DNA of 64,000 nucleotides, taken from contig JAMOWA010000040.1 of NCBI GenBank assembly GCA_027061805.1, positions 50,974 to 114,973 on the forward strand. The letters are read 5' to 3'. The translations under genes and the position numbers were made by a program. The notes under the pieces are model-generated. The model was not told where the DNA came from. It did not search any database and saw nothing but the letters and a program-made list of their open reading frames with translations. Source of the stretch: Thermoanaerobaculia bacterium. Lineage in GTDB: Bacteria; Acidobacteriota; Thermoanaerobaculia; Thermoanaerobaculales; Sulfomarinibacteraceae. Of the stretch, positions 1 through 64,000 are shown piece by piece. How positions within the stretch are numbered: the first letter of the stretch is position 1; each line of letters starts with the position of its first letter.

Positions 1-2198
1 GAAGTGATCTGGACGATTCTCCACTGCCCCGGAGCAAGACCGGGGATTGTCAGGACGGCCTGCTCTTCCGAGTGCGAGAGTTGTGCCCCTCCGAAGGTAA
101 GAAGCTCCGTGATACCGAGGAAGGATCCATCCGTTCGAATCAGAGCCAGCTTGCGAGGGGTGCTCAGTGGACCCTTGGGTCCGCTGGAGCACACCACGGT
201 GCCGCCGGCCGTGGGAAGGACCAGGGCCATCTCTTCGGCGATGTCCTGGCGACCGCACCAGGACACACCCGTGCCGCCGATGATTGCCACGTTTGCCCGT
301 TGGCCTGCCTTCGCTCCCAACGTTGCCGTGAAGCCGCCGCTCGCATCCGTGAGGGCCACCGCGGACTCCAGGCCGCTTCCTCCTGCCACGAGGATGACAT
401 GTGAACTGCGTACCGGTACACCGCGGGTTGTCCGTACGGTTCCCCGGATGTTCAATTCTTCCTTGAGGGTGAGGACCACGTTCTCGATGGACTCACCGTC
501 GGAGACCTCGATCCGCGTGGAATCGGACGAGAGATCTCCCTGGGATGCAGTGACGACCCAGCGGCCGGGAACAAGGCCTTCAAGCGCAAACCACCCATCC
601 TGGCCGCTCGTCGTTCTCGCGCGGAAGACACGGAGCGGTGAAGAGAGGTCCCTGGCGTCGGAGTCGTCCCCCAGGAGTCGGCCCTCCACCTCTGCATGTC
701 TCACAGGCTCGCCGTCTTCACTGACCACTGTTCCTCGGATGGCCGTGTCCGGGATGACGATTTCGATGGCCTCTTCCGGGTCGGAGAATGGAACCTGGGA
801 TACGACTGTATCGAGTTGCGGGTTCTCTGCGAGGACTCTCACATCGTAGAGTCCGGGTTCTTTGAGAATGACGGAAAATTCGCCGTCGGTGCCCGATTGT
901 GCCGCGCTCCGGAGAGGTTCATCATCCTGATGCCCCCGCAGTTCGAGGGACGCGGCCACGGGTTCATCCCGGAACGTGACGGTGCCGCTGAAGAGCGAAC
1001 CCGAGAGATCCAGTACGAACGAACGAACCTCACCGGGGAAGGTATCCAGGGTCAGCTGGTCCACCGTGGCTGCCAGCCCGCTGGGAGTGATGACCGTGGG
1101 TTCCACACGAAGGTGGCCAGGGAGCATCGGTTCGAGGGGAATATCACCACCTGGCGGGATGGAGGCCACGACTGAGAGATCCATCAGAGGGTGGCCGCAG
1201 GCTTCGGGCGTCACGACAATGGCCACTTTTGATTCGGACGGGAGGTTCGAGGCGCCGGTGACGGAGAGCAACAGAGTCACCGGACGCGGGACTTCGAGGT
1301 CTCCGACAACGGTTTCGGCGTCCTCGGAAAGCGTGACCCTGCGGCAACCCACGGAGAAATCCGGTGCCGAGGTCACCAGAAGGTAATCCCCTTCGGGAAG
1401 ACCTGAGAATCGGAACCACCCATCCTGGCCTGTCGATCCGCAGCGGGCGCTTCCAGGCATCCGGTCCTGCGCCAGTTCGACGACCGTAGCCTCGAGGTGG
1501 CGCTCCTCGACCAGGCACACTCTCGCGCCGCCGAGGGGGTACCCATTCCTGCTGTCCACTGCGTGGACGAGCACAGAGGCGCCCCGCGACAAGCTCAGCC
1601 TTGAATGTTCGAAGGGCACTCCAGGCCTGAGCTCCACATTCCAGAGTGTGACCGGAGCGAAGTCCCTCGTGAGCAACGTGAGGTTCCAGCGCCCCTCAGG
1701 GAGCTCGGTGGAGACAATGCCCCTGCGATCAGGGGTGGCGAGGAAGACGAGCTCCCGCGAAGGAGAGGGTGTGGAATGTCCAGGTTTCTCCTGGAGGTGG
1801 AGCTTCACGTTCACCGGTGGGGCAACTCCATCGTCCGGCACCAGGACAAGCTTCACCGGAACCGCCGGCCGGAACACCGCGACCCGGGTCCCTCCGCAGG
1901 GTCCGGAATCCACAGGAATCGGTTCCGAGATCAAACCGCCACACCGGACCACGAAGGTGGTCCCGCTCTGGCAACCATCCTCGATCACGAGGTTGTCACC
2001 GTCGAAATGCACAGCGTGTCGTGGCCTGTTTGGGGATACCGGCCACGATCGTGACTCAGGTGCCGGACACGGGACAGTTTCGTTGGCCGGGGACACAGGA
2101 CGGACGATGAGATCCCGGCCTTCTCCCAGTACAACCGATACCGATACTGTGAGCGCAACCACAAGGACCAATACCTGGCGGGACAGACGCATGGTCAT
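1..2198 (-). CDS. Secreted multi-repeat protein with carboxypeptidase-regulatory-like (prealbumin-fold) beta-sandwich repeats; C-terminus lies beyond the window
   Basis: Own reverse-strand translation. ATG at 2198-2196 gives MTMRLSRQVLVLVVALTVSVSVVLG (signal-peptide-like). The frame stays open to base 1 (at least 732 codons), which explains its absence from the ORF track. Recurring DGxFxhxxLxxGxY strands: TGQDGWFRFSGLPEGDYLL, GQDGWFALEGLVPGRWVV, GTDGEFSVILKEPGLYDV. Confidence 0.75.
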   Translation of the reverse strand, partial: MTMRLSRQVLVLVVALTVSVSVVLGEGRDLIVRPVSPANETVPCPAPESRSWPVSPNRPRHAVHFDGDNLVIEDGCQSGTTFVVRCGGLISEPIPVDSGPCGGTRVAVFRPAVPVKLVLVPDDGVAPPVNVKLHLQEKPGHSTPSPSRELVFLATPDRRGIVSTELPEGRWNLTLLTRDFAPVTLWNVELRPGVPFEHSRLSLSRGASVLVHAVDSRNGYPLGGARVCLVEERHLEATVVELAQDRMPGSARCGSTGQDGWFRFSGLPEGDYLLVTSAPDFSVGCRRVTLSEDAETVVGDLEVPRPVTLLLSVTGASNLPSESKVAIVVTPEACGHPLMDLSVVASIPPGGDIPLEPMLPGHLRVEPTVITPSGLAATVDQLTLDTFPGEVRSFVLDLSGSLFSGTVTFRDEPVAASLELRGHQDDEPLRSAAQSGTDGEFSVILKEPGLYDVRVLAENPQLDTVVSQVPFSDPEEAIEIVIPDTAIRGTVVSEDGEPVRHAEVEGRLLGDDSDARDLSSPLRVFRARTTSGQDGWFALEGLVPGRWVVTASQGDLSSDSTRIEVSDGESIENVVLTLKEELNIRGTVRTTRGVPVRSSHVILVAGGSGLESAVALTDASGGFTATLGAKAGQRANVAIIGGTGVSWCGRQDIAEEMALVLPTAGGTVVCSSGPKGPLSTPRKLALIRTDGSFLGITELLTFGGAQLSHSEEQAVLTIPGLAPGQWRIVQIT

Positions 2199-2310
2199 CG
2201 TCTCGAAGATTCCCTGTTCACCGGTTGTTGGAATCACCGGATTGATCTGTGAGAACAGCCAGAAGCTGGTCATTCTCGTAGAGGGTGGAATGCCAGAGTC
2301 TGCGGTGGGC

Positions 2311-2859
2311 CTACTCGGGCGTGGCCGGGGCCTCGGCGGCCTGTTCCGGTTCGCCGGACTCCACGAGCCCCAGCTTCTGGAGCTCGGCCTCGGGTACCCT
2401 GGTCCAGGTGGCGTTGCGGCCGAGCATGGAGAAGCCGATGAAGCCGCGCACCTTGAGGGTGTCCGGGCCCTCGAGCCACATCTTGCACTTGTAGGTCTTG
2501 CCGTTGCCGGGATCGTAGATGGTTCCGTTCTTCCACTGCTCCTTCCTGGCGTCGAAGGTGAAACCTTCCAGGAGCCTGAGTCCGAGGAGGGGGCGCTCCC
2601 GGAGCTCGGGATCGGGGTTGTCGAGGTCCACCTTGGGTTTCCCCGGGCGCTCCTCGTCCGGTCCGTAGATGGGCTTCTCCAGCCAGACGATGGTTCCGTC
2701 GAAGCGGCCGCCGTTGTCCACGATCCTGATGATGGCGGCTCCGTCGGGGTCGGGCTCGGTCTTCCAGTACCCGACCACGGCGTCGGCGCCGGGGCTTCCG
2801 GCGAGGGCGGTCGTGGCGGCAAACACGATGACGATGGCGGTGATGGCGAGCTTCTTCAT
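2311..2859 (-). CDS. DUF2147-family periplasmic protein
   Basis: Signal peptide MKKLAITAIVIVFAATTALA. GYWKT..DGTIVW..NGTIYDPGNGKTYKCKMW..LKVRGFIGFSMLGRNATWTRV matches the DUF2147 signature as I remember it. GGAAGGAGAGG lies upstream of the ATG. Confidence 0.8.
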   Translation of the reverse strand: MKKLAITAIVIVFAATTALAGSPGADAVVGYWKTEPDPDGAAIIRIVDNGGRFDGTIVWLEKPIYGPDEERPGKPKVDLDNPDPELRERPLLGLRLLEGFTFDARKEQWKNGTIYDPGNGKTYKCKMWLEGPDTLKVRGFIGFSMLGRNATWTRVPEAELQKLGLVESGEPEQAAEAPATPE

Positions 2860-3096
2860 GGGTCCTCTCCTTCCGGTGTTCCGGCCGAGTATAGCTCGGC
2901 TACCGTGCGCCCTCCCAGTGGAGCACGTCGTGCAGGATGGACCACCGCGGTGCGATCTTCCCGCGTCCCACGTTGATGCCCGCGAAGAGGCCGATCAGGA
3001 TCTTCCGGGAGGACCGGGGGGAGCGCCGGCGAGGGCGGGGAGACTGGCATTCTCGGGGCCCGGTGTGCCGGGCATGGAGCCGCCGCGGCCCACGGC

Positions 3097-3990
3097 TCAC
3101 GCCTCTGGGCGGACCGTGAGCACGGGGACGGCGGACCGCCGGATGACGCCGTCTGCCACGGAGCCCAGGAGAAGGTGCTCCAGCGGTGAGAGTCCCCGGG
3201 AGGCCAGGATCACGAGGTCGTGTCCACCCTGGTCCGCCTCCTCGAGGATGATCTCGGGGGCCCGTCCCACGGCCACGCGGACCGAGGTCTCGACGTTCGC
3301 CAGGTGCTCCGCGGCGATCCGCTCGAGGGCCTGTGCCGAGCGTTCCCGGATCCTGTCCATGACGTCCTCGGGCATGAGGTCCACGGCGTAGAACTCGGGG
3401 TAGACCACGGGCTCCACCACGTGAAGGAGCGTCACGGAGGCGTGGAGGACCCGGGCCCACGCCGCGGCGGTGGTCACCGCCGCCATGGAGGTCTCGGAGA
3501 AATCCAGTGGCACCAGGATCCGCTCGGGGGAGGCCGGTTCCGCGGTGCTGTCCGTCCGGACCGTCAGGACGGGGATCGGAGAGGTCCGGACCACCTCCTC
3601 GGCGACGGATCCCATGAGGAGGTGCTTGAGGCCCCGCCTGCCGTGCGTTCCCATCACCACGAGATCGCAACCGAGATCGCCCGCGGCCTCCACGATGCTC
3701 TCGGCCGGGGCGATCCCGCGCACCAGGTGGGGGTGGACCACCACGTCCGTCACGGTGTCCCGGGTCCGGCCCAGGAGCTCCCGCGTTCGCTGGTCGCTGC
3801 GATTCATGAGCCGTTCGAGCTCGGCCTGGAGCTCCTCCTCCTGGTCGGGGTCGTCCAGGAGGATGCGGACGTGGAGCAGGTGGACCTCGGCGCCGAACGC
3901 CACGGCGAGCCGTCGGGCCAGGTCGAGGGCGACTCCGGCGGTGGGCGAGAAGTCCGTCGGAACCAGGATGCGGCGGGGTGGTGTGGCCAT
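3097..3990 (-). CDS. Tandem universal stress protein (two UspA domains)
   Basis: Two USP repeats: ILVPTDFS...VVMGTHGRRGLKHLLMGSVAEEVVRTSPIPVLTV and ILVPLDFS...LVILASRGLSPLEHLLLGSVADGVIRRSAVPVLTV. Start moved from ORF-track 4335 to ATG 3990, which has GGAGG 6 nt upstream. Confidence 0.85.
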   Translation of the reverse strand: MATPPRRILVPTDFSPTAGVALDLARRLAVAFGAEVHLLHVRILLDDPDQEEELQAELERLMNRSDQRTRELLGRTRDTVTDVVVHPHLVRGIAPAESIVEAAGDLGCDLVVMGTHGRRGLKHLLMGSVAEEVVRTSPIPVLTVRTDSTAEPASPERILVPLDFSETSMAAVTTAAAWARVLHASVTLLHVVEPVVYPEFYAVDLMPEDVMDRIRERSAQALERIAAEHLANVETSVRVAVGRAPEIILEEADQGGHDLVILASRGLSPLEHLLLGSVADGVIRRSAVPVLTVRPEA

Positions 3991-4174
3991 CGGGAACCTC
4001 CGGGTCCAGTATAGCCCCGGCATGGGAGAAGGGGGGGCGGGGATCGTGGTATGATCCGGTATCACGCGAACGAACTCGGGGTACGAGACCGATGGATGTC
4101 CGGCGTGGAGGCCGGTGCCCCTGTGACGGCCTTCCGTCTTCTCGCAGGTCTCGCGTGATGGGAGGTGAGTGCCC

Positions 4175-4615
4175 ATGAACGATCGGCGGAGGAGTGAGCG
4201 CATTTCCGTGGGACGGGAGATCGTGGGCCGGGTCAGGGCCACGGTTCCCGCCCGGGTTGTGGACATCTCCCGGCATGGGGTGCAGGTTGAGATCCCGGCG
4301 GCACTCCGGCCCTCGGTGGCGTGCGACATCTGCATCCAGGCGCCGGATGGCGAGCTCAGGGTCAGGGCGAGGGTCCAGCGGTGCCGTGCCAGGGCACTCG
4401 CTCCATCGGAAGGCGGCGAGACGCTCCTCGTCTACCGGGCGGGCATGGAGTTCATCGGGTTGGACGACGAGACGTGGCGGCAGTTCGAGAAGCTCCTGGG
4501 TTCTCCGAGGTCCTCCCGCGAGGGCGGGGAGGGTTCCTCCGGTGGCGGCACGCGCCGGAAGGGGCCGGTCCGGATCAAGGTCGACCCGGAGTTCATCCGC
4601 AAGCGCCTGGAGTAG
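4175..4615 (+). CDS. PilZ-domain c-di-GMP receptor
   Basis: RRRSER (RxxxR) and DISRHGVQV (D/NxSxxG) motifs are present. ATG 4175 lies 9 nt after GGAGG, whereas ORF-track GTG 4169 is too close to it. Confidence 0.8.
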   Translation: MNDRRRSERISVGREIVGRVRATVPARVVDISRHGVQVEIPAALRPSVACDICIQAPDGELRVRARVQRCRARALAPSEGGETLLVYRAGMEFIGLDDETWRQFEKLLGSPRSSREGGEGSSGGGTRRKGPVRIKVDPEFIRKRLE

Positions 4616-4696
4616 GCTATTATTGAACCCGGAGAGGGTTCCCGCTGCGGGCCGTCTCCATATCGTGAACATCGCGGAGAGCGGAGGGAGCAGACC

Positions 4697-4900
4697 ATGA
4701 GTATCGTGAAAGTCATCGAGGTGATCGCATCATCGAAGGTCGGGTGGGACGACGCCGCCAGGCAGGCCGTGAAGGAAGCCTCGAAGACGGTCAAGAACAT
4801 CAAGCATTTCTACGCCGAGAACATGACGGCCGTGGTGGAGGGCGACGACATCGTCGAGTACCGCATCAACGGCAAGATCTCCTTCGTCGTCGAGGACTGA
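4697..4900 (+). CDS. Dodecin-family flavin-binding protein
   Basis: The 67-aa product MSIVKVIEVIASSKVGWDDAARQAVKEASKTVKNIKHFYAENMTAVVEGDDIVEYRINGKISFVVED has typical dodecin length and pattern. GGAGGGAG RBS upstream. Confidence 0.8.
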   Translation: MSIVKVIEVIASSKVGWDDAARQAVKEASKTVKNIKHFYAENMTAVVEGDDIVEYRINGKISFVVED

Positions 4901-4981
4901 GCCCCGTCCTGTGGGGCCTTCGGCGAGGTGTTCGGGTGGGGCCCTGAAGACCGGTGCTGTGGTGTACCGCGCGCCCGAGAC

Positions 4982-4999
4982 TGTTACGGGTGCGTAACT
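4982..4999 (+). promoter_or_regulatory. Distal activator-type site TGTTAC-N6-GTAACT
   Basis: Read directly as tgttac gggtgc gtaact. Its centre lies 93 bp upstream of the proximal palindrome. Confidence 0.5.
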
Positions 5000-5073
5000 T
5001 GTTTTGCCTATCTGGCCGGGACTCAGGACTTTCCATGCTCTCGATGGAGGCCCCTCTCCTCCATCCCTGCCTG

Positions 5074-5093
5074 ATGTTACTGATCAGTAACAT
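5074..5093 (+). promoter_or_regulatory. Perfect 20-bp palindrome ATGTTACTGATCAGTAACAT (candidate bEBP upstream activating sequence)
   Basis: Perfect reverse-complement symmetry checked by hand. The core is TGTTAC-N6-GTAACA, centred about 96 bp upstream of the -24 GG at 5179-5180. Confidence 0.65.
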
Positions 5094-5177
5094 TCCAGGC
5101 CGCTGGCGAACGCCGGCTCTCGTTCCATAAATCAAGGACATTCAGTGGCTTGAGGCTTCCCGATACGCCTGTTTCCG

Positions 5178-5193
5178 TGGCATGGGCGTTGCA
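5178..5193 (+). promoter_or_regulatory. Sigma-54 (-24/-12) promoter of the dsr unit
   Basis: TGGCAT-GGGCG-TTGCA has the canonical GG-N10-GC spacing and matches the TGGCAC-N5-TTGCW consensus. Confidence 0.65.
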
Positions 5194-5206
5194 CGGTGGC
5201 GTCGTG

Positions 5207-5797
5207 ATGGCGACGGCACCGCGGTCTCCGACGTTTGGCGGGCTTCTCGGGAAGCACCGGGCCGCCCTTCTGGCCTGCTGGAGGGAGGCGGCCTTGGAGG
5301 TCTACCCCGACGAGACGCGCCGGTTCCTCCTGCGGGAGAAGGACCGCTTCCAGAACCCCGTGGGTGCCGTCCTCGCGAGCACGCTGGAGGATCTCCTGGA
5401 CGGGCTCCTCGATGGCGCGCCCGGCGGGGAGCTCGCGGCGAGGTGCGACGGCCTGATCCGGGTCCGGGCGGTCCAGGACCTGGGCGCGGCCCGTTCTGTC
5501 GGCTTCGTCTTCGCCCTGCGGGAGGCTGCGCGGAGTCTCCTGGCCCACGAGGACGACGGTGCGGCGGTCCTCCTGGAGCTCCAGGAGCTGGACCGCCGCC
5601 TGGATCGCCTCGCACTGGTGCTCTTCGAGCGCTACGTGGCCTGTCGCGACGAGATGGCCGGAATCCGTGTGCGGGAGGGGCAGCGTCGGGTGGCGGTGCT
5701 CCTGAGACGGCTGGAACGGCTGGAGTCCGGAGGGGCGGAGACCCCCCCTCCGGTGGGGAGTCCTGAGCTTCGAGACAAGGGAGGTTGCAACCCATGA
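5207..5797 (+). CDS. RsbRD_N-like helical domain protein, first gene of the dsr unit
   Basis: WREAALEVYPDETRRFLLREKDRFQNPVG resembles the RsbRD N-terminal domain family (DRFxNPVG) as I recall it. ATG 5207 is the only in-frame ATG downstream of the sigma-54 promoter (GTG 5204 also in frame). The stop overlaps the dsrM ATG (ATGA). Confidence 0.55.
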   Translation: MATAPRSPTFGGLLGKHRAALLACWREAALEVYPDETRRFLLREKDRFQNPVGAVLASTLEDLLDGLLDGAPGGELAARCDGLIRVRAVQDLGAARSVGFVFALREAARSLLAHEDDGAAVLLELQELDRRLDRLALVLFERYVACRDEMAGIRVREGQRRVAVLLRRLERLESGGAETPPPVGSPELRDKGGCNP

Positions 5798-6786
5798 GAG
5801 CCTGGTCGGCGTTGGCAATCGTGGTGGTGCTGCTGGGGGTGGCGTGGGTCGCCTCCGGGACGGGAGGGGGGCAGGCCGTCATCGGGACCGTGATCCCGTA
5901 CCTCGCGGTGGCCCTGTTCCTCGCAGGGATGGTGGCCCGGGTGATCGGATGGGCCCGCTCGCCCGTCCCGTTCCGGATCACAACCACCTGCGGACAGCAG
6001 CGGTCGCTGCCGTGGATCCCCTCGGCGACCCTGGACAACCCCCACACAGGCTGGGGGGCTGTCCGCAGGATGGTGCTGGAGGTGCTGCTGTTCCGGTCGC
6101 TCTTCCGGAACACCCGCAGCGAGCTCAGGCCCACCGAGAGGCTGGTGTACGAGTCGGACAAGGTTCTCTGGGTGGCGGCCCTGGCCTTCCACTGGAGCTT
6201 CCTGGTGATCCTGCTCCGGCACCTGAGGTTCTTCCTGGAGCCGATTCCCCGCCTGGTCCCGCTGCTGGAGACCGTCGATGGCTTCTTCCAGCTGACGGTT
6301 CCCACCCTCTTCCTCACGGATGCCCTCATCGTGGCGGCGCTCCTCTATCTCCTGGGCCGGAGGGTCCTCAACGTCCAGCTGCGCTACCTCTCGCTCGCCG
6401 CCGACTACTTTCCCCTCTTCGTCCTGCTGACCATCGCCACCACGGGGATCCTCATGCGGTACGTCACGAAGGTGGACCTGGTGGGTGCCAAGGAGCTGGC
6501 CATGGGGCTGGTGACCTTCCACCCGGTGGTCCCCCAGGGGATCGGGACCCTCTTCTTCGTGCACCTGTTCTTCGTGAGCGTGCTGTTCGCCTACTTTCCT
6601 TTCTCCAAGCTGGTCCACATGGGGGGCGTCTTCCTGAGCCCCACGCGGAACCTGGCCAACAACAACCGCGCCCGGCGCCACGTCAGCCCCTGGAACCCCG
6701 AGGTGAAGGTCCACACCTACGAGCAGTGGGAAGAGGAGTTCCGGGACAAGCTGGTGGCGGCCGGAATCCCCCTGGACAAGGAGTGA
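5794..6786 (+). CDS. dsrM: DsrM, NarI-like dihaem b membrane subunit
   Basis: Polytopic membrane protein of DsrM size sitting first in an M-K-J-O-P gene order. AAGGGAGG lies 9 nt before ATG 5794, so the ORF-track TTG 5785 is less likely. Confidence 0.85.
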   Translation: MRAWSALAIVVVLLGVAWVASGTGGGQAVIGTVIPYLAVALFLAGMVARVIGWARSPVPFRITTTCGQQRSLPWIPSATLDNPHTGWGAVRRMVLEVLLFRSLFRNTRSELRPTERLVYESDKVLWVAALAFHWSFLVILLRHLRFFLEPIPRLVPLLETVDGFFQLTVPTLFLTDALIVAALLYLLGRRVLNVQLRYLSLAADYFPLFVLLTIATTGILMRYVTKVDLVGAKELAMGLVTFHPVVPQGIGTLFFVHLFFVSVLFAYFPFSKLVHMGGVFLSPTRNLANNNRARRHVSPWNPEVKVHTYEQWEEEFRDKLVAAGIPLDKE

Positions 6787-6789
6787 GCG

Positions 6790-8433
6790 ATGGCGGAGAA
6801 GAGCCCGCAGGAACTGCTGCAGATCGACTACCGCCCGCCCCGGCGGGACTGGATGGACCCCTCCATCGACTTCGAGGCCCGCCGGGGAACCTGGTCGTAC
6901 CCCGCCGCTCCGAAGAACCTGGAGTACCTGGGGTTCCCCAACCCGCGGGAGTGGTCGCCCACGGACGAGGACTGGAAGCTGCCCGACAACTGGCAGGAGA
7001 TCATCCACCAGGGGCTGAAGGACCGGCTGGAGAGGTTCCGCTCCCTGAAGGTGTTCATGGACATCTGCGTCCGGTGCGGGGCGTGCGCCGACAAGTGCCA
7101 CTTCTTCATCGGTTCGGGTGATCCCAAGAACATGCCGGTGCTCCGGGCGGAGCTGCTGCGCTCCATCTACCGCAGGGACTTTACCACCACGGGGAAGATC
7201 CTGGGACGGCTGGCCGGGGGGAGGGAGCTCACGGCCGAGGTCCTCAAGGAGTGGTACTACTACTTCTACCAGTGCACCGAGTGCCGCCGCTGCTCGGTGT
7301 TCTGCCCCTACGGGATCGACACGGCGGAGATCACCATGATCGCCCGGGAGCTCCTCAACCTGGTGGGGCTCAACATCAACTGGGTGATGGAGCCGGTGGC
7401 CAACTGCGACCGCACGGGGAACCACCTGGGCATCCAGCCCCACACGTTCAAGGACAACATCGAGTTCCTCTGCGACGAGCTGGCCGACATCACCGGGATC
7501 AAGATCAGCCCCTCCATCAACCGCAAGGGCGCCGAGGTCCTGTTCATCGTGCCCTCGGCCGACTACTTCGCGGACCCCGGCATCTTCACCTTCATGGGGT
7601 ACCTCCTGCTCTTCGAGCACATCGGCCTGGACTACACCCTGAGCGCCTACGCCTCGGAAGGCGGCAACTTCGGGCTCTTCACCTCCCACGAGACCATCAA
7701 GCGGCTCAACTACAAGATGTACGCCGAGGCGAAGAGGCTGGGGGTCAGGTGGATCCTGGGCGGGGAGTGCGGCCACATGTGGCGGGTTGTCCACCAGTAC
7801 ATGGACACGCTCAACGGGCCGGCGGACTTCCTCGAGGTGCCCCGGTCGCCCGTCACCGGGACCGTGTTCGAGAACGCCGCCTCCACGAAGATGACCCACA
7901 TCTGCGAGTTCACGGCCGACCTCATCGCCAACGGCAAGCTCAGGCTCGATCCCTCGCGCAACGACCACCGCCGGGTGACCTTCCACGATTCCTGCAATCC
8001 CGCCCGGGCGATGGGGATCCTGGAGGAGCCCCGCCACATCCTCAGGACGGTGTGCAACAACTTCTTCGAGATGCCGGACAACACCATCCGCGAGCAGACA
8101 TTCTGCTGCGGTGGCGGGGCGGGGCTGGGCAACGACGAGAACATGGAGATGCGGCTGCGGGGAGGCCTTCCCCGGGCCAACGCCGTGAAGTTCGTCCACG
8201 AACGGCATGGCGTGAACCTGCTGACCTGCATCTGTGCCATCGACAGGGCCACCCTGCCCCCGCTCGTGGAGTACTGGGTCCCCGGCGTGGAGGTCTCCGG
8301 GGTCCACGAGCTGGTGGGCAACGCCCTGGTGATGGATGGGGAGACCCGCCGGACCACGGACCTGAGGGGTGAGCCGCTCGAGGGGGTTGCGGATGAACCC
8401 TCTCCGGAGGCGGAGGAGGCGAGCCATGTATGA
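6790..8433 (+). CDS. dsrK: DsrK, HdrD-like CCG-domain Fe-S catalytic subunit
   Basis: Ferredoxin-type motifs CVRCGACADKC and CTECRRCSVFCP are present, plus a C-terminal CCG signature FCCGGGAG. Length is about 547 aa. Confidence 0.9.
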   Translation: MAEKSPQELLQIDYRPPRRDWMDPSIDFEARRGTWSYPAAPKNLEYLGFPNPREWSPTDEDWKLPDNWQEIIHQGLKDRLERFRSLKVFMDICVRCGACADKCHFFIGSGDPKNMPVLRAELLRSIYRRDFTTTGKILGRLAGGRELTAEVLKEWYYYFYQCTECRRCSVFCPYGIDTAEITMIARELLNLVGLNINWVMEPVANCDRTGNHLGIQPHTFKDNIEFLCDELADITGIKISPSINRKGAEVLFIVPSADYFADPGIFTFMGYLLLFEHIGLDYTLSAYASEGGNFGLFTSHETIKRLNYKMYAEAKRLGVRWILGGECGHMWRVVHQYMDTLNGPADFLEVPRSPVTGTVFENAASTKMTHICEFTADLIANGKLRLDPSRNDHRRVTFHDSCNPARAMGILEEPRHILRTVCNNFFEMPDNTIREQTFCCGGGAGLGNDENMEMRLRGGLPRANAVKFVHERHGVNLLTCICAIDRATLPPLVEYWVPGVEVSGVHELVGNALVMDGETRRTTDLRGEPLEGVADEPSPEAEEASHV

Positions 8434-8839
8434 CGGAGGGAAGATCGTCGCCGGCCTCGTGGTGTTCCTCGTCCTGGTGACGGTGCCCGTCTGGCTGAAC
8501 GCCCTGGCGGGCGGGACGCCCCGGGCACCGGAGCTCGAGCTGCCCCGCGACGAGAGCCGGTGCGTGGAGCCCGCTGCGGTGATGCGGGCCACCCACATGG
8601 AGCTGCTCGACACCTGGCGGGACAGCGTGGTGCGTTCCGACGATCGCTTCTTCACCCTCGAGGACGGCCGGAGGGTGGAACGCAGCCTGAGCCGGACCTG
8701 CCTGGGGTGCCACGACAGGAAGGATGCCTTTTGCGACCGCTGCCACGACTACCTGGCGGTCTCGCCCTACTGCTGGGATTGCCACGTGATCCCCGAGGGC
8801 GGGACGGCCCTGGCGGCGGCGGGAGGGGGTGTGCGATGA
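8426..8839 (+). CDS. dsrJ: DsrJ, trihaem periplasmic cytochrome c
   Basis: N-terminal anchor KIVAGLVVFLVLVTVPVWL and three CxxCH motifs (CLGCH, CDRCH, CWDCH). ATG 8426 overlaps the dsrK end by 8 nt. Confidence 0.85.
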   Translation: MYDGGKIVAGLVVFLVLVTVPVWLNALAGGTPRAPELELPRDESRCVEPAAVMRATHMELLDTWRDSVVRSDDRFFTLEDGRRVERSLSRTCLGCHDRKDAFCDRCHDYLAVSPYCWDCHVIPEGGTALAAAGGGVR

Positions 8840-9609
8840 CGGTGGACCGGAGAACGTTCCTCAAGATCGCGGGCCTCGGAGCGCTGGGGACCACGGGGGT
8901 GTACTCGCTGCCCGTGCTGGGATCGCCGGAGAGCGGTCCGGGGGGGCACGGGGTGCCGGCCCCGGGTGGGACGCGGTGGGGCATGGTGATCGACCTGGCG
9001 GCGTGCCGCCACGACGAGGGGTGCCGGGACTGCATCGAGGTCTGCGGCAGGGTCCACAACGTCCCCCACCACGACGATCCCCGCCACGAGATCAAGTGGA
9101 TCTGGAAGGTGCCCTACCCCGAGGCCTTCCCCATGCAGCAGCACGAGTACCAGGAGCCGGCGCTGCTGGGGATGGCCGTCCCGGTGATGTGCAACCACTG
9201 CGACAACCCCCCCTGTGTGAGGGTCTGCCCCACACAGGCCACGTGGAAGCGGTCCGACGGGGTCGTCATGATGGACTGGCACCGCTGCATCGGCTGCCGC
9301 TACTGCATGGCGGCCTGCCCCTACGGCTCCCGGAGCTTCAACTGGGTGGAGCCCCGGGAGGCGCTGGAACACCAGGACCCCGGGTTCCCCACGCGGACCC
9401 GTGGCGTGGTGGAGAAGTGCAACTTCTGCGAGGAACGGCTGGCGAAGAACGAGCTTCCGGCCTGTGTGACCGCCTGCCCGCACGGGGCGCTGACCTTCGG
9501 CAACCTGGCGGACCCCGACTCGCCCGTGCGGCGGATCCTTGCGGGGCGCATGGCGATCCGCCGGAAGCCCTCCCTGGGGACCCACCCCGAAATCTTCTAC
9601 CTGGTGTGA
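8836..9609 (+). CDS. dsrO: DsrO, Tat-exported 4Fe-4S ferredoxin subunit
   Basis: Tat signal MTVDRRTFLKIAGLGALG. Cluster motifs CNHCDNPPCVRVCP, CIGCRYCMAACP and CNFCEERL..PACVTACP. ATGA overlap with the dsrJ stop. Confidence 0.9.
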   Translation: MTVDRRTFLKIAGLGALGTTGVYSLPVLGSPESGPGGHGVPAPGGTRWGMVIDLAACRHDEGCRDCIEVCGRVHNVPHHDDPRHEIKWIWKVPYPEAFPMQQHEYQEPALLGMAVPVMCNHCDNPPCVRVCPTQATWKRSDGVVMMDWHRCIGCRYCMAACPYGSRSFNWVEPREALEHQDPGFPTRTRGVVEKCNFCEERLAKNELPACVTACPHGALTFGNLADPDSPVRRILAGRMAIRRKPSLGTHPEIFYLV

Positions 9610-9616
9610 GGTGACC

Positions 9617-10774
9617 ATGCTGGAGAACGCCTTCCACGGAGACCGCCGGTACTGGACCTGGATCGGGTTCCTCCTCGTCCTCATGGGCGTCGGGGCCTTC
9701 TTCTACCTCCAGCAGCTGAGGTACGGCCTGGGAATCACCGGCATGAGCCGGGACGTGAGCTGGGGGTTCTACATCGCGCAGTTCACCTTCCTGGTGGGGA
9801 TCGCCGCCTCGGCCGTGATGGTGGTGCTGCCCTACTACCTCCACGACGTGAAGGTCTTCGGGCGGATCACGGTGCTCGGAGAGTTCATCGCCGTGTCGGC
9901 CGTCACCATGTGCCTGGCCTTCATCATCATCGACCTGGGCCAGCCCCAGCGGGCGCTCAACATGGTGCTCCACCCGAGTCCCCGGTCCATCCTCTTCTGG
10001 GACATGATCGTGCTCAACGGCTACCTGGTGCTCAACGTGATCATCACGAGGGTCACGCTGGACGCCGAGCGCAACGGCGAGGCGCCCCCGCGCTGGATCA
10101 GGCCGGTGATCATCCTGTCCATCCCCTGGGCCATCAGCATCCATACCGTGACGGCGTTCATCTACTCGGGCCTCGCGGCGCGGCCCTTCTGGATGACCGC
10201 CATCCTGGCGCCCCGATTCCTGGCCTCGGCCTTCTCCTCGGGTCCCGCCCTGCTGATCCTGCTCTGCCTGATCCTGATCCGCTTCACGAAGTTCGACCCG
10301 GGCTGGGAGGCCATCCAGAAGCTGGCCCTGGTGGTCACCTACGCGGTGCTGGCCAACATCTTCTTCGTGCTCATGGAGCTGTTCACGGCCCTGTACAGCG
10401 ACATTCCGGAACACCTCCTCCACTTCAGGTACCTCTACCTCGGCCTCGACGGGCACCACGAGCTGGTGCCCTGGATGTGGACGTCGGCCTTCCTGGTGGT
10501 GGCCTCGGCGGTCATCCTGGTGACCCCGAGGCTCCGGAGGCAGAAACGCTGGCTGGTGGCGGCCTGCATCGGCGTTGTGGTGGCCATGTGGATCGAGAAG
10601 GGCCTGGGGATGGTGGTCACGGGCTTCGTACCCTCGCCGCTCGAGACGGTGACCCGCTACGTTCCGACCTTCCCCGAGGTGGCCATCACCGTGTCCGTGT
10701 ACGCCCTGGGAGCCCTCATGGTGACGGTCTTCTATCGGATCGCCCTGTCCGTCCGCGGGGAGCTGGCGGGATAG
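9617..10774 (+). CDS. dsrP: DsrP, NrfD/PsrC-like integral membrane quinone-interacting subunit
   Basis: About 385-aa polytopic membrane protein directly after dsrO. Start set at ATG 9617 (MLENAFHGDRRYWTWIGFLLVL). Confidence 0.85.
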   Translation: MLENAFHGDRRYWTWIGFLLVLMGVGAFFYLQQLRYGLGITGMSRDVSWGFYIAQFTFLVGIAASAVMVVLPYYLHDVKVFGRITVLGEFIAVSAVTMCLAFIIIDLGQPQRALNMVLHPSPRSILFWDMIVLNGYLVLNVIITRVTLDAERNGEAPPRWIRPVIILSIPWAISIHTVTAFIYSGLAARPFWMTAILAPRFLASAFSSGPALLILLCLILIRFTKFDPGWEAIQKLALVVTYAVLANIFFVLMELFTALYSDIPEHLLHFRYLYLGLDGHHELVPWMWTSAFLVVASAVILVTPRLRRQKRWLVAACIGVVVAMWIEKGLGMVVTGFVPSPLETVTRYVPTFPEVAITVSVYALGALMVTVFYRIALSVRGELAG

Positions 10775-10783
10775 GGAGGCGGG

Positions 10784-12451
10784 GTGGGCGCCGCGGCGCG
10801 CTCCGTTGTGGTGGTCGGCGCCTCGGCGGCGGGGCTCCGGTGCGCGTGCCGGCTGGCGAGGCTCCAGCCCTCCTGGGACGTCCTGGTGGTGGAGGAGCGG
10901 GAGGTCTTCTCGTACGGGGCCTGCGGCCTGCCCTACGTGCTCTCGGGGGACATCGGCGAGGCCGAGGAGGTCCGGAGGACCGCCTGGGGCGTGGTCCGCG
11001 ACGCGGAGTTCTTCGACGCCTGCAAGGGCGTGAGGGTACTCCCGGCGACGCGCGCCGTGGAGGTCCGTGACGGGGTGCTCGCCGTGGAGGGCCCGTCGGG
11101 CCGTGAGGAGCTCCCCTGGGACGAGCTCGTCCTGGCCACCGGCGCCCGGGCCCGCCGCCTTCCCGGCCAGCCCGACCATCCCGCGGTCCGCACCTTCCAC
11201 ACCTGGGACGACGTGGAGCCGCTCAGGGAGGGGCTGATCCGGGGCCGCATCGGGTCCGTGGCCGTCGTGGGCGCCGGGCCCATCGGGTGTGAGCTGGCGG
11301 AGGCGTTCGTGGCCATGTGGGGGGCGGAGGTGACGCTGCTGGAGGCCATGGCCCACCCCCTCCCCGGCCTGCTGGGTCCCGAGGCCGCCGCGGTGGCCAC
11401 CGGTGTCCTCAAGAGCGAGGGTGTCGCGGTGCGTTGCGGTGCCCCCGTGGAGGCCATCGAGCCCGCCGGGGAGGGCGTGGTGGTGACCGCGGGGGGAGAA
11501 CGGCATGCGGTGGACACCGTGGTGGTGGCCGTCGGGGTGGAGCCCGCCGTGGAGCTGGCCCGCACCGCCGGCGCGGCCCTGGGACCCACCGGCGCCATCG
11601 CGGTGGACGAGCGTCTCGCCACCAGCGTGCCCCACGTCTGGGCGGCCGGCGACTGCATCGAGTGCCGCCACGCCGTCACGGACGGCCCGGTCCACCTCCC
11701 CCTGGGGTCGCTGGCGAACCGCCAGGGGAGGATCCTCGCCAACGTCCTGGCGGGGCGGGACGACCGGTTCGGACCCGTGGCGGGTTCGGTGGCGGTGAAG
11801 GTCTTCGACCTGGAGGTGGCGGCGGTGGGCTGCTCCCTGGAGCGGTCCCTGGCCCACGGTCTCGATGCCGCGGCCGTCTGGATGACCACGGACGCTGCGG
11901 CCCACTACTGGCCGGAGTCCTCGAACCTCCACCTCTGCCTGGTGTACGAGAGGGGCACGGGGCGCGTGCTGGGCCTCCAGGCGGTGGGGCGCCGTGGTGC
12001 GGTCCGGGCCGTGGACGTGGCGGCCCAGCTGGTGGCCCGCGGGGGGACCCTCGGGGAGCTGGAGCACCTGGAGCATGCCTACGCGCCGCCCTTCGCACCG
12101 GCCCTGGACCCCGTGGCTGTGGCGGCCTCCGTGGCGCTCAACGCCTGCGAGGGCGTGACCTGCACCGGACCGCTGGAGCCACCCCCCGGCCGGGTCCTCG
12201 ATGTCCGGCTTCCCGAGGAGATCGGGGAACGCAGGACCCCGTTCCGCGAGGTGCTGGAGCTCCCCCTGCACGAGCTCCGCCGGGCAGAGGTGCCCGGCGG
12301 TCCCGGGGAGCTTCTGGTGGTGTGCGAGCGCGGGACCCGCTCGGCGGAGGCCGTGAGGCTCCTGGCAGCCCGCGGGGTGACCGCGCGCTACCTGGGGGGC
12401 GGCCTCCTGTGGCGGTGGGCTGCCGGGAACGGACAGGGGGGGGCGTCGTGA
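10784..12451 (+). CDS. CoA-disulfide reductase / NADH-dependent persulfide reductase-like flavoprotein with C-terminal rhodanese domain
   Basis: FAD fold VVVVGASAAGLRCA, redox Cys in SYGACGLPY, second Rossmann motif VAVVGAGPIGCE and AAGDC. The C-terminal rhodanese loop is VVCERGTRS (CxxxxR[ST]). GTG start lies after GGGAGG. Confidence 0.8.
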   Translation: MGAAARSVVVVGASAAGLRCACRLARLQPSWDVLVVEEREVFSYGACGLPYVLSGDIGEAEEVRRTAWGVVRDAEFFDACKGVRVLPATRAVEVRDGVLAVEGPSGREELPWDELVLATGARARRLPGQPDHPAVRTFHTWDDVEPLREGLIRGRIGSVAVVGAGPIGCELAEAFVAMWGAEVTLLEAMAHPLPGLLGPEAAAVATGVLKSEGVAVRCGAPVEAIEPAGEGVVVTAGGERHAVDTVVVAVGVEPAVELARTAGAALGPTGAIAVDERLATSVPHVWAAGDCIECRHAVTDGPVHLPLGSLANRQGRILANVLAGRDDRFGPVAGSVAVKVFDLEVAAVGCSLERSLAHGLDAAAVWMTTDAAAHYWPESSNLHLCLVYERGTGRVLGLQAVGRRGAVRAVDVAAQLVARGGTLGELEHLEHAYAPPFAPALDPVAVAASVALNACEGVTCTGPLEPPPGRVLDVRLPEEIGERRTPFREVLELPLHELRRAEVPGGPGELLVVCERGTRSAEAVRLLAARGVTARYLGGGLLWRWAAGNGQGGAS

Positions 12452-13497
12452 GCGTTTCCGGAGCCGGCATCGTGCAGGTGGGCCTCGACCACAGGGACGT
12501 GGGCGCGGAGGCCTACGAGCGCCTGCTGGCCTCGGGATGGTGTTCCGGCCGGCCGGAGCTGCCCGTGGGTGCCGGCATGGTGGCGCTGGCCACCTGCCAC
12601 CGCCGGGAGCTCTACCTGGAGGGGGTGGATCCGGCGCGGGCCCTGGCGCTCTTCGGCGAGTGGGCCGGGGCGGTGGCACCGCCGGAGATCCCCCCGCGGA
12701 TCCGGGTGGGTGTGGAGGCCGGGCGTCACCTGCTCCGCGTCACGGCGGGGCTGGAGTCGGCAGTGCTGGGGGAGGACCAGATCCTGGGGCAGGCCCGGGA
12801 GGCCTACCGGCGCGCCTGTGCCGACCGGCGGGCGGGCCCGGTCCTCCACCGTCTGTTCCACGCCGCGTTCCGGGCGGGCAAGCGCGTCCGGACCGAGACG
12901 GAGCTCGGCCGGGGGGGGCGTTCCCTGGCCGGTGTGGCGGTGTCCTGGCTCGCGTCGGCCGTGGGCGGCCTGAAGGGACGGCGGGTTCTCGTGCTCGGTG
13001 CCGGCGAGATGGCGGCCGTTGCGGCGCAGCGGCTGGTCAGGCGGGGAGCCGGCGAGCTCGTGGTGGCCAACCGGACGCTGGAGCGGGCCCGGGAGCTGGT
13101 CCGCCGGGCGGGGGGGCGAGCGGTCCCCTGGAGCTGGTGGCCCGGGCTGCTCGCGGAGATGGACGGTCTCGTGTGCGCCACCGGCGCCCCGGAGCCCGTG
13201 GTCCGGCGGGAGCACCTGGGGCCGGCCGTGGGACGGCTGGCGGTGGTGGATCTCGCCGTGCCGCGGAACGTGGAGGTGCCGGAGGAGCGGGATCGTGGGG
13301 TGGTGGTGGCCGGGGTGAGCGAGCTGGTGGGCCGGCTGGCCGGCGAGGAGAGGGCGCGCTCCGCCTCCGTGGGGGCCGCGGAGCGGATCGTTGAGGAAGA
13401 GCTCGGAACGTGGACCGGATGGCTGCAGGCCAGGGGAGAGGGGGCCGTCCGGCGGGGTAGGGGTACAGGAGGGCGAAGGGTTGTGAGCGCCGGCTGA
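12448..13497 (+). CDS. hemA: Glutamyl-tRNA reductase
   Basis: ATCHRRELY (catalytic Cys motif), GLESAVLGEDQILGQ and NAD(P)-binding VLVLGAGEMA. GTG 12448 overlaps the upstream stop (GTGA). At 349 aa it is short at the C-terminal dimerisation end. Confidence 0.8.
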   Translation: MSVSGAGIVQVGLDHRDVGAEAYERLLASGWCSGRPELPVGAGMVALATCHRRELYLEGVDPARALALFGEWAGAVAPPEIPPRIRVGVEAGRHLLRVTAGLESAVLGEDQILGQAREAYRRACADRRAGPVLHRLFHAAFRAGKRVRTETELGRGGRSLAGVAVSWLASAVGGLKGRRVLVLGAGEMAAVAAQRLVRRGAGELVVANRTLERARELVRRAGGRAVPWSWWPGLLAEMDGLVCATGAPEPVVRREHLGPAVGRLAVVDLAVPRNVEVPEERDRGVVVAGVSELVGRLAGEERARSASVGAAERIVEEELGTWTGWLQARGEGAVRRGRGTGGRRVVSAG

Positions 13498-13540
13498 GGC
13501 CGGGGACACTCGAGCGCCCGGAAACGGCAGGGGGGGAACG

Positions 13541-15316
13541 ATGTTTCCGGTGATGTTGCAGGTGGCTGGGCGATCCTGCCTGGTGGTGGGTGGGGGGGGT
13601 GTCGCCCTGCGCAAGGCCCAGGCCCTGGTGGCGGAGGGGGCGAAGGTGACGGTGGTGGCGCCCGAGGTGGTGGCGCCCCTGGAGGAGATGGCCGCACGGG
13701 GGGAGCTCGAGATCGAGCGGCGGCCCTACAGGCCGGGAGAGGCGGCGGGCCACCGGCTCGTCCTGGCGGCCACCGATGACCGCGAGGTGAACCGGCGCGT
13801 CTTCGACGACGGCGAGGCCGCGGGGGTCTGGGTCAACGTGGCGGACGACCCGGAGCTCTGCGCCTTCCACCTGCCGGGGCGGGTCAGGAGGGGGAGCCTG
13901 GAGATCGACATCTCCTCCGGAGGGAACGCCCCCTTCGCCGTGCGGCGGCTCAGGAGCCTCTTCGAGGCCCGCCTCGAACCCGAGTGGAGCGAGTGGATGG
14001 AGGCCGCGGCGCGGTTCCGCCGGATGGTGCTGGCCAGTGGCCTGGACCGGGCCGCCCAGGAGGCGGCCTTCGATCGCTTCATGGAGCGGACGGTGGACGG
14101 CGAGACCCTGCGGATCCGGGTGCCCGGCGATGAGGAGATGGCCTCGTGGATCGGATCGGGACCCAGCCGGGAGGGCGCCGCACCCACGGGTTCACCGGAA
14201 CCCTGTGGCCCGGAACGCGACGGGAAGGGGTTCGTCACGCTGGTGGGGGCGGGCCCCGGGTGCCCGGGGCTGCTGACGGTCCGGGGGAGGCGGCGTCTCA
14301 TGGAGGCCGACGCGGTGGTGTTCGACCGGCTGGCGACCGGTGCGCTGCCCACGGACCTTCCTCCCGAGACCGAGCTGCACCCCGTGGGCAAGACCGCCGG
14401 ACGCCACCCCGTGCCCCAGGAGGAGATCGTCGCCCTGCTGCTCCGGCTGGCCCGCGAGGGCAGGAAGGTCGTCCGGCTCAAGGGCGGGGATCCCTACATC
14501 TTCGGCAGGGGCGCGGAGGAGGCCGCGGTCCTGGCCTCGGCCGGGGTGCCCTTCGAGGTGGTCCCGGGGGTCACCTCGGGGATCGGTGGCCTGGCGTGGG
14601 CCGGGATTCCCGCCACCAACCGGCGGGAGGCGGTCCGGGTGACCCTCCTGACCGCCCATGAGTGCAGCAAGCCGGAGGGTTCCCAGGTGCGCTGGGACCT
14701 GCTGGCCAGGGACCCGGCCGCCACCCTCGTGGGGTACATGGGCCTCACGGTGCTGCCCGACGTGGTCGCCCGGCTCCTGGAGGAGGGAATGGACCCGGCG
14801 ACGCCGGCGGCCGTGGTGGAGAGGGCGGCCACCTCGGCCCAGCGGAGGGTCGTCGCCACGCTCTCCGGGCTTCCAGAGGCGGTGGCCGCGGCGGGCCTGA
14901 GGCCCCCGGCGCTCTTCGTGATCGGCCCCACGGTTCGCCACGCGGAGGAGCTGGACTGGTTCGCCCGGCGGCCCCTGGCAGGGCAGCGCCTGGCGGTGAT
15001 GGCCCGTCACAGGGAGCTCGTGGAGGCCCTGGAGGACGGAGGCGCCGAGGTGGTGGTCCTGCCGTTGCCGGTGACGCCCGCCGCGCGGCTCGTGGCGGCG
15101 TGCCGGCCCCTGACGGGGTGTGTCCTGCTGGACCCTGCCGAGGTGGAGGTGATGGACGAGGAACGTCAGGCCGGGGCCTGGGGGGACGATCCTGTGGCAT
15201 GGTGTGTGGGAGAGCCGGCCGCACAGCGGGCGCGGGACCTGGGGTGGCCCCGGGTGTGGTCGCTTTCCGTGGAGGTGGGCTGTGAACGCCTGGTGGACGA
15301 GATCGCCGCTCGGTAG
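13541..15316 (+). CDS. cysG: Siroheme synthase-like fusion: precorrin-2 dehydrogenase/ferrochelatase + uroporphyrinogen-III C-methyltransferase + partial HemD-like tail
   Basis: N-terminus CLVVGGGGVALRKAQALVAEGAKVTVVAP (SirC/Met8-type Rossmann fold). Middle region VTLVGAGPGCPGLLTVRG..VVRLKGGDPYIFGRG..VVPGVTS (SUMT). The last ~110 aa resemble half of a uroporphyrinogen-III synthase. Confidence 0.8.
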   Translation: MFPVMLQVAGRSCLVVGGGGVALRKAQALVAEGAKVTVVAPEVVAPLEEMAARGELEIERRPYRPGEAAGHRLVLAATDDREVNRRVFDDGEAAGVWVNVADDPELCAFHLPGRVRRGSLEIDISSGGNAPFAVRRLRSLFEARLEPEWSEWMEAAARFRRMVLASGLDRAAQEAAFDRFMERTVDGETLRIRVPGDEEMASWIGSGPSREGAAPTGSPEPCGPERDGKGFVTLVGAGPGCPGLLTVRGRRRLMEADAVVFDRLATGALPTDLPPETELHPVGKTAGRHPVPQEEIVALLLRLAREGRKVVRLKGGDPYIFGRGAEEAAVLASAGVPFEVVPGVTSGIGGLAWAGIPATNRREAVRVTLLTAHECSKPEGSQVRWDLLARDPAATLVGYMGLTVLPDVVARLLEEGMDPATPAAVVERAATSAQRRVVATLSGLPEAVAAAGLRPPALFVIGPTVRHAEELDWFARRPLAGQRLAVMARHRELVEALEDGGAEVVVLPLPVTPAARLVAACRPLTGCVLLDPAEVEVMDEERQAGAWGDDPVAWCVGEPAAQRARDLGWPRVWSLSVEVGCERLVDEIAAR

Positions 15317-16220
15317 GGCCGTGCTGGGGGTGGTCCTGGTTCTTTCGGCCGGGATCGCTGCCGGTGGGATGCAGCGGGCCGGAGGGCCGGCTCCACGGGT
15401 CGAGCCGCTGCGCCTGGGGGTGGTCGGGTTCTACAACCCCAGGCTCATGTACCTGAAGTACCAGGAGCTGGTGGACTACCTGACGGAGACCACGGGGCGG
15501 AGGTGGGAGCTGGTCATCGGATCCAGCTACGAGGAGACCGTGGAGGGGCTGTGCTCGGGGACGCTGGACCTGGCGTACCTGGGTCCCTTCACCTACGTGC
15601 AGGCCCACGCCCGGTGCGGTGCCCTGCCGGTGGTGCGATTGCGGACACTGGGCCGGGAGACCTATCGGAGCCTCATGCTCGTGCGAACGGACAGCCCCAT
15701 CCGGGAGGTCTCGGACCTCGGGGGCAGGCGTTTCGGGTTCGGGTCTCCCCTCTCCACCTCCTCCCACCTGGTGCCGCGGGCGATCCTCATGGAGGCGGGC
15801 CTTGCTGCGGGCAAGGATGTGGAGTGCCGGTACTTCCGGCATCACGAACGGGCGGCCCGGGCCGTGCTCCTTGGCGAGGTGGAGGCCTGCGGCGTCCGTG
15901 ACATCGTGGGGGAGAAGTACGTGGGTCGGGGCCTGAGGGTGCTGGCGCGCTCGGATCCGATCCCGAACTTCCCGCTGGTGGTGGGACCGGGCGACGACGG
16001 CACCATCCGCCGGATGATCGTCCGGGCGCTGCTGGAGGTGCCGCAGAAGGAGCCGGCCGTCCGTGCGAGGATGGGGTGCTGGGACCGGGAGCTTGCCGGG
16101 GGGTTCCTGCCGGCAGCCGATGCCGACTACGACGGGGTGAGGGTCCTGGCCAGGCGGGTCTTCGGTCCCCGGGCGCTGCTGCTCGGGCCCGGGGCGCTGC
16201 AGTGCGGGGGAGGTGACTGA
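15282..16220 (+). CDS. PhnD-like (phosphonate-type) periplasmic solute-binding protein, sensor-associated
   Basis: LRLGVVGFYNPRLMYLKYQELVDYL..LDLAYLGPFTYV..GFGSPLSTSSHLVPR fits the type-2 PBP Phosphonate-bd family. Start is uncertain (GTG 15282 overlapping cysG, or GTG 15321). Confidence 0.7.
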   Translation: MNAWWTRSPLGRAVLGVVLVLSAGIAAGGMQRAGGPAPRVEPLRLGVVGFYNPRLMYLKYQELVDYLTETTGRRWELVIGSSYEETVEGLCSGTLDLAYLGPFTYVQAHARCGALPVVRLRTLGRETYRSLMLVRTDSPIREVSDLGGRRFGFGSPLSTSSHLVPRAILMEAGLAAGKDVECRYFRHHERAARAVLLGEVEACGVRDIVGEKYVGRGLRVLARSDPIPNFPLVVGPGDDGTIRRMIVRALLEVPQKEPAVRARMGCWDRELAGGFLPAADADYDGVRVLARRVFGPRALLLGPGALQCGGGD

Positions 16221-16223
16221 TCC

Positions 16224-17696
16224 ATGTTCCGGCTGGGCCTCCGGGCCAAGTTCTTCCTGTACTCCAACACCCTCATCGTGGTGACCATGATGCTGGTGAC
16301 CGCGCTGGCCCTGGTCCACGAGAAGAGGCTGCGGTACGAGGCCATCGAGAAGAGGGGCCTCTCGCTGACGGAGGCACTGGCCATTCCCATCACCGACGCG
16401 CTGCTCTACGAGGAGATGGGCCTCGTGGAGGAGAGCGGGCTCATCGAGAACTACATCGAGGAGATCCTGGGGCGCAACCGGGACCTCATGCGGTACGTGA
16501 TCGTGACCGATCCTCAGGGGATCGTGACCCACACCAACCGGTGGGAGCTGCTCGGCAAGCGGTTCGACCGGGCCGTGGGACGGGAGGCCATCGGCAGGGA
16601 GCCCATCGTCGAGGCGCGTGTCACGGAGGACGGGGAAAGGGTCCTGGAGGTGCGGGCACCCCTGGCCATCTCAACCCGGTTCTGGGGCTCCATCACCGTG
16701 GGGTACTCGCTCCGGGCCATCGACCGGGAGATCCGGGAGCTGGCGCGGAAGGCGGCCATCATCGCCCTCATCCTCATGCTGGGAAACTCCATCATGACCG
16801 CCCTCTACGTGGAGACGCTCATCCGCCCGATCCTGGGGCTCTACCGCACCATGCGCCGGGCGGCCCGTGGCGACCTCACCGTGCGGGCGGACGACCGGAG
16901 GGCGGACGAGGTGGGAGGGCTGGCCCGGGCGTTCAACCACATGATGGACGAGCTGGAGGAGGCCAGGGAGCGGGAGAAGGCCCAGCAGGCCCAGCTGGCC
17001 CACACCGAGAAGATGGCTGCCGTGGGCACCCTCGCCGCCGGCGTGGCGCACGAGGTGAACAACCCGCTGGCGGGGATCCTCGGTTGCATCGAGAACCTGC
17101 GGGCCCATCCCGACGACGAGGAGATGCGGTACCGGTACCTGGACCTCATCGCAGACGGTGTGAAGCGGATCGAACGGACGGTCTCGAACCTGCTGGACTT
17201 CTCCAGGCCCCGTCCCATGCAGCCGGTTCCCACGTCGATCAACCACAATCTCCGGCATGTCATGGAGCTCACGGAGTACCAGGTGAGGAAGGCGGGGGTG
17301 GAGGTCCGGCTTCACCTCGACCCGTCCGAACCGCTGGTGCTGGCCGACCACTTCCAGATGGAGCAGCTGTTCCTGAACCTGGTGCTCAACGCCCTCCAGG
17401 CCATGCCCGACGGCGGTGAGCTGACCCTGAACACATCCCGCCGGGACGGGCAGGTTGTGATCGAGGTCCGGGACACCGGGGAGGGCATTCCACCGGAGGT
17501 CCTCGAGAGGATCTTCGATCCATTCTTCACCACCCGCGGGGTCGGGGAGGGGACCGGCCTGGGACTCACGGTGAGTGACACCATCGTCCGGTCACACCGC
17601 GGGACCATCGAGGTGGAGAGCACCGTGGGCCGGGGGACGGTGGTCCGTGTGACCCTTCCCGAGCTCTCGGATGCCGACGACGAAGGGGGTGCGTGA
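16224..17696 (+). CDS. Sensor histidine kinase (2 TM, periplasmic domain, HAMP, HisKA, HATPase)
   Basis: TM segments TLIVVTMMLVTALALV and AAIIALILMLGNSIMTALYV, H-box AAGVAHEVNNPL, N/G boxes LNLVLNALQA and DTGEGI..GTGLGL. Confidence 0.9.
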   Translation: MFRLGLRAKFFLYSNTLIVVTMMLVTALALVHEKRLRYEAIEKRGLSLTEALAIPITDALLYEEMGLVEESGLIENYIEEILGRNRDLMRYVIVTDPQGIVTHTNRWELLGKRFDRAVGREAIGREPIVEARVTEDGERVLEVRAPLAISTRFWGSITVGYSLRAIDREIRELARKAAIIALILMLGNSIMTALYVETLIRPILGLYRTMRRAARGDLTVRADDRRADEVGGLARAFNHMMDELEEAREREKAQQAQLAHTEKMAAVGTLAAGVAHEVNNPLAGILGCIENLRAHPDDEEMRYRYLDLIADGVKRIERTVSNLLDFSRPRPMQPVPTSINHNLRHVMELTEYQVRKAGVEVRLHLDPSEPLVLADHFQMEQLFLNLVLNALQAMPDGGELTLNTSRRDGQVVIEVRDTGEGIPPEVLERIFDPFFTTRGVGEGTGLGLTVSDTIVRSHRGTIEVESTVGRGTVVRVTLPELSDADDEGGA

Positions 17697-19084
17697 TGGC
17701 TCTGCTCTGTGGCAACAGACTTCTCATCGTGGAGGACGAGCCCCTTCTGCGCATCACGATGGCGGACGCCCTGAGGAAGGAGGGGTGGGCGGTGGACGTG
17801 GCGGAGGACGGCGTCAAGGGCAACGCGCTCTTCGAGCGCTCGTTGCACGATGTGGTCCTCACCGACCTGGTGATGCCCCGGATGGACGGCATGGCGCTGC
17901 TCAAGAGGATCAAGGCGCTGCAGCCCGACACCACCGTGGTGATCATCACCGCCCACGGCTCCGTGGATCGTGCGGTGGAGGCCATGAGGGAGGGTGCGGC
18001 GGACTTCATCTCGAAACCGTTCTCCATGGCCCAGCTCCTGGTCCGTCTCAACAACGTGTGCTCGGTCCGGATGCTCAGGGAGCAGAACGTCCGCCTCCAG
18101 GAGCAGCTGGAGGAGCGGTTCTCCTTCTCCAACATCATCGGCAAGAGCAAGAAGATGTTCGAGGTCTTCGAGCTCATCAAGGTGGTGGCCGATTCCGAGG
18201 CCAGCGTCCTGGTCCTGGGGGAGAGTGGTACCGGCAAGGAGCTGGTGGCCTCGGCCATCCACTACAACTCACCCCGGAGGACCAAGCCGTACATCCGGGT
18301 GAGCTGTGCGTCGCTGCCCGAGTCGCTCATCGAGTCGGAGCTCTTCGGGTACGAGCGCGGGGCGTTCACGGGAGCCAGCGAGCGGCGCATCGGGCGGTTC
18401 GAGGCCGCCAGCGGCGGGACCCTCTTCCTGGACGAGATCGGTGAGCTCCCCCTCTCCTTCCAGGTCAAGCTGCTCCGGGTCCTCCAGGAGCGCCAGATCG
18501 AGCGCCTGGGTTCCAACCGTCCCATCGACATCGACGTCCGGTTCGTCGCGGCGTCGTTGCGGCCCCTGGAGGAGGAGATCGCCGAGAGCCGTTTCCGTGA
18601 GGACCTCTACTTCAGGATCAACACCGTGACCATCCAGCTCCCGCCCCTCCGCGAGCGGCGGGAGGACATCCCACTGATGGCGCAGTCGTTTCTCCAGGAG
18701 TTCGCCCAGGAGAGGGGCAAGGAGCTGGAGGGGTTCTCCGACGAGGTGCTCGAACGATTCGACAGTTACTCCTGGCCCGGGAACGTGCGGGAGCTGCGCA
18801 ACGTGGTGGAACGGGCGGTGCTCTTCTCACGGGGACCGCTGGTGACGGCGGAGGCCCTCCCCGAGAACCTGATGGCCTCCGCAGGTCCCGTGGTCCGGGA
18901 GGCCGAGCCCGTCCGGAAGGTGGTGAAGCTCCAGGAGGCGGTGGAGAGGGCGGAGGTGGAGGCGATCCGCGCGGCCCTCTCGGCCACCGGTGGACGCCGG
19001 TCCGACGCTGCCGATCTCCTGGGGATCAGCCGGAAGACCCTGTGGGAGAAGATGCGGAACTACGGGATCCAGCACGATGGGTAG
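17696..19084 (+). CDS. NtrC-family sigma-54-dependent response regulator (REC + AAA+ + Fis-type HTH)
   Basis: REC domain with [13 protein letters not shown], Walker A GESGTGKE, intact [15 protein letters not shown], and C-terminal [24 protein letters not shown]. The ATG overlaps the kinase stop. Confidence 0.9.
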
Positions 19085-19204
19085 GTCTGCCGGACATCGT
19101 TCTCCGGGGCTCTCGCCGTGGGTGGGAATCGTGATCTGGAAAGGCGCCGGGGCAGGCCCATCGTTACCGGGAGGGTACGTGGGGACCTCCGTTGGCATGA
19201 CGCC

Positions 19205-19222
19205 CGTTACACGGGTGTTACG
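19205..19222 (+). promoter_or_regulatory. UAS-like site CGTTAC-N6-GTTACG
   Basis: Centred 95 bp upstream of the -24 GG at 19308-19309. A weaker CGTTAC-N6-GGTACG site at 19162-19179 lies 43 bp further upstream. Confidence 0.45.
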
Positions 19223-19306
19223 AGCTGTACGGGGAGGCGGTGACGGTGGAACCTCCAATTGCCTGTCCTCTCAACAGGATGCACGTGACGACGTCTTCCC
19301 GTGTTC

Positions 19307-19322
19307 TGGCACACACCTTGCT
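19307..19322 (+). promoter_or_regulatory. Sigma-54 (-24/-12) promoter
   Basis: TGGCAC-ACACC-TTGCT is a perfect core consensus, 223 bp downstream of the NtrC-type gene stop. Confidence 0.75.
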
Positions 19323-19332
19323 TTTCCCGGTG

Positions 19333-19565
19333 TCGAGAGCGGACACGAGCCACCGTCCCCCCGGGGGATGGCGAGGCTCCAGGGAGGTGCAGGGGTCCGG
19401 AGTTGTCCGGGTTACGAGGGCCGGAACAACGATGGGCCGGGAATCAACGACGAACCAACCCCCCCCGGCGGGCACCGGGGTGACCTGGTGCCCGCCATAT
19501 CCCACTCCTCTCCCGATCCTCCCACAGGGGAGAACGCCGCGCTCCGTGCGCGGCGTCCTTTTGTG
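19333..19565 (+). ncRNA. Candidate sigma-54-dependent structured sRNA, or attenuating 5' leader of the 19649 gene
   Basis: Bounded by the sigma-54 promoter and an intrinsic terminator. It contains a perfect 10-bp stem GGCGGGCACC/GGTGCCCGCC (19467-19496). A CU-rich single-stranded stretch CCCACUCCUCUCCCGAUCCUCCCA (19501-19524) holds anti-SD-like CCUCC. No convincing RBS-preceded ORF. Confidence 0.45.
19534..19565 (+). terminator. Rho-independent terminator
   Basis: ACGCCGCGC-tccgt-GCGCGGCGT is a 9-bp GC stem followed by CCTTTTGTG. Confidence 0.65.
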
Positions 19566-19648
19566 CGTGGTCCCGGGATGGATGGGAGGAGGGCATGGTT
19601 CCGGTCGAGCGTGACGGGACGAGCGGGAGAGCTCGGGGGAGGACGATC

Positions 19649-20251
19649 ATGAGAGCAACGTTCCGGAGAGTGAGCCTGGTGGTGGTGATGATGGTGGCCG
19701 GCATGGCCGGAGCGGGACAGCCCGCGCCGCGAGAGACCGGCACGGTGACGCGGGAGGCCGTGCGGGAGCGGCTGGCCGACATCCTGGCGGGAGAGGATTA
19801 CGACAGGGTGGAGTTCGCCGTCAGCACCTTCGACCAGGCCATGGAATGGATCTACCTGGCCGTGGATACCTACCTGGACAGCGCCATCCCGAAGCTCGGT
19901 GGCCCGGGTCCGGCCGGGGAGTACGGTGCCGAGATCCTGGGTGGCCTCGAGGACCACAAGGTCCGGTGGGCGGATGACAACGGCCTGGACCTGGTTGGAG
20001 AACGGACGCTCCTGGTGAGCTCACCGGAGGAGGCCCGTCAGCTGGGGGAGCTCCTGCTCCGGACCGCCCTCCTGATCCGCGAGGCCGGGGTGGGGCACGG
20101 CGTGGCCATCCGGAGCGCGGCCCGCAAGGTCTTCGAGACCATGCTGCCGGTGGAGGGCACGGGGCAGTCCCTGGTGACCCAGTACGTGGTCAGGTTGCGG
20201 ATGATGACGGAGTCCGACAGGAAGGCCCTCCTCGAGCTGCTCCGGGACTGA
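19649..20251 (+). CDS. Hypothetical secreted protein
   Basis: ATG 19649 follows GGGGGAGGA. Signal peptide MRATFRRVSLVVVMMVAGMAGAG. No family recognised. Confidence 0.6.
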   Translation: MRATFRRVSLVVVMMVAGMAGAGQPAPRETGTVTREAVRERLADILAGEDYDRVEFAVSTFDQAMEWIYLAVDTYLDSAIPKLGGPGPAGEYGAEILGGLEDHKVRWADDNGLDLVGERTLLVSSPEEARQLGELLLRTALLIREAGVGHGVAIRSAARKVFETMLPVEGTGQSLVTQYVVRLRMMTESDRKALLELLRD

Positions 20252-20393
20252 GGTCCGGCGGGGACGCCGTTCCGCCCTTCTCTCTGGAAGGCGGTCACGG
20301 ATCCTGCGGGTCGCCGTGGGAGGTCGCGACGCTGGCCGGGAGGGCGGGGAGATACCGCCGGAACGTTCCGGCCTCGCCTGGTGCGGGGATGGA

Positions 20394-21191
20394 TCAGTGC
20401 CCGCGCCCGCCGTCCTCCCGGTACCAGCTGATGCCGTTGTCCCAGACGATGATGCTCCCCCCGTCCTTGAGGCGTCCCTTGCAACAGCCAGGGCCGAAGC
20501 CCCCGATGAGGGTGTCCGGTCCGATGATGCGCCCGGAGACCCTGCGGTCCGGGAGCACGAAGGTGAGCATCCTGCCATCCTGGATGATCTCCAGGGGGCC
20601 GTCCGGGGTGGACCAGACGCCGCCCACAGCGGGTCCGCCTCCGGGTGGGAGCGGTGCCGGTGATGCCGCGGCGGGTTCCTGTGGTGCGGGGCCTGGGGGT
20701 GGTGCCGTGGCCGGCACGCCGGACTCGGGAGAGGTGGTGACGGATGGCGGCAGTGTCACTGGCGGTCTTTCCCAGGCGGTCGGAGTGGGTGAGGGCGGCC
20801 GGTGGTCCGCCGGCTGCGGCGTCGCGAACCATGGCACGGGAAGGCCCCGGCCCGGGATGGTGGCGCTCCCGGCCATGGGTGCGGCGTCCGCGCCGGGCGG
20901 AACGGTGGTCCCGACCCAGCCCTCCCAGATTTCCTGACCCTTCCCGGAGCCCCGGAGTAGCACGATGCGTCGCCCCGTCAGTGTCCCCGTGACAGGTGCG
21001 CCGAGGAGCGTTCCCTCCAGCCGGCCGCCAGGAGCCGCCACGAGGTGGAGCAGGCCCGAAGTGCCGTCGAGGTTCACGTTCCAGGTGTGACCGGCGGTCC
21101 TGCCGGGCGGCACGTCGTCGGCGGCCGTCAGTCCCGCGATGGCCAGCAGTGTGAGGAGAACCAGAACTGTGCGACGTCCCGAGATGACCAT
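20394..21191 (-). CDS. Hypothetical secreted protein with Pro-rich linker
   Basis: Start reset to ATG 21191 (MVISGRRTVLVLLTLLAIAGLTA signal peptide). A central P/T/A-rich linker separates two small globular regions. No family recognised. Confidence 0.6.
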   Translation of the reverse strand: MVISGRRTVLVLLTLLAIAGLTAADDVPPGRTAGHTWNVNLDGTSGLLHLVAAPGGRLEGTLLGAPVTGTLTGRRIVLLRGSGKGQEIWEGWVGTTVPPGADAAPMAGSATIPGRGLPVPWFATPQPADHRPPSPTPTAWERPPVTLPPSVTTSPESGVPATAPPPGPAPQEPAAASPAPLPPGGGPAVGGVWSTPDGPLEIIQDGRMLTFVLPDRRVSGRIIGPDTLIGGFGPGCCKGRLKDGGSIIVWDNGISWYREDGGRGH

Positions 21192-21296
21192 GTCAGCCCC
21201 CTGGAGCAGTGTAGCCCGGATCGTCTGGAGGTGTGCGCCCTCAACGCAGGGACCCCGGCACGGGCCGGGGTCCCTGGCCACCAGATGATGGGAGAC

Positions 21297-22463
21297 TCAG
21301 AACTTGTACTGCCACTGGATGATCCAGCCGTCATCCTTGTAGCCGCCCTTTCCGGTCCAGCTTGTGGTGTCTCCGCTGGCGAGAATGTAGTTGAACACGA
21401 GCTTGTGCCGCTGGAAGTCGCGGGCCTTGTAGCGGAGCGGGACAAGGTACCAGTTGATACCGAGATAGGTATTGGAGAGATCAGAAGATCCCGCCGTCGG
21501 ACTGTCGGCGGACGAATGATAGTGCTTGACGACGGCCTCGACGTTCTGGCCGACCATGTAGCCGAACATCAGGGCGAAGGTCTTCTGATCCCAGTCCCTG
21601 ACACCGAGCAGATTGTGACCCGAGGTGTACTCGAGGGACCCTTCCCACATGGGATGGCTCGTGATGATGCCGGCGGACCAGACGCTGTAGTCCTCGGTGT
21701 TGGGTCCTCCGGCCTTCTGGGAGGTGCCATAGGCAATTTCCATGTGCAGCGGCCGGCCGTGGTCGTAGTGGAGGCGACCAACGTAGGCCAGCGCATCACC
21801 GATCACGGACTTGTTCCACTTCACGACCTTGGACCGACCGGCAGGATTGAAGATGCCGATGTCGTAGCCGAAACCGTAACCCCTGCGCTCACGGCCCATC
21901 TCCAGGCCGTTGCACTTCATCTTCTTGTCCTCCGGCTGGCCGATCAGGCGGCCGGAGAGCATGAGCCCGAAGTCGCGTTCGAGCGCCAGACCCTTGTCGA
22001 GGGAGTTGCGCTCGGCGATGTCCAGGTTCCAGCCCGGGTTCGTGAAGCTCATGTGCAACGGCGTCTTGATCATGCCGAGGCGGATGAACGCCGAGTTGGA
22101 GAACTTGTACGCCACGAAGGCGTCCTTGATCATCTTGGGGAGCCCGGCGTCGTCCTTCGTGTGGGACTGGTTGAAGTCCAGGAAGAGCTTGCCCGCGAGG
22201 GGGCCATGGAAATAGTTGAACCCAACACGGACTCGCTGAGCCTTGAAGAAGATGCCGCCTCCGGAGGACTGACCGTCTCCGCCTCGCAGCTCGAATTGCG
22301 AGAATCCGTAGATCTTGACCTTGATCTCCTTGTCACCCACCTTGTCCTTGAGTGTGATCTTGGCGTGGGCCGGGCCGGTGACCACCAGGGTCATGGCGAA
22401 TGCCAGGACCATCACCAGGCTCAGGACCACCCGCGGAGTTCCGCTTCCCCCTTTTCGATGCAT
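21297..22463 (-). CDS. Outer-membrane beta-barrel porin (phosphate-selective porin O/P-like)
   Basis: Start at ATG 22463 after GAGGAGG. Signal peptide ends VTGPAHA. Alternating amphipathic strands, aromatic girdle residues and terminal ...IIQWQYKF (C-terminal Phe). Confidence 0.75.
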   Translation of the reverse strand: MHRKGGSGTPRVVLSLVMVLAFAMTLVVTGPAHAKITLKDKVGDKEIKVKIYGFSQFELRGGDGQSSGGGIFFKAQRVRVGFNYFHGPLAGKLFLDFNQSHTKDDAGLPKMIKDAFVAYKFSNSAFIRLGMIKTPLHMSFTNPGWNLDIAERNSLDKGLALERDFGLMLSGRLIGQPEDKKMKCNGLEMGRERRGYGFGYDIGIFNPAGRSKVVKWNKSVIGDALAYVGRLHYDHGRPLHMEIAYGTSQKAGGPNTEDYSVWSAGIITSHPMWEGSLEYTSGHNLLGVRDWDQKTFALMFGYMVGQNVEAVVKHYHSSADSPTAGSSDLSNTYLGINWYLVPLRYKARDFQRHKLVFNYILASGDTTSWTGKGGYKDDGWIIQWQYKF

Positions 22464-22543
22464 CGTGACCTCCTCGTTCGGTTTTTCGGGAGCCCGGCCC
22501 CGGCCTCGCCGGGGGAAGGCATCCCGTGTCACGTGAGGGGAGA

Positions 22544-22558
22544 GCAAGCTCTGTGCCA
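22544..22558 (-). promoter_or_regulatory. Sigma-54 (-24/-12) promoter of the porin operon
   Basis: The minus strand reads TGGCAC-AGAGC-TTGC-T, a perfect core consensus. It lies about 70 nt upstream of ATG 22463. Confidence 0.75.
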
Positions 22559-22560
22559 GA

Positions 22561-22576
22561 TGTGAGAGATTTCACA
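22561..22576. promoter_or_regulatory. Perfect CRP/FNR-type box TGTGA-N6-TCACA
   Basis: Reads tgtga gagatt tcaca and starts 3 nt upstream of the -24 element of the porin promoter. Confidence 0.5.
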
Positions 22577-22642
22577 ATACGGCAACTATTTGTTTGACAG
22601 TGACTTGTGATTCAAAGTTCCCATGGGGAGCGACGCGGAGGA

Positions 22643-22660
22643 GATTACCGTTCCGTAACA
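22643..22660 (-). promoter_or_regulatory. UAS-like site (minus strand TGTTAC-N6-GTAATC)
   Basis: Plus strand reads gattac cgttcc gtaaca. Centred 95 bp upstream of the -24 GG (22556-22557). A weaker TGTAGA-N6-GTAACG site at 22685-22702 lies 42 bp further upstream. Confidence 0.5.
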
Positions 22661-23023
22661 GCGCTGAGCGGGAGTCTCACGAAATGTAGAGCCGCCGTAA
22701 CGCCATGGTCCGGGCGGGAGGGGGGACGCGGAGGCGCCCCCGTTGCCGTGGGCGGCCCGGTGTCGCCCGGAGGTGTCGGCTCATGGGAACGGCCATGGGT
22801 GACAGGCCGGTGGTCACGGCTCCCGGGGGTGACTGCCGGACCGCTGTGGTGATGTCGGGTGTGGACACCTCCACCCTGGCGCTGGCGGTCCTTCCAGTGC
22901 TCCACCACCGGTTCAACCGGGGTCCCTCCGGAGACGGAGCGCAGGCATGCTCCGTGTCTTCGGGCGAGAGTCGATCCCCGGGGTCGACCCTGTCGCCGCG
23001 GTCCGGGAGGTTCCCTGGAGGCT

Positions 23024-24883
23024 TCAGGGGGCCGATGAGCCCGGTACCGCCGTGGTGGGGTCCCCTTCCTCGCGGGAATCCCGCGCGTGGAGGATCACCG
23101 TCTGGTTCTTGCCATGCGCCTTGGCGGCGTAGAGGGCCCGGTCCGCGAGCCGCAGCCACGTCTCCACATCGCCGCCAATTCCCTCGACGATGCCGATGGA
23201 GGCGGTCAGCGAGATCCTGGTGCCGTCCAGTGCCAGCCCGATTCCCGTGACGGCTTCCCGGATGCGGTCGGCCAGGGCGCAACCCACCGAGGCGGGGCTG
23301 TCGGGAAAGAGCAGGAGGATCTCGTCCCCCCCCAGCCGGGCCGCATAATCCTTGGTGCGGATCACCGATTCGATCTCCTGGGCCAGCGCCATGAGCACCC
23401 TGTCCCCGGTCTCGTGGCCGTGGCGGTCATTGATGAGCTTGAAGTCGTCCACATCGGCCAGGGCCAGTACAAAGGGCCTGTTGTGTGTGATGGAATCCCG
23501 GATCTCCCTCTCGAGGCGTTCCACGGCGTCACGCCGGTTGGCGAGCCCGGTGAGGTCGTCGGTTCTCGAGAGCCGTTCCACCTGGCAGTAGGCCTCCTCC
23601 AGCTCGCGGTTCTTCCGCCTCACCTCCAGCGCCGCGCGGGTGCGGACCCGGACGAGGAGCGCGAGGCCCAGGACGAGGACCGCGGCGAGCAGAAGCGCCA
23701 CCTGCAGGAAGCGGTTGGCCATTCGCTGGCTCGCCTCCTTCTCACGAAGAAGTGCCAGTTCTCGTTCCCTGGCATTGGCATCGTAGGCAATGCGGAGACG
23801 GGAGATGTTGGAGACCTTCGTGGCATCGAGCAACGTACTCTGGAGCTTCTCCCGGGCCCGGAGGTGGGCGTTCGCCTCCCGGTGGCGCCCGAGGGCTTCC
23901 AGTACCGAGGCGAGATCGGCGTGGAGCTCTCCCCGTGTGTGGGTATCCGAGAGCTCCTTGGCAAGGGTGAGAGCCTTCCTGTAGGATTCCAGGGCCGCCT
24001 CCATGTTGCCCCGTGCCTTCTCGAGGTCCCCGAGCTCCACCAGGTTGTGGAGCATGCCCCGTTTTCTTCCGATCTTCCGGCAGATCTCCCGGGATCTCTC
24101 GATGGCCCTTGCCGCCTCGGTGTAACGGCCCAGCTCGGTCCAGGTGGACGCCAGGTTCGTCAGGGCCATGGAGAGCAGGGCGTCGTTACCGATCCCCCGG
24201 GCCAGGTCGCGGGCCTTCCCGTACTCCTCGAGCGCCTCCCCGAACCGTTCCCGGTCAAAGAGAAGGTTCCCGATATTGAGCGTCACGCCGGCCAGTCCGA
24301 GATCGTACCCTTCCCTGCCATAGATGGAGGCAGCCTCCCGAAACTCGGCGAGTGCCTGGTCCAGGACCCCGGTCCTCTGGAGCACGTTGCCCGTCATCAC
24401 GTGGAGGTGTCCCACGGCGAGGCGCTGGGTCCTGTCAGGATCGGTGATGCGTCCGAGCTGCTCCCGGGCCTTCAGGAAGGCCTCCATGGCCAGCTCGTAG
24501 CTGCCGAGCCGGTAGTCCACGTCACCGATCCGTCGCCAGGAACGGCTCAGGCCCCAGGGGTTGTCCGCCATCTCGAAGAGCCGACGGGCCGTGTGGAACT
24601 CGTCCAGGGCCTCGCGAAGCTTTTCCTCCTCCAGGAGGACGCTTCCCAGTGCGTGGTGGGCCTCGGCCTCCGGGACGGTGGCCCCGAGCCGCCGTGCCCT
24701 GGCGATGGCCTCCCCGGCCGCACGCTTCCGGACCGCCGTGTCACGCCCGCCGTCAATGGCGGCGTCCAGCAGGACCTGAAGCCTCTCCGAGGATGGCCGT
24801 GGCGCCGAAGGCGGGTCTGCCCGCACGTTCCCGGCGAGGACCAGGAGGCAGAGTGGCGCAAGGATCCGGACGGCCTGTCCCAT
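23024..24883 (-). CDS. Periplasmic TPR-sensor diguanylate cyclase (signal peptide, TPR array, 1 TM, coiled coil, GGDEF domain)
   Basis: Long TPR-like region, TM FLQVALLLAAVLVLGLALLV, then DDLTGLANRR..DVDDFKLINDRHGH..IRTKDYAARLGGDEILLLF. This gives an RxxD I-site 5 residues before a GGDEI variant motif. Confidence 0.85.
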   Translation of the reverse strand: MGQAVRILAPLCLLVLAGNVRADPPSAPRPSSERLQVLLDAAIDGGRDTAVRKRAAGEAIARARRLGATVPEAEAHHALGSVLLEEEKLREALDEFHTARRLFEMADNPWGLSRSWRRIGDVDYRLGSYELAMEAFLKAREQLGRITDPDRTQRLAVGHLHVMTGNVLQRTGVLDQALAEFREAASIYGREGYDLGLAGVTLNIGNLLFDRERFGEALEEYGKARDLARGIGNDALLSMALTNLASTWTELGRYTEAARAIERSREICRKIGRKRGMLHNLVELGDLEKARGNMEAALESYRKALTLAKELSDTHTRGELHADLASVLEALGRHREANAHLRAREKLQSTLLDATKVSNISRLRIAYDANARERELALLREKEASQRMANRFLQVALLLAAVLVLGLALLVRVRTRAALEVRRKNRELEEAYCQVERLSRTDDLTGLANRRDAVERLEREIRDSITHNRPFVLALADVDDFKLINDRHGHETGDRVLMALAQEIESVIRTKDYAARLGGDEILLLFPDSPASVGCALADRIREAVTGIGLALDGTRISLTASIGIVEGIGGDVETWLRLADRALYAAKAHGKNQTVILHARDSREEGDPTTAVPGSSAP

Positions 24884-25083
24884 GAGCCTGCAGTATACCG
24901 CCCGTGAGGACGGCTGGCGAACCGGTACGGGGGATGGGGAGCTCCCGGAGTGGTTCGCGGTTCATGCCGCGAGGAACAGGAGATCCACCTCGGGGCCCGG
25001 GACGCACCGCTCCGGCTCCCGGAGAGTCCGGTCCCTGGCCGTCGCACCGGGCGTCCGGGCCGACGGCCGCCGCAGGCTCCTCC

Positions 25084-26271
25084 TCACTCCACCACCGGCG
25101 TGGGAGGGATCTCCGGAACCAGCTCCCGGTAGAGCTCCTCGCGTTCGGCCATCTCGCCGGCTCTTCGCCGGTTCCTGATGTACCACGACGTGAAGGACGA
25201 GCTCTTCACACCACGGACGATGTTCTCCAGGTCCCTGTACATCTGTGGGTCGTTGATGAAGGCGCCGGCGGTGCCCTCCCCCCGGTCGAGCTTGTCCGCC
25301 ACGGATCGCAGGGCGTGGACCAGTCCCCGGAGGTCATCCAGGAAGCTGTCGGCGTACTCCCTGTCCCCGAGAAGGCGGGGGAGGGTCCCCTGGCCGGAGA
25401 CCAGCTCCCCGGCGGCGGCGGCCAGGGCCCGGGAGGCCTCGTGGAGCGACGCCAGCGTCTCCGCGACCAGGCGGGCACCCTCCGGGTCGCGGACCAGGGC
25501 CGACCAGGCCGTGTCCTCCCGCTGCATGTCCCGGGAGATCCCCTCGGTGACTTTCCGGATGGCCGCCGCCGTGGCGGCCATGTCGTCGAACAGCCGCCCG
25601 CCGAGCTCGTCGTCGGTCACCAGCCGGCCAAGAACACCCCTGCCGTCCTTGACTCCCCGGACGATGTCCCGGAGATCGCTGATGGTCGCCATGAGGTCCT
25701 CGCCACTGGTCCGTCCCCCCCCGGAGGGCGCCAGGAGCTGTCCCAGCAGCCCGTGCCCCTGCTCCGCGTTCTCCAGGATCACGCGGAGGCTCGAGGAGAT
25801 GGCCAGGAGGTTCTCCATGAGGTCCTCGCCGCCGGTCAGAAAGTGTTCCAGCTCGGCCGGGTTCTGCCCGGTGACCTCGGCGCCTTCCAGGACCCTCGGC
25901 CTGTCGGGCGAGCCGCCTGCCAGCTTGAGGTAACGATCCCCCAGGAGTCCGACGGTCTTGATGGAGGCCACCGTGTCCTCCCGGATACGGTCGGTGAACC
26001 GGGAGTCCACCTTGAAGTGGACGGTGATCCCGGTGGCGGTGGGGTCGGTGGGCAGCTCGATGCTCTCCACGTACCCCACCGTGACCCCGTTCAGCTCCAC
26101 GGGCGCACCCGGGCGCAGGCCGAGGACATCCCGGAACACCGTGTGGTATTTCGTGTGGCGGATGAAGAGCTGCTGTCGCTTGCCGATGATGAAGATGCCA
26201 GTGGCCACCACGATCAGCGCCACCAGGACCAGGATGCCGATCCTCAGATTCTGCCGGGTCTCATCACGCAT
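25084..26271 (-). CDS. mlaD: MCE/MlaD-family substrate-binding protein with long C-terminal helical extension
   Basis: Start reset to ATG 26271. N-terminal anchor LRIGILVLVALIVVATGIFII and MCE core GLRPGAPVELNGVTVGYVESI. Overlaps the mlaF stop. Confidence 0.8.
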   Translation of the reverse strand: MRDETRQNLRIGILVLVALIVVATGIFIIGKRQQLFIRHTKYHTVFRDVLGLRPGAPVELNGVTVGYVESIELPTDPTATGITVHFKVDSRFTDRIREDTVASIKTVGLLGDRYLKLAGGSPDRPRVLEGAEVTGQNPAELEHFLTGGEDLMENLLAISSSLRVILENAEQGHGLLGQLLAPSGGGRTSGEDLMATISDLRDIVRGVKDGRGVLGRLVTDDELGGRLFDDMAATAAAIRKVTEGISRDMQREDTAWSALVRDPEGARLVAETLASLHEASRALAAAAGELVSGQGTLPRLLGDREYADSFLDDLRGLVHALRSVADKLDRGEGTAGAFINDPQMYRDLENIVRGVKSSSFTSWYIRNRRRAGEMAEREELYRELVPEIPPTPVVE

Positions 26272-27007
26272 GGAGGCCTCCCGCGGCGAAGAACTGGCGG
26301 ACCCGTTCCGGTCCCTCCCGTGCCGCCTCGTCCGGCGTGCCGGAGTAGATGAACCGTCCCTCATGGAGGAAGACGATGCGCGTGGCGACGCGCACCACCA
26401 GGGGGATGTCATGGGTCACCACCACCGACGTGACGCCGAGGCGCTCGTGGAGCGACCGGATGAGGTCGGCGATGGTCTTCCCGGTGAGGGGGTCGAGACC
26501 GGTGGTGGGCTCGTCGTACAGGATGATCTCCGGCCTGAGGGCCAGTGCCCGTGCCAGGGCAGCCCGCTTTCTCATGCCGCCCGAGAGCTCCGACGGGAAG
26601 AGGTTCTCGGTTCCCTCGAGCTCCACCATGGCCAGGAGCTCCTCCACCAGCTCCTCCAGCTCTCCGGGCGATGGGGAGCCGTGTTCCAGCACGGGGAAGG
26701 CGATGTTGTCGAAGACGTTCATGGAGTCGAAGAGGGCCCCTCCCTGGAAGAGGTAGGAGACCTTGAGCCGGATCGAGAGGAGCTGCCGCTCGTCGAGCTC
26801 GGAGACGGGCTCGGACAGCACCGTGATGGATCCCGAATCGGGATGAAGGAGCCCGTTGATCAGCTTGAGAGTCACTGTCTTGCCGGTCCCCGAGCCTCCC
26901 AGGATTGCCACCGTCTCCCCACGGCCGATCTCCAGGTCCACACCGCGGAGCACCCGCTTGTCCCCGAACGACCGGACGACGCGACGGAAGGAGATGGCGG
27001 GTTCCAT
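26264..27007 (-). CDS. mlaF: ABC transporter ATPase MlaF
   Basis: Walker A GGSGTGKT, signature LSGGMRKR, Walker B ILYDEPTTGLD. Confidence 0.85.
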   Translation of the reverse strand: MEPAISFRRVVRSFGDKRVLRGVDLEIGRGETVAILGGSGTGKTVTLKLINGLLHPDSGSITVLSEPVSELDERQLLSIRLKVSYLFQGGALFDSMNVFDNIAFPVLEHGSPSPGELEELVEELLAMVELEGTENLFPSELSGGMRKRAALARALALRPEIILYDEPTTGLDPLTGKTIADLIRSLHERLGVTSVVVTHDIPLVVRVATRIVFLHEGRFIYSGTPDEAAREGPERVRQFFAAGGLHA

Positions 27008-27759
27008 CAGAAGCTCAGGAACAGCTTGGTGAGGAAGAAGTCACTGATCAGGATCCCGATGGAGGCGGCGTAGACCGTGGTGGTCGTGGCCCGGCCCACC
27101 CCGTCGGCGCCGCCCCGTGCCGTGAGTCCCTGGTAGCACCCTGTGATGGCGATGAGGAAGCCGAAGAAGAGGGTCTTGGCGATGCCGGACCCCACGTCAT
27201 TGAAGTCCATGATCCGGAACACGTGCTGCACGTAGAAACCCGCCGTGGAACCCTCCTCCACCACGGCGATCACCATCCCGCCGAGAATGCCGAGGCAGTC
27301 AGCCAGGATCGTCAGCAGTGGCAGGGAGATCACCAGTGCCCAGATCCGGGGGACCACGAGCTTCCTGACGGGATCGGCTCCCATGGAGCGCATGGCGTCC
27401 ACCTGCTCCGTCACGGTCATGGAGCCCAGCTCGGCGGCGATACCGGAGCCCACCCTGCCGCCCACCATGAGCGAGGTGAGCACGGGTCCCAGCTCGCGAA
27501 CCAGGGCCATGCCAACCACCTCGCCCACGTAGAGGCCCGCACCGAAGGCCGACAGGGCGTACGCGGTCTGGAGCGCCAGGACCATGCCCGTGAACAGGGC
27601 CGTGATGTTCGTGAGGTTCACCGAGCCCACACCGAGACGGTCGACCTGATGAAGTGTCTCCCGGATCTGGAATGGGGGTGTCGTCATCCTCACCACCGCC
27701 CTGCCCGCCAGGCGGGTTGCCGCACCGAGGTGTACGAAGAATGCCGTGAGTCCCGTCAT
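27007..27759 (-). CDS. mlaE: ABC transporter permease MlaE
   Basis: MlaE-type pattern: RELGPVLTSLMVGGRVGSGIAAELGSMTVTEQVDAMRSMG. Confidence 0.85.
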   Translation of the reverse strand: MTGLTAFFVHLGAATRLAGRAVVRMTTPPFQIRETLHQVDRLGVGSVNLTNITALFTGMVLALQTAYALSAFGAGLYVGEVVGMALVRELGPVLTSLMVGGRVGSGIAAELGSMTVTEQVDAMRSMGADPVRKLVVPRIWALVISLPLLTILADCLGILGGMVIAVVEEGSTAGFYVQHVFRIMDFNDVGSGIAKTLFFGFLIAITGCYQGLTARGGADGVGRATTTTVYAASIGILISDFFLTKLFLSF

Positions 27760-27866
27760 CGTGAACTGCTTCAGCGTGGTCCATGATACCGGATCGGGTG
27801 TGTGGACGGGGGTGACCGCGCACGGGTGTTGGAGCTACAATGGAGGTTCCAGAAAGGAGAACCGCC

Positions 27867-28340
27867 GTGCAGATCGTTGAAGGAATGCTGGAGGCTTCCG
27901 GTCTCAGGTTCGCGCTCGTGGTGAGCCGGTTCAACGAAGCCATCACCTCTCGCCTCCAGGACGGGGCCGTGGACTGCCTGCTGCGTCACGGGGCCGAGGA
28001 GGAGAACATCACCGTCGTCCGTGTCCCCGGGGCGTGGGAGATCCCGATGGTTGCATCCCGGCTGGCCTCTTCCGGTGACGTGGATGCCGTGGTGTGCCTC
28101 GGGGCGCTGATCCGCGGAGGCACCGTCCACTTCGACCTGATCGCCGCCGAGGTGGCCAAGGGGATCGCCCAGGTTGCCATGGCTGCCAGGGTACCGGTGA
28201 CCCTCGGTGTGGTCACCGCCGACACCCTGGAGCAGGCGGTCGAGCGGGCCGGGGCCAAGATGGGCAACAAGGGCTGGGACGCGGCCCTGGCCGCGGTGGA
28301 GATGGCGCAGCTGTACAGAGGGCTCGGCGGGGAGGCGTAG
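27867..28340 (+). CDS. ribH: 6,7-dimethyl-8-ribityllumazine synthase
   Basis: [50 protein letters not shown] 27867 lies 8 nt after AAAGGAGA and gives a homologue-like N-terminus. ORF-track ATG 27840 is the alternative. Confidence 0.85.
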
Positions 28341-28757
28341 ATGGGGGTCCGGAGGCGGGCCAGGGAGCTGGCGCTCCAGATGCTGTACCAGCACGAGCTG
28401 ACCGGGGAGCCGCCGGAGGCGATCCAGTCCGATTTCGAGGTGTGGAAGACCGCTCCCGAGGCCGCCCAGCTCTTCGCCGACGAGCTGCTCCGGGGCACGC
28501 TGGAGCACCTCGAGGAGATCGACGGGCTGCTCGCCCGGCAGACGGCCCACTGGAAGCTGGACCGGCTCGCCGCCGTGGACCGGAACATCCTGCGCATCGC
28601 CATGTTCGAGCTCCTCTATCACCGGGAGACCCCTCCGGCCGTGGTGATCGACGAGGCCATCGAGATTGCCAAGCGTTTCGGAGCCGAGGAGTCGAGCCGC
28701 TTCGTCAACGGTGTCCTCGACGGCTTCGTGAAGCGCGGAAGGGCACATCCTGAATGA
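28341..28757 (+). CDS. nusB: Transcription antitermination factor NusB
   Basis: RRRARELALQMLYQ..LDRLAAVDRNILRIAMFELLY..PPAVVIDEAIEIAKRFG..FVNGVLD. Confidence 0.9.
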   Translation: MGVRRRARELALQMLYQHELTGEPPEAIQSDFEVWKTAPEAAQLFADELLRGTLEHLEEIDGLLARQTAHWKLDRLAAVDRNILRIAMFELLYHRETPPAVVIDEAIEIAKRFGAEESSRFVNGVLDGFVKRGRAHPE

Positions 28758-29716
28758 AATGGGGCGTCCTGGCCGCCGCCCTCCTGACGGCCGGCTCACT
28801 GATGGCTGGCGAGGCGACATTCATCTTCTCGGGAACGCAGCTTCCGGTGGACCGCGTGGTGAACGGCCATGTCCAGGAGGTGACACCGCTGGGCTCCGGG
28901 CGTGTACGGGTCCAGGTGTCCGTGCACCTGGATCCGCTGGATTCCCGCGGAGCGGTCGAGGGGGGAGCACGGGCCATCACCGGTGTGCCCGACTGGTTCG
29001 TCCTGCCCACAGGGCTGTCACGGCGGCTCGGGGGGATCGGCGGTGCGTGGGGCCGGGCCACGGCCGTTCTCTCCTGGGTGATGAGGCATGTCGCCATCGA
29101 CGTGGAGGACATGACGCCACAGGACGCGGCCACCGTCCTCCGGACGGGGAGTGGCAGGTGTTCGGGTCTTGCCAACGTGAGCGTGGCGCTGTTGCGGGCG
29201 GCCGGTTTCCCGGCCCGCACCGTGAGCGGCGTGCTGGTGGGGAAGGAAGGCCCGGTGCCCCATCGCTGGCTCGAGTGTCACCTTCCGGCTGCGGGCTGGG
29301 TTCCCTCCGATCCAACCCTTGGCCTCTGGGTGATCAGCCCGCGGCACGTGGCCTTCGATCACTCCGTGGCGGAGCTGCCACGGATCGAGATTCTCGGTGT
29401 CACGGAGGTTCCGCTCCGGGAGCTGCCCCTCGTGGAGGGGTGGCCGGCTCGGGTCAACGAGGGCGGTGAGCTGGTGTGTACCGTGGTCGAGGGCTGGGAC
29501 GGGACGCCGGTGGATGCCCGGCTCGAGGGCCCCGGGGGCGACCGGAGAAGACTCCGTCTCAGTCCGGGCGGGACCTTCGCTGGCCTGGCCCCCGGAGAGT
29601 GGACACTCACCGTCATCCGGTCCGGCACGGTGGTGGACAGGAAGATCTTCACGCTGGAATCGGGTGGCGCGCTGAGCTATGCCGTCCGTCTTCCACGACG
29701 TCCGGAGGTGGGGTGA
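28754..29716 (+). CDS. Secreted transglutaminase-like (Cys-His-Asp core) protein with C-terminal beta-sandwich
   Basis: Signal peptide. GSGRCSGLANVSVALLRAAGFPARTVSG..HRWLECHL..GWVPSDP is the transglutaminase-core pattern. ATGA overlap with the nusB stop. Confidence 0.75.
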   Translation: MKWGVLAAALLTAGSLMAGEATFIFSGTQLPVDRVVNGHVQEVTPLGSGRVRVQVSVHLDPLDSRGAVEGGARAITGVPDWFVLPTGLSRRLGGIGGAWGRATAVLSWVMRHVAIDVEDMTPQDAATVLRTGSGRCSGLANVSVALLRAAGFPARTVSGVLVGKEGPVPHRWLECHLPAAGWVPSDPTLGLWVISPRHVAFDHSVAELPRIEILGVTEVPLRELPLVEGWPARVNEGGELVCTVVEGWDGTPVDARLEGPGGDRRRLRLSPGGTFAGLAPGEWTLTVIRSGTVVDRKIFTLESGGALSYAVRLPRRPEVG

Positions 29717-30324
29717 TGCGGCGCGCACTCTCGGGTGATCTGGCCCATCTGGGCCCCCGGGCAGTGCTCCGGTTGCTGGCCGCCGGGGAGGCGACGGGGG
29801 TGCTCGAGCTCACGACATCCTCCGCGAGCGCCCTCGTTCGCTTCCATCGGGGGAGGGTCGAGCGTCCCGGAAGCGCGACCATGGGGGCGCTGTGTGAGAT
29901 CCTCGAGAGCACTGCCGGGGAGTTCCGTTTCGACCCCCGGCCGCCGGAGGAGGTTCCCGGGAATGCGCTGGATCTTGCGGCGCTCCTGGACGCCTGCCGC
30001 CAGGCCGTTGCAGGTACCCACCACGGTTTCTCGGTGGAGAACATCGGAAGGACGGTGGGCCACCCGGACCCGCAGATCCATCTCCTGGGGCGTGGTACGC
30101 CGGAGGATCCCCTCGAGGACATGCTCGCCGAGCTCGAGGCCTCGGCACCCGAGGAGCTGCTCTTCGCCCAGGTGGGTATCGTGACGGCGGATCCCAGGCC
30201 GTGGCGCGGGAGCCTTGAGGCGGACTGGAAGCGCCGGGGCTGGGAGCTCTCGGTGTACGGGGCCCCGGACGAGCTGGTCCTCATGGGCCGGCGGCTGGGG
30301 GGTGCCCTGGTGGGTCGGCGCTGA
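29716..30324 (+). CDS. DUF4388 (PatA-N-like) domain protein
   Basis: LSGDLAHLGPRAVLRLLAAGEATGVLEL is the characteristic DUF4388 opening. ATG 29716 overlaps the upstream TGA. Confidence 0.65.
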   Translation: MRRALSGDLAHLGPRAVLRLLAAGEATGVLELTTSSASALVRFHRGRVERPGSATMGALCEILESTAGEFRFDPRPPEEVPGNALDLAALLDACRQAVAGTHHGFSVENIGRTVGHPDPQIHLLGRGTPEDPLEDMLAELEASAPEELLFAQVGIVTADPRPWRGSLEADWKRRGWELSVYGAPDELVLMGRRLGGALVGRR

Positions 30325-30378
30325 ACTGTATCCAGAAGTGGCGGTTTCCTCTGTCAGGAACCAATATCGTCGAGTCTC

Positions 30379-30407
30379 TTGACACCCGCCGCCCTCACAG
30401 TCACAAT
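30379..30407 (+). promoter_or_regulatory. Sigma-70-type promoter TTGACA-N17-CACAAT
   Basis: Read directly. The ORF-track start codon at 30379 is the TTG of this -35 hexamer. Confidence 0.45.
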
Positions 30408-30510
30408 GTGGGCCATCGGTAATTGTCGTACGGTCCATGAATCTGGAAGGACCGGAGAGATCGCGGGCCTCCTGGGGAGACGGCGCGGAGGTGATTCTCG
30501 GAGGCGGAGC

Positions 30511-32358
30511 ATGGAGGGTGACATGGAGGTGGGCTTGATCACACTGGCAATCGAGGGAAGCGGTGGTTCGGAGTTGACCTACCAGCTGAGCAAGACATCG
30601 ATCACGGTGGGTGCGTCCGATCGCAACGATGTGGTGATCCGTTCGCCCGGTGTGGCTCCCCGTCACCTGGTGATCCAGAGGACCGGTGAGGTCACGACCT
30701 TCGTGAGCCACCACCGGCAGCTGGTGGTGCTCAACGGAGAACGCCGGTCCAGGGGGGTGCTCCGGGTGGGGGACCGGCTGAAGATCGGCACGGTGGTGCT
30801 CATCTTCAAGGGCCTCGACGAGGGTTCCATCGAGGTGACCCAGGTGAGCGAGGCCGGGGAGCGGGAGGCCGGTCCGGAGTCCGGTGTGGTCCCCGAGGCC
30901 ACCCCTGCCTCCGGGTCACGATCCGAGCTTGTCCTCTACAGCGAACCGAGCCGGCTGGCCGAGGCGCGTCGCCGGATGGTGGAGATGTTCCGGGGGGCGA
31001 TCCATACCGACCTCATTCCTCCCCTGCGTGCCTTCTTCGAGGACTGTTTTCCCGGCCGGGAATGCATGCTGGCGTGGCTGAACGAGGAGGGGGAGCTGCA
31101 ACCGCTGGTCTCCCTGTGGACGAGCCGGATGCCCGGCCTGCCTGCCCGGACCCTCAACGAGCTGACCGTCGGGGGCCGCTTCGGCCATCTCCATCTGGGG
31201 AGCCGGGACATCCTGGTCTACCCGGTGGATCAGGGGACGCTGGGTCCACCCGCCTTCCTGGTGGTGGAATCGTCCGGAGAGACCGGCAAGGACGATGAGC
31301 TGGTGCTGGCGGAGCTCTCCAGGATCCTGGCCGTCTTCTGGGACCGGGTGGAGCGTTCCCCGGGTCTCTACGGAACCTGGGAGGCGGAAGCCCGCCGTAC
31401 GGTCGAGAGCGCCCTCCCTGGCTCGTCGCACGCCATCCAGGTGCTGCGCGAGGCCGTTCTGGAGGCGGCCCGTGGTGTCCGGCCCGTGCTCATCTGCGGG
31501 CGGGCGGGGAGCGGCAGGAGGCGCACCGCCACCCTGATGGCCTCCCTCCACCCCACGGGTCCGCTTCCCGTGCATGTCTTCGAGGTGGGTGCGTCCGATG
31601 GAGAGGCCCTGAGATCCCGTCTGTTCGGTCTGGAGGGGCCGGGATCAGGGGGGCTGCTGGACCGGGCCAGGGGCGGTATCCTGGTCCTCCCCGAGATCCA
31701 CCGGTTGCCGACGACCTTCCAGAGAGAGGTGTGTGCCGCCATCAGGTCGGACCTGGAACGGGCCTACGGTCCCATGGTGCGGTGGGTGGCCACGGCCGAG
31801 GAGGACCTGCTGAGCCTCGTGAACGAGGGCAGCCTCGATGCGGACCTCTTCAACGTCTTCCAGCACCACCTGATGAAGGTCCCGTCTCTGGCCGAGCGCC
31901 GGGAAGACCTGTCCCTCCTCATCGTGACACTGCTCCACAACCTTGCCTCCGAGCAGGGCAAGGAGATCCGCGGTATCGAGCTCGAGACGCTGAACTCCCT
32001 TGTGATGCACCCCTTCGAGGGGGAGATGGCAGAGCTGGTGACGGAGCTCCGGCGCCTGGTGACGGCCACCCCGGACGGGGCGATGGTCCGGGGCAGGGTG
32101 CCGCTCCGTCCCCTGGCGCCCGGCGAGGCTCCTGGCGGGGGGGCCGGTGATGTCACCGGTACGGAGTTCCTCTCCTGCGACGATCTCAAGGTGGTGATTC
32201 CGGGGGTGGAACGGCTCGTCATCGACCGGGTGCTCCGGAAGACCCTGGGCAACCAGAGCAAGGCCGCCAGGATCCTCAACCTCTCGCGGGGAGCCCTCAT
32301 CGCCAAGATGAAGGACTACGACATCCCGGATTACCGTTACCTGCGAAAGAAGAGGTAG
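30511..32358 (+). CDS. FHA-domain regulator with GAF-like middle region, degenerate sigma-54-activator AAA+ module and Fis-type HTH (pseudo-bEBP)
   Basis: FHA region: ITVGASDRNDVVIRSPGVAPRHLVI..LNGERR..LRVGDRLKIG. Walker A is degraded to GRAGSGRR, GAFTGA is replaced by GPGSGG, Walker B reads ILVLPEI, and the FRxDLYYRL arginines are absent (LDADLFNVF). HTH: AARILNLSRGALIAKMKDYDI. ATG 30511 follows GGAGGCGGAG. Confidence 0.75.
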   Translation: MEGDMEVGLITLAIEGSGGSELTYQLSKTSITVGASDRNDVVIRSPGVAPRHLVIQRTGEVTTFVSHHRQLVVLNGERRSRGVLRVGDRLKIGTVVLIFKGLDEGSIEVTQVSEAGEREAGPESGVVPEATPASGSRSELVLYSEPSRLAEARRRMVEMFRGAIHTDLIPPLRAFFEDCFPGRECMLAWLNEEGELQPLVSLWTSRMPGLPARTLNELTVGGRFGHLHLGSRDILVYPVDQGTLGPPAFLVVESSGETGKDDELVLAELSRILAVFWDRVERSPGLYGTWEAEARRTVESALPGSSHAIQVLREAVLEAARGVRPVLICGRAGSGRRRTATLMASLHPTGPLPVHVFEVGASDGEALRSRLFGLEGPGSGGLLDRARGGILVLPEIHRLPTTFQREVCAAIRSDLERAYGPMVRWVATAEEDLLSLVNEGSLDADLFNVFQHHLMKVPSLAERREDLSLLIVTLLHNLASEQGKEIRGIELETLNSLVMHPFEGEMAELVTELRRLVTATPDGAMVRGRVPLRPLAPGEAPGGGAGDVTGTEFLSCDDLKVVIPGVERLVIDRVLRKTLGNQSKAARILNLSRGALIAKMKDYDIPDYRYLRKKR

Positions 32359-32461
32359 GCGCGTCGCGCGGGGAAGACCGTGGCGCGATGGCGGCTTCCC
32401 GCTGCATCCATGGTGGCGGGCCGGTCGCGATGCTTCCCTGCGCGGCCCGTGTGCAGCCGGG

Positions 32462-33061
32462 TCACCTCGTGTCGGGAGCTTCCCTGGAGGGCAACGGGAG
32501 GATCCCTGCCACAAGGTCCCAGTTGTAGGCGATCCACAGGACGAACGGCGCCCCGAGCCGCATGGGGAGGTCGGTGAAGTACTGGAGGAAGGCGTAGGCG
32601 TTTCTCGCGAGGGAGGAGAAGTTCCGCTCGCTCCATGGCCCCAGGGCCGTGGCGTAGGTGAACTTCACGTGGAAGAGCACGTTGAGGGACTGGATGACGA
32701 ACAGCAGGCACCAGGCCATGAAGAGCCGTTCCAGCTGACGCCGTGAGAACGGCCGGGGGAGGGCCAGGAACAGGGCCAGGAGGACGATGGTGTTGAAGTG
32801 GACCTGGGTGAGCGGGATGGGGGGCAGCCGGGATCCCGCACGGAGATCGGAGCGCGTGACGTGGGCCGCATGTTCCCGGGCCGCCACGAGCGTGACCCGT
32901 GGCACCTCGTAGGCCCGGATCAGGAGCTGGGCCGTGCCGGCGACCGCGGCGTCGAGGCCGGGCCGGAGCAACACCCAGATCAGCGTGGCCACCACCGCGG
33001 CCACGGGGAGCCTCCTCAGGAAGGTCCGGTGAACGTCAGTCGGTGGCAGTTCCGCGCCCAT
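32462..33061 (-). CDS. Polytopic membrane protein co-transcribed with the exosortase (candidate exosortase-associated factor)
   Basis: About four hydrophobic helices (VAAVVATLIWVLL, IVLLALFLALP, FMAWCLLFVIQSL, FVLWIAYNWDLVAGILPL). Its start overlaps the exosortase 3' end by 26 nt. Confidence 0.6.
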   Translation of the reverse strand: MGAELPPTDVHRTFLRRLPVAAVVATLIWVLLRPGLDAAVAGTAQLLIRAYEVPRVTLVAAREHAAHVTRSDLRAGSRLPPIPLTQVHFNTIVLLALFLALPRPFSRRQLERLFMAWCLLFVIQSLNVLFHVKFTYATALGPWSERNFSSLARNAYAFLQYFTDLPMRLGAPFVLWIAYNWDLVAGILPLPSREAPDTR

Positions 33062-33602
33062 ACCGGCCTGCCCAGAAGACCCACAGTGCGACCCCGGCGA
33101 GGATCACGATGGACTGCCACACCACCACGTGGGCGTTGTTGAACCACGACGGGAAGAAGGCCCCGATGTAGTAGAGAGAGACGATCCGGATCATGTTGAT
33201 CAGCTGGATGGCCACGATGCCGCCCACGACGCCGATGAGCTTGGGCCGCCACCCCACGGGGAAGGCCAGGACAGCGGAAAGGAAGATCAGCGTCGTGATG
33301 AGCCCGTTGCAACCGTTGAAGATGGTCACGGCAAATCGGGGCGAGGCCAGGAGGCACCCCCGGACCGTGACCTTCTCGCCGAGGCCCTGGAGGATCCTGC
33401 CGGCGACCTTCGCCACGCCCGCGGTGTAGGGGTCCACGAAGGCGTCGTTCACGGGCTTGAGGGCGACGATGCCAAAGCTGGAGACCAGAAGGCCGACGAA
33501 TACCAGAAGAAACCTCGTCTCCGGCCTGGACAGCAGGGGCGAGCGTCTGGCTCCGGTGGAGCGGTCCTGCGGGTGCCTCGTGGAAGGGGAGCGCCTGGCC
33601 AT
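33036..33602 (-). CDS. Compact exosortase/archaeosortase-family transpeptidase (188 aa)
   Basis: Polytopic membrane protein carrying the family Cys/Arg/His signature in order: TIFNGCNGLITTLIF, QLINMIRIVSLYY, NNAHVVVWQS. Confidence 0.7.
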   Translation of the reverse strand: MARRSPSTRHPQDRSTGARRSPLLSRPETRFLLVFVGLLVSSFGIVALKPVNDAFVDPYTAGVAKVAGRILQGLGEKVTVRGCLLASPRFAVTIFNGCNGLITTLIFLSAVLAFPVGWRPKLIGVVGGIVAIQLINMIRIVSLYYIGAFFPSWFNNAHVVVWQSIVILAGVALWVFWAGRYGRGTATD

Positions 33603-33603
33603 C

Positions 33604-36147
33604 CTACCTCTGCATGGCCACCCGGATCAGGGCGGCGTGAAGGTCGCTGGCCGAGGCGTACCGGCGGGAGGGATCCTTCTCCAGGCACCTGAGGATGATG
33701 TCGCCGACCTCGCGGGAGAGCCCCTCCATCACCTGGAGCGGATCGGGAGGTTCCTTCCTGAGGTGGGCGTCGATCACGTTGCCCCGATTGAAGGGGGGGC
33801 GTCCGGTGGCCAGGTGGAAGAAGGTCGCCCCCAGGGAGTAGATGTCACTGCGGGCCGAGGGGGCCTCTCCCCGGATCTGCTCCGGCGACATGTAGAAGGG
33901 TGTGCCGCAGATCTTGCCGCCTGTGGCCCGGTCCGTACCGAGGCGGGCCGCGATGCCGAAGTCGAAGATCTTGACCCGGTTGGTGGCCGTGAGCAGGATG
34001 TTTCCCGGTTTGATGTCCCGGTGGATGACCCCCTGCTGGTGGGCGTAGGCGATGGCGTCGGCGACCTGCACGAGGAGGGGCAGCAGGTTGCGCTGGATCC
34101 GTTCGGGGTTTTCCCGGATCACGGCATCCATGGGCCTGCCATCCACGTACTCCATGGAGATGAGGTATCCGCCGAGCCCGGGTCCGAAGTCGTAGACCGT
34201 GACGATGGCGGGGTGATTGAGAGTGGCGGCGGCCTTGGCCTCCTCCTCCAGGAGGGAGGCCTCGGTCACGGATGTGGTCCGCACGACCTTGATGGCCACG
34301 GTTCGTTCGAGGCGGGTGTCCCGCGCGCGGAACACCACGCCCATGCCACCACGGCCGAGCTCGGAGAGAATCTCGTAGCGCTCTCCGCTCTCGGCCCCGA
34401 GGCCCGTCCGGGTCGCAGAGGGTGCAGGTGCGGTCTTGCTGGTCCGGCGGGCAAGGGCGGCGCGCTCGAGCTCCTGCTGGACATTCCGGACCTCGGTGTT
34501 CGAGTAGTCGAACTCCAGCACCTTCTGGATCTGCGTCCGGGCGGCCTCCAGGTCGCCGGCCTCGAGCAGCATCCGGGAGAGCTCGACGGCCGCAGGGATC
34601 CGGGCAGGCGATGGGGCGACACCCACGACGGTCCGCTGCAGGCAGGCGATGGCCTCGGGGAGACGATCCTCCTTCCGGAGTGTGCGTGCGATCTCCAGGA
34701 TGACGCCGGGAATGTCGGGGACGGGCCCGGGCTGCTCCTTGAGCAGGGTCCAGGCCTCGTCGTCCAGGCCCGTCCGGCGGAGCTCCACCAGCGCCTCCGG
34801 CAGTCGGCCCAGCTGCACGAGCGAGCGGGCCACGCCGCGCGCGTCGCCCACCTGGCGGTAGAGATCCAGGGCCCGTTCGGCCTCTCCGGCGGCCTCGGCA
34901 CACCGGGCGGCCTCCGCGAGCTGGCCGCCGAGCTCGTGGGCGTCGCTGGCCTCGCCCCAGCGTCCGAGACGTTCCAGGAGGGCCGCCGCAAGCTCCCACC
35001 TCTGGGCGGCCGAGGCCACCTCCGCGGCACGGGCCACCTGGTCCTTGGCGAGGAGGAGGGTGACGGCCTCGTCCACGCGATCCACGTGCAGGAGGACCTC
35101 CACACGCGCGTCGTCCATTCCCAGCTCCTCGAGCCGTGGCAGCAACCGTGCCGCGACCGCCTCGAGCTCCCGTTTCTGTTCGGATCCGCTCACGGCCGTG
35201 GCCTGGATGAGGCTCATGGCCATCTGCTTCTCGGCGCGGAGCAGCAACAGGGCCGCGTCCCGGGACCTTCCGGCGCGGTCCAGTGCGTCGGCGGCCTTCT
35301 CCAGCTTTCCGAGACGGATCCAGGCCTCGGCCGCGGCGTCGGGCTTCCCGGCCCGCATCCACGCCTCGGCGGCCCCGTCGTAGTCGCCCTCGGTCTCCAG
35401 CAGCCGTGCCGTGAGCTCGTGGTCGCGAACCGACTCCGCGGCCCGTCGTGCCGCCTTGAACTCTCCCGTGGAGGGATTGATGCGCCCCTTGCTCATGGCG
35501 AGACGGGCCGCCCGGGCGGCTCGCTCGGGCTCACCGGCCCGCATCCAGGCCCCCACCGCGTCGCTGAACCGGTTGCGTTCGGTGTACCACCGGGCCAGGG
35601 CGTGATGGCACTGCCGGGCCTCGTCGGGCAGGCCCCGGGAGAGAAACAGCCGTGCGGCCTCCTCGAGATGCTGATGCCCCGCCTTCTTGTAGAGCTCGGC
35701 GGCCTCCTCCTTCCGGCCGAGCTTCAGGGCAACGCGTGCCGCCTCCGGCCAGGCGTGGGCCTTCCGATACAGCGTGAGGGCCCGGCGGAGGTCACCCGCC
35801 TTGAGGAAGAGGTCGGCCGCGCCGCCGGGATCGCCCCGTCGGGCCAGGCGCCGCGCCAGGGCACGGTCGGGGTTGGAGCCGGACAGCAGCGCCCACAGGC
35901 CCCACGAGACGAGCGCAAGGGCCACGGTGTTCCCCGCCATGGACACCGGAGGCGTGAGGTGCTTGCCCAGGAGCTGCTCGGCCGTGGCCTGCCCGAGGAG
36001 GCGGGCGGCCCAGCCCAGGTTGCTCACCACGGCAAGCGCGACTCCGGCGAGAATCTGCGGGAACCAGCGGCTTCTGCGAGCCACAGGCACGGCCAGCCCG
36101 ATGAAGGCCAGGAGAACGGTCGGTTCCATTCCGTCCACACCGGCCAT
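33604..36147 (-). CDS. Membrane-anchored TPR/helical-repeat Ser/Thr protein kinase (kinase domain C-terminal)
   Basis: C-terminal Hanks kinase motifs GRGGMGVVF, AIK, HRDIKPGNILL, DFGIA, SPEQ. N-terminal TM helices and about 450 aa of Ala/Arg-rich helical repeats. Start is ATG 36147 or 36129. The stop lies 1 nt before the exosortase ATG. Confidence 0.85.
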   Translation of the reverse strand: MAGVDGMEPTVLLAFIGLAVPVARRSRWFPQILAGVALAVVSNLGWAARLLGQATAEQLLGKHLTPPVSMAGNTVALALVSWGLWALLSGSNPDRALARRLARRGDPGGAADLFLKAGDLRRALTLYRKAHAWPEAARVALKLGRKEEAAELYKKAGHQHLEEAARLFLSRGLPDEARQCHHALARWYTERNRFSDAVGAWMRAGEPERAARAARLAMSKGRINPSTGEFKAARRAAESVRDHELTARLLETEGDYDGAAEAWMRAGKPDAAAEAWIRLGKLEKAADALDRAGRSRDAALLLLRAEKQMAMSLIQATAVSGSEQKRELEAVAARLLPRLEELGMDDARVEVLLHVDRVDEAVTLLLAKDQVARAAEVASAAQRWELAAALLERLGRWGEASDAHELGGQLAEAARCAEAAGEAERALDLYRQVGDARGVARSLVQLGRLPEALVELRRTGLDDEAWTLLKEQPGPVPDIPGVILEIARTLRKEDRLPEAIACLQRTVVGVAPSPARIPAAVELSRMLLEAGDLEAARTQIQKVLEFDYSNTEVRNVQQELERAALARRTSKTAPAPSATRTGLGAESGERYEILSELGRGGMGVVFRARDTRLERTVAIKVVRTTSVTEASLLEEEAKAAATLNHPAIVTVYDFGPGLGGYLISMEYVDGRPMDAVIRENPERIQRNLLPLLVQVADAIAYAHQQGVIHRDIKPGNILLTATNRVKIFDFGIAARLGTDRATGGKICGTPFYMSPEQIRGEAPSARSDIYSLGATFFHLATGRPPFNRGNVIDAHLRKEPPDPLQVMEGLSREVGDIILRCLEKDPSRRYASASDLHAALIRVAMQR

Positions 36148-36421
36148 TCTAGCCTGGAATATTCGAGACGTTTCACCGCGCGGCGCGATCCACCATTCCT
36201 GGCGGTGTTGCAGCGGCTCGGCTGTCCGTCGTGCTCGAGGCACCCCGTTGCTCCCTCGTCGTGCGAGAACACCGCCACGATCCCTCCTGTATCGTCCAGG
36301 CTGGCCCGGTTCGTCGGCGGACGGCACAGTCCGGGGTCCTTGCTCCGGAACCCTGCGTCCGGCAGAAGGACCGGCCCGCGGTGCGGGCCACGGAGTTCCG
36401 GATTTTTTTGTGACGATGGGG

Positions 36422-36450
36422 TTGAAATTTTATAAAGAATCACTCATATT
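36422..36450 (+). promoter_or_regulatory. Promoter upstream of dnaJ-like gene (TTGAAA -35; either sigma-32-like CACTCATAT or sigma-70 CATATT -10)
   Basis: TTGAAA-N13-CACTCATAT partly matches the sigma-32 consensus TTGAAA-N13/14-CCCCATNT. The same DNA also reads TTGAAA-N17-CATATT. Confidence 0.35.
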
Positions 36451-36467
36451 TGAGCCCGGAGGAGACA

Positions 36468-37496
36468 GTGGCACGTGACTACTACGAGATCCTGGGGATC
36501 TCCCGGGACGCCAAGCCAGCCGAGATCAAGAAGGCCTACCGGAGGTTGGCGCGGAAGTTCCATCCCGACGTGAACCCCGGCAATGCCGAGGCCGAGAAGA
36601 AGTTCAAGGAGATCCAGGAGGCGTACGCCGTCCTGTCGGATCCGGAGAAGCGGAAACAGTACGACACCTTCGGTCACGTGGACGGGATCGGGGCCGAGGG
36701 GTTCGATCCGTTCTCCGGGGCACGTGGCAGGACCACCTGGCGTGAGGCGGGGCCCCACCGGGTGGACGCGGAGGGAATGGGTGGTTTTGGCGGGTTCGAG
36801 GATCTTGGCGATCTCTTCAGCCAGATCTTCGGGGGCCGGCAACGGTCGCAGCGCCCGCAGCCGAGGAGGGGAGCGGACCAGGAGACCACGGTGGAGATCG
36901 ACTTTGCCGAGGCGGTCCGGGGAACCACCGTGCTGGTTCCGTTGCAGCGTCAGGTCCGGTGCACGCAGTGCGGCGGGTCGGGGAATGTCGGTGGGAGGGT
37001 CTGTCCTGCCTGCCGCGGGGCCGGCATCGTGATCGCCAGCGAGCGGCTCCGGGTGAAGATCCCCGAGGGTGTCCGGGACGGCTCCCGGGTGCGGGTGGCT
37101 GGCAAGGGTTCCGACGGGGCCGCCGGTGGCCCCCCAGGCGACCTCTACGTCCGGGTCAGGGTCAGGCCTCATCCCTTCTTCAAGCGGGAGGGGGACACCA
37201 TCCGGACCACCGTTCCCATCACCTTCGACGAGGCGTACCTGGGAGCCCAGATCGAGGTGGGGACCATCCATGGGCCGGTGCGGGCCACCATCCCTCCGGG
37301 AACCCAGTCGGGTCAGACCTTCCGGCTCCGGGGCAAGGGGGTCCGCAACCTCAAGACGCGGGCCTACGGCGACCACCTCTACACGGTGCACGTGGCGGTG
37401 CCGAAGGTCGTGTCCCCGGCGGGAGAGGAGGCCGCCCGGCGCGTGGCGGAGCTCTATTCGGCCAACCCCAGGGCCGGCCTACCGTTGAGCCTGTGA
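36468..37496 (+). CDS. dnaJ: DnaJ-class co-chaperone (J domain, G/F region, single zinc centre, C-terminal substrate domains)
   Basis: [26 protein letters not shown] (HPD motif), G/F stretch, [25 protein letters not shown] 36468 follows GGAGGAGA. Confidence 0.8.
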
Positions 37497-38030
37497 GCCC
37501 CTCGGCCCGTCACGGCGCAGCCTCTGCCAGGCGTGGCGCCTGAGGGTCCTGCGGAGCTGGAAGAACAGGCGGCGGGGACCGTGCACCATGTCCGGCAGCA
37601 GGATGCCCTCCAGGTGGTCGAGCTCGTGGCAGAAGGCCTGGGCGAGCCTGTCCGTCGCCTCGTGGACCCTCCAGGTGCCCGTCAGGTCCAGGGCGCGGAC
37701 CCGGACCCGCCGCGGCCTCCGTACGGTGGTGTAGAGGTCCGGGAAGGAGAGGCACCCCTCGGTGAGGGGCCGGAGCTCCCGGGCCTCCTCCAGCACGGGG
37801 TTGGCCAGGACGAGGACGCCGGCCGGGTCCCGGCCCAGGGAGAGGTCCACCACCGCCAGCCGCAGGTTCACGCCCACCTGGGGGCCGGCGAGCCCCAGGC
37901 CCGGCGCGGCCCATGCCGTCTCCAGCATGTCCCGCACGAGGTGGTCCAGCTCGCTGCCGAAACGCTCCACGGGAGCGTTGGGGGCCACCAGCCGCGGGTC
38001 GTCGTCCAGGAGGATGGGAAGAACGCTCAC
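37479..38030 (-). CDS. def: Peptide deformylase
   Basis: [15 protein letters not shown] and HELDHLEG motifs. The GTG start overlaps the upstream stop (GTGA). Confidence 0.9.
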
Positions 38031-38881
38031 CCCTGGGAGCTTCGCATGCGGGAGACCAGCGCCTCCACGGTGTCCTGGGCCCGCCGGTGGCAGAACTCCT
38101 CGAGGGTCTGCAGGACCTCGGGGTGGTGGGCGGTGACGCGGTCCACGGAGGCGCGGTCCAGCTCGATGGCCATCACGGGGGTCTTCGCCGTGATGGTGGC
38201 GGTGCGGGGCCTGCCCGTGAGCAGTGAGACCTCGCCGAAGAAGTCTCCCTCGCCCAGCTCGCCCAGGGGAATGTGCTCGCCGTGCTCGCCGCGGGTGAAC
38301 ACCTTGACCGTGCCCGAGGCGATGAGGAAGAGGCTGTCGCCCGGCTCCCCCTCGGTGACGATGATGTCGCCCTCGGCGTAGGAGCGGAGCGTGGTGGAGG
38401 TGAGGACCTCCAGCAGGGCCTCCTTCTCGAAGGCGGCGAAGAGGGTCGAGGACCGGAGCTCCTTGATGCGGCGCTCCCGGCCCTCGGGGTCCTCCGCCTT
38501 CCGTGGCTTCTCCGCCTGCGCCGCCGCGAGACGCTCCTGGAGCGGCATCTGCGTCTTCCGGGCCTCCTCGATGAGGCGGGCCAGCTCCTCGTGCACGTCG
38601 GGTGCGTCGGGGTCGAGGCGGAGGATCTTCTTGTACAGCGCGATGGCCTTGGCGTAGAACCCGTCCCGGGCGTAACGCTCGGCCAGGTCCCGGTACAGCC
38701 CGATCGCCTTCTCCCGGTTCCCGGCGAGGCCGAGGATCTCCGCCTGCCGGAGCAGCAGGTTGAACTGCTTCGGGTTCTTCCTGAGGGCCTCCGTGACGGC
38801 GGCGAGCGCCCTGTCGTACTCCTTGCGGGCCAGGTAGTGGTCCAGGTCCTCGATCCTGGGCTTGGAGAATGGAAACCTCAT
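38027..38881 (-). CDS. TPR + cyclic-nucleotide-binding domain protein (no DNA-binding output seen)
   Basis: Start reset to ATG 38881. N-terminal TPRs are followed by a cNMP-binding fold: GDIIVTEGEPGDSLFLIASG..GDFFGEVSLLTGRPRTATI. Confidence 0.75.
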   Translation of the reverse strand: MRFPFSKPRIEDLDHYLARKEYDRALAAVTEALRKNPKQFNLLLRQAEILGLAGNREKAIGLYRDLAERYARDGFYAKAIALYKKILRLDPDAPDVHEELARLIEEARKTQMPLQERLAAAQAEKPRKAEDPEGRERRIKELRSSTLFAAFEKEALLEVLTSTTLRSYAEGDIIVTEGEPGDSLFLIASGTVKVFTRGEHGEHIPLGELGEGDFFGEVSLLTGRPRTATITAKTPVMAIELDRASVDRVTAHHPEVLQTLEEFCHRRAQDTVEALVSRMRSSQG

Positions 38882-40224
38882 GGTGCCGACTCCTTCATGC
38901 GCTCGAACGTTGCGTGGGCCGCCCCGGCGGACCGCCGGCGGATGGCGGTGGGATCCTCCACGACGAGGGTCCCGTCCCTGACCAGGATCCTGCCGGCCAC
39001 GACGGTGTGCAGCACGGTGCACGCCGTGCCGCCGTAGACGATGCGGGAGGCCGGGTCGCCGCCGGGCTGGAGGGCCCAGGCGTTGCCGTCGATCACGATC
39101 ACGTCCGCCGCCAGGCCCGGTGCGAGGGTGCCCGTCACGTCCTCCAGGTGGAGGGCACGCGCGCCCTCCCGGGTGGCCATGGCGAGGACGGTCCACGGGG
39201 AGAGTGCCTTCGGCCCGTGCCGCAGGTTGTGGAGCGTTCCGGCCAGGGCCATCTCCGCGAAGGCCGAGAGCCTGTTGTTGCAGGGCGGGCCGTCGGCTCC
39301 GAGGGCCAGGGGAACCCCCGCCGCGAGAAGGCCGGGGACATCGGCGATACCCGACGCCAGCTTGAGGTTGGCCCCGGGGCAGTGGCAGATGCGGGTCCGA
39401 GTCCGGGCCAGGAGCTCCACCTCGGCGGGTTCCAGGTGGACGCCATGGGCCAGGACCACGTCCTCGCCCGTGAGCCCCACGCTGTCCAGGTACGCCACAT
39501 TGGCCAGCCCTGTCAGCTTCCGGACCAGCGCCACCTCCTCGCGGTTCTCCGAGGCGTGGGTCTGGAGGAGCCAGCCGTTGTCACGGGCCAGCCCGGCGCA
39601 GCCCTCGAGCAGCGAAGGGCTGCAGGAGAGGGCGAAACGGGGGGCCACGGCGTAGCCCAGGCGGCCCCCCTCCGCTCCGTGCCACCGCCGGCCCAGCTCC
39701 TCCGCCTCGGCCAGGGAGTCGTCGGGGGCCCGGAGCAGACGGGCCGGCACACCCTCGCCCGTGTCCATGTGGGTCATGCCCGAGATGAAGCGGATGCCCA
39801 GGCGCCGTGCGGCCTCGAACACCCTGTGGTGGTCGTGGGTGGTGCCGAAGTCCAGCACGGTGGTGGTGCCGCCGGCGAGCAGCTCGGCAATGCCGAGCTC
39901 CGCGGCGGCCTCCACCCCGTCGCCGTCCAGCGCGGCCTCGTAGGGCCAGGTCCGGAGCCGGAGCCAGTCCAGCAGCTCCAGGAAGTCGGCCCTGTGGCGG
40001 AGCAGGGACTGCACCACGTGGACGTGGCCCTGGACGAGGCCGGGCAGCACGAGGCAGTCCGTGGCGTCCAGCTCCTCCCGGGCCTCCACGTCACGGGCCG
40101 GGCCCCGCGTGAGGGCGGCGATGCGTCCTTCCGAGATGAGCACGTCCCCGGTGAAGAACTCTCCGTCCTCCACCATGGGGACCACCGTCCCGTTCCGGAT
40201 GCGGAGGTCGTAAACCGTGGCCAT
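38878..40224 (-). CDS. Amidohydrolase-superfamily deaminase (MtaD / SsnA / guanine-deaminase-like)
   Basis: Start reset to ATG 40224. LVLPGLVQGHVHV metal-binding HxH, ...QTHASE..., HGVHL, GADG pattern. Confidence 0.7.
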   Translation of the reverse strand: MATVYDLRIRNGTVVPMVEDGEFFTGDVLISEGRIAALTRGPARDVEAREELDATDCLVLPGLVQGHVHVVQSLLRHRADFLELLDWLRLRTWPYEAALDGDGVEAAAELGIAELLAGGTTTVLDFGTTHDHHRVFEAARRLGIRFISGMTHMDTGEGVPARLLRAPDDSLAEAEELGRRWHGAEGGRLGYAVAPRFALSCSPSLLEGCAGLARDNGWLLQTHASENREEVALVRKLTGLANVAYLDSVGLTGEDVVLAHGVHLEPAEVELLARTRTRICHCPGANLKLASGIADVPGLLAAGVPLALGADGPPCNNRLSAFAEMALAGTLHNLRHGPKALSPWTVLAMATREGARALHLEDVTGTLAPGLAADVIVIDGNAWALQPGGDPASRIVYGGTACTVLHTVVAGRILVRDGTLVVEDPTAIRRRSAGAAHATFERMKESAP

Positions 40225-40345
40225 GCAATAGATGGTCGCACCCGGTGGGTGAGGTGTCAAACGGAGGACTCCGGGGGGTGTGGTGGACCCGGAGACCAGA
40301 GGTCGGGAGCCGCCCGCATCCCCGCCATGTCCCGCCCGGCGGTCC

Positions 40346-41497
40346 TCACGGCCCGGTGGCCCAGCCATCCGGGCTCAACCCGGCCACGAATCGCGTGGTG
40401 AAGACCGGGTCCGGGAGCCTCCGGGTCCATCGCCGGAACAGGAGCCCCAGCACGGCGTTGCTGCGAATGGCGAGGTTCGTGACACCGATGACTCTCCGGA
40501 CCGTTGCACGAGAGACCTTCACCTGGGTCCCCTCGGTGAACGAGGGGTTGGCCGCGATGTTGGAGAGCGTCAGGGCGGCGAGCCCCACCGCCCACATGAG
40601 GAAGCGGCGGATTCCGGTCTCCCCGCGCGGAATGGCCTGGACGTAGGCGAGCGCGTCCCTGAGGCTGCCATGGGCCACCGCCAGCAGCTGGTGGAGAGCC
40701 CGGGAGAACTCCGGCGTGCTCCGGACCTCCGGCAGCCCGTCGAGATTGGCCCCGGCCTCGGCAAAGAGGCGTCGGGGCAGCCAGCAGCATCCCCGCTCGA
40801 GATCGGCCCAGATGTCCTTGAGGATGTTGGCCATCTGGAGCCCCTGCCCGAAGGACGCGGCGAGGGCCTTGAGGCGTTCCCGGCGCCGGGCGATGACTCC
40901 CGAGTGGTGGCAGAAGAGGTCGGTGAGCATCTCGCCCACGACCCCGGCCACGTGGTAGCAGTAGCGCTCCAGGTCCTCCAGGGTCTCCAGGCCCCTGCCC
41001 GTACCGTCGCGGCTGAACCTGGCCATGCCCCGTCCCATGATGGCCACGCAGCGGATGAGAGCTCTTCTCTGGGCCCCGGCCAGCGACTGCGTGATCCGCA
41101 ACACCCGTGGCAGCTCCCGGATCAGCCTGTGCTCCGCGGGCAGCGAGGCGCGGGAAAGGCGTCCCCCGAGAGCGGCGGCCAGCGGGGCCCCGTCACCGCC
41201 CCGTTCCAGCTCCGCCAGGAAGGCCTCCAGGAACACCACCTTCTGTTCGTGAGGCACACCGGGATCGTCCTCGATGGTGTCGGCGATCCGGCAGAGCAGG
41301 TAGCCGTTGGCCACGGCCCGGCTCAGGTCGGGTGGCAGCTGGGGAATGGTCAGGGCGAAGGTCCGGGAGACCTCGCCGAGGCTCTGGATCTGGAATGTCT
41401 CGTCGGGTGGCTGTGGTGGGCCGGCCGGGCTGTCCGACAGGAGCTCCTGCACGCCACCTGCGGTGATCTCCCCGAACAGGGCGGTCGCTGAAACCAT
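40346..41497 (-). CDS. Squalene synthase (farnesyl-diphosphate farnesyltransferase), long SQS type
   Basis: SRTFALTIPQLP..YLLCRIADTIEDD (first Asp-rich motif), YCYHVAGVVGEML, GQGLQMANILKDIWAD. At 383 aa it is longer than HpnC/HpnD-type enzymes. Confidence 0.75.
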   Translation of the reverse strand: MVSATALFGEITAGGVQELLSDSPAGPPQPPDETFQIQSLGEVSRTFALTIPQLPPDLSRAVANGYLLCRIADTIEDDPGVPHEQKVVFLEAFLAELERGGDGAPLAAALGGRLSRASLPAEHRLIRELPRVLRITQSLAGAQRRALIRCVAIMGRGMARFSRDGTGRGLETLEDLERYCYHVAGVVGEMLTDLFCHHSGVIARRRERLKALAASFGQGLQMANILKDIWADLERGCCWLPRRLFAEAGANLDGLPEVRSTPEFSRALHQLLAVAHGSLRDALAYVQAIPRGETGIRRFLMWAVGLAALTLSNIAANPSFTEGTQVKVSRATVRRVIGVTNLAIRSNAVLGLLFRRWTRRLPDPVFTTRFVAGLSPDGWATGP

Positions 41498-41505
41498 GGG
41501 CGGGA

Positions 41506-42606
41506 TTATACGTCAGTGGGCTTCGATGGTACCGGGGAATCCGCACTGCACACGGCGCCCACCGGGTCCTCCCGAAGTGTCGTGGGACGGAAGCCCTCCA
41601 GAGAGGCTGCACGGGTGAAGCGGCCCAGGCGGTCCTCTTCGGTCCCGAAGACGATGCCAAAGTCGCCACCCCCTGCACCGCTGGGCTTGTAGGCCACGCC
41701 GGCCTCCGAGGCCAGCTCCCGGAGGCGCCGATGCTCGGGGGAGAGGATGGGAGAGCCCATCAGCGCTCCCAGACGCTCCAGGGTTCCGGTGAAGGACCGC
41801 ACGGTGTCGAGGAAGTCCGGCAGCCGGTCTCCTGCCAGCTCATCGAGGCCCCGTGCCGAGAGCTTCCCCAGCTCGTCGAGGCAGGCCACCGTGCCAGTCT
41901 CTCTCAGTACCAGGGACCGTTCCAGGCGGGAGAGGAAACCTCCTGTGCTGGCGGCCCTGCCGGTCCAGACGAAGCGCAGGCGGAGCTCCGGGGGCAGGGA
42001 CACCGGAACGGCGTGGGGCTGGCTTCCCCTGGAATCCAGTTCATAGCGCAGGACACCACCGAGCAGGCTCGCCGCAACGTCGATCCCGGACCCCCTCCCA
42101 CCCTGGAGGCCGCGGTGGGCCTCCACCAGCGGGCCGAGAATGGTACCGGGGCCAGGGACATTGCCGTCCCCTGCCAGGTCCAGGAGCCCTGCGGCGAGGG
42201 CCACGGTGAGCGCCGCGCTGGATCCCAGGCCCAGCTTGGGCCGGCCGGGGATGTCTCCTCCGAAGAAGGCGCGGGTGTCCAGGATCAGGATCTGCGGGGG
42301 CAGCCCTGCGGGGTCCAGGAGGCCGGTCCGGGACAGGTCGCGGAAGAGGCCGGTGACCAGGGCGAGCCCCTCCGCCGCTCCGGGATCCTCCCACCGGACG
42401 CCACCGTCCGGCCCCACCTCGAAGGCCGCCCGCCCCGGGACCAGGCCCGGGGACTCCGCGTGCCAGCGTGTGTCGGAAGAGGGCTCCAGGACCACACGGG
42501 CCCGGCGGTCGATCGCCATCACCAGGGCCGGCGCACCGAAGAGCACGGTGTACTCTCCCAGGAGCACGAGCTTGCCGGGAGCCGTGGCTTCCAGGGCACG
42601 GCTCAT
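41506..42606 (-). CDS. mvaK2: Phosphomevalonate kinase (GHMP family)
   Basis: Start reset to ATG 42606. APGKLVLLGEYTVLFG (GEY rather than the GEH of mevalonate kinase), GLGSSAA and KPSGAGGGD. Confidence 0.7.
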   Translation of the reverse strand: MSRALEATAPGKLVLLGEYTVLFGAPALVMAIDRRARVVLEPSSDTRWHAESPGLVPGRAAFEVGPDGGVRWEDPGAAEGLALVTGLFRDLSRTGLLDPAGLPPQILILDTRAFFGGDIPGRPKLGLGSSAALTVALAAGLLDLAGDGNVPGPGTILGPLVEAHRGLQGGRGSGIDVAASLLGGVLRYELDSRGSQPHAVPVSLPPELRLRFVWTGRAASTGGFLSRLERSLVLRETGTVACLDELGKLSARGLDELAGDRLPDFLDTVRSFTGTLERLGALMGSPILSPEHRRLRELASEAGVAYKPSGAGGGDFGIVFGTEEDRLGRFTRAASLEGFRPTTLREDPVGAVCSADSPVPSKPTDV

Positions 42607-43589
42607 CCGGCGACCCTCGCTCCCTCGCCGAGCCCGCTGGAAAGGAGCCGGACGACACCGGGCACCGTGCCGAGCGCCTCTTCGACCCTGGCCGTGGCTT
42701 CGGGCAGGCAGATGGCCTTCACCTGGGGTCCGGCGTCCACCGTGAAGAACACCGGGATCCCCTCCCGCCGCAGCTGCCGGATCCGGTGGAGGCACTCCAC
42801 GGTGGTGCCGTTCCAGTAGATCAGTCCGGGCCGGGCCGAGAGCATGAGGCCGTGCATGGCCAGGCAGCTGGCCTCGCTCACCTCGGCCAGTGCCTCGAAA
42901 TCGCGGGACGCCACGGCCTCCCGTGCGGCGGCCAGGTCCGCCGGGGACTGCCGCACCCACGAGCGGTAGCAGGGAGAGGTCCGCTCGGTGAGCAGCATGC
43001 CCTCGGTGGAGCCGGTCTCCTTGGGACCGGTGGCGGTGACGGCCACCACCACCTCCAGGGGCCAGGCCTCCGGAGGCAGGATCTGCCGTGTGGTGGTGGG
43101 GTGGGGGCCTTCCGGCGTCAGGGCGAGCTCCACGAAGCCGCCGAAGAGGGAACGTGCCGCCGATCCCGAGCAGCGCCTGGCGAGGTCGGCCAGCTCTTCC
43201 CGGGGGAGGTTTCCGCCGAGAGCCGCGTGGGCCGCCACCACCAGGGCGGCGAACCCCGATGCCGACGAGGCCAGGCCCGCGGCGGTGGGGAAGTCGTTGG
43301 CGCTCTCCACGCGGGCATGGAGGGAGGTGCCAAGCCGGCGGCGGAGCCGCTCGAGGCAGCCGGAGACCCGCCGCACCGCCGCGGTGTCCTCCCGCCCGTC
43401 CAGCAGGAGCACGTCCTCCCGGAGCTCCGGATCGAAGGCCACGGTGGTGGTGGTGGCCAGGCCTCCCAGCGTGATGGAGAGCGAGCCCACGGCGGGCAGG
43501 TTCTCCGCGATGTCCGCCTTGCCCCAGTACTTGACCAGCGCGATGTTGGGGTGGGCGATGGCGGTGGCAGAGCAGGACAGGCCGCTCAT
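42603..43589 (-). CDS. mvaD: Diphosphomevalonate decarboxylase
   Basis: Start reset to ATG 43589. AHPNIALVKYWGK..LPAVGSLSITL..AAGLASSASGFAAL..GSGSAARS. Confidence 0.8.
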   Translation of the reverse strand: MSGLSCSATAIAHPNIALVKYWGKADIAENLPAVGSLSITLGGLATTTTVAFDPELREDVLLLDGREDTAAVRRVSGCLERLRRRLGTSLHARVESANDFPTAAGLASSASGFAALVVAAHAALGGNLPREELADLARRCSGSAARSLFGGFVELALTPEGPHPTTTRQILPPEAWPLEVVVAVTATGPKETGSTEGMLLTERTSPCYRSWVRQSPADLAAAREAVASRDFEALAEVSEASCLAMHGLMLSARPGLIYWNGTTVECLHRIRQLRREGIPVFFTVDAGPQVKAICLPEATARVEEALGTVPGVVRLLSSGLGEGARVAG

Positions 43590-44009
43590 GCTGGCCCCCG
43601 GTGGGATGCGGGGATCCTCTCCGCGGCGCGGGGCCGTGGTGGTGCGAGCATGTTCCCGGGAGAGGGGGATACCGGCACGTGAACCTCCCAGAACGATCCT
43701 GCGCGATTCTACCGTGAGCCTGTTGCAGGAGTCATGGATCGAGGTGGGTTCCTGCGGCATCGGCCCCCACCCGCCCGGGAAAATGAACCACGGATCACGC
43801 GGATTGATCGGATCAAGAAGAAGATAGAAATAGATCCGGAAATGCGTTCGACTTCTCGCCAGGCCGATGGGCATGACCTTCCGGGAGTTTTGCAAGTGGC
43901 TCCCGTGATACGGCTCGAGAGTGGACACAGGGTTCTCCAGCAATCGGGAATGAGACCTTGACGCAAGATGTTGCTCGGTTCGTACCATTCGCGAAGGGGA
44001 GGGGAAGGT

Positions 44010-45083
44010 ATGCCGCGGAAGCCGATCGTCACCGCCACCATCGAGCGTCTGGAGATCCTGTCTCCCGACGGGAGCGTGGACGAGGCGCTCCTGCCGGAGC
44101 TCTCCGGCGAGGACATGGTGGGGCTCTACCGCGAGATGGTCCGCATGCGGGCCTACGACGAGAAGGCCGTGAAGCTCCAGCGGCAGGGGCGCATGGGGAC
44201 CTGGGCGCCGCTGAAGGGCCAGGAGGCGCCCCAGGCGGCGCTGGCGCTCGCCATGGAACCCGAGGACTGGCTGATCCCGGCCTTCCGCGAGCACGGCATC
44301 ATGCTGGCCCGTGGCGTGCCCGGCCACGTCCTCTACGCCTACTGGGCCGGTGACGAGCGCGGCTCGGCCTTCCCCGAGGACGTGAGGGTCTTCCCCATCC
44401 CCGTTCCCGTGGGCAGCCAGTTCGCCCACGGTGCCGGCGTGGGCATGTCGCTCGCGCTCCGGGGCGAGCCCGGCGTGGCCGTCACCTTCGGGGGCGACGG
44501 CGCCACCTCGGAGGGCGACTTCCACGAGGCGCTGAACTTCGCGGGGGTCTTCCGGGCCCGGACCATCTTCGTGATCCAGAACAACCAGTGGGCCATCTCG
44601 GTGCCCCGCGAGAAGCAGACCGCCGCGGAGACCCTGGCCCAGAAGGCCGTGGCCCACGGCATCCCCGGCATCCAGGTGGACGGCAACGACGTCTTCGCCG
44701 TCCACGTGGCGGCCCGGGAGGCCCTCGATCGTGCCCGTTCGGGTGAGGGGCCCACCCTCATCGAGGCGGTGACCTACCGCCTGGGCGACCACACCACGGC
44801 CGACGACGCCGGCCGCTACCGGGACCCCGAGGAGCTGGCCCGGTGGCAGGAGCGGGACCCCATCCCCAGGATGCGCCGCTTCCTGGAGGCCCGCGGCCTG
44901 TGGGACGAGCAGCAGGAGCTCGTCCTGACCGACGAGGCCACCGCCTGGGTGGAGGCCCAGGTGGAGGCCCTGGAGGCCATGCCGGCCCCCGATCCGGCGG
45001 ACATCTTCCGGTACATGTACGCCGAGATGCCCGCCAGCCTGCGCGAGCAGATGGAGGAGCTTCGGGAGGAGGTGTCATCGTGA
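44010..45083 (+). CDS. 2-oxoacid dehydrogenase E1 alpha subunit (pyruvate or branched-chain specific; undetermined)
   Basis: ATG 44010 follows GGGGAGGGGAAGG. ThDP motif region GDGATSEGDFHEALNFA..IFVIQNNQWAIS. Confidence 0.85.
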   Translation: MPRKPIVTATIERLEILSPDGSVDEALLPELSGEDMVGLYREMVRMRAYDEKAVKLQRQGRMGTWAPLKGQEAPQAALALAMEPEDWLIPAFREHGIMLARGVPGHVLYAYWAGDERGSAFPEDVRVFPIPVPVGSQFAHGAGVGMSLALRGEPGVAVTFGGDGATSEGDFHEALNFAGVFRARTIFVIQNNQWAISVPREKQTAAETLAQKAVAHGIPGIQVDGNDVFAVHVAAREALDRARSGEGPTLIEAVTYRLGDHTTADDAGRYRDPEELARWQERDPIPRMRRFLEARGLWDEQQELVLTDEATAWVEAQVEALEAMPAPDPADIFRYMYAEMPASLREQMEELREEVSS

Positions 45084-46117
45084 GCAGCACCATCCACGAG
45101 GCCCGCCGCACCGCCGGTCCCGCCGGGGAGGCGGCAGTCACCGAGAAGGTCACCATCGCCACCGCCGTCCGCGACGCCCTGGCCCTGGAGATGGAGCGGG
45201 ACCCCCGCGTCATCGTCATGGGCGAGGACGTGGGCGTCAACGGCGGCGTGTTCCGCGCCACCGAGGGCCTGCTGGAACGCTTCGGCCCCGAGCGCGTCCT
45301 GGACACCCCCCTGGCCGAGGACGGCATCATCGGCACGGCGGTGGGCATGGCCATGACCGGCCTCCGCCCCGTGGCGGAGATCCAGTTCATGGGCTTCGTC
45401 TACCCCGCGGTGAACCAGCTGCTGGCCCACATGGCCCGGATCCGGAACCGGACCCGGGGCCGCTTCCACGCGCCCATGGTGGTGCGCATGCCCTACGGCG
45501 GGGGGATCCACGCACCGGAGAGCCACTCGGAGAGCTACGAGGCCATGTTCCTCAACGCCCCGGGGATCAAGGTGGTGGTGCCCTCCACGCCCCGCGACAC
45601 CCGGGGCCTGCTGGCCTCGGCCATCCGGGACGAGGACCCCGTGGTCTTCCTGGAGCCCAAGCGCATCTACCGGGCCTTCCGGGAGGAGGTGCCGGTGGAG
45701 CCCTTCACCATTCCCCTGGGCGTGGCCTCCATCCCGCATCCCGGCGAGCAGGTGACCCTGGTGGCCTGGGGCGCCATGGTGCGGGTCTGCCTGGAGGCCG
45801 CCCGGGCCCTGGAGCGGGAGGGGATCTCCGCCGAGGTGGTGGACCTCCGGACCCTGAACCCCCTGGACCGGGACACCCTGCTCGAGAGCGTCCGGAAGAC
45901 CGGCCGCTGCGTGGTGGTGCACGAGGCCCCCCGCACGGCGGGTTTCGGGGCCGAGCTCGTGGCACTCATCAACGAGCACGCCCTCCTGGACCTGGAGGCC
46001 CCCGTGCAGCGCGTCACCGGCTTCGACACGGTGTTCCCCTACGCCAGGCTGGAGCACCACTACCTGCCCAACCGCGACCGCGTCCTGCGGGCGGTGAAGA
46101 AGACCTTCGAGTTCTGA
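45080..46117 (+). CDS. 2-oxoacid dehydrogenase E1 beta subunit
   Basis: RVIVMGEDVGVNGGVFRAT..RVLDTPLAEDGIIG. GTG 45080 overlaps the E1 alpha stop. Confidence 0.85.
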   Translation: MSSTIHEARRTAGPAGEAAVTEKVTIATAVRDALALEMERDPRVIVMGEDVGVNGGVFRATEGLLERFGPERVLDTPLAEDGIIGTAVGMAMTGLRPVAEIQFMGFVYPAVNQLLAHMARIRNRTRGRFHAPMVVRMPYGGGIHAPESHSESYEAMFLNAPGIKVVVPSTPRDTRGLLASAIRDEDPVVFLEPKRIYRAFREEVPVEPFTIPLGVASIPHPGEQVTLVAWGAMVRVCLEAARALEREGISAEVVDLRTLNPLDRDTLLESVRKTGRCVVVHEAPRTAGFGAELVALINEHALLDLEAPVQRVTGFDTVFPYARLEHHYLPNRDRVLRAVKKTFEF

Positions 46118-46132
46118 TCGGGGAGCACAGAG

Positions 46133-47419
46133 ATGGCATTCGTATTCCGGTTTCCGGACGTGGGCGAGGGGATCCACGAGGGGCGCGTGGTGGAGTGGCT
46201 GGTGGCCGAGGGCGACACCGTGGCCGTGGACCAGCCGCTGGTGAAGGTGGAGACGGACAAGGCGGTGGTGGAGCTGCCCTCGCCCCGGGCGGGCACGGTG
46301 CTGAAGCTCCACGCCGAGGCCGGCGCGGAGATCCACGTGGGCGACCCCCTGGTGACCCTGGGCGAGGCGGGCGAGGCCCCTCCCGCCGGGGAGCCGGAGG
46401 CCGCCGCCCCGGAAGCCTCCGCAGCCGCGCCACCGCGGGAGGAACCCGCGGCGCCGGCTCCGGCGGCCCCGGCCGTGCCGCGGAGGCGGCCTCCCGCCAC
46501 CCCGAAGACCCGGCAGCTGGCCCGCAGCCTGGGCGTGGACCTGGGTACCGTCAGGGGCACGGGCCCCGGCGGCCGGATCACCGACGAGGACGTGCGCCGC
46601 GCGGCCGCGGGAGGCCCGGCCCCGGCCCCCACGGCGGCCCCCGCCCCAGCGGCGCCGTCGTCGCCGGCCCCGGCCTCCCCACCCCCTGCGGGGACACCCG
46701 CGAGCACTGCGGACGGCCCCGTGGAGCGGGTCCCCCTGAGCCACCTGCGCAAGGTCATCGCCCGCTCCATGCGGGAGTCCAAGCACACGGCGGCCCACGT
46801 GACCCACGTGGACGAGGCCGACGTGACCGCCCTGCTTGCGCTCCACGCCTCCATGAAGGCCGACGCCGCGGCCCGCGGCGGGGTGCGGGTGACCCTCCTG
46901 CCGCTCTTCGTCAGGGCCCTGGTGGCGGTGCTCCGGGAGCACCCCGTCTTCAACGCCGAGGTGGACGAGGCCGCGGAGGAGCTGGTGCTCAAGCGCTTCT
47001 ACAACATCGGCATCGCGGTGGACACCCCCGAGGGGCTCATCGTTCCCGTGGTGAAGGGGGCCGACCGCAAGAGCATGGTGGAGCTCGCCGCCGAGATCGC
47101 GGAGCTCGCGGAGAAGGCCCGCGAGCGGCGCCTGGCGCTCGAGGAGCTCCGGGGCGCCACCTGCACCATCACCAACATCGGGCCCCTGGGGGGCGTCTTC
47201 GCCACCCCCATCATCCCGCTCCCGCAGCTGGCCATCGTGGGTCTCCACACCATCAAGGAGCGCCCCGTGGTGGTGGATGGGGAGATCGCCATCCGGAAGA
47301 TGATGTACCTGAGCGTCTCCTTCGACCACCGCTGGATCGACGGTGCCCAGGCCGCCCGCTTCATGAGCGACCTGGTGCGCCTGGTGGAGAACCCGGGCCT
47401 GTTGATGGCGAGGCTGTAG
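46133..47419 (+). CDS. Dihydrolipoamide acyltransferase E2
   Basis: Lipoyl domain LVKVETDKAVVELPSP, Ala/Pro linkers, subunit-binding ATPKTRQLARSLGVDL, catalytic DHRWIDGA. Confidence 0.9.
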   Translation: MAFVFRFPDVGEGIHEGRVVEWLVAEGDTVAVDQPLVKVETDKAVVELPSPRAGTVLKLHAEAGAEIHVGDPLVTLGEAGEAPPAGEPEAAAPEASAAAPPREEPAAPAPAAPAVPRRRPPATPKTRQLARSLGVDLGTVRGTGPGGRITDEDVRRAAAGGPAPAPTAAPAPAAPSSPAPASPPPAGTPASTADGPVERVPLSHLRKVIARSMRESKHTAAHVTHVDEADVTALLALHASMKADAAARGGVRVTLLPLFVRALVAVLREHPVFNAEVDEAAEELVLKRFYNIGIAVDTPEGLIVPVVKGADRKSMVELAAEIAELAEKARERRLALEELRGATCTITNIGPLGGVFATPIIPLPQLAIVGLHTIKERPVVVDGEIAIRKMMYLSVSFDHRWIDGAQAARFMSDLVRLVENPGLLMARL

Positions 47420-47590
47420 TTCGTGAATCGTGAATGAATCGTGAAACATGAAACGTGAAACGAATGAGGCGCTTCCGGTGTGAAAAGGGCGGGGCTGGCC
47501 GTTCCTCAGGCGGGCCGTAGCCAGACCAGGGCTCTTCAAGAACCCTTTGCTTCTTTCGTTTCACGTTTTCCGTTTCACCTTTCACGAGTG
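47420..47590. repeat. 170-bp AT-richer imperfect inverted repeat built from CGTGAAW heptads, between E2 and E3
   Basis: Left arm 47421-47468: cgtgaat cgtgaat gaat cgtgaaa catgaaa cgtgaaa cgaatgagg. The reverse complement of the right arm (47550-47588) reads cgtgaaa ggtgaaa cggaaaa cgtgaaa cgaaagaag. Inner AAAGGG/CCCTTT pairing extends the stem. Confidence 0.7.
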
Positions 47591-47655
47591 GACGGGTGGG
47601 CGGGCGGCATCGGGTATGATCGCGGTCCGGCCGGCGGGCCGGCGAGGAGGTCGTC

Positions 47656-49074
47656 ATGGTGGTGGGTTCGGTTTCCAGGGGATGCCAGGTGGTGGTCATC
47701 GGCGGGGGCCCCGGCGGCTACGTGGCCGCCATCCGGCTGGCCCAGCTGGGGAAGGACGTGCTCCTGGTGGAGCGGCGGAAGACCCTGGGCGGGGTCTGCC
47801 TCAACGAGGGCTGCATCCCCTCCAAGGCGCTCATCCACGCCGCCGAGATCAAGCACGAGGCCGAGCACGCCACGGGAATGGGCCTCAGCACCGAGGGCGT
47901 CCACGTGGACATGCCCCGCCTCGTGAAATGGAAGGACGGCATCGTCCGGCGCCTCACCTCGGGCGTGAAGTTCCTCTGCGAGAAGAACGGTGCCGAGCTG
48001 CTCGAGGGCGAGGCGACCTTCACCTCCGACCGCAGCCTGGCCGTGGAGACGGCGGAGGGCCGCGTGGAGGTGGAGTTCGAGCAGGCCGTCATCGCCACGG
48101 GCTCCTCCCCCATGGACCTGCCGGGTGTGGAGCGCGACGGGGTCTCGGTGATCGGGGCCCGCGAGGCCCTCTCGCTCGAGGCCGTGCCGGAGCACCTGGT
48201 GGTCATCGGGGCGGGCTACATCGGGCTCGAGCTCGGCACGGTGTACGCCAAGCTGGGCAGCTCCGTGACGGTGGTGGAGCTGCTTCCGGAGCTCTTCCCG
48301 GGTCTGGAGCCCGAGGTGGCGGACACCATGAAGCGGCGCCTGAAGCAGCTGGGCATCGCCCTGAAGCTGGGGTACCGGGTCACCGGGGTGACCCCCGGCG
48401 AGCCCGCGGTGGTGGCCGTGGAGGGGCCGGAGGGTGAGACCGCGAGCTTCGAGGCCGAGAAGGTGCTGGTCTCCATCGGCCGCGTGCCCAACACGGCGGG
48501 CCTGGGCCTGGAGCGGGCCGGCGTGGCCACCGGCGGGGGCGGCTTCGTCACGGTGAACGAGCGGCAGGAGAGCTCGGTGTCGGGGATCTTCGCCATCGGC
48601 GACGTGGTGGGCGGGGCCCTGCTGGCCCACAAGGCCTACCAGGAGGCCAAGGTGGCCGCGGAGGTGATCGCCGGGGAGGCCGCGGCCTTCGACGCCGTGG
48701 TGCCCGCCGTGGTCTACACGGACCCCGAGATCGCCTGGGCCGGGCTCACCGAGGCCGCCGCCCGCGAGCGGGGCCACGAGGTGGTCACGGGCAGCTTCCC
48801 CTTCCGCGCCTCGGGCCGGGCCATGACCCTGGGTTCCACCGACGGCTTCGTCAAGGTGGTGGGCGACGCGGCCGACGGACGGCTGCTGGGGATCACCGCC
48901 GTGGGGCGGGGCGTCTCCGAGCTCATGGGCGAGGCCACGCTCGCCCTCGAGACCGACGCCTTCCTGGAGGACCTGGCGGCCACCATCCACCCGCACCCCA
49001 CCATGTCGGAGGCCCTGCAGGAGGCGGTGGAGCTGGCCCTGGGGAAGGCCGTCCACGCGCTCAACGAGAGATAG
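47656..49074 (+). CDS. lpd: Dihydrolipoyl dehydrogenase E3
   Basis: VVVIGGGPGGYVAA, redox disulfide GGVCLNEGCIPSK, C-terminal HPHPTMSE. Confidence 0.9.
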   Translation: MVVGSVSRGCQVVVIGGGPGGYVAAIRLAQLGKDVLLVERRKTLGGVCLNEGCIPSKALIHAAEIKHEAEHATGMGLSTEGVHVDMPRLVKWKDGIVRRLTSGVKFLCEKNGAELLEGEATFTSDRSLAVETAEGRVEVEFEQAVIATGSSPMDLPGVERDGVSVIGAREALSLEAVPEHLVVIGAGYIGLELGTVYAKLGSSVTVVELLPELFPGLEPEVADTMKRRLKQLGIALKLGYRVTGVTPGEPAVVAVEGPEGETASFEAEKVLVSIGRVPNTAGLGLERAGVATGGGGFVTVNERQESSVSGIFAIGDVVGGALLAHKAYQEAKVAAEVIAGEAAAFDAVVPAVVYTDPEIAWAGLTEAAARERGHEVVTGSFPFRASGRAMTLGSTDGFVKVVGDAADGRLLGITAVGRGVSELMGEATLALETDAFLEDLAATIHPHPTMSEALQEAVELALGKAVHALNER

Positions 49075-49360
49075 CGGGCCGGCCGGCAGGCCGCCAGGAT
49101 CGCGGCGGGCAGGGGGATCCGGTTGAAGCCGGGTGCGGCGCCGGTGACCTCTGCCGTCCGGGGGAAGAGACGGCGAAGATCACCGTCGTGGGTCCGGGCA
49201 GCGAGCGGCACGGGGGCTCCCAGCGCGGTGCCGAGGACGATGGCGGCAATGAGCAGCTCCATGGCTCTCCTCTCGAAACGAACTCCACGCGGGGCTTCCG
49301 CCAGTGTACCGTGAACGCGTACCGTCACCCGTTCCGGCGGGGACTCTGGAGGAGGCGAGC

Positions 49361-49729
49361 ATGTCCGGAAAGTCGGTCGAGGAGTTCAGGAAGGAGCGCG
49401 AGGCGCTCGACGAGCTGGTGCTGGACCGGGCGAACCTGGAGGTCAGGCGCTTCTTCAGCCTGGATGCGCAGGCCTACCGGGAGGGGGCGCTGGGCCGGAA
49501 GACCAAGGAGATGCTGGGCCTTGTGGCCTCCCTGGTGCTCCGGTGCGACGACTGCGTCCTCTACCACCTGGACCGCTGCAGGGAGGAGGGCGTCACGGAC
49601 GGGGAGCTCCAGGAGGTCCTTTCCATCGGCCTGGTGGTGGGCGGCTCCATCACCATCCCCCACCTGCGCCGCGCCGTCCGGGCGTGGGTGGAGATGGAGG
49701 AGGATGCCGGGTTCGCCATGGATGACTGA
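49361..49729 (+). CDS. Carboxymuconolactone-decarboxylase / AhpD-like family protein
   Basis: ATG 49361 follows GGAGGAGG. LVASLVLRCDDCVLYHL carries the CxxC..H pattern of the AhpD-like fold. Confidence 0.7.
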   Translation: MSGKSVEEFRKEREALDELVLDRANLEVRRFFSLDAQAYREGALGRKTKEMLGLVASLVLRCDDCVLYHLDRCREEGVTDGELQEVLSIGLVVGGSITIPHLRRAVRAWVEMEEDAGFAMDD

Positions 49730-49847
49730 ATGCCGTGGACGATTGTGGGGATGGCTCCACCGCCGGGTTCCGACCGTGGGAGTCCGGTTGCGTCATGGAA
49801 TCTTCCGTGCAGACGTGACGGTGGTGTGCCGGCCCGTACGAAGAAGG

Positions 49848-49869
49848 CCCGGGAGCGGACTCCCGGGCC
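49848..49869. terminator. GC hairpin between convergent genes (possible bidirectional terminator)
   Basis: GCCCGGGAG-cgga-CTCCCGGGC is a 9-bp stem. The flanking U-tracts are weak. Confidence 0.4.
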
Positions 49870-49892
49870 GGGTCTGAGATGTTGAATGCGGG

Positions 49893-50927
49893 TTACTGCG
49901 CCAGGCGGCGGATGAGGGCCATGGCCTGCTCGTGATCGAGACCCTCGCCCAGCCGGAGCGTGTTCAGGTCCGACCAGCCCTCGTCGCGGAGGGTGATGTA
50001 GCTGATCCCGGTGGTGGCACCCTCCTCGTCGGTCTCGTCCCACGAGAGCACCACGGAGAGGTCGTGACCCACCTCGAACTGGGCCTCGGTGAGCCGGAGC
50101 CCGGGCTTGATGGCGATGTGCTTGCGAACCCCGAACACGATCACGTTGCGGCGGCGCTGCTCCGTGAGCACGTCGTCGTCTCCCGAACCCTCGGGCTCGG
50201 GATGGAGGCGCACGATCTCGAACAGGCACTGGCTGATGTCGGCAAAGATGAGGTGGGGCTCACCCGTCTGTGCGTCCACGAAGAGCCGCGGCGCCGCCAG
50301 GGATGACATGTCCTCCTCGAACCCGCAGGACAGGCCGTAGGGCAGGAGGGAGCGGAGCTCCACCGGTGCCGCCTCGTCGAGGGCGGGAACACCCGGTTCG
50401 TCCAGCGGAATGGCCATGTACACGGCGTGGCCACCGTCCTCAGCCCCGGGGTTCTCCCACCATGCCACGTGGATCCAGGGGTCGACGAAGGTTGTGTCCT
50501 CGGCCTCCTCGTCCTCCGCGGGCACCACGGTCCTGACGTCATGGACCAGCAGGGCCGGGTTGATGGAGGGCACGGCGCCCGTCGAGATCTGGACCGGACC
50601 GAACCAGGTTCCTTCGTGCAGCGCGGCGAGCATGATCCGGGGTGTCTCGGGGTCTGTGATGTCCTGCCACACCGCCACGATGGTGGAGGTGGCACGGTCG
50701 AAGTCGATCCTGGGCGACGCGAACTGGATTCCGGTGGTCTGGGGGATGGGGACGACGAAGCTCTCCTCGGATGGGGCCGACACGACGACGGCGAGCTGGT
50801 CCTCGGCAGGGGCGAGCCGGTAGAGGGTGGCGCCCGGCGCCAGGACCATGTCGGGTGCGGACGCCCCCAGCGGAGCGCCCCCCAGGAAGGCCATCACGGC
50901 AAGAAGGCAGAGTGCTTTTCGCATCAC
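49893..50927 (-). CDS. Hypothetical secreted protein
   Basis: Signal peptide MMRKALCLLAVMAFLGGAPLGASA. No family recognised. Begins 1 nt after the upstream TPR gene stop. Confidence 0.6.
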   Translation of the reverse strand: MMRKALCLLAVMAFLGGAPLGASAPDMVLAPGATLYRLAPAEDQLAVVVSAPSEESFVVPIPQTTGIQFASPRIDFDRATSTIVAVWQDITDPETPRIMLAALHEGTWFGPVQISTGAVPSINPALLVHDVRTVVPAEDEEAEDTTFVDPWIHVAWWENPGAEDGGHAVYMAIPLDEPGVPALDEAAPVELRSLLPYGLSCGFEEDMSSLAAPRLFVDAQTGEPHLIFADISQCLFEIVRLHPEPEGSGDDDVLTEQRRRNVIVFGVRKHIAIKPGLRLTEAQFEVGHDLSVVLSWDETDEEGATTGISYITLRDEGWSDLNTLRLGEGLDHEQAMALIRRLAQ

Positions 50928-50928
50928 A

Positions 50929-51837
50929 TCAACCCCTCAGGTTCACGACACGGGTCAGATCCATGTCAAGGAACACGTCGATGATCTCCTCGTCCGGGGC
51001 CACCTCGGGATAGCACCGGACGAGCTCGGAAAGGTAGCGGCGGGCGCGGAAGCGGTCCCGCTGCCGGACGGCCACCTCGGCCAGGAGGAACAGGGAGTTC
51101 TTCACCACGAGGCGGTCGTCGGTCTCCAGTGCCAGCGTCAGGCCACGTTCGCCGTGGCTCCGCGCCGGCTCGAGCCTGCTGTCGAGCAGGTACCCGTAGC
51201 AGAGGTCCTGCAGGGTCTGGGGAAGGAGGTGGGTGGCGTCCCACGCCTCCAGCTCCCGGCGGGCCGCCTCGCAGAGGACGATGCCGTCGGGTATCCGGTC
51301 GGTGCACAGGTGGACGTACCCGAGGTTGTCCCGGATCTGTGCGGCCATGGTCCTGCCGTGCGGGTCGCTCCGCAGGTCGAAGGTCTCGAGCGCCCGCCTG
51401 TAGGCCTCCTCGGCCTCGTCGAAGCGGGACAGCAGCACGGCGATGTTGCCCTCGAGGTTGGAGGTGGCCGCCCGGTGGACCGGGTCGTCCAGCTCGCCGG
51501 CGTACCGTTCGGCCCGCCGGGCCCAGGAGGCGGCCTCCTCGAGGCTGGATTCCATGTACGCCGCCATGGCCGTGGTGTAGGAGGCCATCCACCGGACCCT
51601 CGGGGTCCGGCTCCGCATCAGGATCTGCTTGAGATGCGGGACGCACCCGGCACCCCGCTCCAGGTCCACCAGGATGGCGGCGCGGTTGCAGTAGGCCAGG
51701 TCGGCCGTCTCGGCGTCGCCCTCCGAGCGGGCCCTTCGCTCGGCCTGTTCGAAGAGCGCGAGGGCGGTGGAGACGTCTCCGGAGGCGAAGGCCTCCTCGG
51801 CCCGGCGGCGGATCTCCTCGTACCAGCCCACGGTCAC
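50929..51837 (-). CDS. TPR-like helical repeat protein
   Basis: The 302-aa all-helical product has repeated A..A...Y..AL patterns. Its start overlaps the XRE gene stop. Confidence 0.6.
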   Translation of the reverse strand: MTVGWYEEIRRRAEEAFASGDVSTALALFEQAERRARSEGDAETADLAYCNRAAILVDLERGAGCVPHLKQILMRSRTPRVRWMASYTTAMAAYMESSLEEAASWARRAERYAGELDDPVHRAATSNLEGNIAVLLSRFDEAEEAYRRALETFDLRSDPHGRTMAAQIRDNLGYVHLCTDRIPDGIVLCEAARRELEAWDATHLLPQTLQDLCYGYLLDSRLEPARSHGERGLTLALETDDRLVVKNSLFLLAEVAVRQRDRFRARRYLSELVRCYPEVAPDEEIIDVFLDMDLTRVVNLRG

Positions 51838-52250
51838 GCCTCGCCCCGCGCGTGGTCGTCGCTCGCAGCGGTCCGGCGCTCGGCGCGTTCGCGCCGCAGC
51901 TTGAACTCGATGAACTCCTGGACCTCCCGACGGCTCTCCTCGCCGAGCTGACGCAGCATGTGCAGGGTCTGCATGTCCTCCCGGGACAGTGGCCGGGAGG
52001 GAGGGGCCTCCACGGGAGACCTCTCCGAGAAGAACTGGGCCATGTCCATGCCGAAGACCGTCAGGATCTTGAAGAGGTTGTCCAGCGAGACCCGGTAGGT
52101 CCCCTTCTCCATGCGCGACAGATCGGACTGCTGGATGCCAATCTGGCGTGCCAGCTCAGCCTGCGTGAGGCCCCGTGCCTTGCGCAACTCCCTCAGACGC
52201 GCGCCGATGCGCGCCACGTCGTTCCGGGATGTGGGGGTCCGTCCCCGCAT
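51834..52250 (-). CDS. XRE/Cro-C1-family HTH transcriptional regulator
   Basis: IGARLRELRKARGLTQAELARQIGIQQSDLSRMEKG. ATG 52250 lies 8 nt after GGAGG, so it is preferred over ORF-track GTG 52268. Confidence 0.8.
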   Translation of the reverse strand: MRGRTPTSRNDVARIGARLRELRKARGLTQAELARQIGIQQSDLSRMEKGTYRVSLDNLFKILTVFGMDMAQFFSERSPVEAPPSRPLSREDMQTLHMLRQLGEESRREVQEFIEFKLRRERAERRTAASDDHARGEA

Positions 52251-52322
52251 TGTTGCGACCTCCGGCACGTGCTACGATCACCTTTCGGGGGGATCGCAGA
52301 CCTCTCCTACTCAATACATATT

Positions 52323-53150
52323 ATGGCATTTCAGCAATCGGGTCAACAGGCGTGGGACACGGGGCTGGCTGGTGAGCTCCGGCGGCACCGGTTCCTCCTG
52401 TTCCAGCTGGCCCGCCGCTCCTTCGCGGCCCGCCATGCGGAGAACCTCCTGGGATGGTGGTGGTCGCTGATCTCCACGGCGTTCCAGGCCCTGCTCTTCT
52501 GGGCCATCTTCTCGAGGGTGATTGGCATCAGGATTGCAGAGCCGCGCGGCGTGGGATTTGCCGTGTACCTGATGACGGGGCTCGTGCCCTTCGCCGCGCT
52601 GCAGGATGCCCTGACGCGCTCCGCCACCGTGTTCAGGCGGCATGCGGCCATCGTCCAGAGGGTTCGCTTTCCCCTGGGTGTCCTGGTGACCGGGGATCTC
52701 CTGGGGACCCTCGCCTACCACGCCCTCCCCCTGGCGGCGGTGGGGATCTGGTGCCTCGCCGCCGGGCACCTGGAGCTCCCGGGAATGGGGGGGCTGGCCC
52801 TGGGGCTGGTCTTCCTGGCCGTCTGGACCCTGGGCCTGGGGCTGGCGCTCGCCGTGGTGGGGGCCCTGCTCCCGGACGTGGATCACGTGCTCTCCCTGGT
52901 GCTGCAGGCCGTGTTCTACGGTGCCCCCATCGTGTACCCGCTTTCCATGGTGGGCGAGGGGACACTCGGGACGGTGGTCCGGGCGAACCCGCTGACCGTC
53001 ATGGTGGAGCTCGTCCGGATGGGCCTCATCGGGGCCGCCGCCCCGGCCGCTGCTCCGGTCATCGCGGTGGCCGTGGGCGGGGTGGTCCTGGTGGTGGCCG
53101 GCACGGCTCTCCTGGGCCGGTACAGGTGGCGGATTCCCGACGTGGTGTGA
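52323..53150 (+). CDS. ABC-2-type polysaccharide/glycan exporter permease (Wzm/TagG/KpsM-like)
   Basis: ATG 52323 is in frame inside ORF 51852-53150. ELRRHRFLLFQLARRSFAARHAENLLGWWWSLI opening and six hydrophobic helices. No obvious RBS. Confidence 0.75.
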   Translation: MAFQQSGQQAWDTGLAGELRRHRFLLFQLARRSFAARHAENLLGWWWSLISTAFQALLFWAIFSRVIGIRIAEPRGVGFAVYLMTGLVPFAALQDALTRSATVFRRHAAIVQRVRFPLGVLVTGDLLGTLAYHALPLAAVGIWCLAAGHLELPGMGGLALGLVFLAVWTLGLGLALAVVGALLPDVDHVLSLVLQAVFYGAPIVYPLSMVGEGTLGTVVRANPLTVMVELVRMGLIGAAAPAAAPVIAVAVGGVVLVVAGTALLGRYRWRIPDVV

Positions 53151-53237
53151 GTGGATGGTTCCGGGGTGATCCGGACGTGACGAGGATGGCCGGCGCCATC
53201 CCATGCATGATCGAGGTCGAGGAAAGGAGAGACGACG

Positions 53238-54926
53238 ATGAAGGACACGACGGGACGCAGGTGGCTGGCGTTGACGGCTGCCGCGGTTCTGATTGCAGGT
53301 GGTGCGGTGGCCCGGCAGGGATCCGCGCAGGTTTCCGGCCAGAAGGGGACCGCGAAGGCCTCCCGGGCCGGCGAGACAACGACGACAACGGTGAAGGGCG
53401 GGAACCTTCGCTTCGAGACCTTCCAGGAATGGATGGACTACATGCTCACGCCACGTCCGTATCCGAAGGATGTGATCATCCGGATCGACGAGAAGCACGC
53501 CTACCCCCACGCCGCCGCGCAGCAGTGGAAGATGGAGATCGTCAGGGAGGAGGGGGACACCGTCTGGATGCGACCGCTTCCTCCCGAAGATCCCGAGTCC
53601 ATCCTTCACAGACCCTGGCTGGACCAGCAGGAGCTGGAGGCCCGTGAGCTGCAGTACCGGAAGAAGCTGCCCAAGGCGTGGTTCGTCAACTTCTCGAACG
53701 AGATCGTTCCTCCCGGAACGCAGGACGCGCTGGAGATGCGGTACGTTCCAGGCGAGTTGCCGAACCGGGGCAACTGGCAGATGAACGTGGTCCTGGCCGA
53801 CATGAACGAGGACGGCAAGGTGGACCTCGTGGCCGGCCTTCCGCGCAAGGGCGGGGTCCAGACCCCGAACATCTGGCTGGGGGACGGCAGGGGGGGGTTC
53901 ACCCACTGGAAGGACGTGCGCTGGCCCACCGGGGACGTCGCCTTCGACTACGGCTCGGTGGCCGTGGCCGATTTCGACGGCGACGGTCACCAGGACGTGG
54001 CCCTCGCGGTGCACTTCGGCCGGCAGTACGTGTTCCACGGTGACGGTGCGGGCGGCTTCCTGCGGTGGAAGAAGCTCCCGGCACCCGACGAGAGGATCAC
54101 CTCCAGGGCGGTGGCGGCCGGGGACCTCAACGGTGATGGCCGGCCGGACCTGGCGTTCATCGCGGAGCTCAACATCGACCGGACGACGCAGAAGCGGTAC
54201 GACGTTCCCACGGTCTGGGTCCTGGAGAACCTCGGGAAGGGCACGTGGAGAAAGCGGACCGAGCTCCTGCCCACCTATGTCTTCTCGGACCGGATCTCCA
54301 TTGCCGACGTGAACGGTGACGGCCGGCCGGACCTGGTCATCGCGGCCAACTTCCAGAACTGGCGTGATCTGGTGATCCTCAACCAGGGCGGCTGGAAATG
54401 GGGTGGTGTGAACATCGACCGCATCCTCTCGTCGGCGGTGCACTTCGACGTGGCGCCTGTGGCGGCCGATACGGGCGAGTCCGGCCGCACGACGGACCTC
54501 TTCGCCGCCTTCGAGGAGTGGGCGTCCACTCCGGGTGAGACACGGGGCAAGCCCGAGCTCGAGGCGAGGACCGGCGTGGCGCGGTACCGCTGGGACCCGT
54601 CGAAGAAGGGGTTCCGCTACAGGCAGGTCATCCTCGACGACGAGATGGTGAACCCCTTCTGGCGCGTGGCGGCCGGGGACCTCGACGGGGACGGCCGGAC
54701 CGACCTGGCAGTGGCGAGGAAGGGGGGTGAGCTGCTCCTCCTGGTCCAGGACGATACCGGCAAATGGGTGCAGGAGCTCTCCCCCGAGATCCCGGCCATG
54801 GGGCGCGCCATGGACCTCAGGCTCGTGGACCTCGACGGCGACGGTCTGGATGACCTGGTGGTGTCGGCGGCCGCCCGGAAGGGTCCGGGAGGCATCTACG
54901 TGTGGCTCACGGGCACGAAGGAGTAG
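53238..54926 (+). CDS. Secreted FG-GAP/VCBS-repeat (integrin-alpha-like beta-propeller) protein
   Basis: Signal peptide. Repeated DxNxDGxxDL calcium-binding loops: ADMNEDGKVDLV, ADFDGDGHQDVA, GDLNGDGRPDLA, ADVNGDGRPDLV, GDLDGDGRTDLA, VDLDGDGLDDLV. Confidence 0.85.
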   Translation: MKDTTGRRWLALTAAAVLIAGGAVARQGSAQVSGQKGTAKASRAGETTTTTVKGGNLRFETFQEWMDYMLTPRPYPKDVIIRIDEKHAYPHAAAQQWKMEIVREEGDTVWMRPLPPEDPESILHRPWLDQQELEARELQYRKKLPKAWFVNFSNEIVPPGTQDALEMRYVPGELPNRGNWQMNVVLADMNEDGKVDLVAGLPRKGGVQTPNIWLGDGRGGFTHWKDVRWPTGDVAFDYGSVAVADFDGDGHQDVALAVHFGRQYVFHGDGAGGFLRWKKLPAPDERITSRAVAAGDLNGDGRPDLAFIAELNIDRTTQKRYDVPTVWVLENLGKGTWRKRTELLPTYVFSDRISIADVNGDGRPDLVIAANFQNWRDLVILNQGGWKWGGVNIDRILSSAVHFDVAPVAADTGESGRTTDLFAAFEEWASTPGETRGKPELEARTGVARYRWDPSKKGFRYRQVILDDEMVNPFWRVAAGDLDGDGRTDLAVARKGGELLLLVQDDTGKWVQELSPEIPAMGRAMDLRLVDLDGDGLDDLVVSAAARKGPGGIYVWLTGTKE

Positions 54927-55057
54927 CCGCGTGGCGCACCCCGATCTGCGGAGCACCCCTGCCACCATTGACATCAGGGATGTCCGGCGGTACTCTCGCT
55001 TCGGACGGTCCGGAGGGATCGGGGCGTGATTGGCGTCATGTTTTTCTCCGGGCATGC

Positions 55058-55086
55058 TTGACAGCCGGAGAATCGGGTGCTAGTTT
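55058..55086 (+). promoter_or_regulatory. Sigma-70-type promoter TTGACA-N17-TAGTTT
   Basis: Read directly in the AT-richer spacer, about 135 nt upstream of ATG 55222. Confidence 0.4.
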
Positions 55087-55221
55087 TATGCTGTAGTGAC
55101 ATATTCGAGGTTTCCGACTCTGCTTCGGGAGGTGATGCATATCGGATGGGTGGAACACAAGGCAGGCAATCACAATCGTCACGGTTTCTTTTTTCGAAAA
55201 ACAGATAGGGAGGAGAACGGT

Positions 55222-56676
55222 ATGAAGAAGTTTCTGACCTACGCCCTGGCCGCGGTCCTTGCCCTCGGTGCGGGCAGCGTCGCCTACGCGAATGTCTGCG
55301 CGGTGGACCAGGTTCCGGCCGCCACACTGCTGTACCCCTTCGTGGTCCTCGACTACAACGGTGGTGGCAGCGGTACGACCACGCTGTTCTCGGTGACGAA
55401 CGTGTCGTCCGAGGCCCAGATCGTTCACTTCGTCCTCTGGACGGACTACAGCTACCACGTTCTGGACTGGAACGTCCTGCTTTCCGGTTACGACGTCCAG
55501 ACCATGAATATCCGCGACATCCTCATGAACGGCGTCCTGCCCTCCACGGGTACGGTCAGCGGTGTGGATGACACCACCTCCAACGATGGTGGTGCGGTTT
55601 CCGGCTTCGGCCCCCGCATCGACGTGGGCGCGCTGGACGGTTCCGACAGCACCACCACCCTGTACGATCGGTGCAACCCCGGCATGACCGCGTACCCCGA
55701 CTACGACGAGTTGATGCCCGACAGCTTCCTCGCGACCCTCAAGGGCTGGCTGCAGCGGTCCCAGGCGGCCTCCCGCGGTCACTACGACTGCGAGCTGGAC
55801 GAGTACTTCCACGATGCCAACATCTGGTGGGAGCAGCGGACCGACGCCGATCCGACCTGGATGTACATCACCGCCGACGTGGTGTGGACCTGCAACCGGT
55901 TGTTCCCGGATTCTCCCGACTACTGGATCCCGGGTCCCGCCAACAACCCGTCCTACGATGAGAACGGTGCGCAGGCCATGTACGACAATACCCTGATTGG
56001 CGACATCTTCTACGTCAACCAGGACCAGAACCTGTCCGAGGCGCTGCCCGCCGTCTCCCTGGAGACCGACCCGGAGCTTGACGGGTACATCACCTTCTAC
56101 AGCACCTACACGCTGGGCGCCGGTGGTGTGTACAGCGACCTGCGCGAGCCGCTGCCCAACGGGTACGGCGTGCGCTACCTCTTTGCCGACACCGAGGACG
56201 CGAGCGGCACCGCCGTGCGCGTCTTCAAGCGGTCCACCTCCCCGCAGCCCGGTGGCGACCCCATCGTGTGGGATCTCGAGGCCGTTGGCTTCCCGTATCC
56301 GTCCGCCATGTACGCGTCCAACTGCAGGGGTTACGTGCTGTACGCGTGGGACGAGGACGAGAACGTCATCACCAGCACGCCGGATCCGGACGATCCGTGG
56401 TCGCCGCCGCCCTGCATCGGTGACGGCTGCGAGACCCCGAATCCGCCCAACCAGCTGCCCCTCGAGACCCAGGAGGTCGTGATCGAGCAGCTGCCGCACG
56501 TGGACATGTTCGGCTGGATCTGGATCGTGTGGCCTGGCCCCACGGCAACCCAGACCGACGACGACTACTACCAGACCTACGTGAGCGTGAAGTACAACTA
56601 CGGCGGGTACTCCATGGCCCTGCCGGGCGCCGTGCTCAACAGCGACAACTGCTGGGTAGAGGTTCCCGTCCTGTAA
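55222..56676 (+). CDS. Cys-rich secreted orphan protein (484 aa)
   Basis: ATG 55222 follows GGGAGGAG. Signal peptide MKKFLTYALAAVLALGAGSVAYA. Ten Cys in the mature part. No family recognised. Confidence 0.7.
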   Translation: MKKFLTYALAAVLALGAGSVAYANVCAVDQVPAATLLYPFVVLDYNGGGSGTTTLFSVTNVSSEAQIVHFVLWTDYSYHVLDWNVLLSGYDVQTMNIRDILMNGVLPSTGTVSGVDDTTSNDGGAVSGFGPRIDVGALDGSDSTTTLYDRCNPGMTAYPDYDELMPDSFLATLKGWLQRSQAASRGHYDCELDEYFHDANIWWEQRTDADPTWMYITADVVWTCNRLFPDSPDYWIPGPANNPSYDENGAQAMYDNTLIGDIFYVNQDQNLSEALPAVSLETDPELDGYITFYSTYTLGAGGVYSDLREPLPNGYGVRYLFADTEDASGTAVRVFKRSTSPQPGGDPIVWDLEAVGFPYPSAMYASNCRGYVLYAWDEDENVITSTPDPDDPWSPPPCIGDGCETPNPPNQLPLETQEVVIEQLPHVDMFGWIWIVWPGPTATQTDDDYYQTYVSVKYNYGGYSMALPGAVLNSDNCWVEVPVL

Positions 56677-56700
56677 TTTCTCCCCCAGGGAGTCGATCGA

Positions 56701-56725
56701 GGGCGGCCTTCGGGCCGCCCTTTTT
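56701..56725 (+). terminator. Rho-independent terminator
   Basis: GGGCGGCC-ttcg-GGCCGCCC followed by TTTTT, 25 nt after the stop codon. Confidence 0.8.
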
Positions 56726-56847
56726 CCTGCGGCAGTCGTGCAGAGCCACACCGCGCGATGTCCCGGGGGCAAGGCGGGGGAACTCACCGGCCGGACCGGG
56801 ACCAGAGGGGTGGTTCCTCCGGTCGAGCCGGCCGGGAGGCCGGGTCC

Positions 56848-56863
56848 TGTGACCTGTCTCACC
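56848..56863. promoter_or_regulatory. CRP/FNR-like box TGTGA-N6-TCACC
   Basis: Reads tgtga cctgtc tcacc, one mismatch from the consensus, about 200 nt upstream of the giant gene. Confidence 0.3.
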
Positions 56864-56984
56864 TCTCCGGGAGGGAGGGGCCTTGGGTCCGGGCCCGGAA
56901 TCTGCTAGACTTCGGTCTGGATGGGGGAAAGGGGGTCGTGTAGCCGCCTTTCCCGGAGGTCGTATTCATGCCGTTCTTTTTCAG

Positions 56985-57022
56985 GAGTCATTGAGATGTG
57001 CCCCACATCGCCGAGTCATTGA
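56985..57022 (+). promoter_or_regulatory. Composite operator-like element: direct repeat GAGTCATTGA x2 flanking palindrome GATGTG-ccc-CACATC
   Basis: Repeat copies lie at 56985-56994 and 57013-57022 (28-bp period), with the palindrome at 56995-57009. The element sits immediately upstream of the candidate starts 57031/57055. Confidence 0.45.
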
Positions 57023-57054
57023 ACGGAACCATGAAAGGCAATTGGAGTCTGACC

Positions 57055-60000
57055 ATGACATCGATCCGTCCGAACGAGAAGTTCCGGGACGTGGCCAGGG
57101 CTGCTGCCATTGGCCTGATTCTGGTGGGAAGCCTGATACCGGCGGTCCGCTCCCGGGCTGCCGACGAGGCGGACTGCACGTCCACCTACTGCTTCACGGG
57201 CCTCCTGCTCGACGAGAGTGACCAGCGGGACGAGTACACCTGCTTCGACAGGGTCCGGTTTGCGGACCGCTTCACCTGGAACGACCACGCCTGGGCACTG
57301 GTGAACGCGGGCAACGATCTGCTCCTCTACGATCTCCAGAACCTGGGCCGTGGCCTCACCGACCGTGGAGGCTACGGTCTCGGCCAGAACTGTGCCATGA
57401 CCGAGCCGCCCAGGGGAACCATCACCGGGCCGGAGCCCGCCGGTGCCGGGCTCGAGGGCCCGGAAGGCCAGTCCCCGAAGGTGGTCAGTGCCTTCGATTT
57501 CCTGGACACCTACTCGGTGTGTGACGCCTACGGTTCCGGTGCGTGCCGGTTCGCCTTCTCCAACTACTCCCACGACGGCGCGGCCGGCTTCGCCATCGAC
57601 TTCGGGTCCCCCACGGGAGCCCGGCCCTACCTGGAGGACTACTGGAAGTATCCCGACATCTACTTCGGTGCCACGTGGGGGCTCAACGGCAACCAGTACG
57701 TGATCGTGAAGGGGTTTGCCGAGTCGGAGGGTTGCACGGACGGATGGGGGGTCTTCCGGGTCGTGGCGGGTTCGCCCCCGGTCTTCACCTACATGCAGTG
57801 CGCCCCTTCCAACCTGGCTCCGCGGTACTCCAAGCAGGCCCACGATCTGCTGTTCACCTTTGATCGGTCGAACGTCCAGGTGTGGGGCCTCGACCCCACC
57901 ACCGGGATGATCTCCGACGAGGCCGACGGGAGCGGCATCTCGGGCTACGGCGAGAGCGCCATGAACATCGATGCCCACGGCTACGACGGGACCTCGGGCT
58001 CTGTGGTGATGGTGGTGACCGACGTCAGGGGCTCGTCGGGTACGGCCCAGCTCTTCGAGGTCACGGGGCCGGGAACCTCGGCCGTGGTGACCCGGAAGTA
58101 CACGTTCCCCGATCCTCCCGGGTTCGACCCCCCCTCCGTCAAGGGCTGGTTCTCCAGTGCGGTGAACAGGGGGCCCACGGGGCACTACGTCTTCCTCGAG
58201 CAGAACCTCGGGATCTTCACGGGTCACAGGGTGCTCTACGACATCACCGACCTGACGAACCCCGTCGCGCTCGACGGTGGTGCCACCGGGTACTGGAGCG
58301 ATCCCAACTCCGATTTCAACCAGGCCGGCTTCGACAACGACGATGCGCTGGACTTCATGCCCATCTTCTCCTTCGACGGCACCCAGTTCCTCATGATGCG
58401 GAAGTACATGCTGGCCCGGTTCCAGTACGGCGGACCTCCCGTGCCCACGGCCGGCCTGGAGATGCAGCCGGCCGTCCGCTTCCCGGGTGACACGGTCACG
58501 CTGAAGGACAGGTCCACGTCGGCCGACGGCGTGGCCATGTGGATCACCGATGGCAGCGGAACCAAGGTCGAGGGCGACTACGAGCCACCCACCTACGACC
58601 TGAACCCTCCGACCGACGATGTGGTCTGGAACACCGCGCCGCTGCAGCCCATGGCCTTCGACGCCGGGTGCACCACGCTGTCTCCCGGGCCCTACACGGC
58701 CCACGTGGAGATCATCCCGTCGGGCGAGGAGGACCGGGTGGACCGGGTCATCTCCTTCCAGTGCAGGCCGGGAGCCGCCATCTCCGTGTACCCCTCCACC
58801 GCCATGACGGGCGAGGTGGTCACCCTCACGGGAACCGTGGACGGCGGGACCCCCATCCAGTGGGAGTGGAAGGTGACCGATCCGGCCAACACCACAACAC
58901 CCACCACCCATCCGGCGGGCAACGGGACCGGAACGGACTCGCTGGACGTGAGCATCACCCAGGCCGGCGAGTGGAAGTTCGAGCTGACCGCCGTCTACCA
59001 GCACACGGTGGACGGGTCGTCGTGGGAGGCCGTTGCGGTTCCGGTGGTGAAGACCTATTCGTCCGTGGCGCCGGTGCTTGACGTGGTTCCCGGAGCGCCC
59101 CGCCCCACCGACGTGGTCACCTTGAAGGGTGACCAGTCGCTGCTCGGTGCGAACCTCACGGTGAGCTACACCTACACCCTGAACTCGGCGGAGCAATGCT
59201 CGGGCACCTTCAATTCCAACACCGACACCGTGCCCGACTGCGAGATCGGCACCCTCTCGGAGGGCTCGTACACGGCGGTGCTCACGCTTGATCCCGACGA
59301 TGGCAGCACCCCGGTGTCCGACACCCGGCACGTCACCGTGACCGATACCGACTTCTCCATCTCGCCCACCGATCCGGAGATCGGCGAGATCGTCACCTTC
59401 TATCCCACCAAGACCCCGTGGTCGGGTGAGTGGGACTTCGGTGATCAGGGCTGCGTCGGCTACGGCCAGAAACTGCACTGCCCGCCGGGCCAGATCTGCG
59501 GCACGCTTCCTCCCCAGTACAAGTACGCCGACAGCGGGGTGAAGACCGTCACGTTCACCCCCACGGGTGGTTCGCCGGTGTCCCGGACGCTCACCGTGCA
59601 GCCCAAGGGGAGCTGCAGCGGCGGGGTCACGTGCACCTACTCCATCTCGCCCGCGTACTTCAACGTGCCGGCCTCGGGCGGGAGGTACACGCTGAGGATC
59701 ACGGCCAGCTCGCCAACCTGCGGGTGGAGCGCCACGAGCCTGAACCCCTCCTGGATCGGCATCTCGCCCACCAGAGGCTCGGGAACCAAGGCCCTCAACG
59801 TGACCGTGCTCGCCAACGGCGCCGCCAAGCGGCAGGGCTCGATCCGTGTCATCGCCGGGAAGAGCTACACCATCAACGTGAACCAGGCCGCGGGTGTGGT
59901 GTGTGATCCCATCGACGCCACCTACACCTGGACTCCTGACCGCGACACCTTCGGGGTGGGTGAGACGGTGCACTTCATTGACACTTCTTCGGGAGTGACC

Positions 60001-61611
60001 AGCCGCCGCTGGGAGGTCTTCCAGGACAGCTGGCTCCTGCCCGGTGCGATCACGACAAGGGACTTCTACTGGACACCCCCGGCGGTGGGCAACTACTCGA
60101 TCAAGCTCACCGTCCACAACGAGTGCCAGAGCTCGGATGTGAGGGAGAAATCCTTCACGGTGACCGAGGAGGCCCCCTCCAGCCTGATGTTCGTCTCGGG
60201 CGCGGCCCACGCGCCGGGCCTCGAGGGAACGCTCTGGCGGACCGACGTGAACCTCTTCAACCCCACGTCCGAACCCCTGCAGGTGGAGCTCCAGCTCCTG
60301 CCCTACGGCCAGGACAACAGCGACCCGCAGTACACCGCGAGCTACTTCATCAGTCCCCACAAGACGCGTCGCGTGGAGGACGTGGTGAAGGCGCTCTGGG
60401 GTGACGTGAGCAAGCTCGGCGCCTCCGTTGGAATCAAGCCCGTGGCGTCGACGAGCCCCTCGGTGGCCGCACGGACGTACAACGAGACGCCTTACGGGAC
60501 CTACGGCTCGTTCATCCCCATGTTTTCCCGGCCCGTGACTGCCGGTGTCGCCCCGGTCCTGGGCGGGCTCCGTGCGGACAGCGCCTACCGGACCAACGTG
60601 TTCGTCACCAATCACACGGACGAGGCCATCGGCGACGTGGCCATCGAGATTTACAATACCAGTGGATCACTTGTCGGTACCACGGACGCACGGCTCCTGC
60701 CTCCGTACAGCACGGTGCAGTTCGTGAAGGTGGGAGACGGTCTGGGTCTCGAGCTGTTTTCCATCAGGGTGACGGCTCCGGCGGACAGGGTCTCGGTGTC
60801 GGCCTCGGTGGTCGAGAACGTGAGCGGCGACTCGGTGCTGGTGGTGCCGAACGCCATCGGTGATTCCGTGCTGTACCTTCCTGGCCTGGCCCACGTGCCG
60901 GGCAAGCACGGTACCTTCTGGCGCACTGACCTCGCCTTCACCAACCCGGCGGGGTCCGGCACGAACGTCCAGTTCAACCTCCACCTCTGGCGGCAGAACA
61001 CCAGGACGTGGGAGACCGAGACCGAGGAGACCGGCATGATTCCGCTGGCACCCGGCGGGAGCTTCCGCCTCGAGGATGTCCTCGGACCGGGAGGGAACAT
61101 CTTCCCCGGGGCCTCCGAGGACGACGCGGTGCTCGGCTACGCCTGGGTGGAGGTCAAGGCCGGCAGTGCGGCGCCCCTGATCCAGGCCCAGACGTACACC
61201 ACCATTGACGGGGGTGGTGCCTACGGCCAGGGTGTGGCGGCCTGTGGCGAGGACCAGCTCCTGGAGCGGGGAGAGGCCGGCTTCGTGGCCGGGATCTCCA
61301 ACAGCACCGATGGCGAGACCGGCTTCCGGTCGAACCTCGGCTTCCTGTGCACGGGCGAGAGCAACTGTGTGGTGGGCCTGAGGGTCTACGGGAGCGACGG
61401 CACCGTCCTCGCCGAGCGGTCGGACGTGGTGGTGGCGCCCATGAAGTACCTCCAGGCATCCATCACGTCGATCCTGCCGGATCTCGCCGGCCAGGACGTG
61501 TTCGGCTCCCTGGAGGTCACCGTGCTGGATGGTGGCCCGCTCGTGGCCTTTGCCACCATCGTGGACAACGCCACCAACGATGGAATCTTCGTTCCGGTCC
61601 TGAAGAACTGA
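57055..61611 (+). CDS. Giant secreted/surface multidomain protein (1518 aa): N-terminal propeller-like region, Ig-like/PKD modules, BACON-like module, two C-terminal copies of an unassigned ~230-aa domain
   Basis: ATG 57055 lies 7 nt after GGAG (alternative ATG 57031), with signal anchor AAAIGLILVGSLIPAVRSRAA. PKD hallmark EWDFGDQG..YKYADSGVKTVTFT, and a second PKD YTWTPDRDTFGVGETVHFIDTS..GNYSIKLTV. Cys-bracketed CTYSISP..CGWSATS..WIGISPTRGSG module. Duplicated AHxPGxxGTxWRTD domains. Confidence 0.8.
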   Translation: MTSIRPNEKFRDVARAAAIGLILVGSLIPAVRSRAADEADCTSTYCFTGLLLDESDQRDEYTCFDRVRFADRFTWNDHAWALVNAGNDLLLYDLQNLGRGLTDRGGYGLGQNCAMTEPPRGTITGPEPAGAGLEGPEGQSPKVVSAFDFLDTYSVCDAYGSGACRFAFSNYSHDGAAGFAIDFGSPTGARPYLEDYWKYPDIYFGATWGLNGNQYVIVKGFAESEGCTDGWGVFRVVAGSPPVFTYMQCAPSNLAPRYSKQAHDLLFTFDRSNVQVWGLDPTTGMISDEADGSGISGYGESAMNIDAHGYDGTSGSVVMVVTDVRGSSGTAQLFEVTGPGTSAVVTRKYTFPDPPGFDPPSVKGWFSSAVNRGPTGHYVFLEQNLGIFTGHRVLYDITDLTNPVALDGGATGYWSDPNSDFNQAGFDNDDALDFMPIFSFDGTQFLMMRKYMLARFQYGGPPVPTAGLEMQPAVRFPGDTVTLKDRSTSADGVAMWITDGSGTKVEGDYEPPTYDLNPPTDDVVWNTAPLQPMAFDAGCTTLSPGPYTAHVEIIPSGEEDRVDRVISFQCRPGAAISVYPSTAMTGEVVTLTGTVDGGTPIQWEWKVTDPANTTTPTTHPAGNGTGTDSLDVSITQAGEWKFELTAVYQHTVDGSSWEAVAVPVVKTYSSVAPVLDVVPGAPRPTDVVTLKGDQSLLGANLTVSYTYTLNSAEQCSGTFNSNTDTVPDCEIGTLSEGSYTAVLTLDPDDGSTPVSDTRHVTVTDTDFSISPTDPEIGEIVTFYPTKTPWSGEWDFGDQGCVGYGQKLHCPPGQICGTLPPQYKYADSGVKTVTFTPTGGSPVSRTLTVQPKGSCSGGVTCTYSISPAYFNVPASGGRYTLRITASSPTCGWSATSLNPSWIGISPTRGSGTKALNVTVLANGAAKRQGSIRVIAGKSYTINVNQAAGVVCDPIDATYTWTPDRDTFGVGETVHFIDTSSGVTSRRWEVFQDSWLLPGAITTRDFYWTPPAVGNYSIKLTVHNECQSSDVREKSFTVTEEAPSSLMFVSGAAHAPGLEGTLWRTDVNLFNPTSEPLQVELQLLPYGQDNSDPQYTASYFISPHKTRRVEDVVKALWGDVSKLGASVGIKPVASTSPSVAARTYNETPYGTYGSFIPMFSRPVTAGVAPVLGGLRADSAYRTNVFVTNHTDEAIGDVAIEIYNTSGSLVGTTDARLLPPYSTVQFVKVGDGLGLELFSIRVTAPADRVSVSASVVENVSGDSVLVVPNAIGDSVLYLPGLAHVPGKHGTFWRTDLAFTNPAGSGTNVQFNLHLWRQNTRTWETETEETGMIPLAPGGSFRLEDVLGPGGNIFPGASEDDAVLGYAWVEVKAGSAAPLIQAQTYTTIDGGGAYGQGVAACGEDQLLERGEAGFVAGISNSTDGETGFRSNLGFLCTGESNCVVGLRVYGSDGTVLAERSDVVVAPMKYLQASITSILPDLAGQDVFGSLEVTVLDGGPLVAFATIVDNATNDGIFVPVLKN

Positions 61612-61638
61612 GCCCGGACCGCGATACCATTCACAGAC

Positions 61639-61670
61639 GGGGTGGCCAAGGGGCCACCCCGTTGTTTGTT
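61639..61670 (+). terminator. Rho-independent terminator
   Basis: GGGGTGGCC-aagg-GGCCACCCC followed by GTTGTTTGTT. Confidence 0.75.
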
Positions 61671-61797
61671 GGTTCTGCAGGTGGGACACGGACAGAATGA
61701 TCGGGGAAGTGGTGGATCCCGAGTGCACCCGCCGTGGACGAGCATGGGCGCCCGAAAGCCCTCCGTGGTCCGGTCAGGGTTGGAATCCGTTTCCCTC

Positions 61798-62643
61798 TTA
61801 CCGGCCGGGGAGGTCGCCCTCCTCCATGGCCTCCAGATCCTTCGGGTGCATGAAGAGGGGCTCGGAGGGCATGCCCAGCGACTCCCAGCGGACCTTGACC
61901 GTGCGCACGTGGCCGCTCTCGGCGCCGTTCTGGTCGATTCCCACCACGAGAAGGTCGGACGCGAGGCGTGCCGGTCCCACCTTCTCCCACCGGAGGAACC
62001 GGTACCGCACTCCCTCGGCACCCACCTTGAGGTACTCCTCGGGAGCGAAGAGCTGGGCCACCAGGAGACGCCCGTCGGACCGCCGGACCAGCAGCTCCCA
62101 GGGGGTGTTGAAGATGGGCGTGGTGAAGTAGTTCGGCGGGAACTCCACCGTGAGCTTCCACACGGGGTCCCCCTCCCATGTGGCCCGTGTGACTGACGTG
62201 ACCCGGACCCCCTCGATCCCGAGGGAGAAGGGAAGCAGGAGCGGGAAGAGGCGGTCGTGGAGTGTCATCCGTGCCATGAGCGGTGTCTGCCGCCTGGTGT
62301 CCAGCTGCCCGTCGATCATCGCCCAGGCCTTGATCCCGTTGTCCACCAGAAGGATCCGCGGTGTGTACTGGAGCCGGAGCTGTTCGAGGTCCGCACCGTT
62401 GACCCATGCCGTCATGTCGGTGACGTGCTGCTCGCCCTTGGCGGTGGTCTCCTCGTTGTGGATTCGCGCCTTCAGGATTCCCAGGCCGGTGAGGGCGTCG
62501 GCGCCCCCTGCGGCCTTCATGGCCAGGTCCACGACCTTCGCCGTGCGGCCGGATCGTTCCGGTCCGGTGGCGTGGGCCGTGGGAGCTGCGGCCACCATCG
62601 TGGCAGCGAGCAGGATCGTCGCGGGTGTCTGGATTGCGGACAT
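61798..62643 (-). CDS. Hypothetical periplasmic protein (281 aa)
   Basis: Start reset to ATG 62643 after AGGAGG. Signal peptide MSAIQTPATILLAATMVAAAPTAHA. No family recognised. Confidence 0.6.
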   Translation of the reverse strand: MSAIQTPATILLAATMVAAAPTAHATGPERSGRTAKVVDLAMKAAGGADALTGLGILKARIHNEETTAKGEQHVTDMTAWVNGADLEQLRLQYTPRILLVDNGIKAWAMIDGQLDTRRQTPLMARMTLHDRLFPLLLPFSLGIEGVRVTSVTRATWEGDPVWKLTVEFPPNYFTTPIFNTPWELLVRRSDGRLLVAQLFAPEEYLKVGAEGVRYRFLRWEKVGPARLASDLLVVGIDQNGAESGHVRTVKVRWESLGMPSEPLFMHPKDLEAMEEGDLPGR

Positions 62644-62685
62644 GCATGCCTCCTGGGGTCCAACCCCGATTCTTGCGGTGAATAT

Positions 62686-62701
62686 AGCAGGAACCGTACC
62701 A
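62686..62701 (-). promoter_or_regulatory. Weaker sigma-54-like promoter
   Basis: The minus strand reads TGGTAC-GGTTC-CTGCT. GG-N10-GC spacing is correct, with two departures from the consensus. It lies about 45 nt upstream of ATG 62643. Confidence 0.3.
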
Positions 62702-62821
62702 GCCTGGGGCCCCGGTGGGCGCCTCGCGAAGAGGGGTTGCCGTGCCCCGCCGGCACGCCGTGCCATGCTGGCCGGGAGCCGCTCCGCTCCACCCCGGCCC
62801 CTGTGGTATCGTGACGGCACC

Positions 62822-64000
62822 ATGGGGCCGGACGTCAGCCACGAGACCATCGCAGTGGAGGGGGTTTCCAAGGTCTACCGGGTGTTCGCCTCCCCGGGGG
62901 AACGGCTGAAGCACCGCCTGGGGCTCAGGGGCAGGTGGGTGGACCACGAGGCCCTCCACGACGTGTCCCTGACGGTCGCCGGGGGCGAGGCGGTGGGGAT
63001 CGTCGGGGAGAACGGTGCGGGGAAGTCCACGTTGCTCAAGATCGTGGCCGGGACCACCGCACCCACCACCGGCACGATCCGGGTGGACGGCACCGTGGCG
63101 GCCATCCTGGAGCTGGGGGCGGCCTTCCACCCGGAGTTCAGCGGCAGGGAGAACGCCGTGCTCTACGGCGCGCTCATGGGCCTGTCCCGCCGGGAGATCC
63201 AGGACCGCCTCGACGAGATCCTCGCCTTCGCCGAGCTGGGGGAGTTCATCGACCACCCCATCAAGACCTACTCCACGGGCATGGCCATGCGCCTGGCCTT
63301 CGCCGTGGCCACGAGCGTGGAGCCGGACGTGCTCATCGTGGACGAGGCGCTGGCCGTGGGCGACGGGTACTTCCAGAAGAAGTGCATCGACCAGATCCTC
63401 AGGATCCGCGAGCGGGGCGCCACGATCCTGTTCTGCTCCCACGCCATGTACTACGTGACCATGTTCTGCGAGCGTGCGGTGTGGCTGGAGGGGGGACGGG
63501 TCCGCAAGGTGGGGCCCGCCGACGAGGTGGTGGAGGCCTACGAGGCCCACCTCCTGTCACGGGGGAAGCGCACCCCCGACGAGAGCGGCCGCGTTCCCGG
63601 CGTGGAGCTGGGATCCGGCGGGACGCTGGGGCTCCGCACGGGCCGGGTGGCCGAGGTGCACCTGGCGGGGCGCCGGGACGGGGCCGGAGTGGTGCTCGAG
63701 CCCCACGACTCCCTCGTGGTGGATCTCGGGGTGGAGAGCGTGAGGCGGGAGGAGCCGTACCACGTGGTGGTGACGCTGGATGCGGCCGACGGCCGGTGCG
63801 TCATGGCGGCCTCCACCTTCTGGGACGGACGCGAGCCCCTCCGGGGATCGGACCGCTACGGTGTCCGGCTGGAGGTGCCCGACCTCCCGCTGGCCGGCGG
63901 GACCTACACCCTCTACGTCTTCCTCCTGGACGAGACGGGGCTCCACATCCACGACGAGGTGGTGATGACGGGGGCGGTGACCGTCCGGGGAGCGCGCCGC
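62822..64000 (+). CDS. Wzt/TagH-like ABC exporter ATPase with C-terminal beta-sandwich (glycan-binding-type) extension; 3' end beyond window
   Basis: Own translation from ATG 62822. Walker A GENGAGKST, signature YSTGMAMRLAFA, Walker B VLIVDEALAVGD, H-loop CSHA, then over 130 aa of extension. Open to the window end, so it is absent from the ORF track. Confidence 0.8.
   Translation, partial: MGPDVSHETIAVEGVSKVYRVFASPGERLKHRLGLRGRWVDHEALHDVSLTVAGGEAVGIVGENGAGKSTLLKIVAGTTAPTTGTIRVDGTVAAILELGAAFHPEFSGRENAVLYGALMGLSRREIQDRLDEILAFAELGEFIDHPIKTYSTGMAMRLAFAVATSVEPDVLIVDEALAVGDGYFQKKCIDQILRIRERGATILFCSHAMYYVTMFCERAVWLEGGRVRKVGPADEVVEAYEAHLLSRGKRTPDESGRVPGVELGSGGTLGLRTGRVAEVHLAGRRDGAGVVLEPHDSLVVDLGVESVRREEPYHVVVTLDAADGRCVMAASTFWDGREPLRGSDRYGVRLEVPDLPLAGGTYTLYVFLLDETGLHIHDEVVMTGAVTVRGARR

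Follow-up and report, generated by a model that had tools for sequence, protein, structure and literature searches.

An exosortase H (XrtH) gene and the gene of its membrane partner lie directly behind the gene of a membrane-anchored Ser/Thr kinase in a Thermoanaerobaculia bacterium, and this kinase-XrtH link looks undescribed and of single origin. The window, meaning the whole stretch of DNA that was analysed, comprises 64,000 nucleotides. In our favoured reading, which we hold with about even confidence, an ordinary XrtH system came to share an operon with a kinase whose signal probably passes through an FHA-domain regulator encoded next door, in the manner of PrsK/PrsR/PrsT. Exosortases are widespread. 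XrtH, a compact transpeptidase-like enzyme of the membrane with Cys, Arg and His as its signature, is believed to cleave off the C-terminal IPTLxxWG-type sorting signal of secreted proteins. The features of the locus are as follows.

30511..32358, plus strand: regulator with FHA, degenerate sigma54-type AAA+ and Fis-type HTH domains (Pfam FHA/Yop-YscD_cpl; Sigma54_activat, 44.8 bits; HTH_8)
about 30601-30789, plus strand: FHA domain of the regulator (Pfam)
32462..33061, minus strand: XrtH-associated membrane protein, 199 aa (NF041730; PF28117), overlapping XrtH by 26 nt
33036..33602, minus strand: exosortase H (XrtH), 188 aa (TIGR04177, TIGR04178 and PF09721 above cutoffs)
33600..33606, minus strand: junction of kinase stop and XrtH start, TAGGATG (stop TAG, 1 nt, ATG), with AGAGG just upstream
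33604..36147, minus strand: membrane-anchored TPR Ser/Thr kinase, 847 aa (Pfam Pkinase, 170 bits)
33619..34386, minus strand: Hanks-type catalytic domain of the kinase, aa 588-843 (PF00069, 170 bits)
34423..35865, minus strand: TPR-like helical repeats of the kinase, aa ~95-575 (several TPR Pfam families, weak to moderate)
35872..36147, minus strand: N-terminal membrane anchor of the kinase, with about three hydrophobic segments (aa 4-20, 29-45 and 74-90)
36148..36449, no strand: divergent intergenic region from kinase to dnaJ, AT-rich at the dnaJ end

The kinase, XrtH and partner genes all lie on the minus strand. The original prediction had placed the kinase stop 1 nt from the XrtH ATG and had described a 26-nt overlap between exosortase and partner; its coordinates and both junctions were correct on the sequence. 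The kinase TAG (33606-33604) is followed by a single base, G 33603, and then by the XrtH ATG (33602-33600), and the minus-strand letters across this junction are CAGAGGTAGGATGGCC. The 3′ end of XrtH overlaps the partner gene at 33036-33061. The open frame of the kinase spans 33604..36327 with a GTG at 36327, and the gene callers start it at the ATG 36147. The promoter of the three-gene operon likely resides in the region 36148..36449. No sigma70-like or terminator-like sites were found on the minus strand within 32200-36147, and the intergenic region gave no Rfam match. A sigma54 consensus was absent from the XrtH locus including 36148..36449; two perfect sites occur elsewhere in the window, and the overall count of the sigma54 promoter search was at chance level. 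In the relatives, the gap between kinase and XrtH is mostly from –8 to +100 nt, with a 4-nt overlap in three loci (L088-L090). The short or overlapping junctions fit co-transcription, which we infer from them. In some relatives the spacer is 180–560 nt long and filled with simple repeats. No mini-cargo was found among the small ORFs of these longer spacers, which hold nothing but simple repeats and one unrelated ORF for a four-helix bundle.

The downstream genes had been predicted to encode an exosortase of the compact class and a possibly dedicated accessory protein, and classification of both with family HMMs agreed with this. The product of 33036-33602 belongs to exosortase H, as it scored 115.4 bits against TIGR04177 (cutoff 86). 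The exosortase/archaeosortase superfamily models TIGR04178 (46.5 bits, cutoff 23) and PF09721 (26.8 bits, cutoff 25.7) were also passed, and the next-best subfamilies stayed below cutoff (XrtX, 74.7 against 170; XrtM, 69.2 against 125). The catalytic-type residues Cys98 (33309-33311), Arg139 (33186-33188) and His158 (33129-33131) lie in the strings TIFNGCNGL, LINMIRIV and NNAHVVVW and were invariant in an alignment of 18 sequences. A hydropathy scan gave four hydrophobic segments above threshold. Homologues are named 'exosortase H' by JGI, and one likewise by NCBI. The PDB sequence search detected no solved structure for XrtH. Its HIV-protease matches cover a short hydrophobic stretch, the best-ranked of them include no stretch above threshold by itself, and they were discarded as spurious.

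The product of 32462-33061 matched the curated XrtH-associated family NF041730 over model positions 3-181 of 184, although narrowly (37.6 bits, cutoff 35). Among the 508 partner homologues found, many carry PF28117; some bear the NCBI name 'exosortase H-associated membrane protein' and many others are hypothetical. Of 78 loci, 77 have the partner gene on the downstream side of XrtH. The pairing of XrtH with this partner is an already curated, known system. The gene callers start the partner at a later GTG (33004, 180 aa) and not at the ATG 33061. The GTG start would drop F14 and L15, two residues that do not vary among 41 homologues, and the NCBIfam model alignment begins at residue 13. Therefore, the ATG 33061 with its 26-nt overlap is the better start call. 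An AF2 model of the partner was confident, with a pLDDT of 87.5, and found no fold match in the PDB (best E = 0.86). The ideas that the partner is the missing N-terminal half of the long exosortases, or EpsI, were without HMM support. The exosortase H system has been reported to be specific for IPTLxxWG-CTERM signals. The locus resembles it in that both proteins are above cutoffs, XrtH is compact and the partner is immediately downstream and overlapping. It differs in that a co-oriented TM-TPR Ser/Thr kinase precedes the pair, both in this genome and in 50 species-level genomes of relatives, and in that a convergent FHA regulator follows the pair here.

Cargo was searched for around the locus. 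A cargo tail (C-terminal motif, TM helix and basic cluster) was absent from every plausible gene of the window, in line with the original prediction of no PEP-CTERM-like cargo there. This was extended to ~7.7 kb past the left end of the window (L082), where no sorting-signal cargo was found. The edge gene (3-2198, minus strand), whose C-terminus was to be recovered, was completed from the longer contig; it ends in ...LVRVTLPSPK and carries no sorting signal. No IPTL-type cargo was found in the ~72 kb of this genome covered. A comparison of 140 C-terminal tails with NCBIfam showed no CTERM family among the best 25 of 111 and the best 25 of 31 families, in a scan that is weak, as the IPTL-CTERM model also missed the cargo-like tail of L066, the sole such tail near a relative's XrtH. 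The window ORF 51852-53150, which has a TM segment and a basic tail, was considered as cargo and was found to be an ABC-2 (Wzm-type) permease instead. The missing nearby cargo had been regarded as notable. It is normal instead, because 79 of 80 related XrtH loci have no adjacent cargo, a nearby cargo-like gene being present in only one, and PEP-CTERM cargo genes are typically scattered as single-gene operons (PMC1569441). As usual for exosortases, the cargo of XrtH is presumably encoded at other sites of the genome.

The kinase consists of a membrane anchor, TPR-like repeats and a C-terminal catalytic domain. The basic clusters RRSR and RRLARR follow its hydrophobic segments 1 and 3, which by the positive-inside rule suggests that the TPR and catalytic parts are cytoplasmic. 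A hydropathy scan showed only short outside loops and no extracytoplasmic sensor domain. The TPR region contains blocks conserved across the orthologues and aligns co-linearly, at 36% identity, with P0145, a homologue that has no XrtH. The motifs GRGGMGVV (G-loop), VAIKVV, HRDIKPGN, DFGIA and SPEQ are kept in 50 orthologues, and all catalytic motifs were retained while the orthologues diverged to 42–58% identity. Among solved structures, M. tuberculosis PknB comes nearest (E 5e-57). Against NF033483 (PASTA-type PknB/Stk1) the score was 280 bits, below the cutoff of 450, and the match covered the kinase domain only (positions 6-269 of 563). The locus is like PknB-type kinases paired with FHA proteins in its PknB-like catalytic domain, intact motifs and adjoining FHA protein. 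On the other hand, the domain order is reversed (membrane anchor, TPR, C-terminal kinase), PASTA or other outside sensor domains are absent, and the FHA protein is a DNA-binding pseudo-enhancer-binding protein.

The adjacency of kinase and exosortase is conserved in relatives. An orthologous TM-TPR-kinase lies directly upstream of XrtH and on the same strand in 51 of the 71 informative loci (species-level genomes with enough flank). The other 20 XrtH loci are without the kinase, so XrtH does not need the kinase link. Likewise, the kinase family apparently needs no XrtH link, to judge from P0145, a co-linear outgroup homologue of 36% identity that adjoins DnaJ and whose downstream 6 kb contain no XrtH. 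All kinase-linked XrtH genes are contained in a single NJ clade, within the Thermoanaerobaculia (Acidobacteriota) and made up of uncultured organisms. Therefore, the link arose once, and the 51 loci count as one event with retention. This clade also keeps the DnaJ, Def, NusB and RibH genes syntenic around the cassette in a 12-kb block. As these housekeeping neighbours are syntenic too, adjacency alone is no proof of a functional tie. The kinase/XrtH junction was broken once (L028), the dnaJ/kinase junction at least twice and the partner/regulator junction at least three times, so that the first was broken about as rarely as its neighbours. The kinase-XrtH-partner trio survives breaks of its flanks: two loci (L043, L051) lose everything downstream and two others (L035, L068) lose the dnaJ side. 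XrtH-partner pairs also occur elsewhere, beside TonB-like and aldehyde dehydrogenase genes (L061, L063), a histidine kinase (L072) or DUF4214 (L028). A metagenome scan for transitional loci, using the kinase N-terminal region of the XrtH-less homologue as the seed, returned the seed only, as its patterns were too specific. A second cassette copy in L014 was a fold-back assembly artefact.

FHA domains are phosphothreonine readers, and the pairing of FHA proteins with neighbouring Ser/Thr kinases is recognised as functional. At 50 of 68 loci, the gene of the FHA regulator converges on XrtH from a distance of no more than 2.5 kb. The regulator is a candidate for reading phosphothreonines made by the kinase, a link that we infer. 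Among these loci are the kinase-less L028, L072 and L078, so the regulator is associated with XrtH more broadly than the kinase. In the window, its AAA+ domain has GRAGSGRR (Walker A Lys to Arg), LVLPEI at Walker B and no GAFTGA, and this degeneration, with Walker B lost, is clade-wide. The regulator is therefore no functional sigma54 activator, which makes the analogy with PrsR a partial one. PrsK, PrsR and PrsT (a histidine kinase, an enhancer-binding regulator and a TPR protein) accompany PEP-CTERM/XrtA (EpsH) systems, sometimes adjacent to them (Haft et al. 2006, PMC1569441). Here, too, an exosortase is accompanied by a TM kinase, a TPR module and a regulator that combines a Fis-HTH with a sigma54-interaction-type domain. 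However, the kinase is of the Hanks Ser/Thr type whereas PrsK is a histidine kinase, and the TPR module is predicted to be cytoplasmic and is fused to the kinase whereas PrsT is a lipoprotein. An FHA input domain takes the place of the receiver domain of PrsR, the AAA+ domain is without GAFTGA and Walker motifs, and the regulator scored 59.6 bits against the PrsR model TIGR02915 (cutoff 502.6). The locus is an analogue of PrsK/PrsR/PrsT and not a member.

In one Thermoanaerobaculia clade, the XrtH-partner pair came to sit directly behind a TM-TPR-Hanks kinase gene. The arrangement has since been retained, with apparent co-transcription and, at some loci, translational coupling. We propose that the kinase most likely has a regulatory role. 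Lacking a sensor domain on the outside, it would receive its stimulus across the membrane or from partner proteins. Threonine phosphorylation by the kinase would then act on the convergently encoded FHA, Fis-HTH regulator, which would in turn control genes tied to the sorting system. Such a circuit would correspond, with a Ser/Thr kinase, to the PrsK/PrsR/PrsT set of PEP-CTERM/XrtA systems. The kinase may affect sorting, and the FHA DNA-binding regulator offers a more conventional kinase target than the processing by XrtH.

It is possible, though we consider it less probable than this signalling circuit, that no functional link exists. The XrtH-partner block, perhaps with the FHA regulator, would have landed once behind a dnaJ-side kinase and stayed by synteny inertia, in a region that rearranges slowly and with read-through tolerated. 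The single origin of the adjacency, the synteny of the whole 12-kb block including the housekeeping genes, the dnaJ-kinase pairing retained in P0145, the other contexts of XrtH-partner pairs and the long repeat-filled spacers of some relatives all agree with this. However, the genes are co-oriented and, in several sub-lineages, lie 1 nt apart or overlap by as many as 8 nt, the arrangement was retained although the kinase diverged to 42% identity, the trio stayed intact through four independent flank rearrangements, and the pairing of an FHA protein with a Ser/Thr kinase is a functional one.

A rather unlikely variant is that the kinase anchor docks on XrtH or the partner, so that the sorting machine would serve as the sensor of the kinase (for cargo load or envelope state, for example), with its output, threonine phosphorylation, directed at the FHA regulator and perhaps also at the PFS106RRQ loop of the partner. 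More doubtful still is a direct gating of the transpeptidase activity, in which the kinase would phosphorylate XrtH, the partner or the cargo precursors from the cytoplasm. The translational abutment suggests production at a fixed ratio, like that of membrane-complex subunits, a membrane anchor without a sensor domain fits docking onto membrane partners, and Ser106 in the basic PFSRRQ loop of the partner is Ser/Thr in 94% of kinase-linked but 20% of kinase-less homologues. Nevertheless, these Ser/Thr differences are inseparable from the clade phylogeny, cytoplasmic access to T103/S104 of XrtH is unlikely as they adjoin the catalytic Cys in a hydrophobic segment, most kinase-linked orthologues lack the S/T-rich tail found at the N-terminus of XrtH in the window, and XrtH-partner pairs exist without the kinase at 20 loci. 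A precedent for phospho-control of a sortase-like enzyme was not found in the literature searched, and we know of none. The 'phospho-regulated processing' of the original prediction received no direct support, as no conserved Ser/Thr site was separable from phylogeny.

The original prediction had also supposed the link of a kinase with an exosortase to be undescribed. This looks to be so, since no paper linking an exosortase to a Ser/Thr kinase was found in the literature searched. To our knowledge, no exosortase has been characterised biochemically in detail, and exosortase regulation is known to us solely from the comparative genomics of XrtA systems. The value of the finding is limited by the uncultured organisms, the one-time association and the XrtH cargo, which is presumed only. 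Should the anchor indeed dock on the sorting machine, this would be the first description of Ser/Thr-kinase control in an exosortase or any sortase-like system. With a Ser/Thr kinase and an FHA regulator conserved around XrtH, exosortases would have a second, different regulatory design, and the kinase, the FHA regulator and Ser106 of the partner would be its concrete candidates.

The three genes of the cassette lie on the minus strand and are arranged as follows.

ATG 36147 to TAG 33606-33604, minus strand: gene of the membrane-anchored Ser/Thr kinase, 847 aa, with an open frame continuing to GTG 36327
ATG at 33602, minus strand: XrtH (exosortase H) gene, 188 aa, starting 1 base after the kinase stop
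32462-33061, minus strand: gene of the XrtH-associated membrane protein (partner), 199 aa, ATG-initiated frame

The original prediction had placed the kinase stop 1 nt from the exosortase ATG and had given the exosortase 3' end a 26-nt overlap with the partner gene. Both junctions were confirmed, the overlap being at 33036-33061. In public gene calls, the partner starts at a later GTG (33004) and has 180 aa. This start drops Phe14 and Leu15, which are invariant in 41 homologues, together with the conserved FLRRLP motif, and the alignment of the partner family model begins at residue 13. Therefore, the ATG at 33061 (199 aa), and with it the 26-nt overlap, is the better reading, and it fits the family. 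The distance from kinase stop to XrtH start is usually –8 to +100 nt in relatives, and the two genes overlap by 4 nt in three metagenome contigs. Sequence scans of the cassette were negative for sigma70-like promoters, terminator-like hairpins, Rfam elements, and the sigma54 consensus. Spacers of 344–560 nt are present in four relatives (loci L012, L016, L019, and L040). They contain simple short-period repeats translating as RVRVRV, PCPCPC or TDTDTD, and that of L040 additionally holds an ORF for a four-helix bundle.

XrtH was assigned to exosortase H (NCBIfam TIGR04177) with 115.4 bits against a cutoff of 86, and none of the remaining NCBIfam exosortase subfamilies reached its own cutoff. 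The expected placement in the exosortase/archaeosortase family was thus obtained. The predicted motif strings are present in XrtH, and Cys98, Arg139, and His158 are invariant in 18 homologues. The partner matched the 'exosortase H-associated membrane protein' model (NF041730, 37.6 bits against a cutoff of 35) and Pfam PF28117. Many XrtH homologues are labelled 'exosortase H (IPTLxxWG-CTERM-specific)' by JGI, and one has the same label at NCBI. Some partner homologues carry the NCBI label 'exosortase H-associated membrane protein', and many others are hypothetical. The idea of a compact exosortase with a dedicated accessory factor was therefore borne out, and because both proteins score above curated cutoffs and have homologues so named, XrtH and its partner are a pair already known and named. 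The predicted fold of the partner is confident (pLDDT 87.5); no solved relative of this fold was found, and a sequence search detected no solved structure of an exosortase. One XrtH homologue, P0064, has an N-terminal prepilin-type N-methylation motif (PF07963; FTLIELMISLVV), which may stem from a gene-call artefact or a chimeric sequence.

The kinase is of the Hanks type with a C-terminal catalytic domain (Pkinase, 170 bits), and PknB is its closest solved relative. The catalytic domain is preceded by about 480 residues of TPR-like repeats. The N-terminus consists of roughly three hydrophobic segments with only short intervening loops, and the kinase is without an outside sensor domain. It has no curated family or dedicated NCBIfam model. 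Its orthologues are 42–58% identical to it and keep every catalytic motif.

The conservation of the junction was surveyed on 80 XrtH loci from one scan of species-representative genomes, and the count was restricted to the 71 loci whose upstream flank is 2.8 kb or longer. An orthologous kinase, matching in its kinase domain as well as its TPR region (E about 1e-100), lies directly upstream on the same strand at 51 of them. The kinase-exosortase adjacency is thus conserved in relatives, which are Thermoanaerobaculia (Acidobacteriota) MAGs; the identical proteins are encoded on a contig of 139.5 kb from an uncultured bacterium (samples SRR7968104 / ERZ27262658). None of the results that would have refuted the original prediction was obtained. 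The link arose once, because an NJ tree of XrtH groups every kinase-linked gene in a single clade, within which the kinase is lost once (L028), and the 21 XrtH genes outside this clade are all without the kinase. A second copy of the cassette in L014 was not counted, since it belongs to a near-perfect inverted duplication (8001-19026, palindrome centre near 13510) that is most probably a fold-back artefact of long-read assembly.

Within the clade, synteny extends over an entire 12-kb block, made up of amidohydrolase, cNMP/TPR protein, def, dnaJ, kinase, XrtH, partner, FHA regulator, DUF4388, transglutaminase, nusB, and ribH. The trio of kinase, XrtH, and partner outlasts rearrangements of its flanks, the downstream side being gone in L043 and L051 and the dnaJ side in L035 and L068. 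Compared with the junctions next to it, that between kinase and XrtH does not clearly stand out as more stable. Substantial weight has to be given to a null reading in which the adjacency has no function. P0145, a co-linear kinase homologue with 36% identity over the N-terminal region, is encoded at L084 (2302-4740, plus strand). There, the divergent dnaJ is kept beside it, and AAA_28 and HPPK genes follow instead of XrtH. Elsewhere, XrtH-partner pairs lie beside TonB-like and aldehyde dehydrogenase genes, or beside a histidine kinase. The simplest history would be a single event in which a dnaJ/kinase module and an XrtH-partner(-regulator) module were juxtaposed and co-oriented.

The convergent neighbour of the cassette (30511-32358, plus strand) encodes a regulator that combines an FHA domain with a sigma54-type AAA+ domain and a Fis HTH. 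It is present at 50 of the 68 loci with sufficient downstream flank. Its association with XrtH is wider than that of the kinase, since it is also found at the kinase-less loci L028, L072, and L078. Throughout the kinase-linked clade, every orthologue has a degenerate AAA+ domain, with arginine in place of the Walker A lysine, a deletion of GAFTGA, and no remaining Walker B. The regulator of the window has GRAGSGRR as Walker A, lacks the GAFTGA loop, and has LVLPEI as Walker B. At L072, L065, and L078, its relatives retain Walker A and likewise have no GAFTGA. Judged from these motifs, the regulator is a DNA-binding FHA protein and does not work as a sigma54 activator. FHA domains recognise phosphothreonine produced by Hanks kinases. 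Therefore, the adjoining kinase is the obvious input to the regulator in this clade.

The original prediction had also noted that no sorting-signal cargo lies nearby, and this is true within the 64-kb window, where no plausible gene ends in a motif, TM helix, and basic cluster. The sole TM and basic tail belongs to ORF 51852-53150, which was rejected as cargo because it is an ABC-2 (Wzm-type) permease. The C-terminus of the gene cut by the left end of the window (3-2198, minus strand) was recovered from the longer contig; it reads ...LVRVTLPSPK, without a sorting tail. Cargo was not found in a further ~7.7 kb beyond that end either. Among the 80 related loci (10–20 kb each), a convincing cargo-like gene adjoins XrtH only in L066. 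This gene (8349-9875, plus strand), about 110 nt upstream of XrtH, encodes a GH32-like/DUF11-repeat protein with the C-terminus AIPVTSNTGLLTFIGLLALVGVVALWRLRI; the tail gave no match to the NCBIfam IPTL-CTERM model. Cargo genes of exosortase systems are dispersed as a rule (PMC1569441), and the missing nearby cargo is therefore ordinary. L028, whose XrtH is the only one in the kinase-linked clade without the kinase, has a DUF4214 protein in the kinase position. A multihaem cytochrome with MtrC/MtrF-like domains (4790-7267, minus strand), located 2.5 kb upstream of that XrtH, ends in a TM helix and an RRRRRGR tail, with a clear motif absent. A surface and polysaccharide-export gene cluster (52311-64000), in which no gene has a sorting tail, lies about 19 kb from XrtH in the window.

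52311-53150: Wzm-type ABC-2 permease, first gene of the cluster
53238-54926: FG-GAP protein
55084-56676: protein of 484–530 aa, no Pfam match
56998-61611: BACON-domain protein, 1537 aa
from 62132, past the window end: Wzt-type ATPase

Other parts of the window were also annotated. A dsrMKJOP-like electron-transfer gene block (5767-10774, plus strand), with matches to the DsrM, DsrJ, DsrO, and DsrP models and to the Pfam families Nitrate_red_gam, Fer4, and NrfD, suggests a sulfur-cycling organism, either of the Thermoanaerobaculia or Sulfomarinibacter-like. Two perfect sigma54 –24/–12 consensus sites (TGGCAC-N5-TTGC) at 19307-19321 (plus strand) and 22544-22558 (minus strand) precede a 255-aa gene and a porin-like gene, and a histidine kinase and enhancer-binding-protein pair (16.2–19.1 kb) adjoins them. 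No such consensus was found at the kinase/XrtH locus.

XrtH and its partner are known as a pair. In the literature searched, however, no description was found of the conserved, operon-like joining of this pair to a TM-TPR Ser/Thr kinase, with an FHA pseudo-enhancer-binding regulator at the flank. Direct phospho-control of the XrtH transpeptidase or the partner by the kinase is possible. The clade-specific Ser/Thr positions are T103/S104 of XrtH and T91, S106, and T163 of the partner, among which only S106 of the partner, located in a basic loop, is attractive as a candidate. However, these positions are inseparable from phylogeny and homologues do not conserve the S/T-rich N-terminus seen in the XrtH of the window, so that such direct control, and with it the suggested phospho-regulated processing of surface proteins, found no direct support. 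A regulatory reading of the kinase, XrtH, and FHA regulator set is favoured instead. In XrtA systems, PrsK is a transmembrane kinase, PrsR a regulator with a Fis HTH, and PrsT a TPR protein (PMC1569441). These three are a parallel to the kinase and FHA regulator, although the input chemistry is not homologous. In the favoured regulatory reading, the sensor-less membrane kinase would be co-expressed with XrtH and its partner and would signal to the FHA regulator, which may in turn control genes connected with the sorting system.
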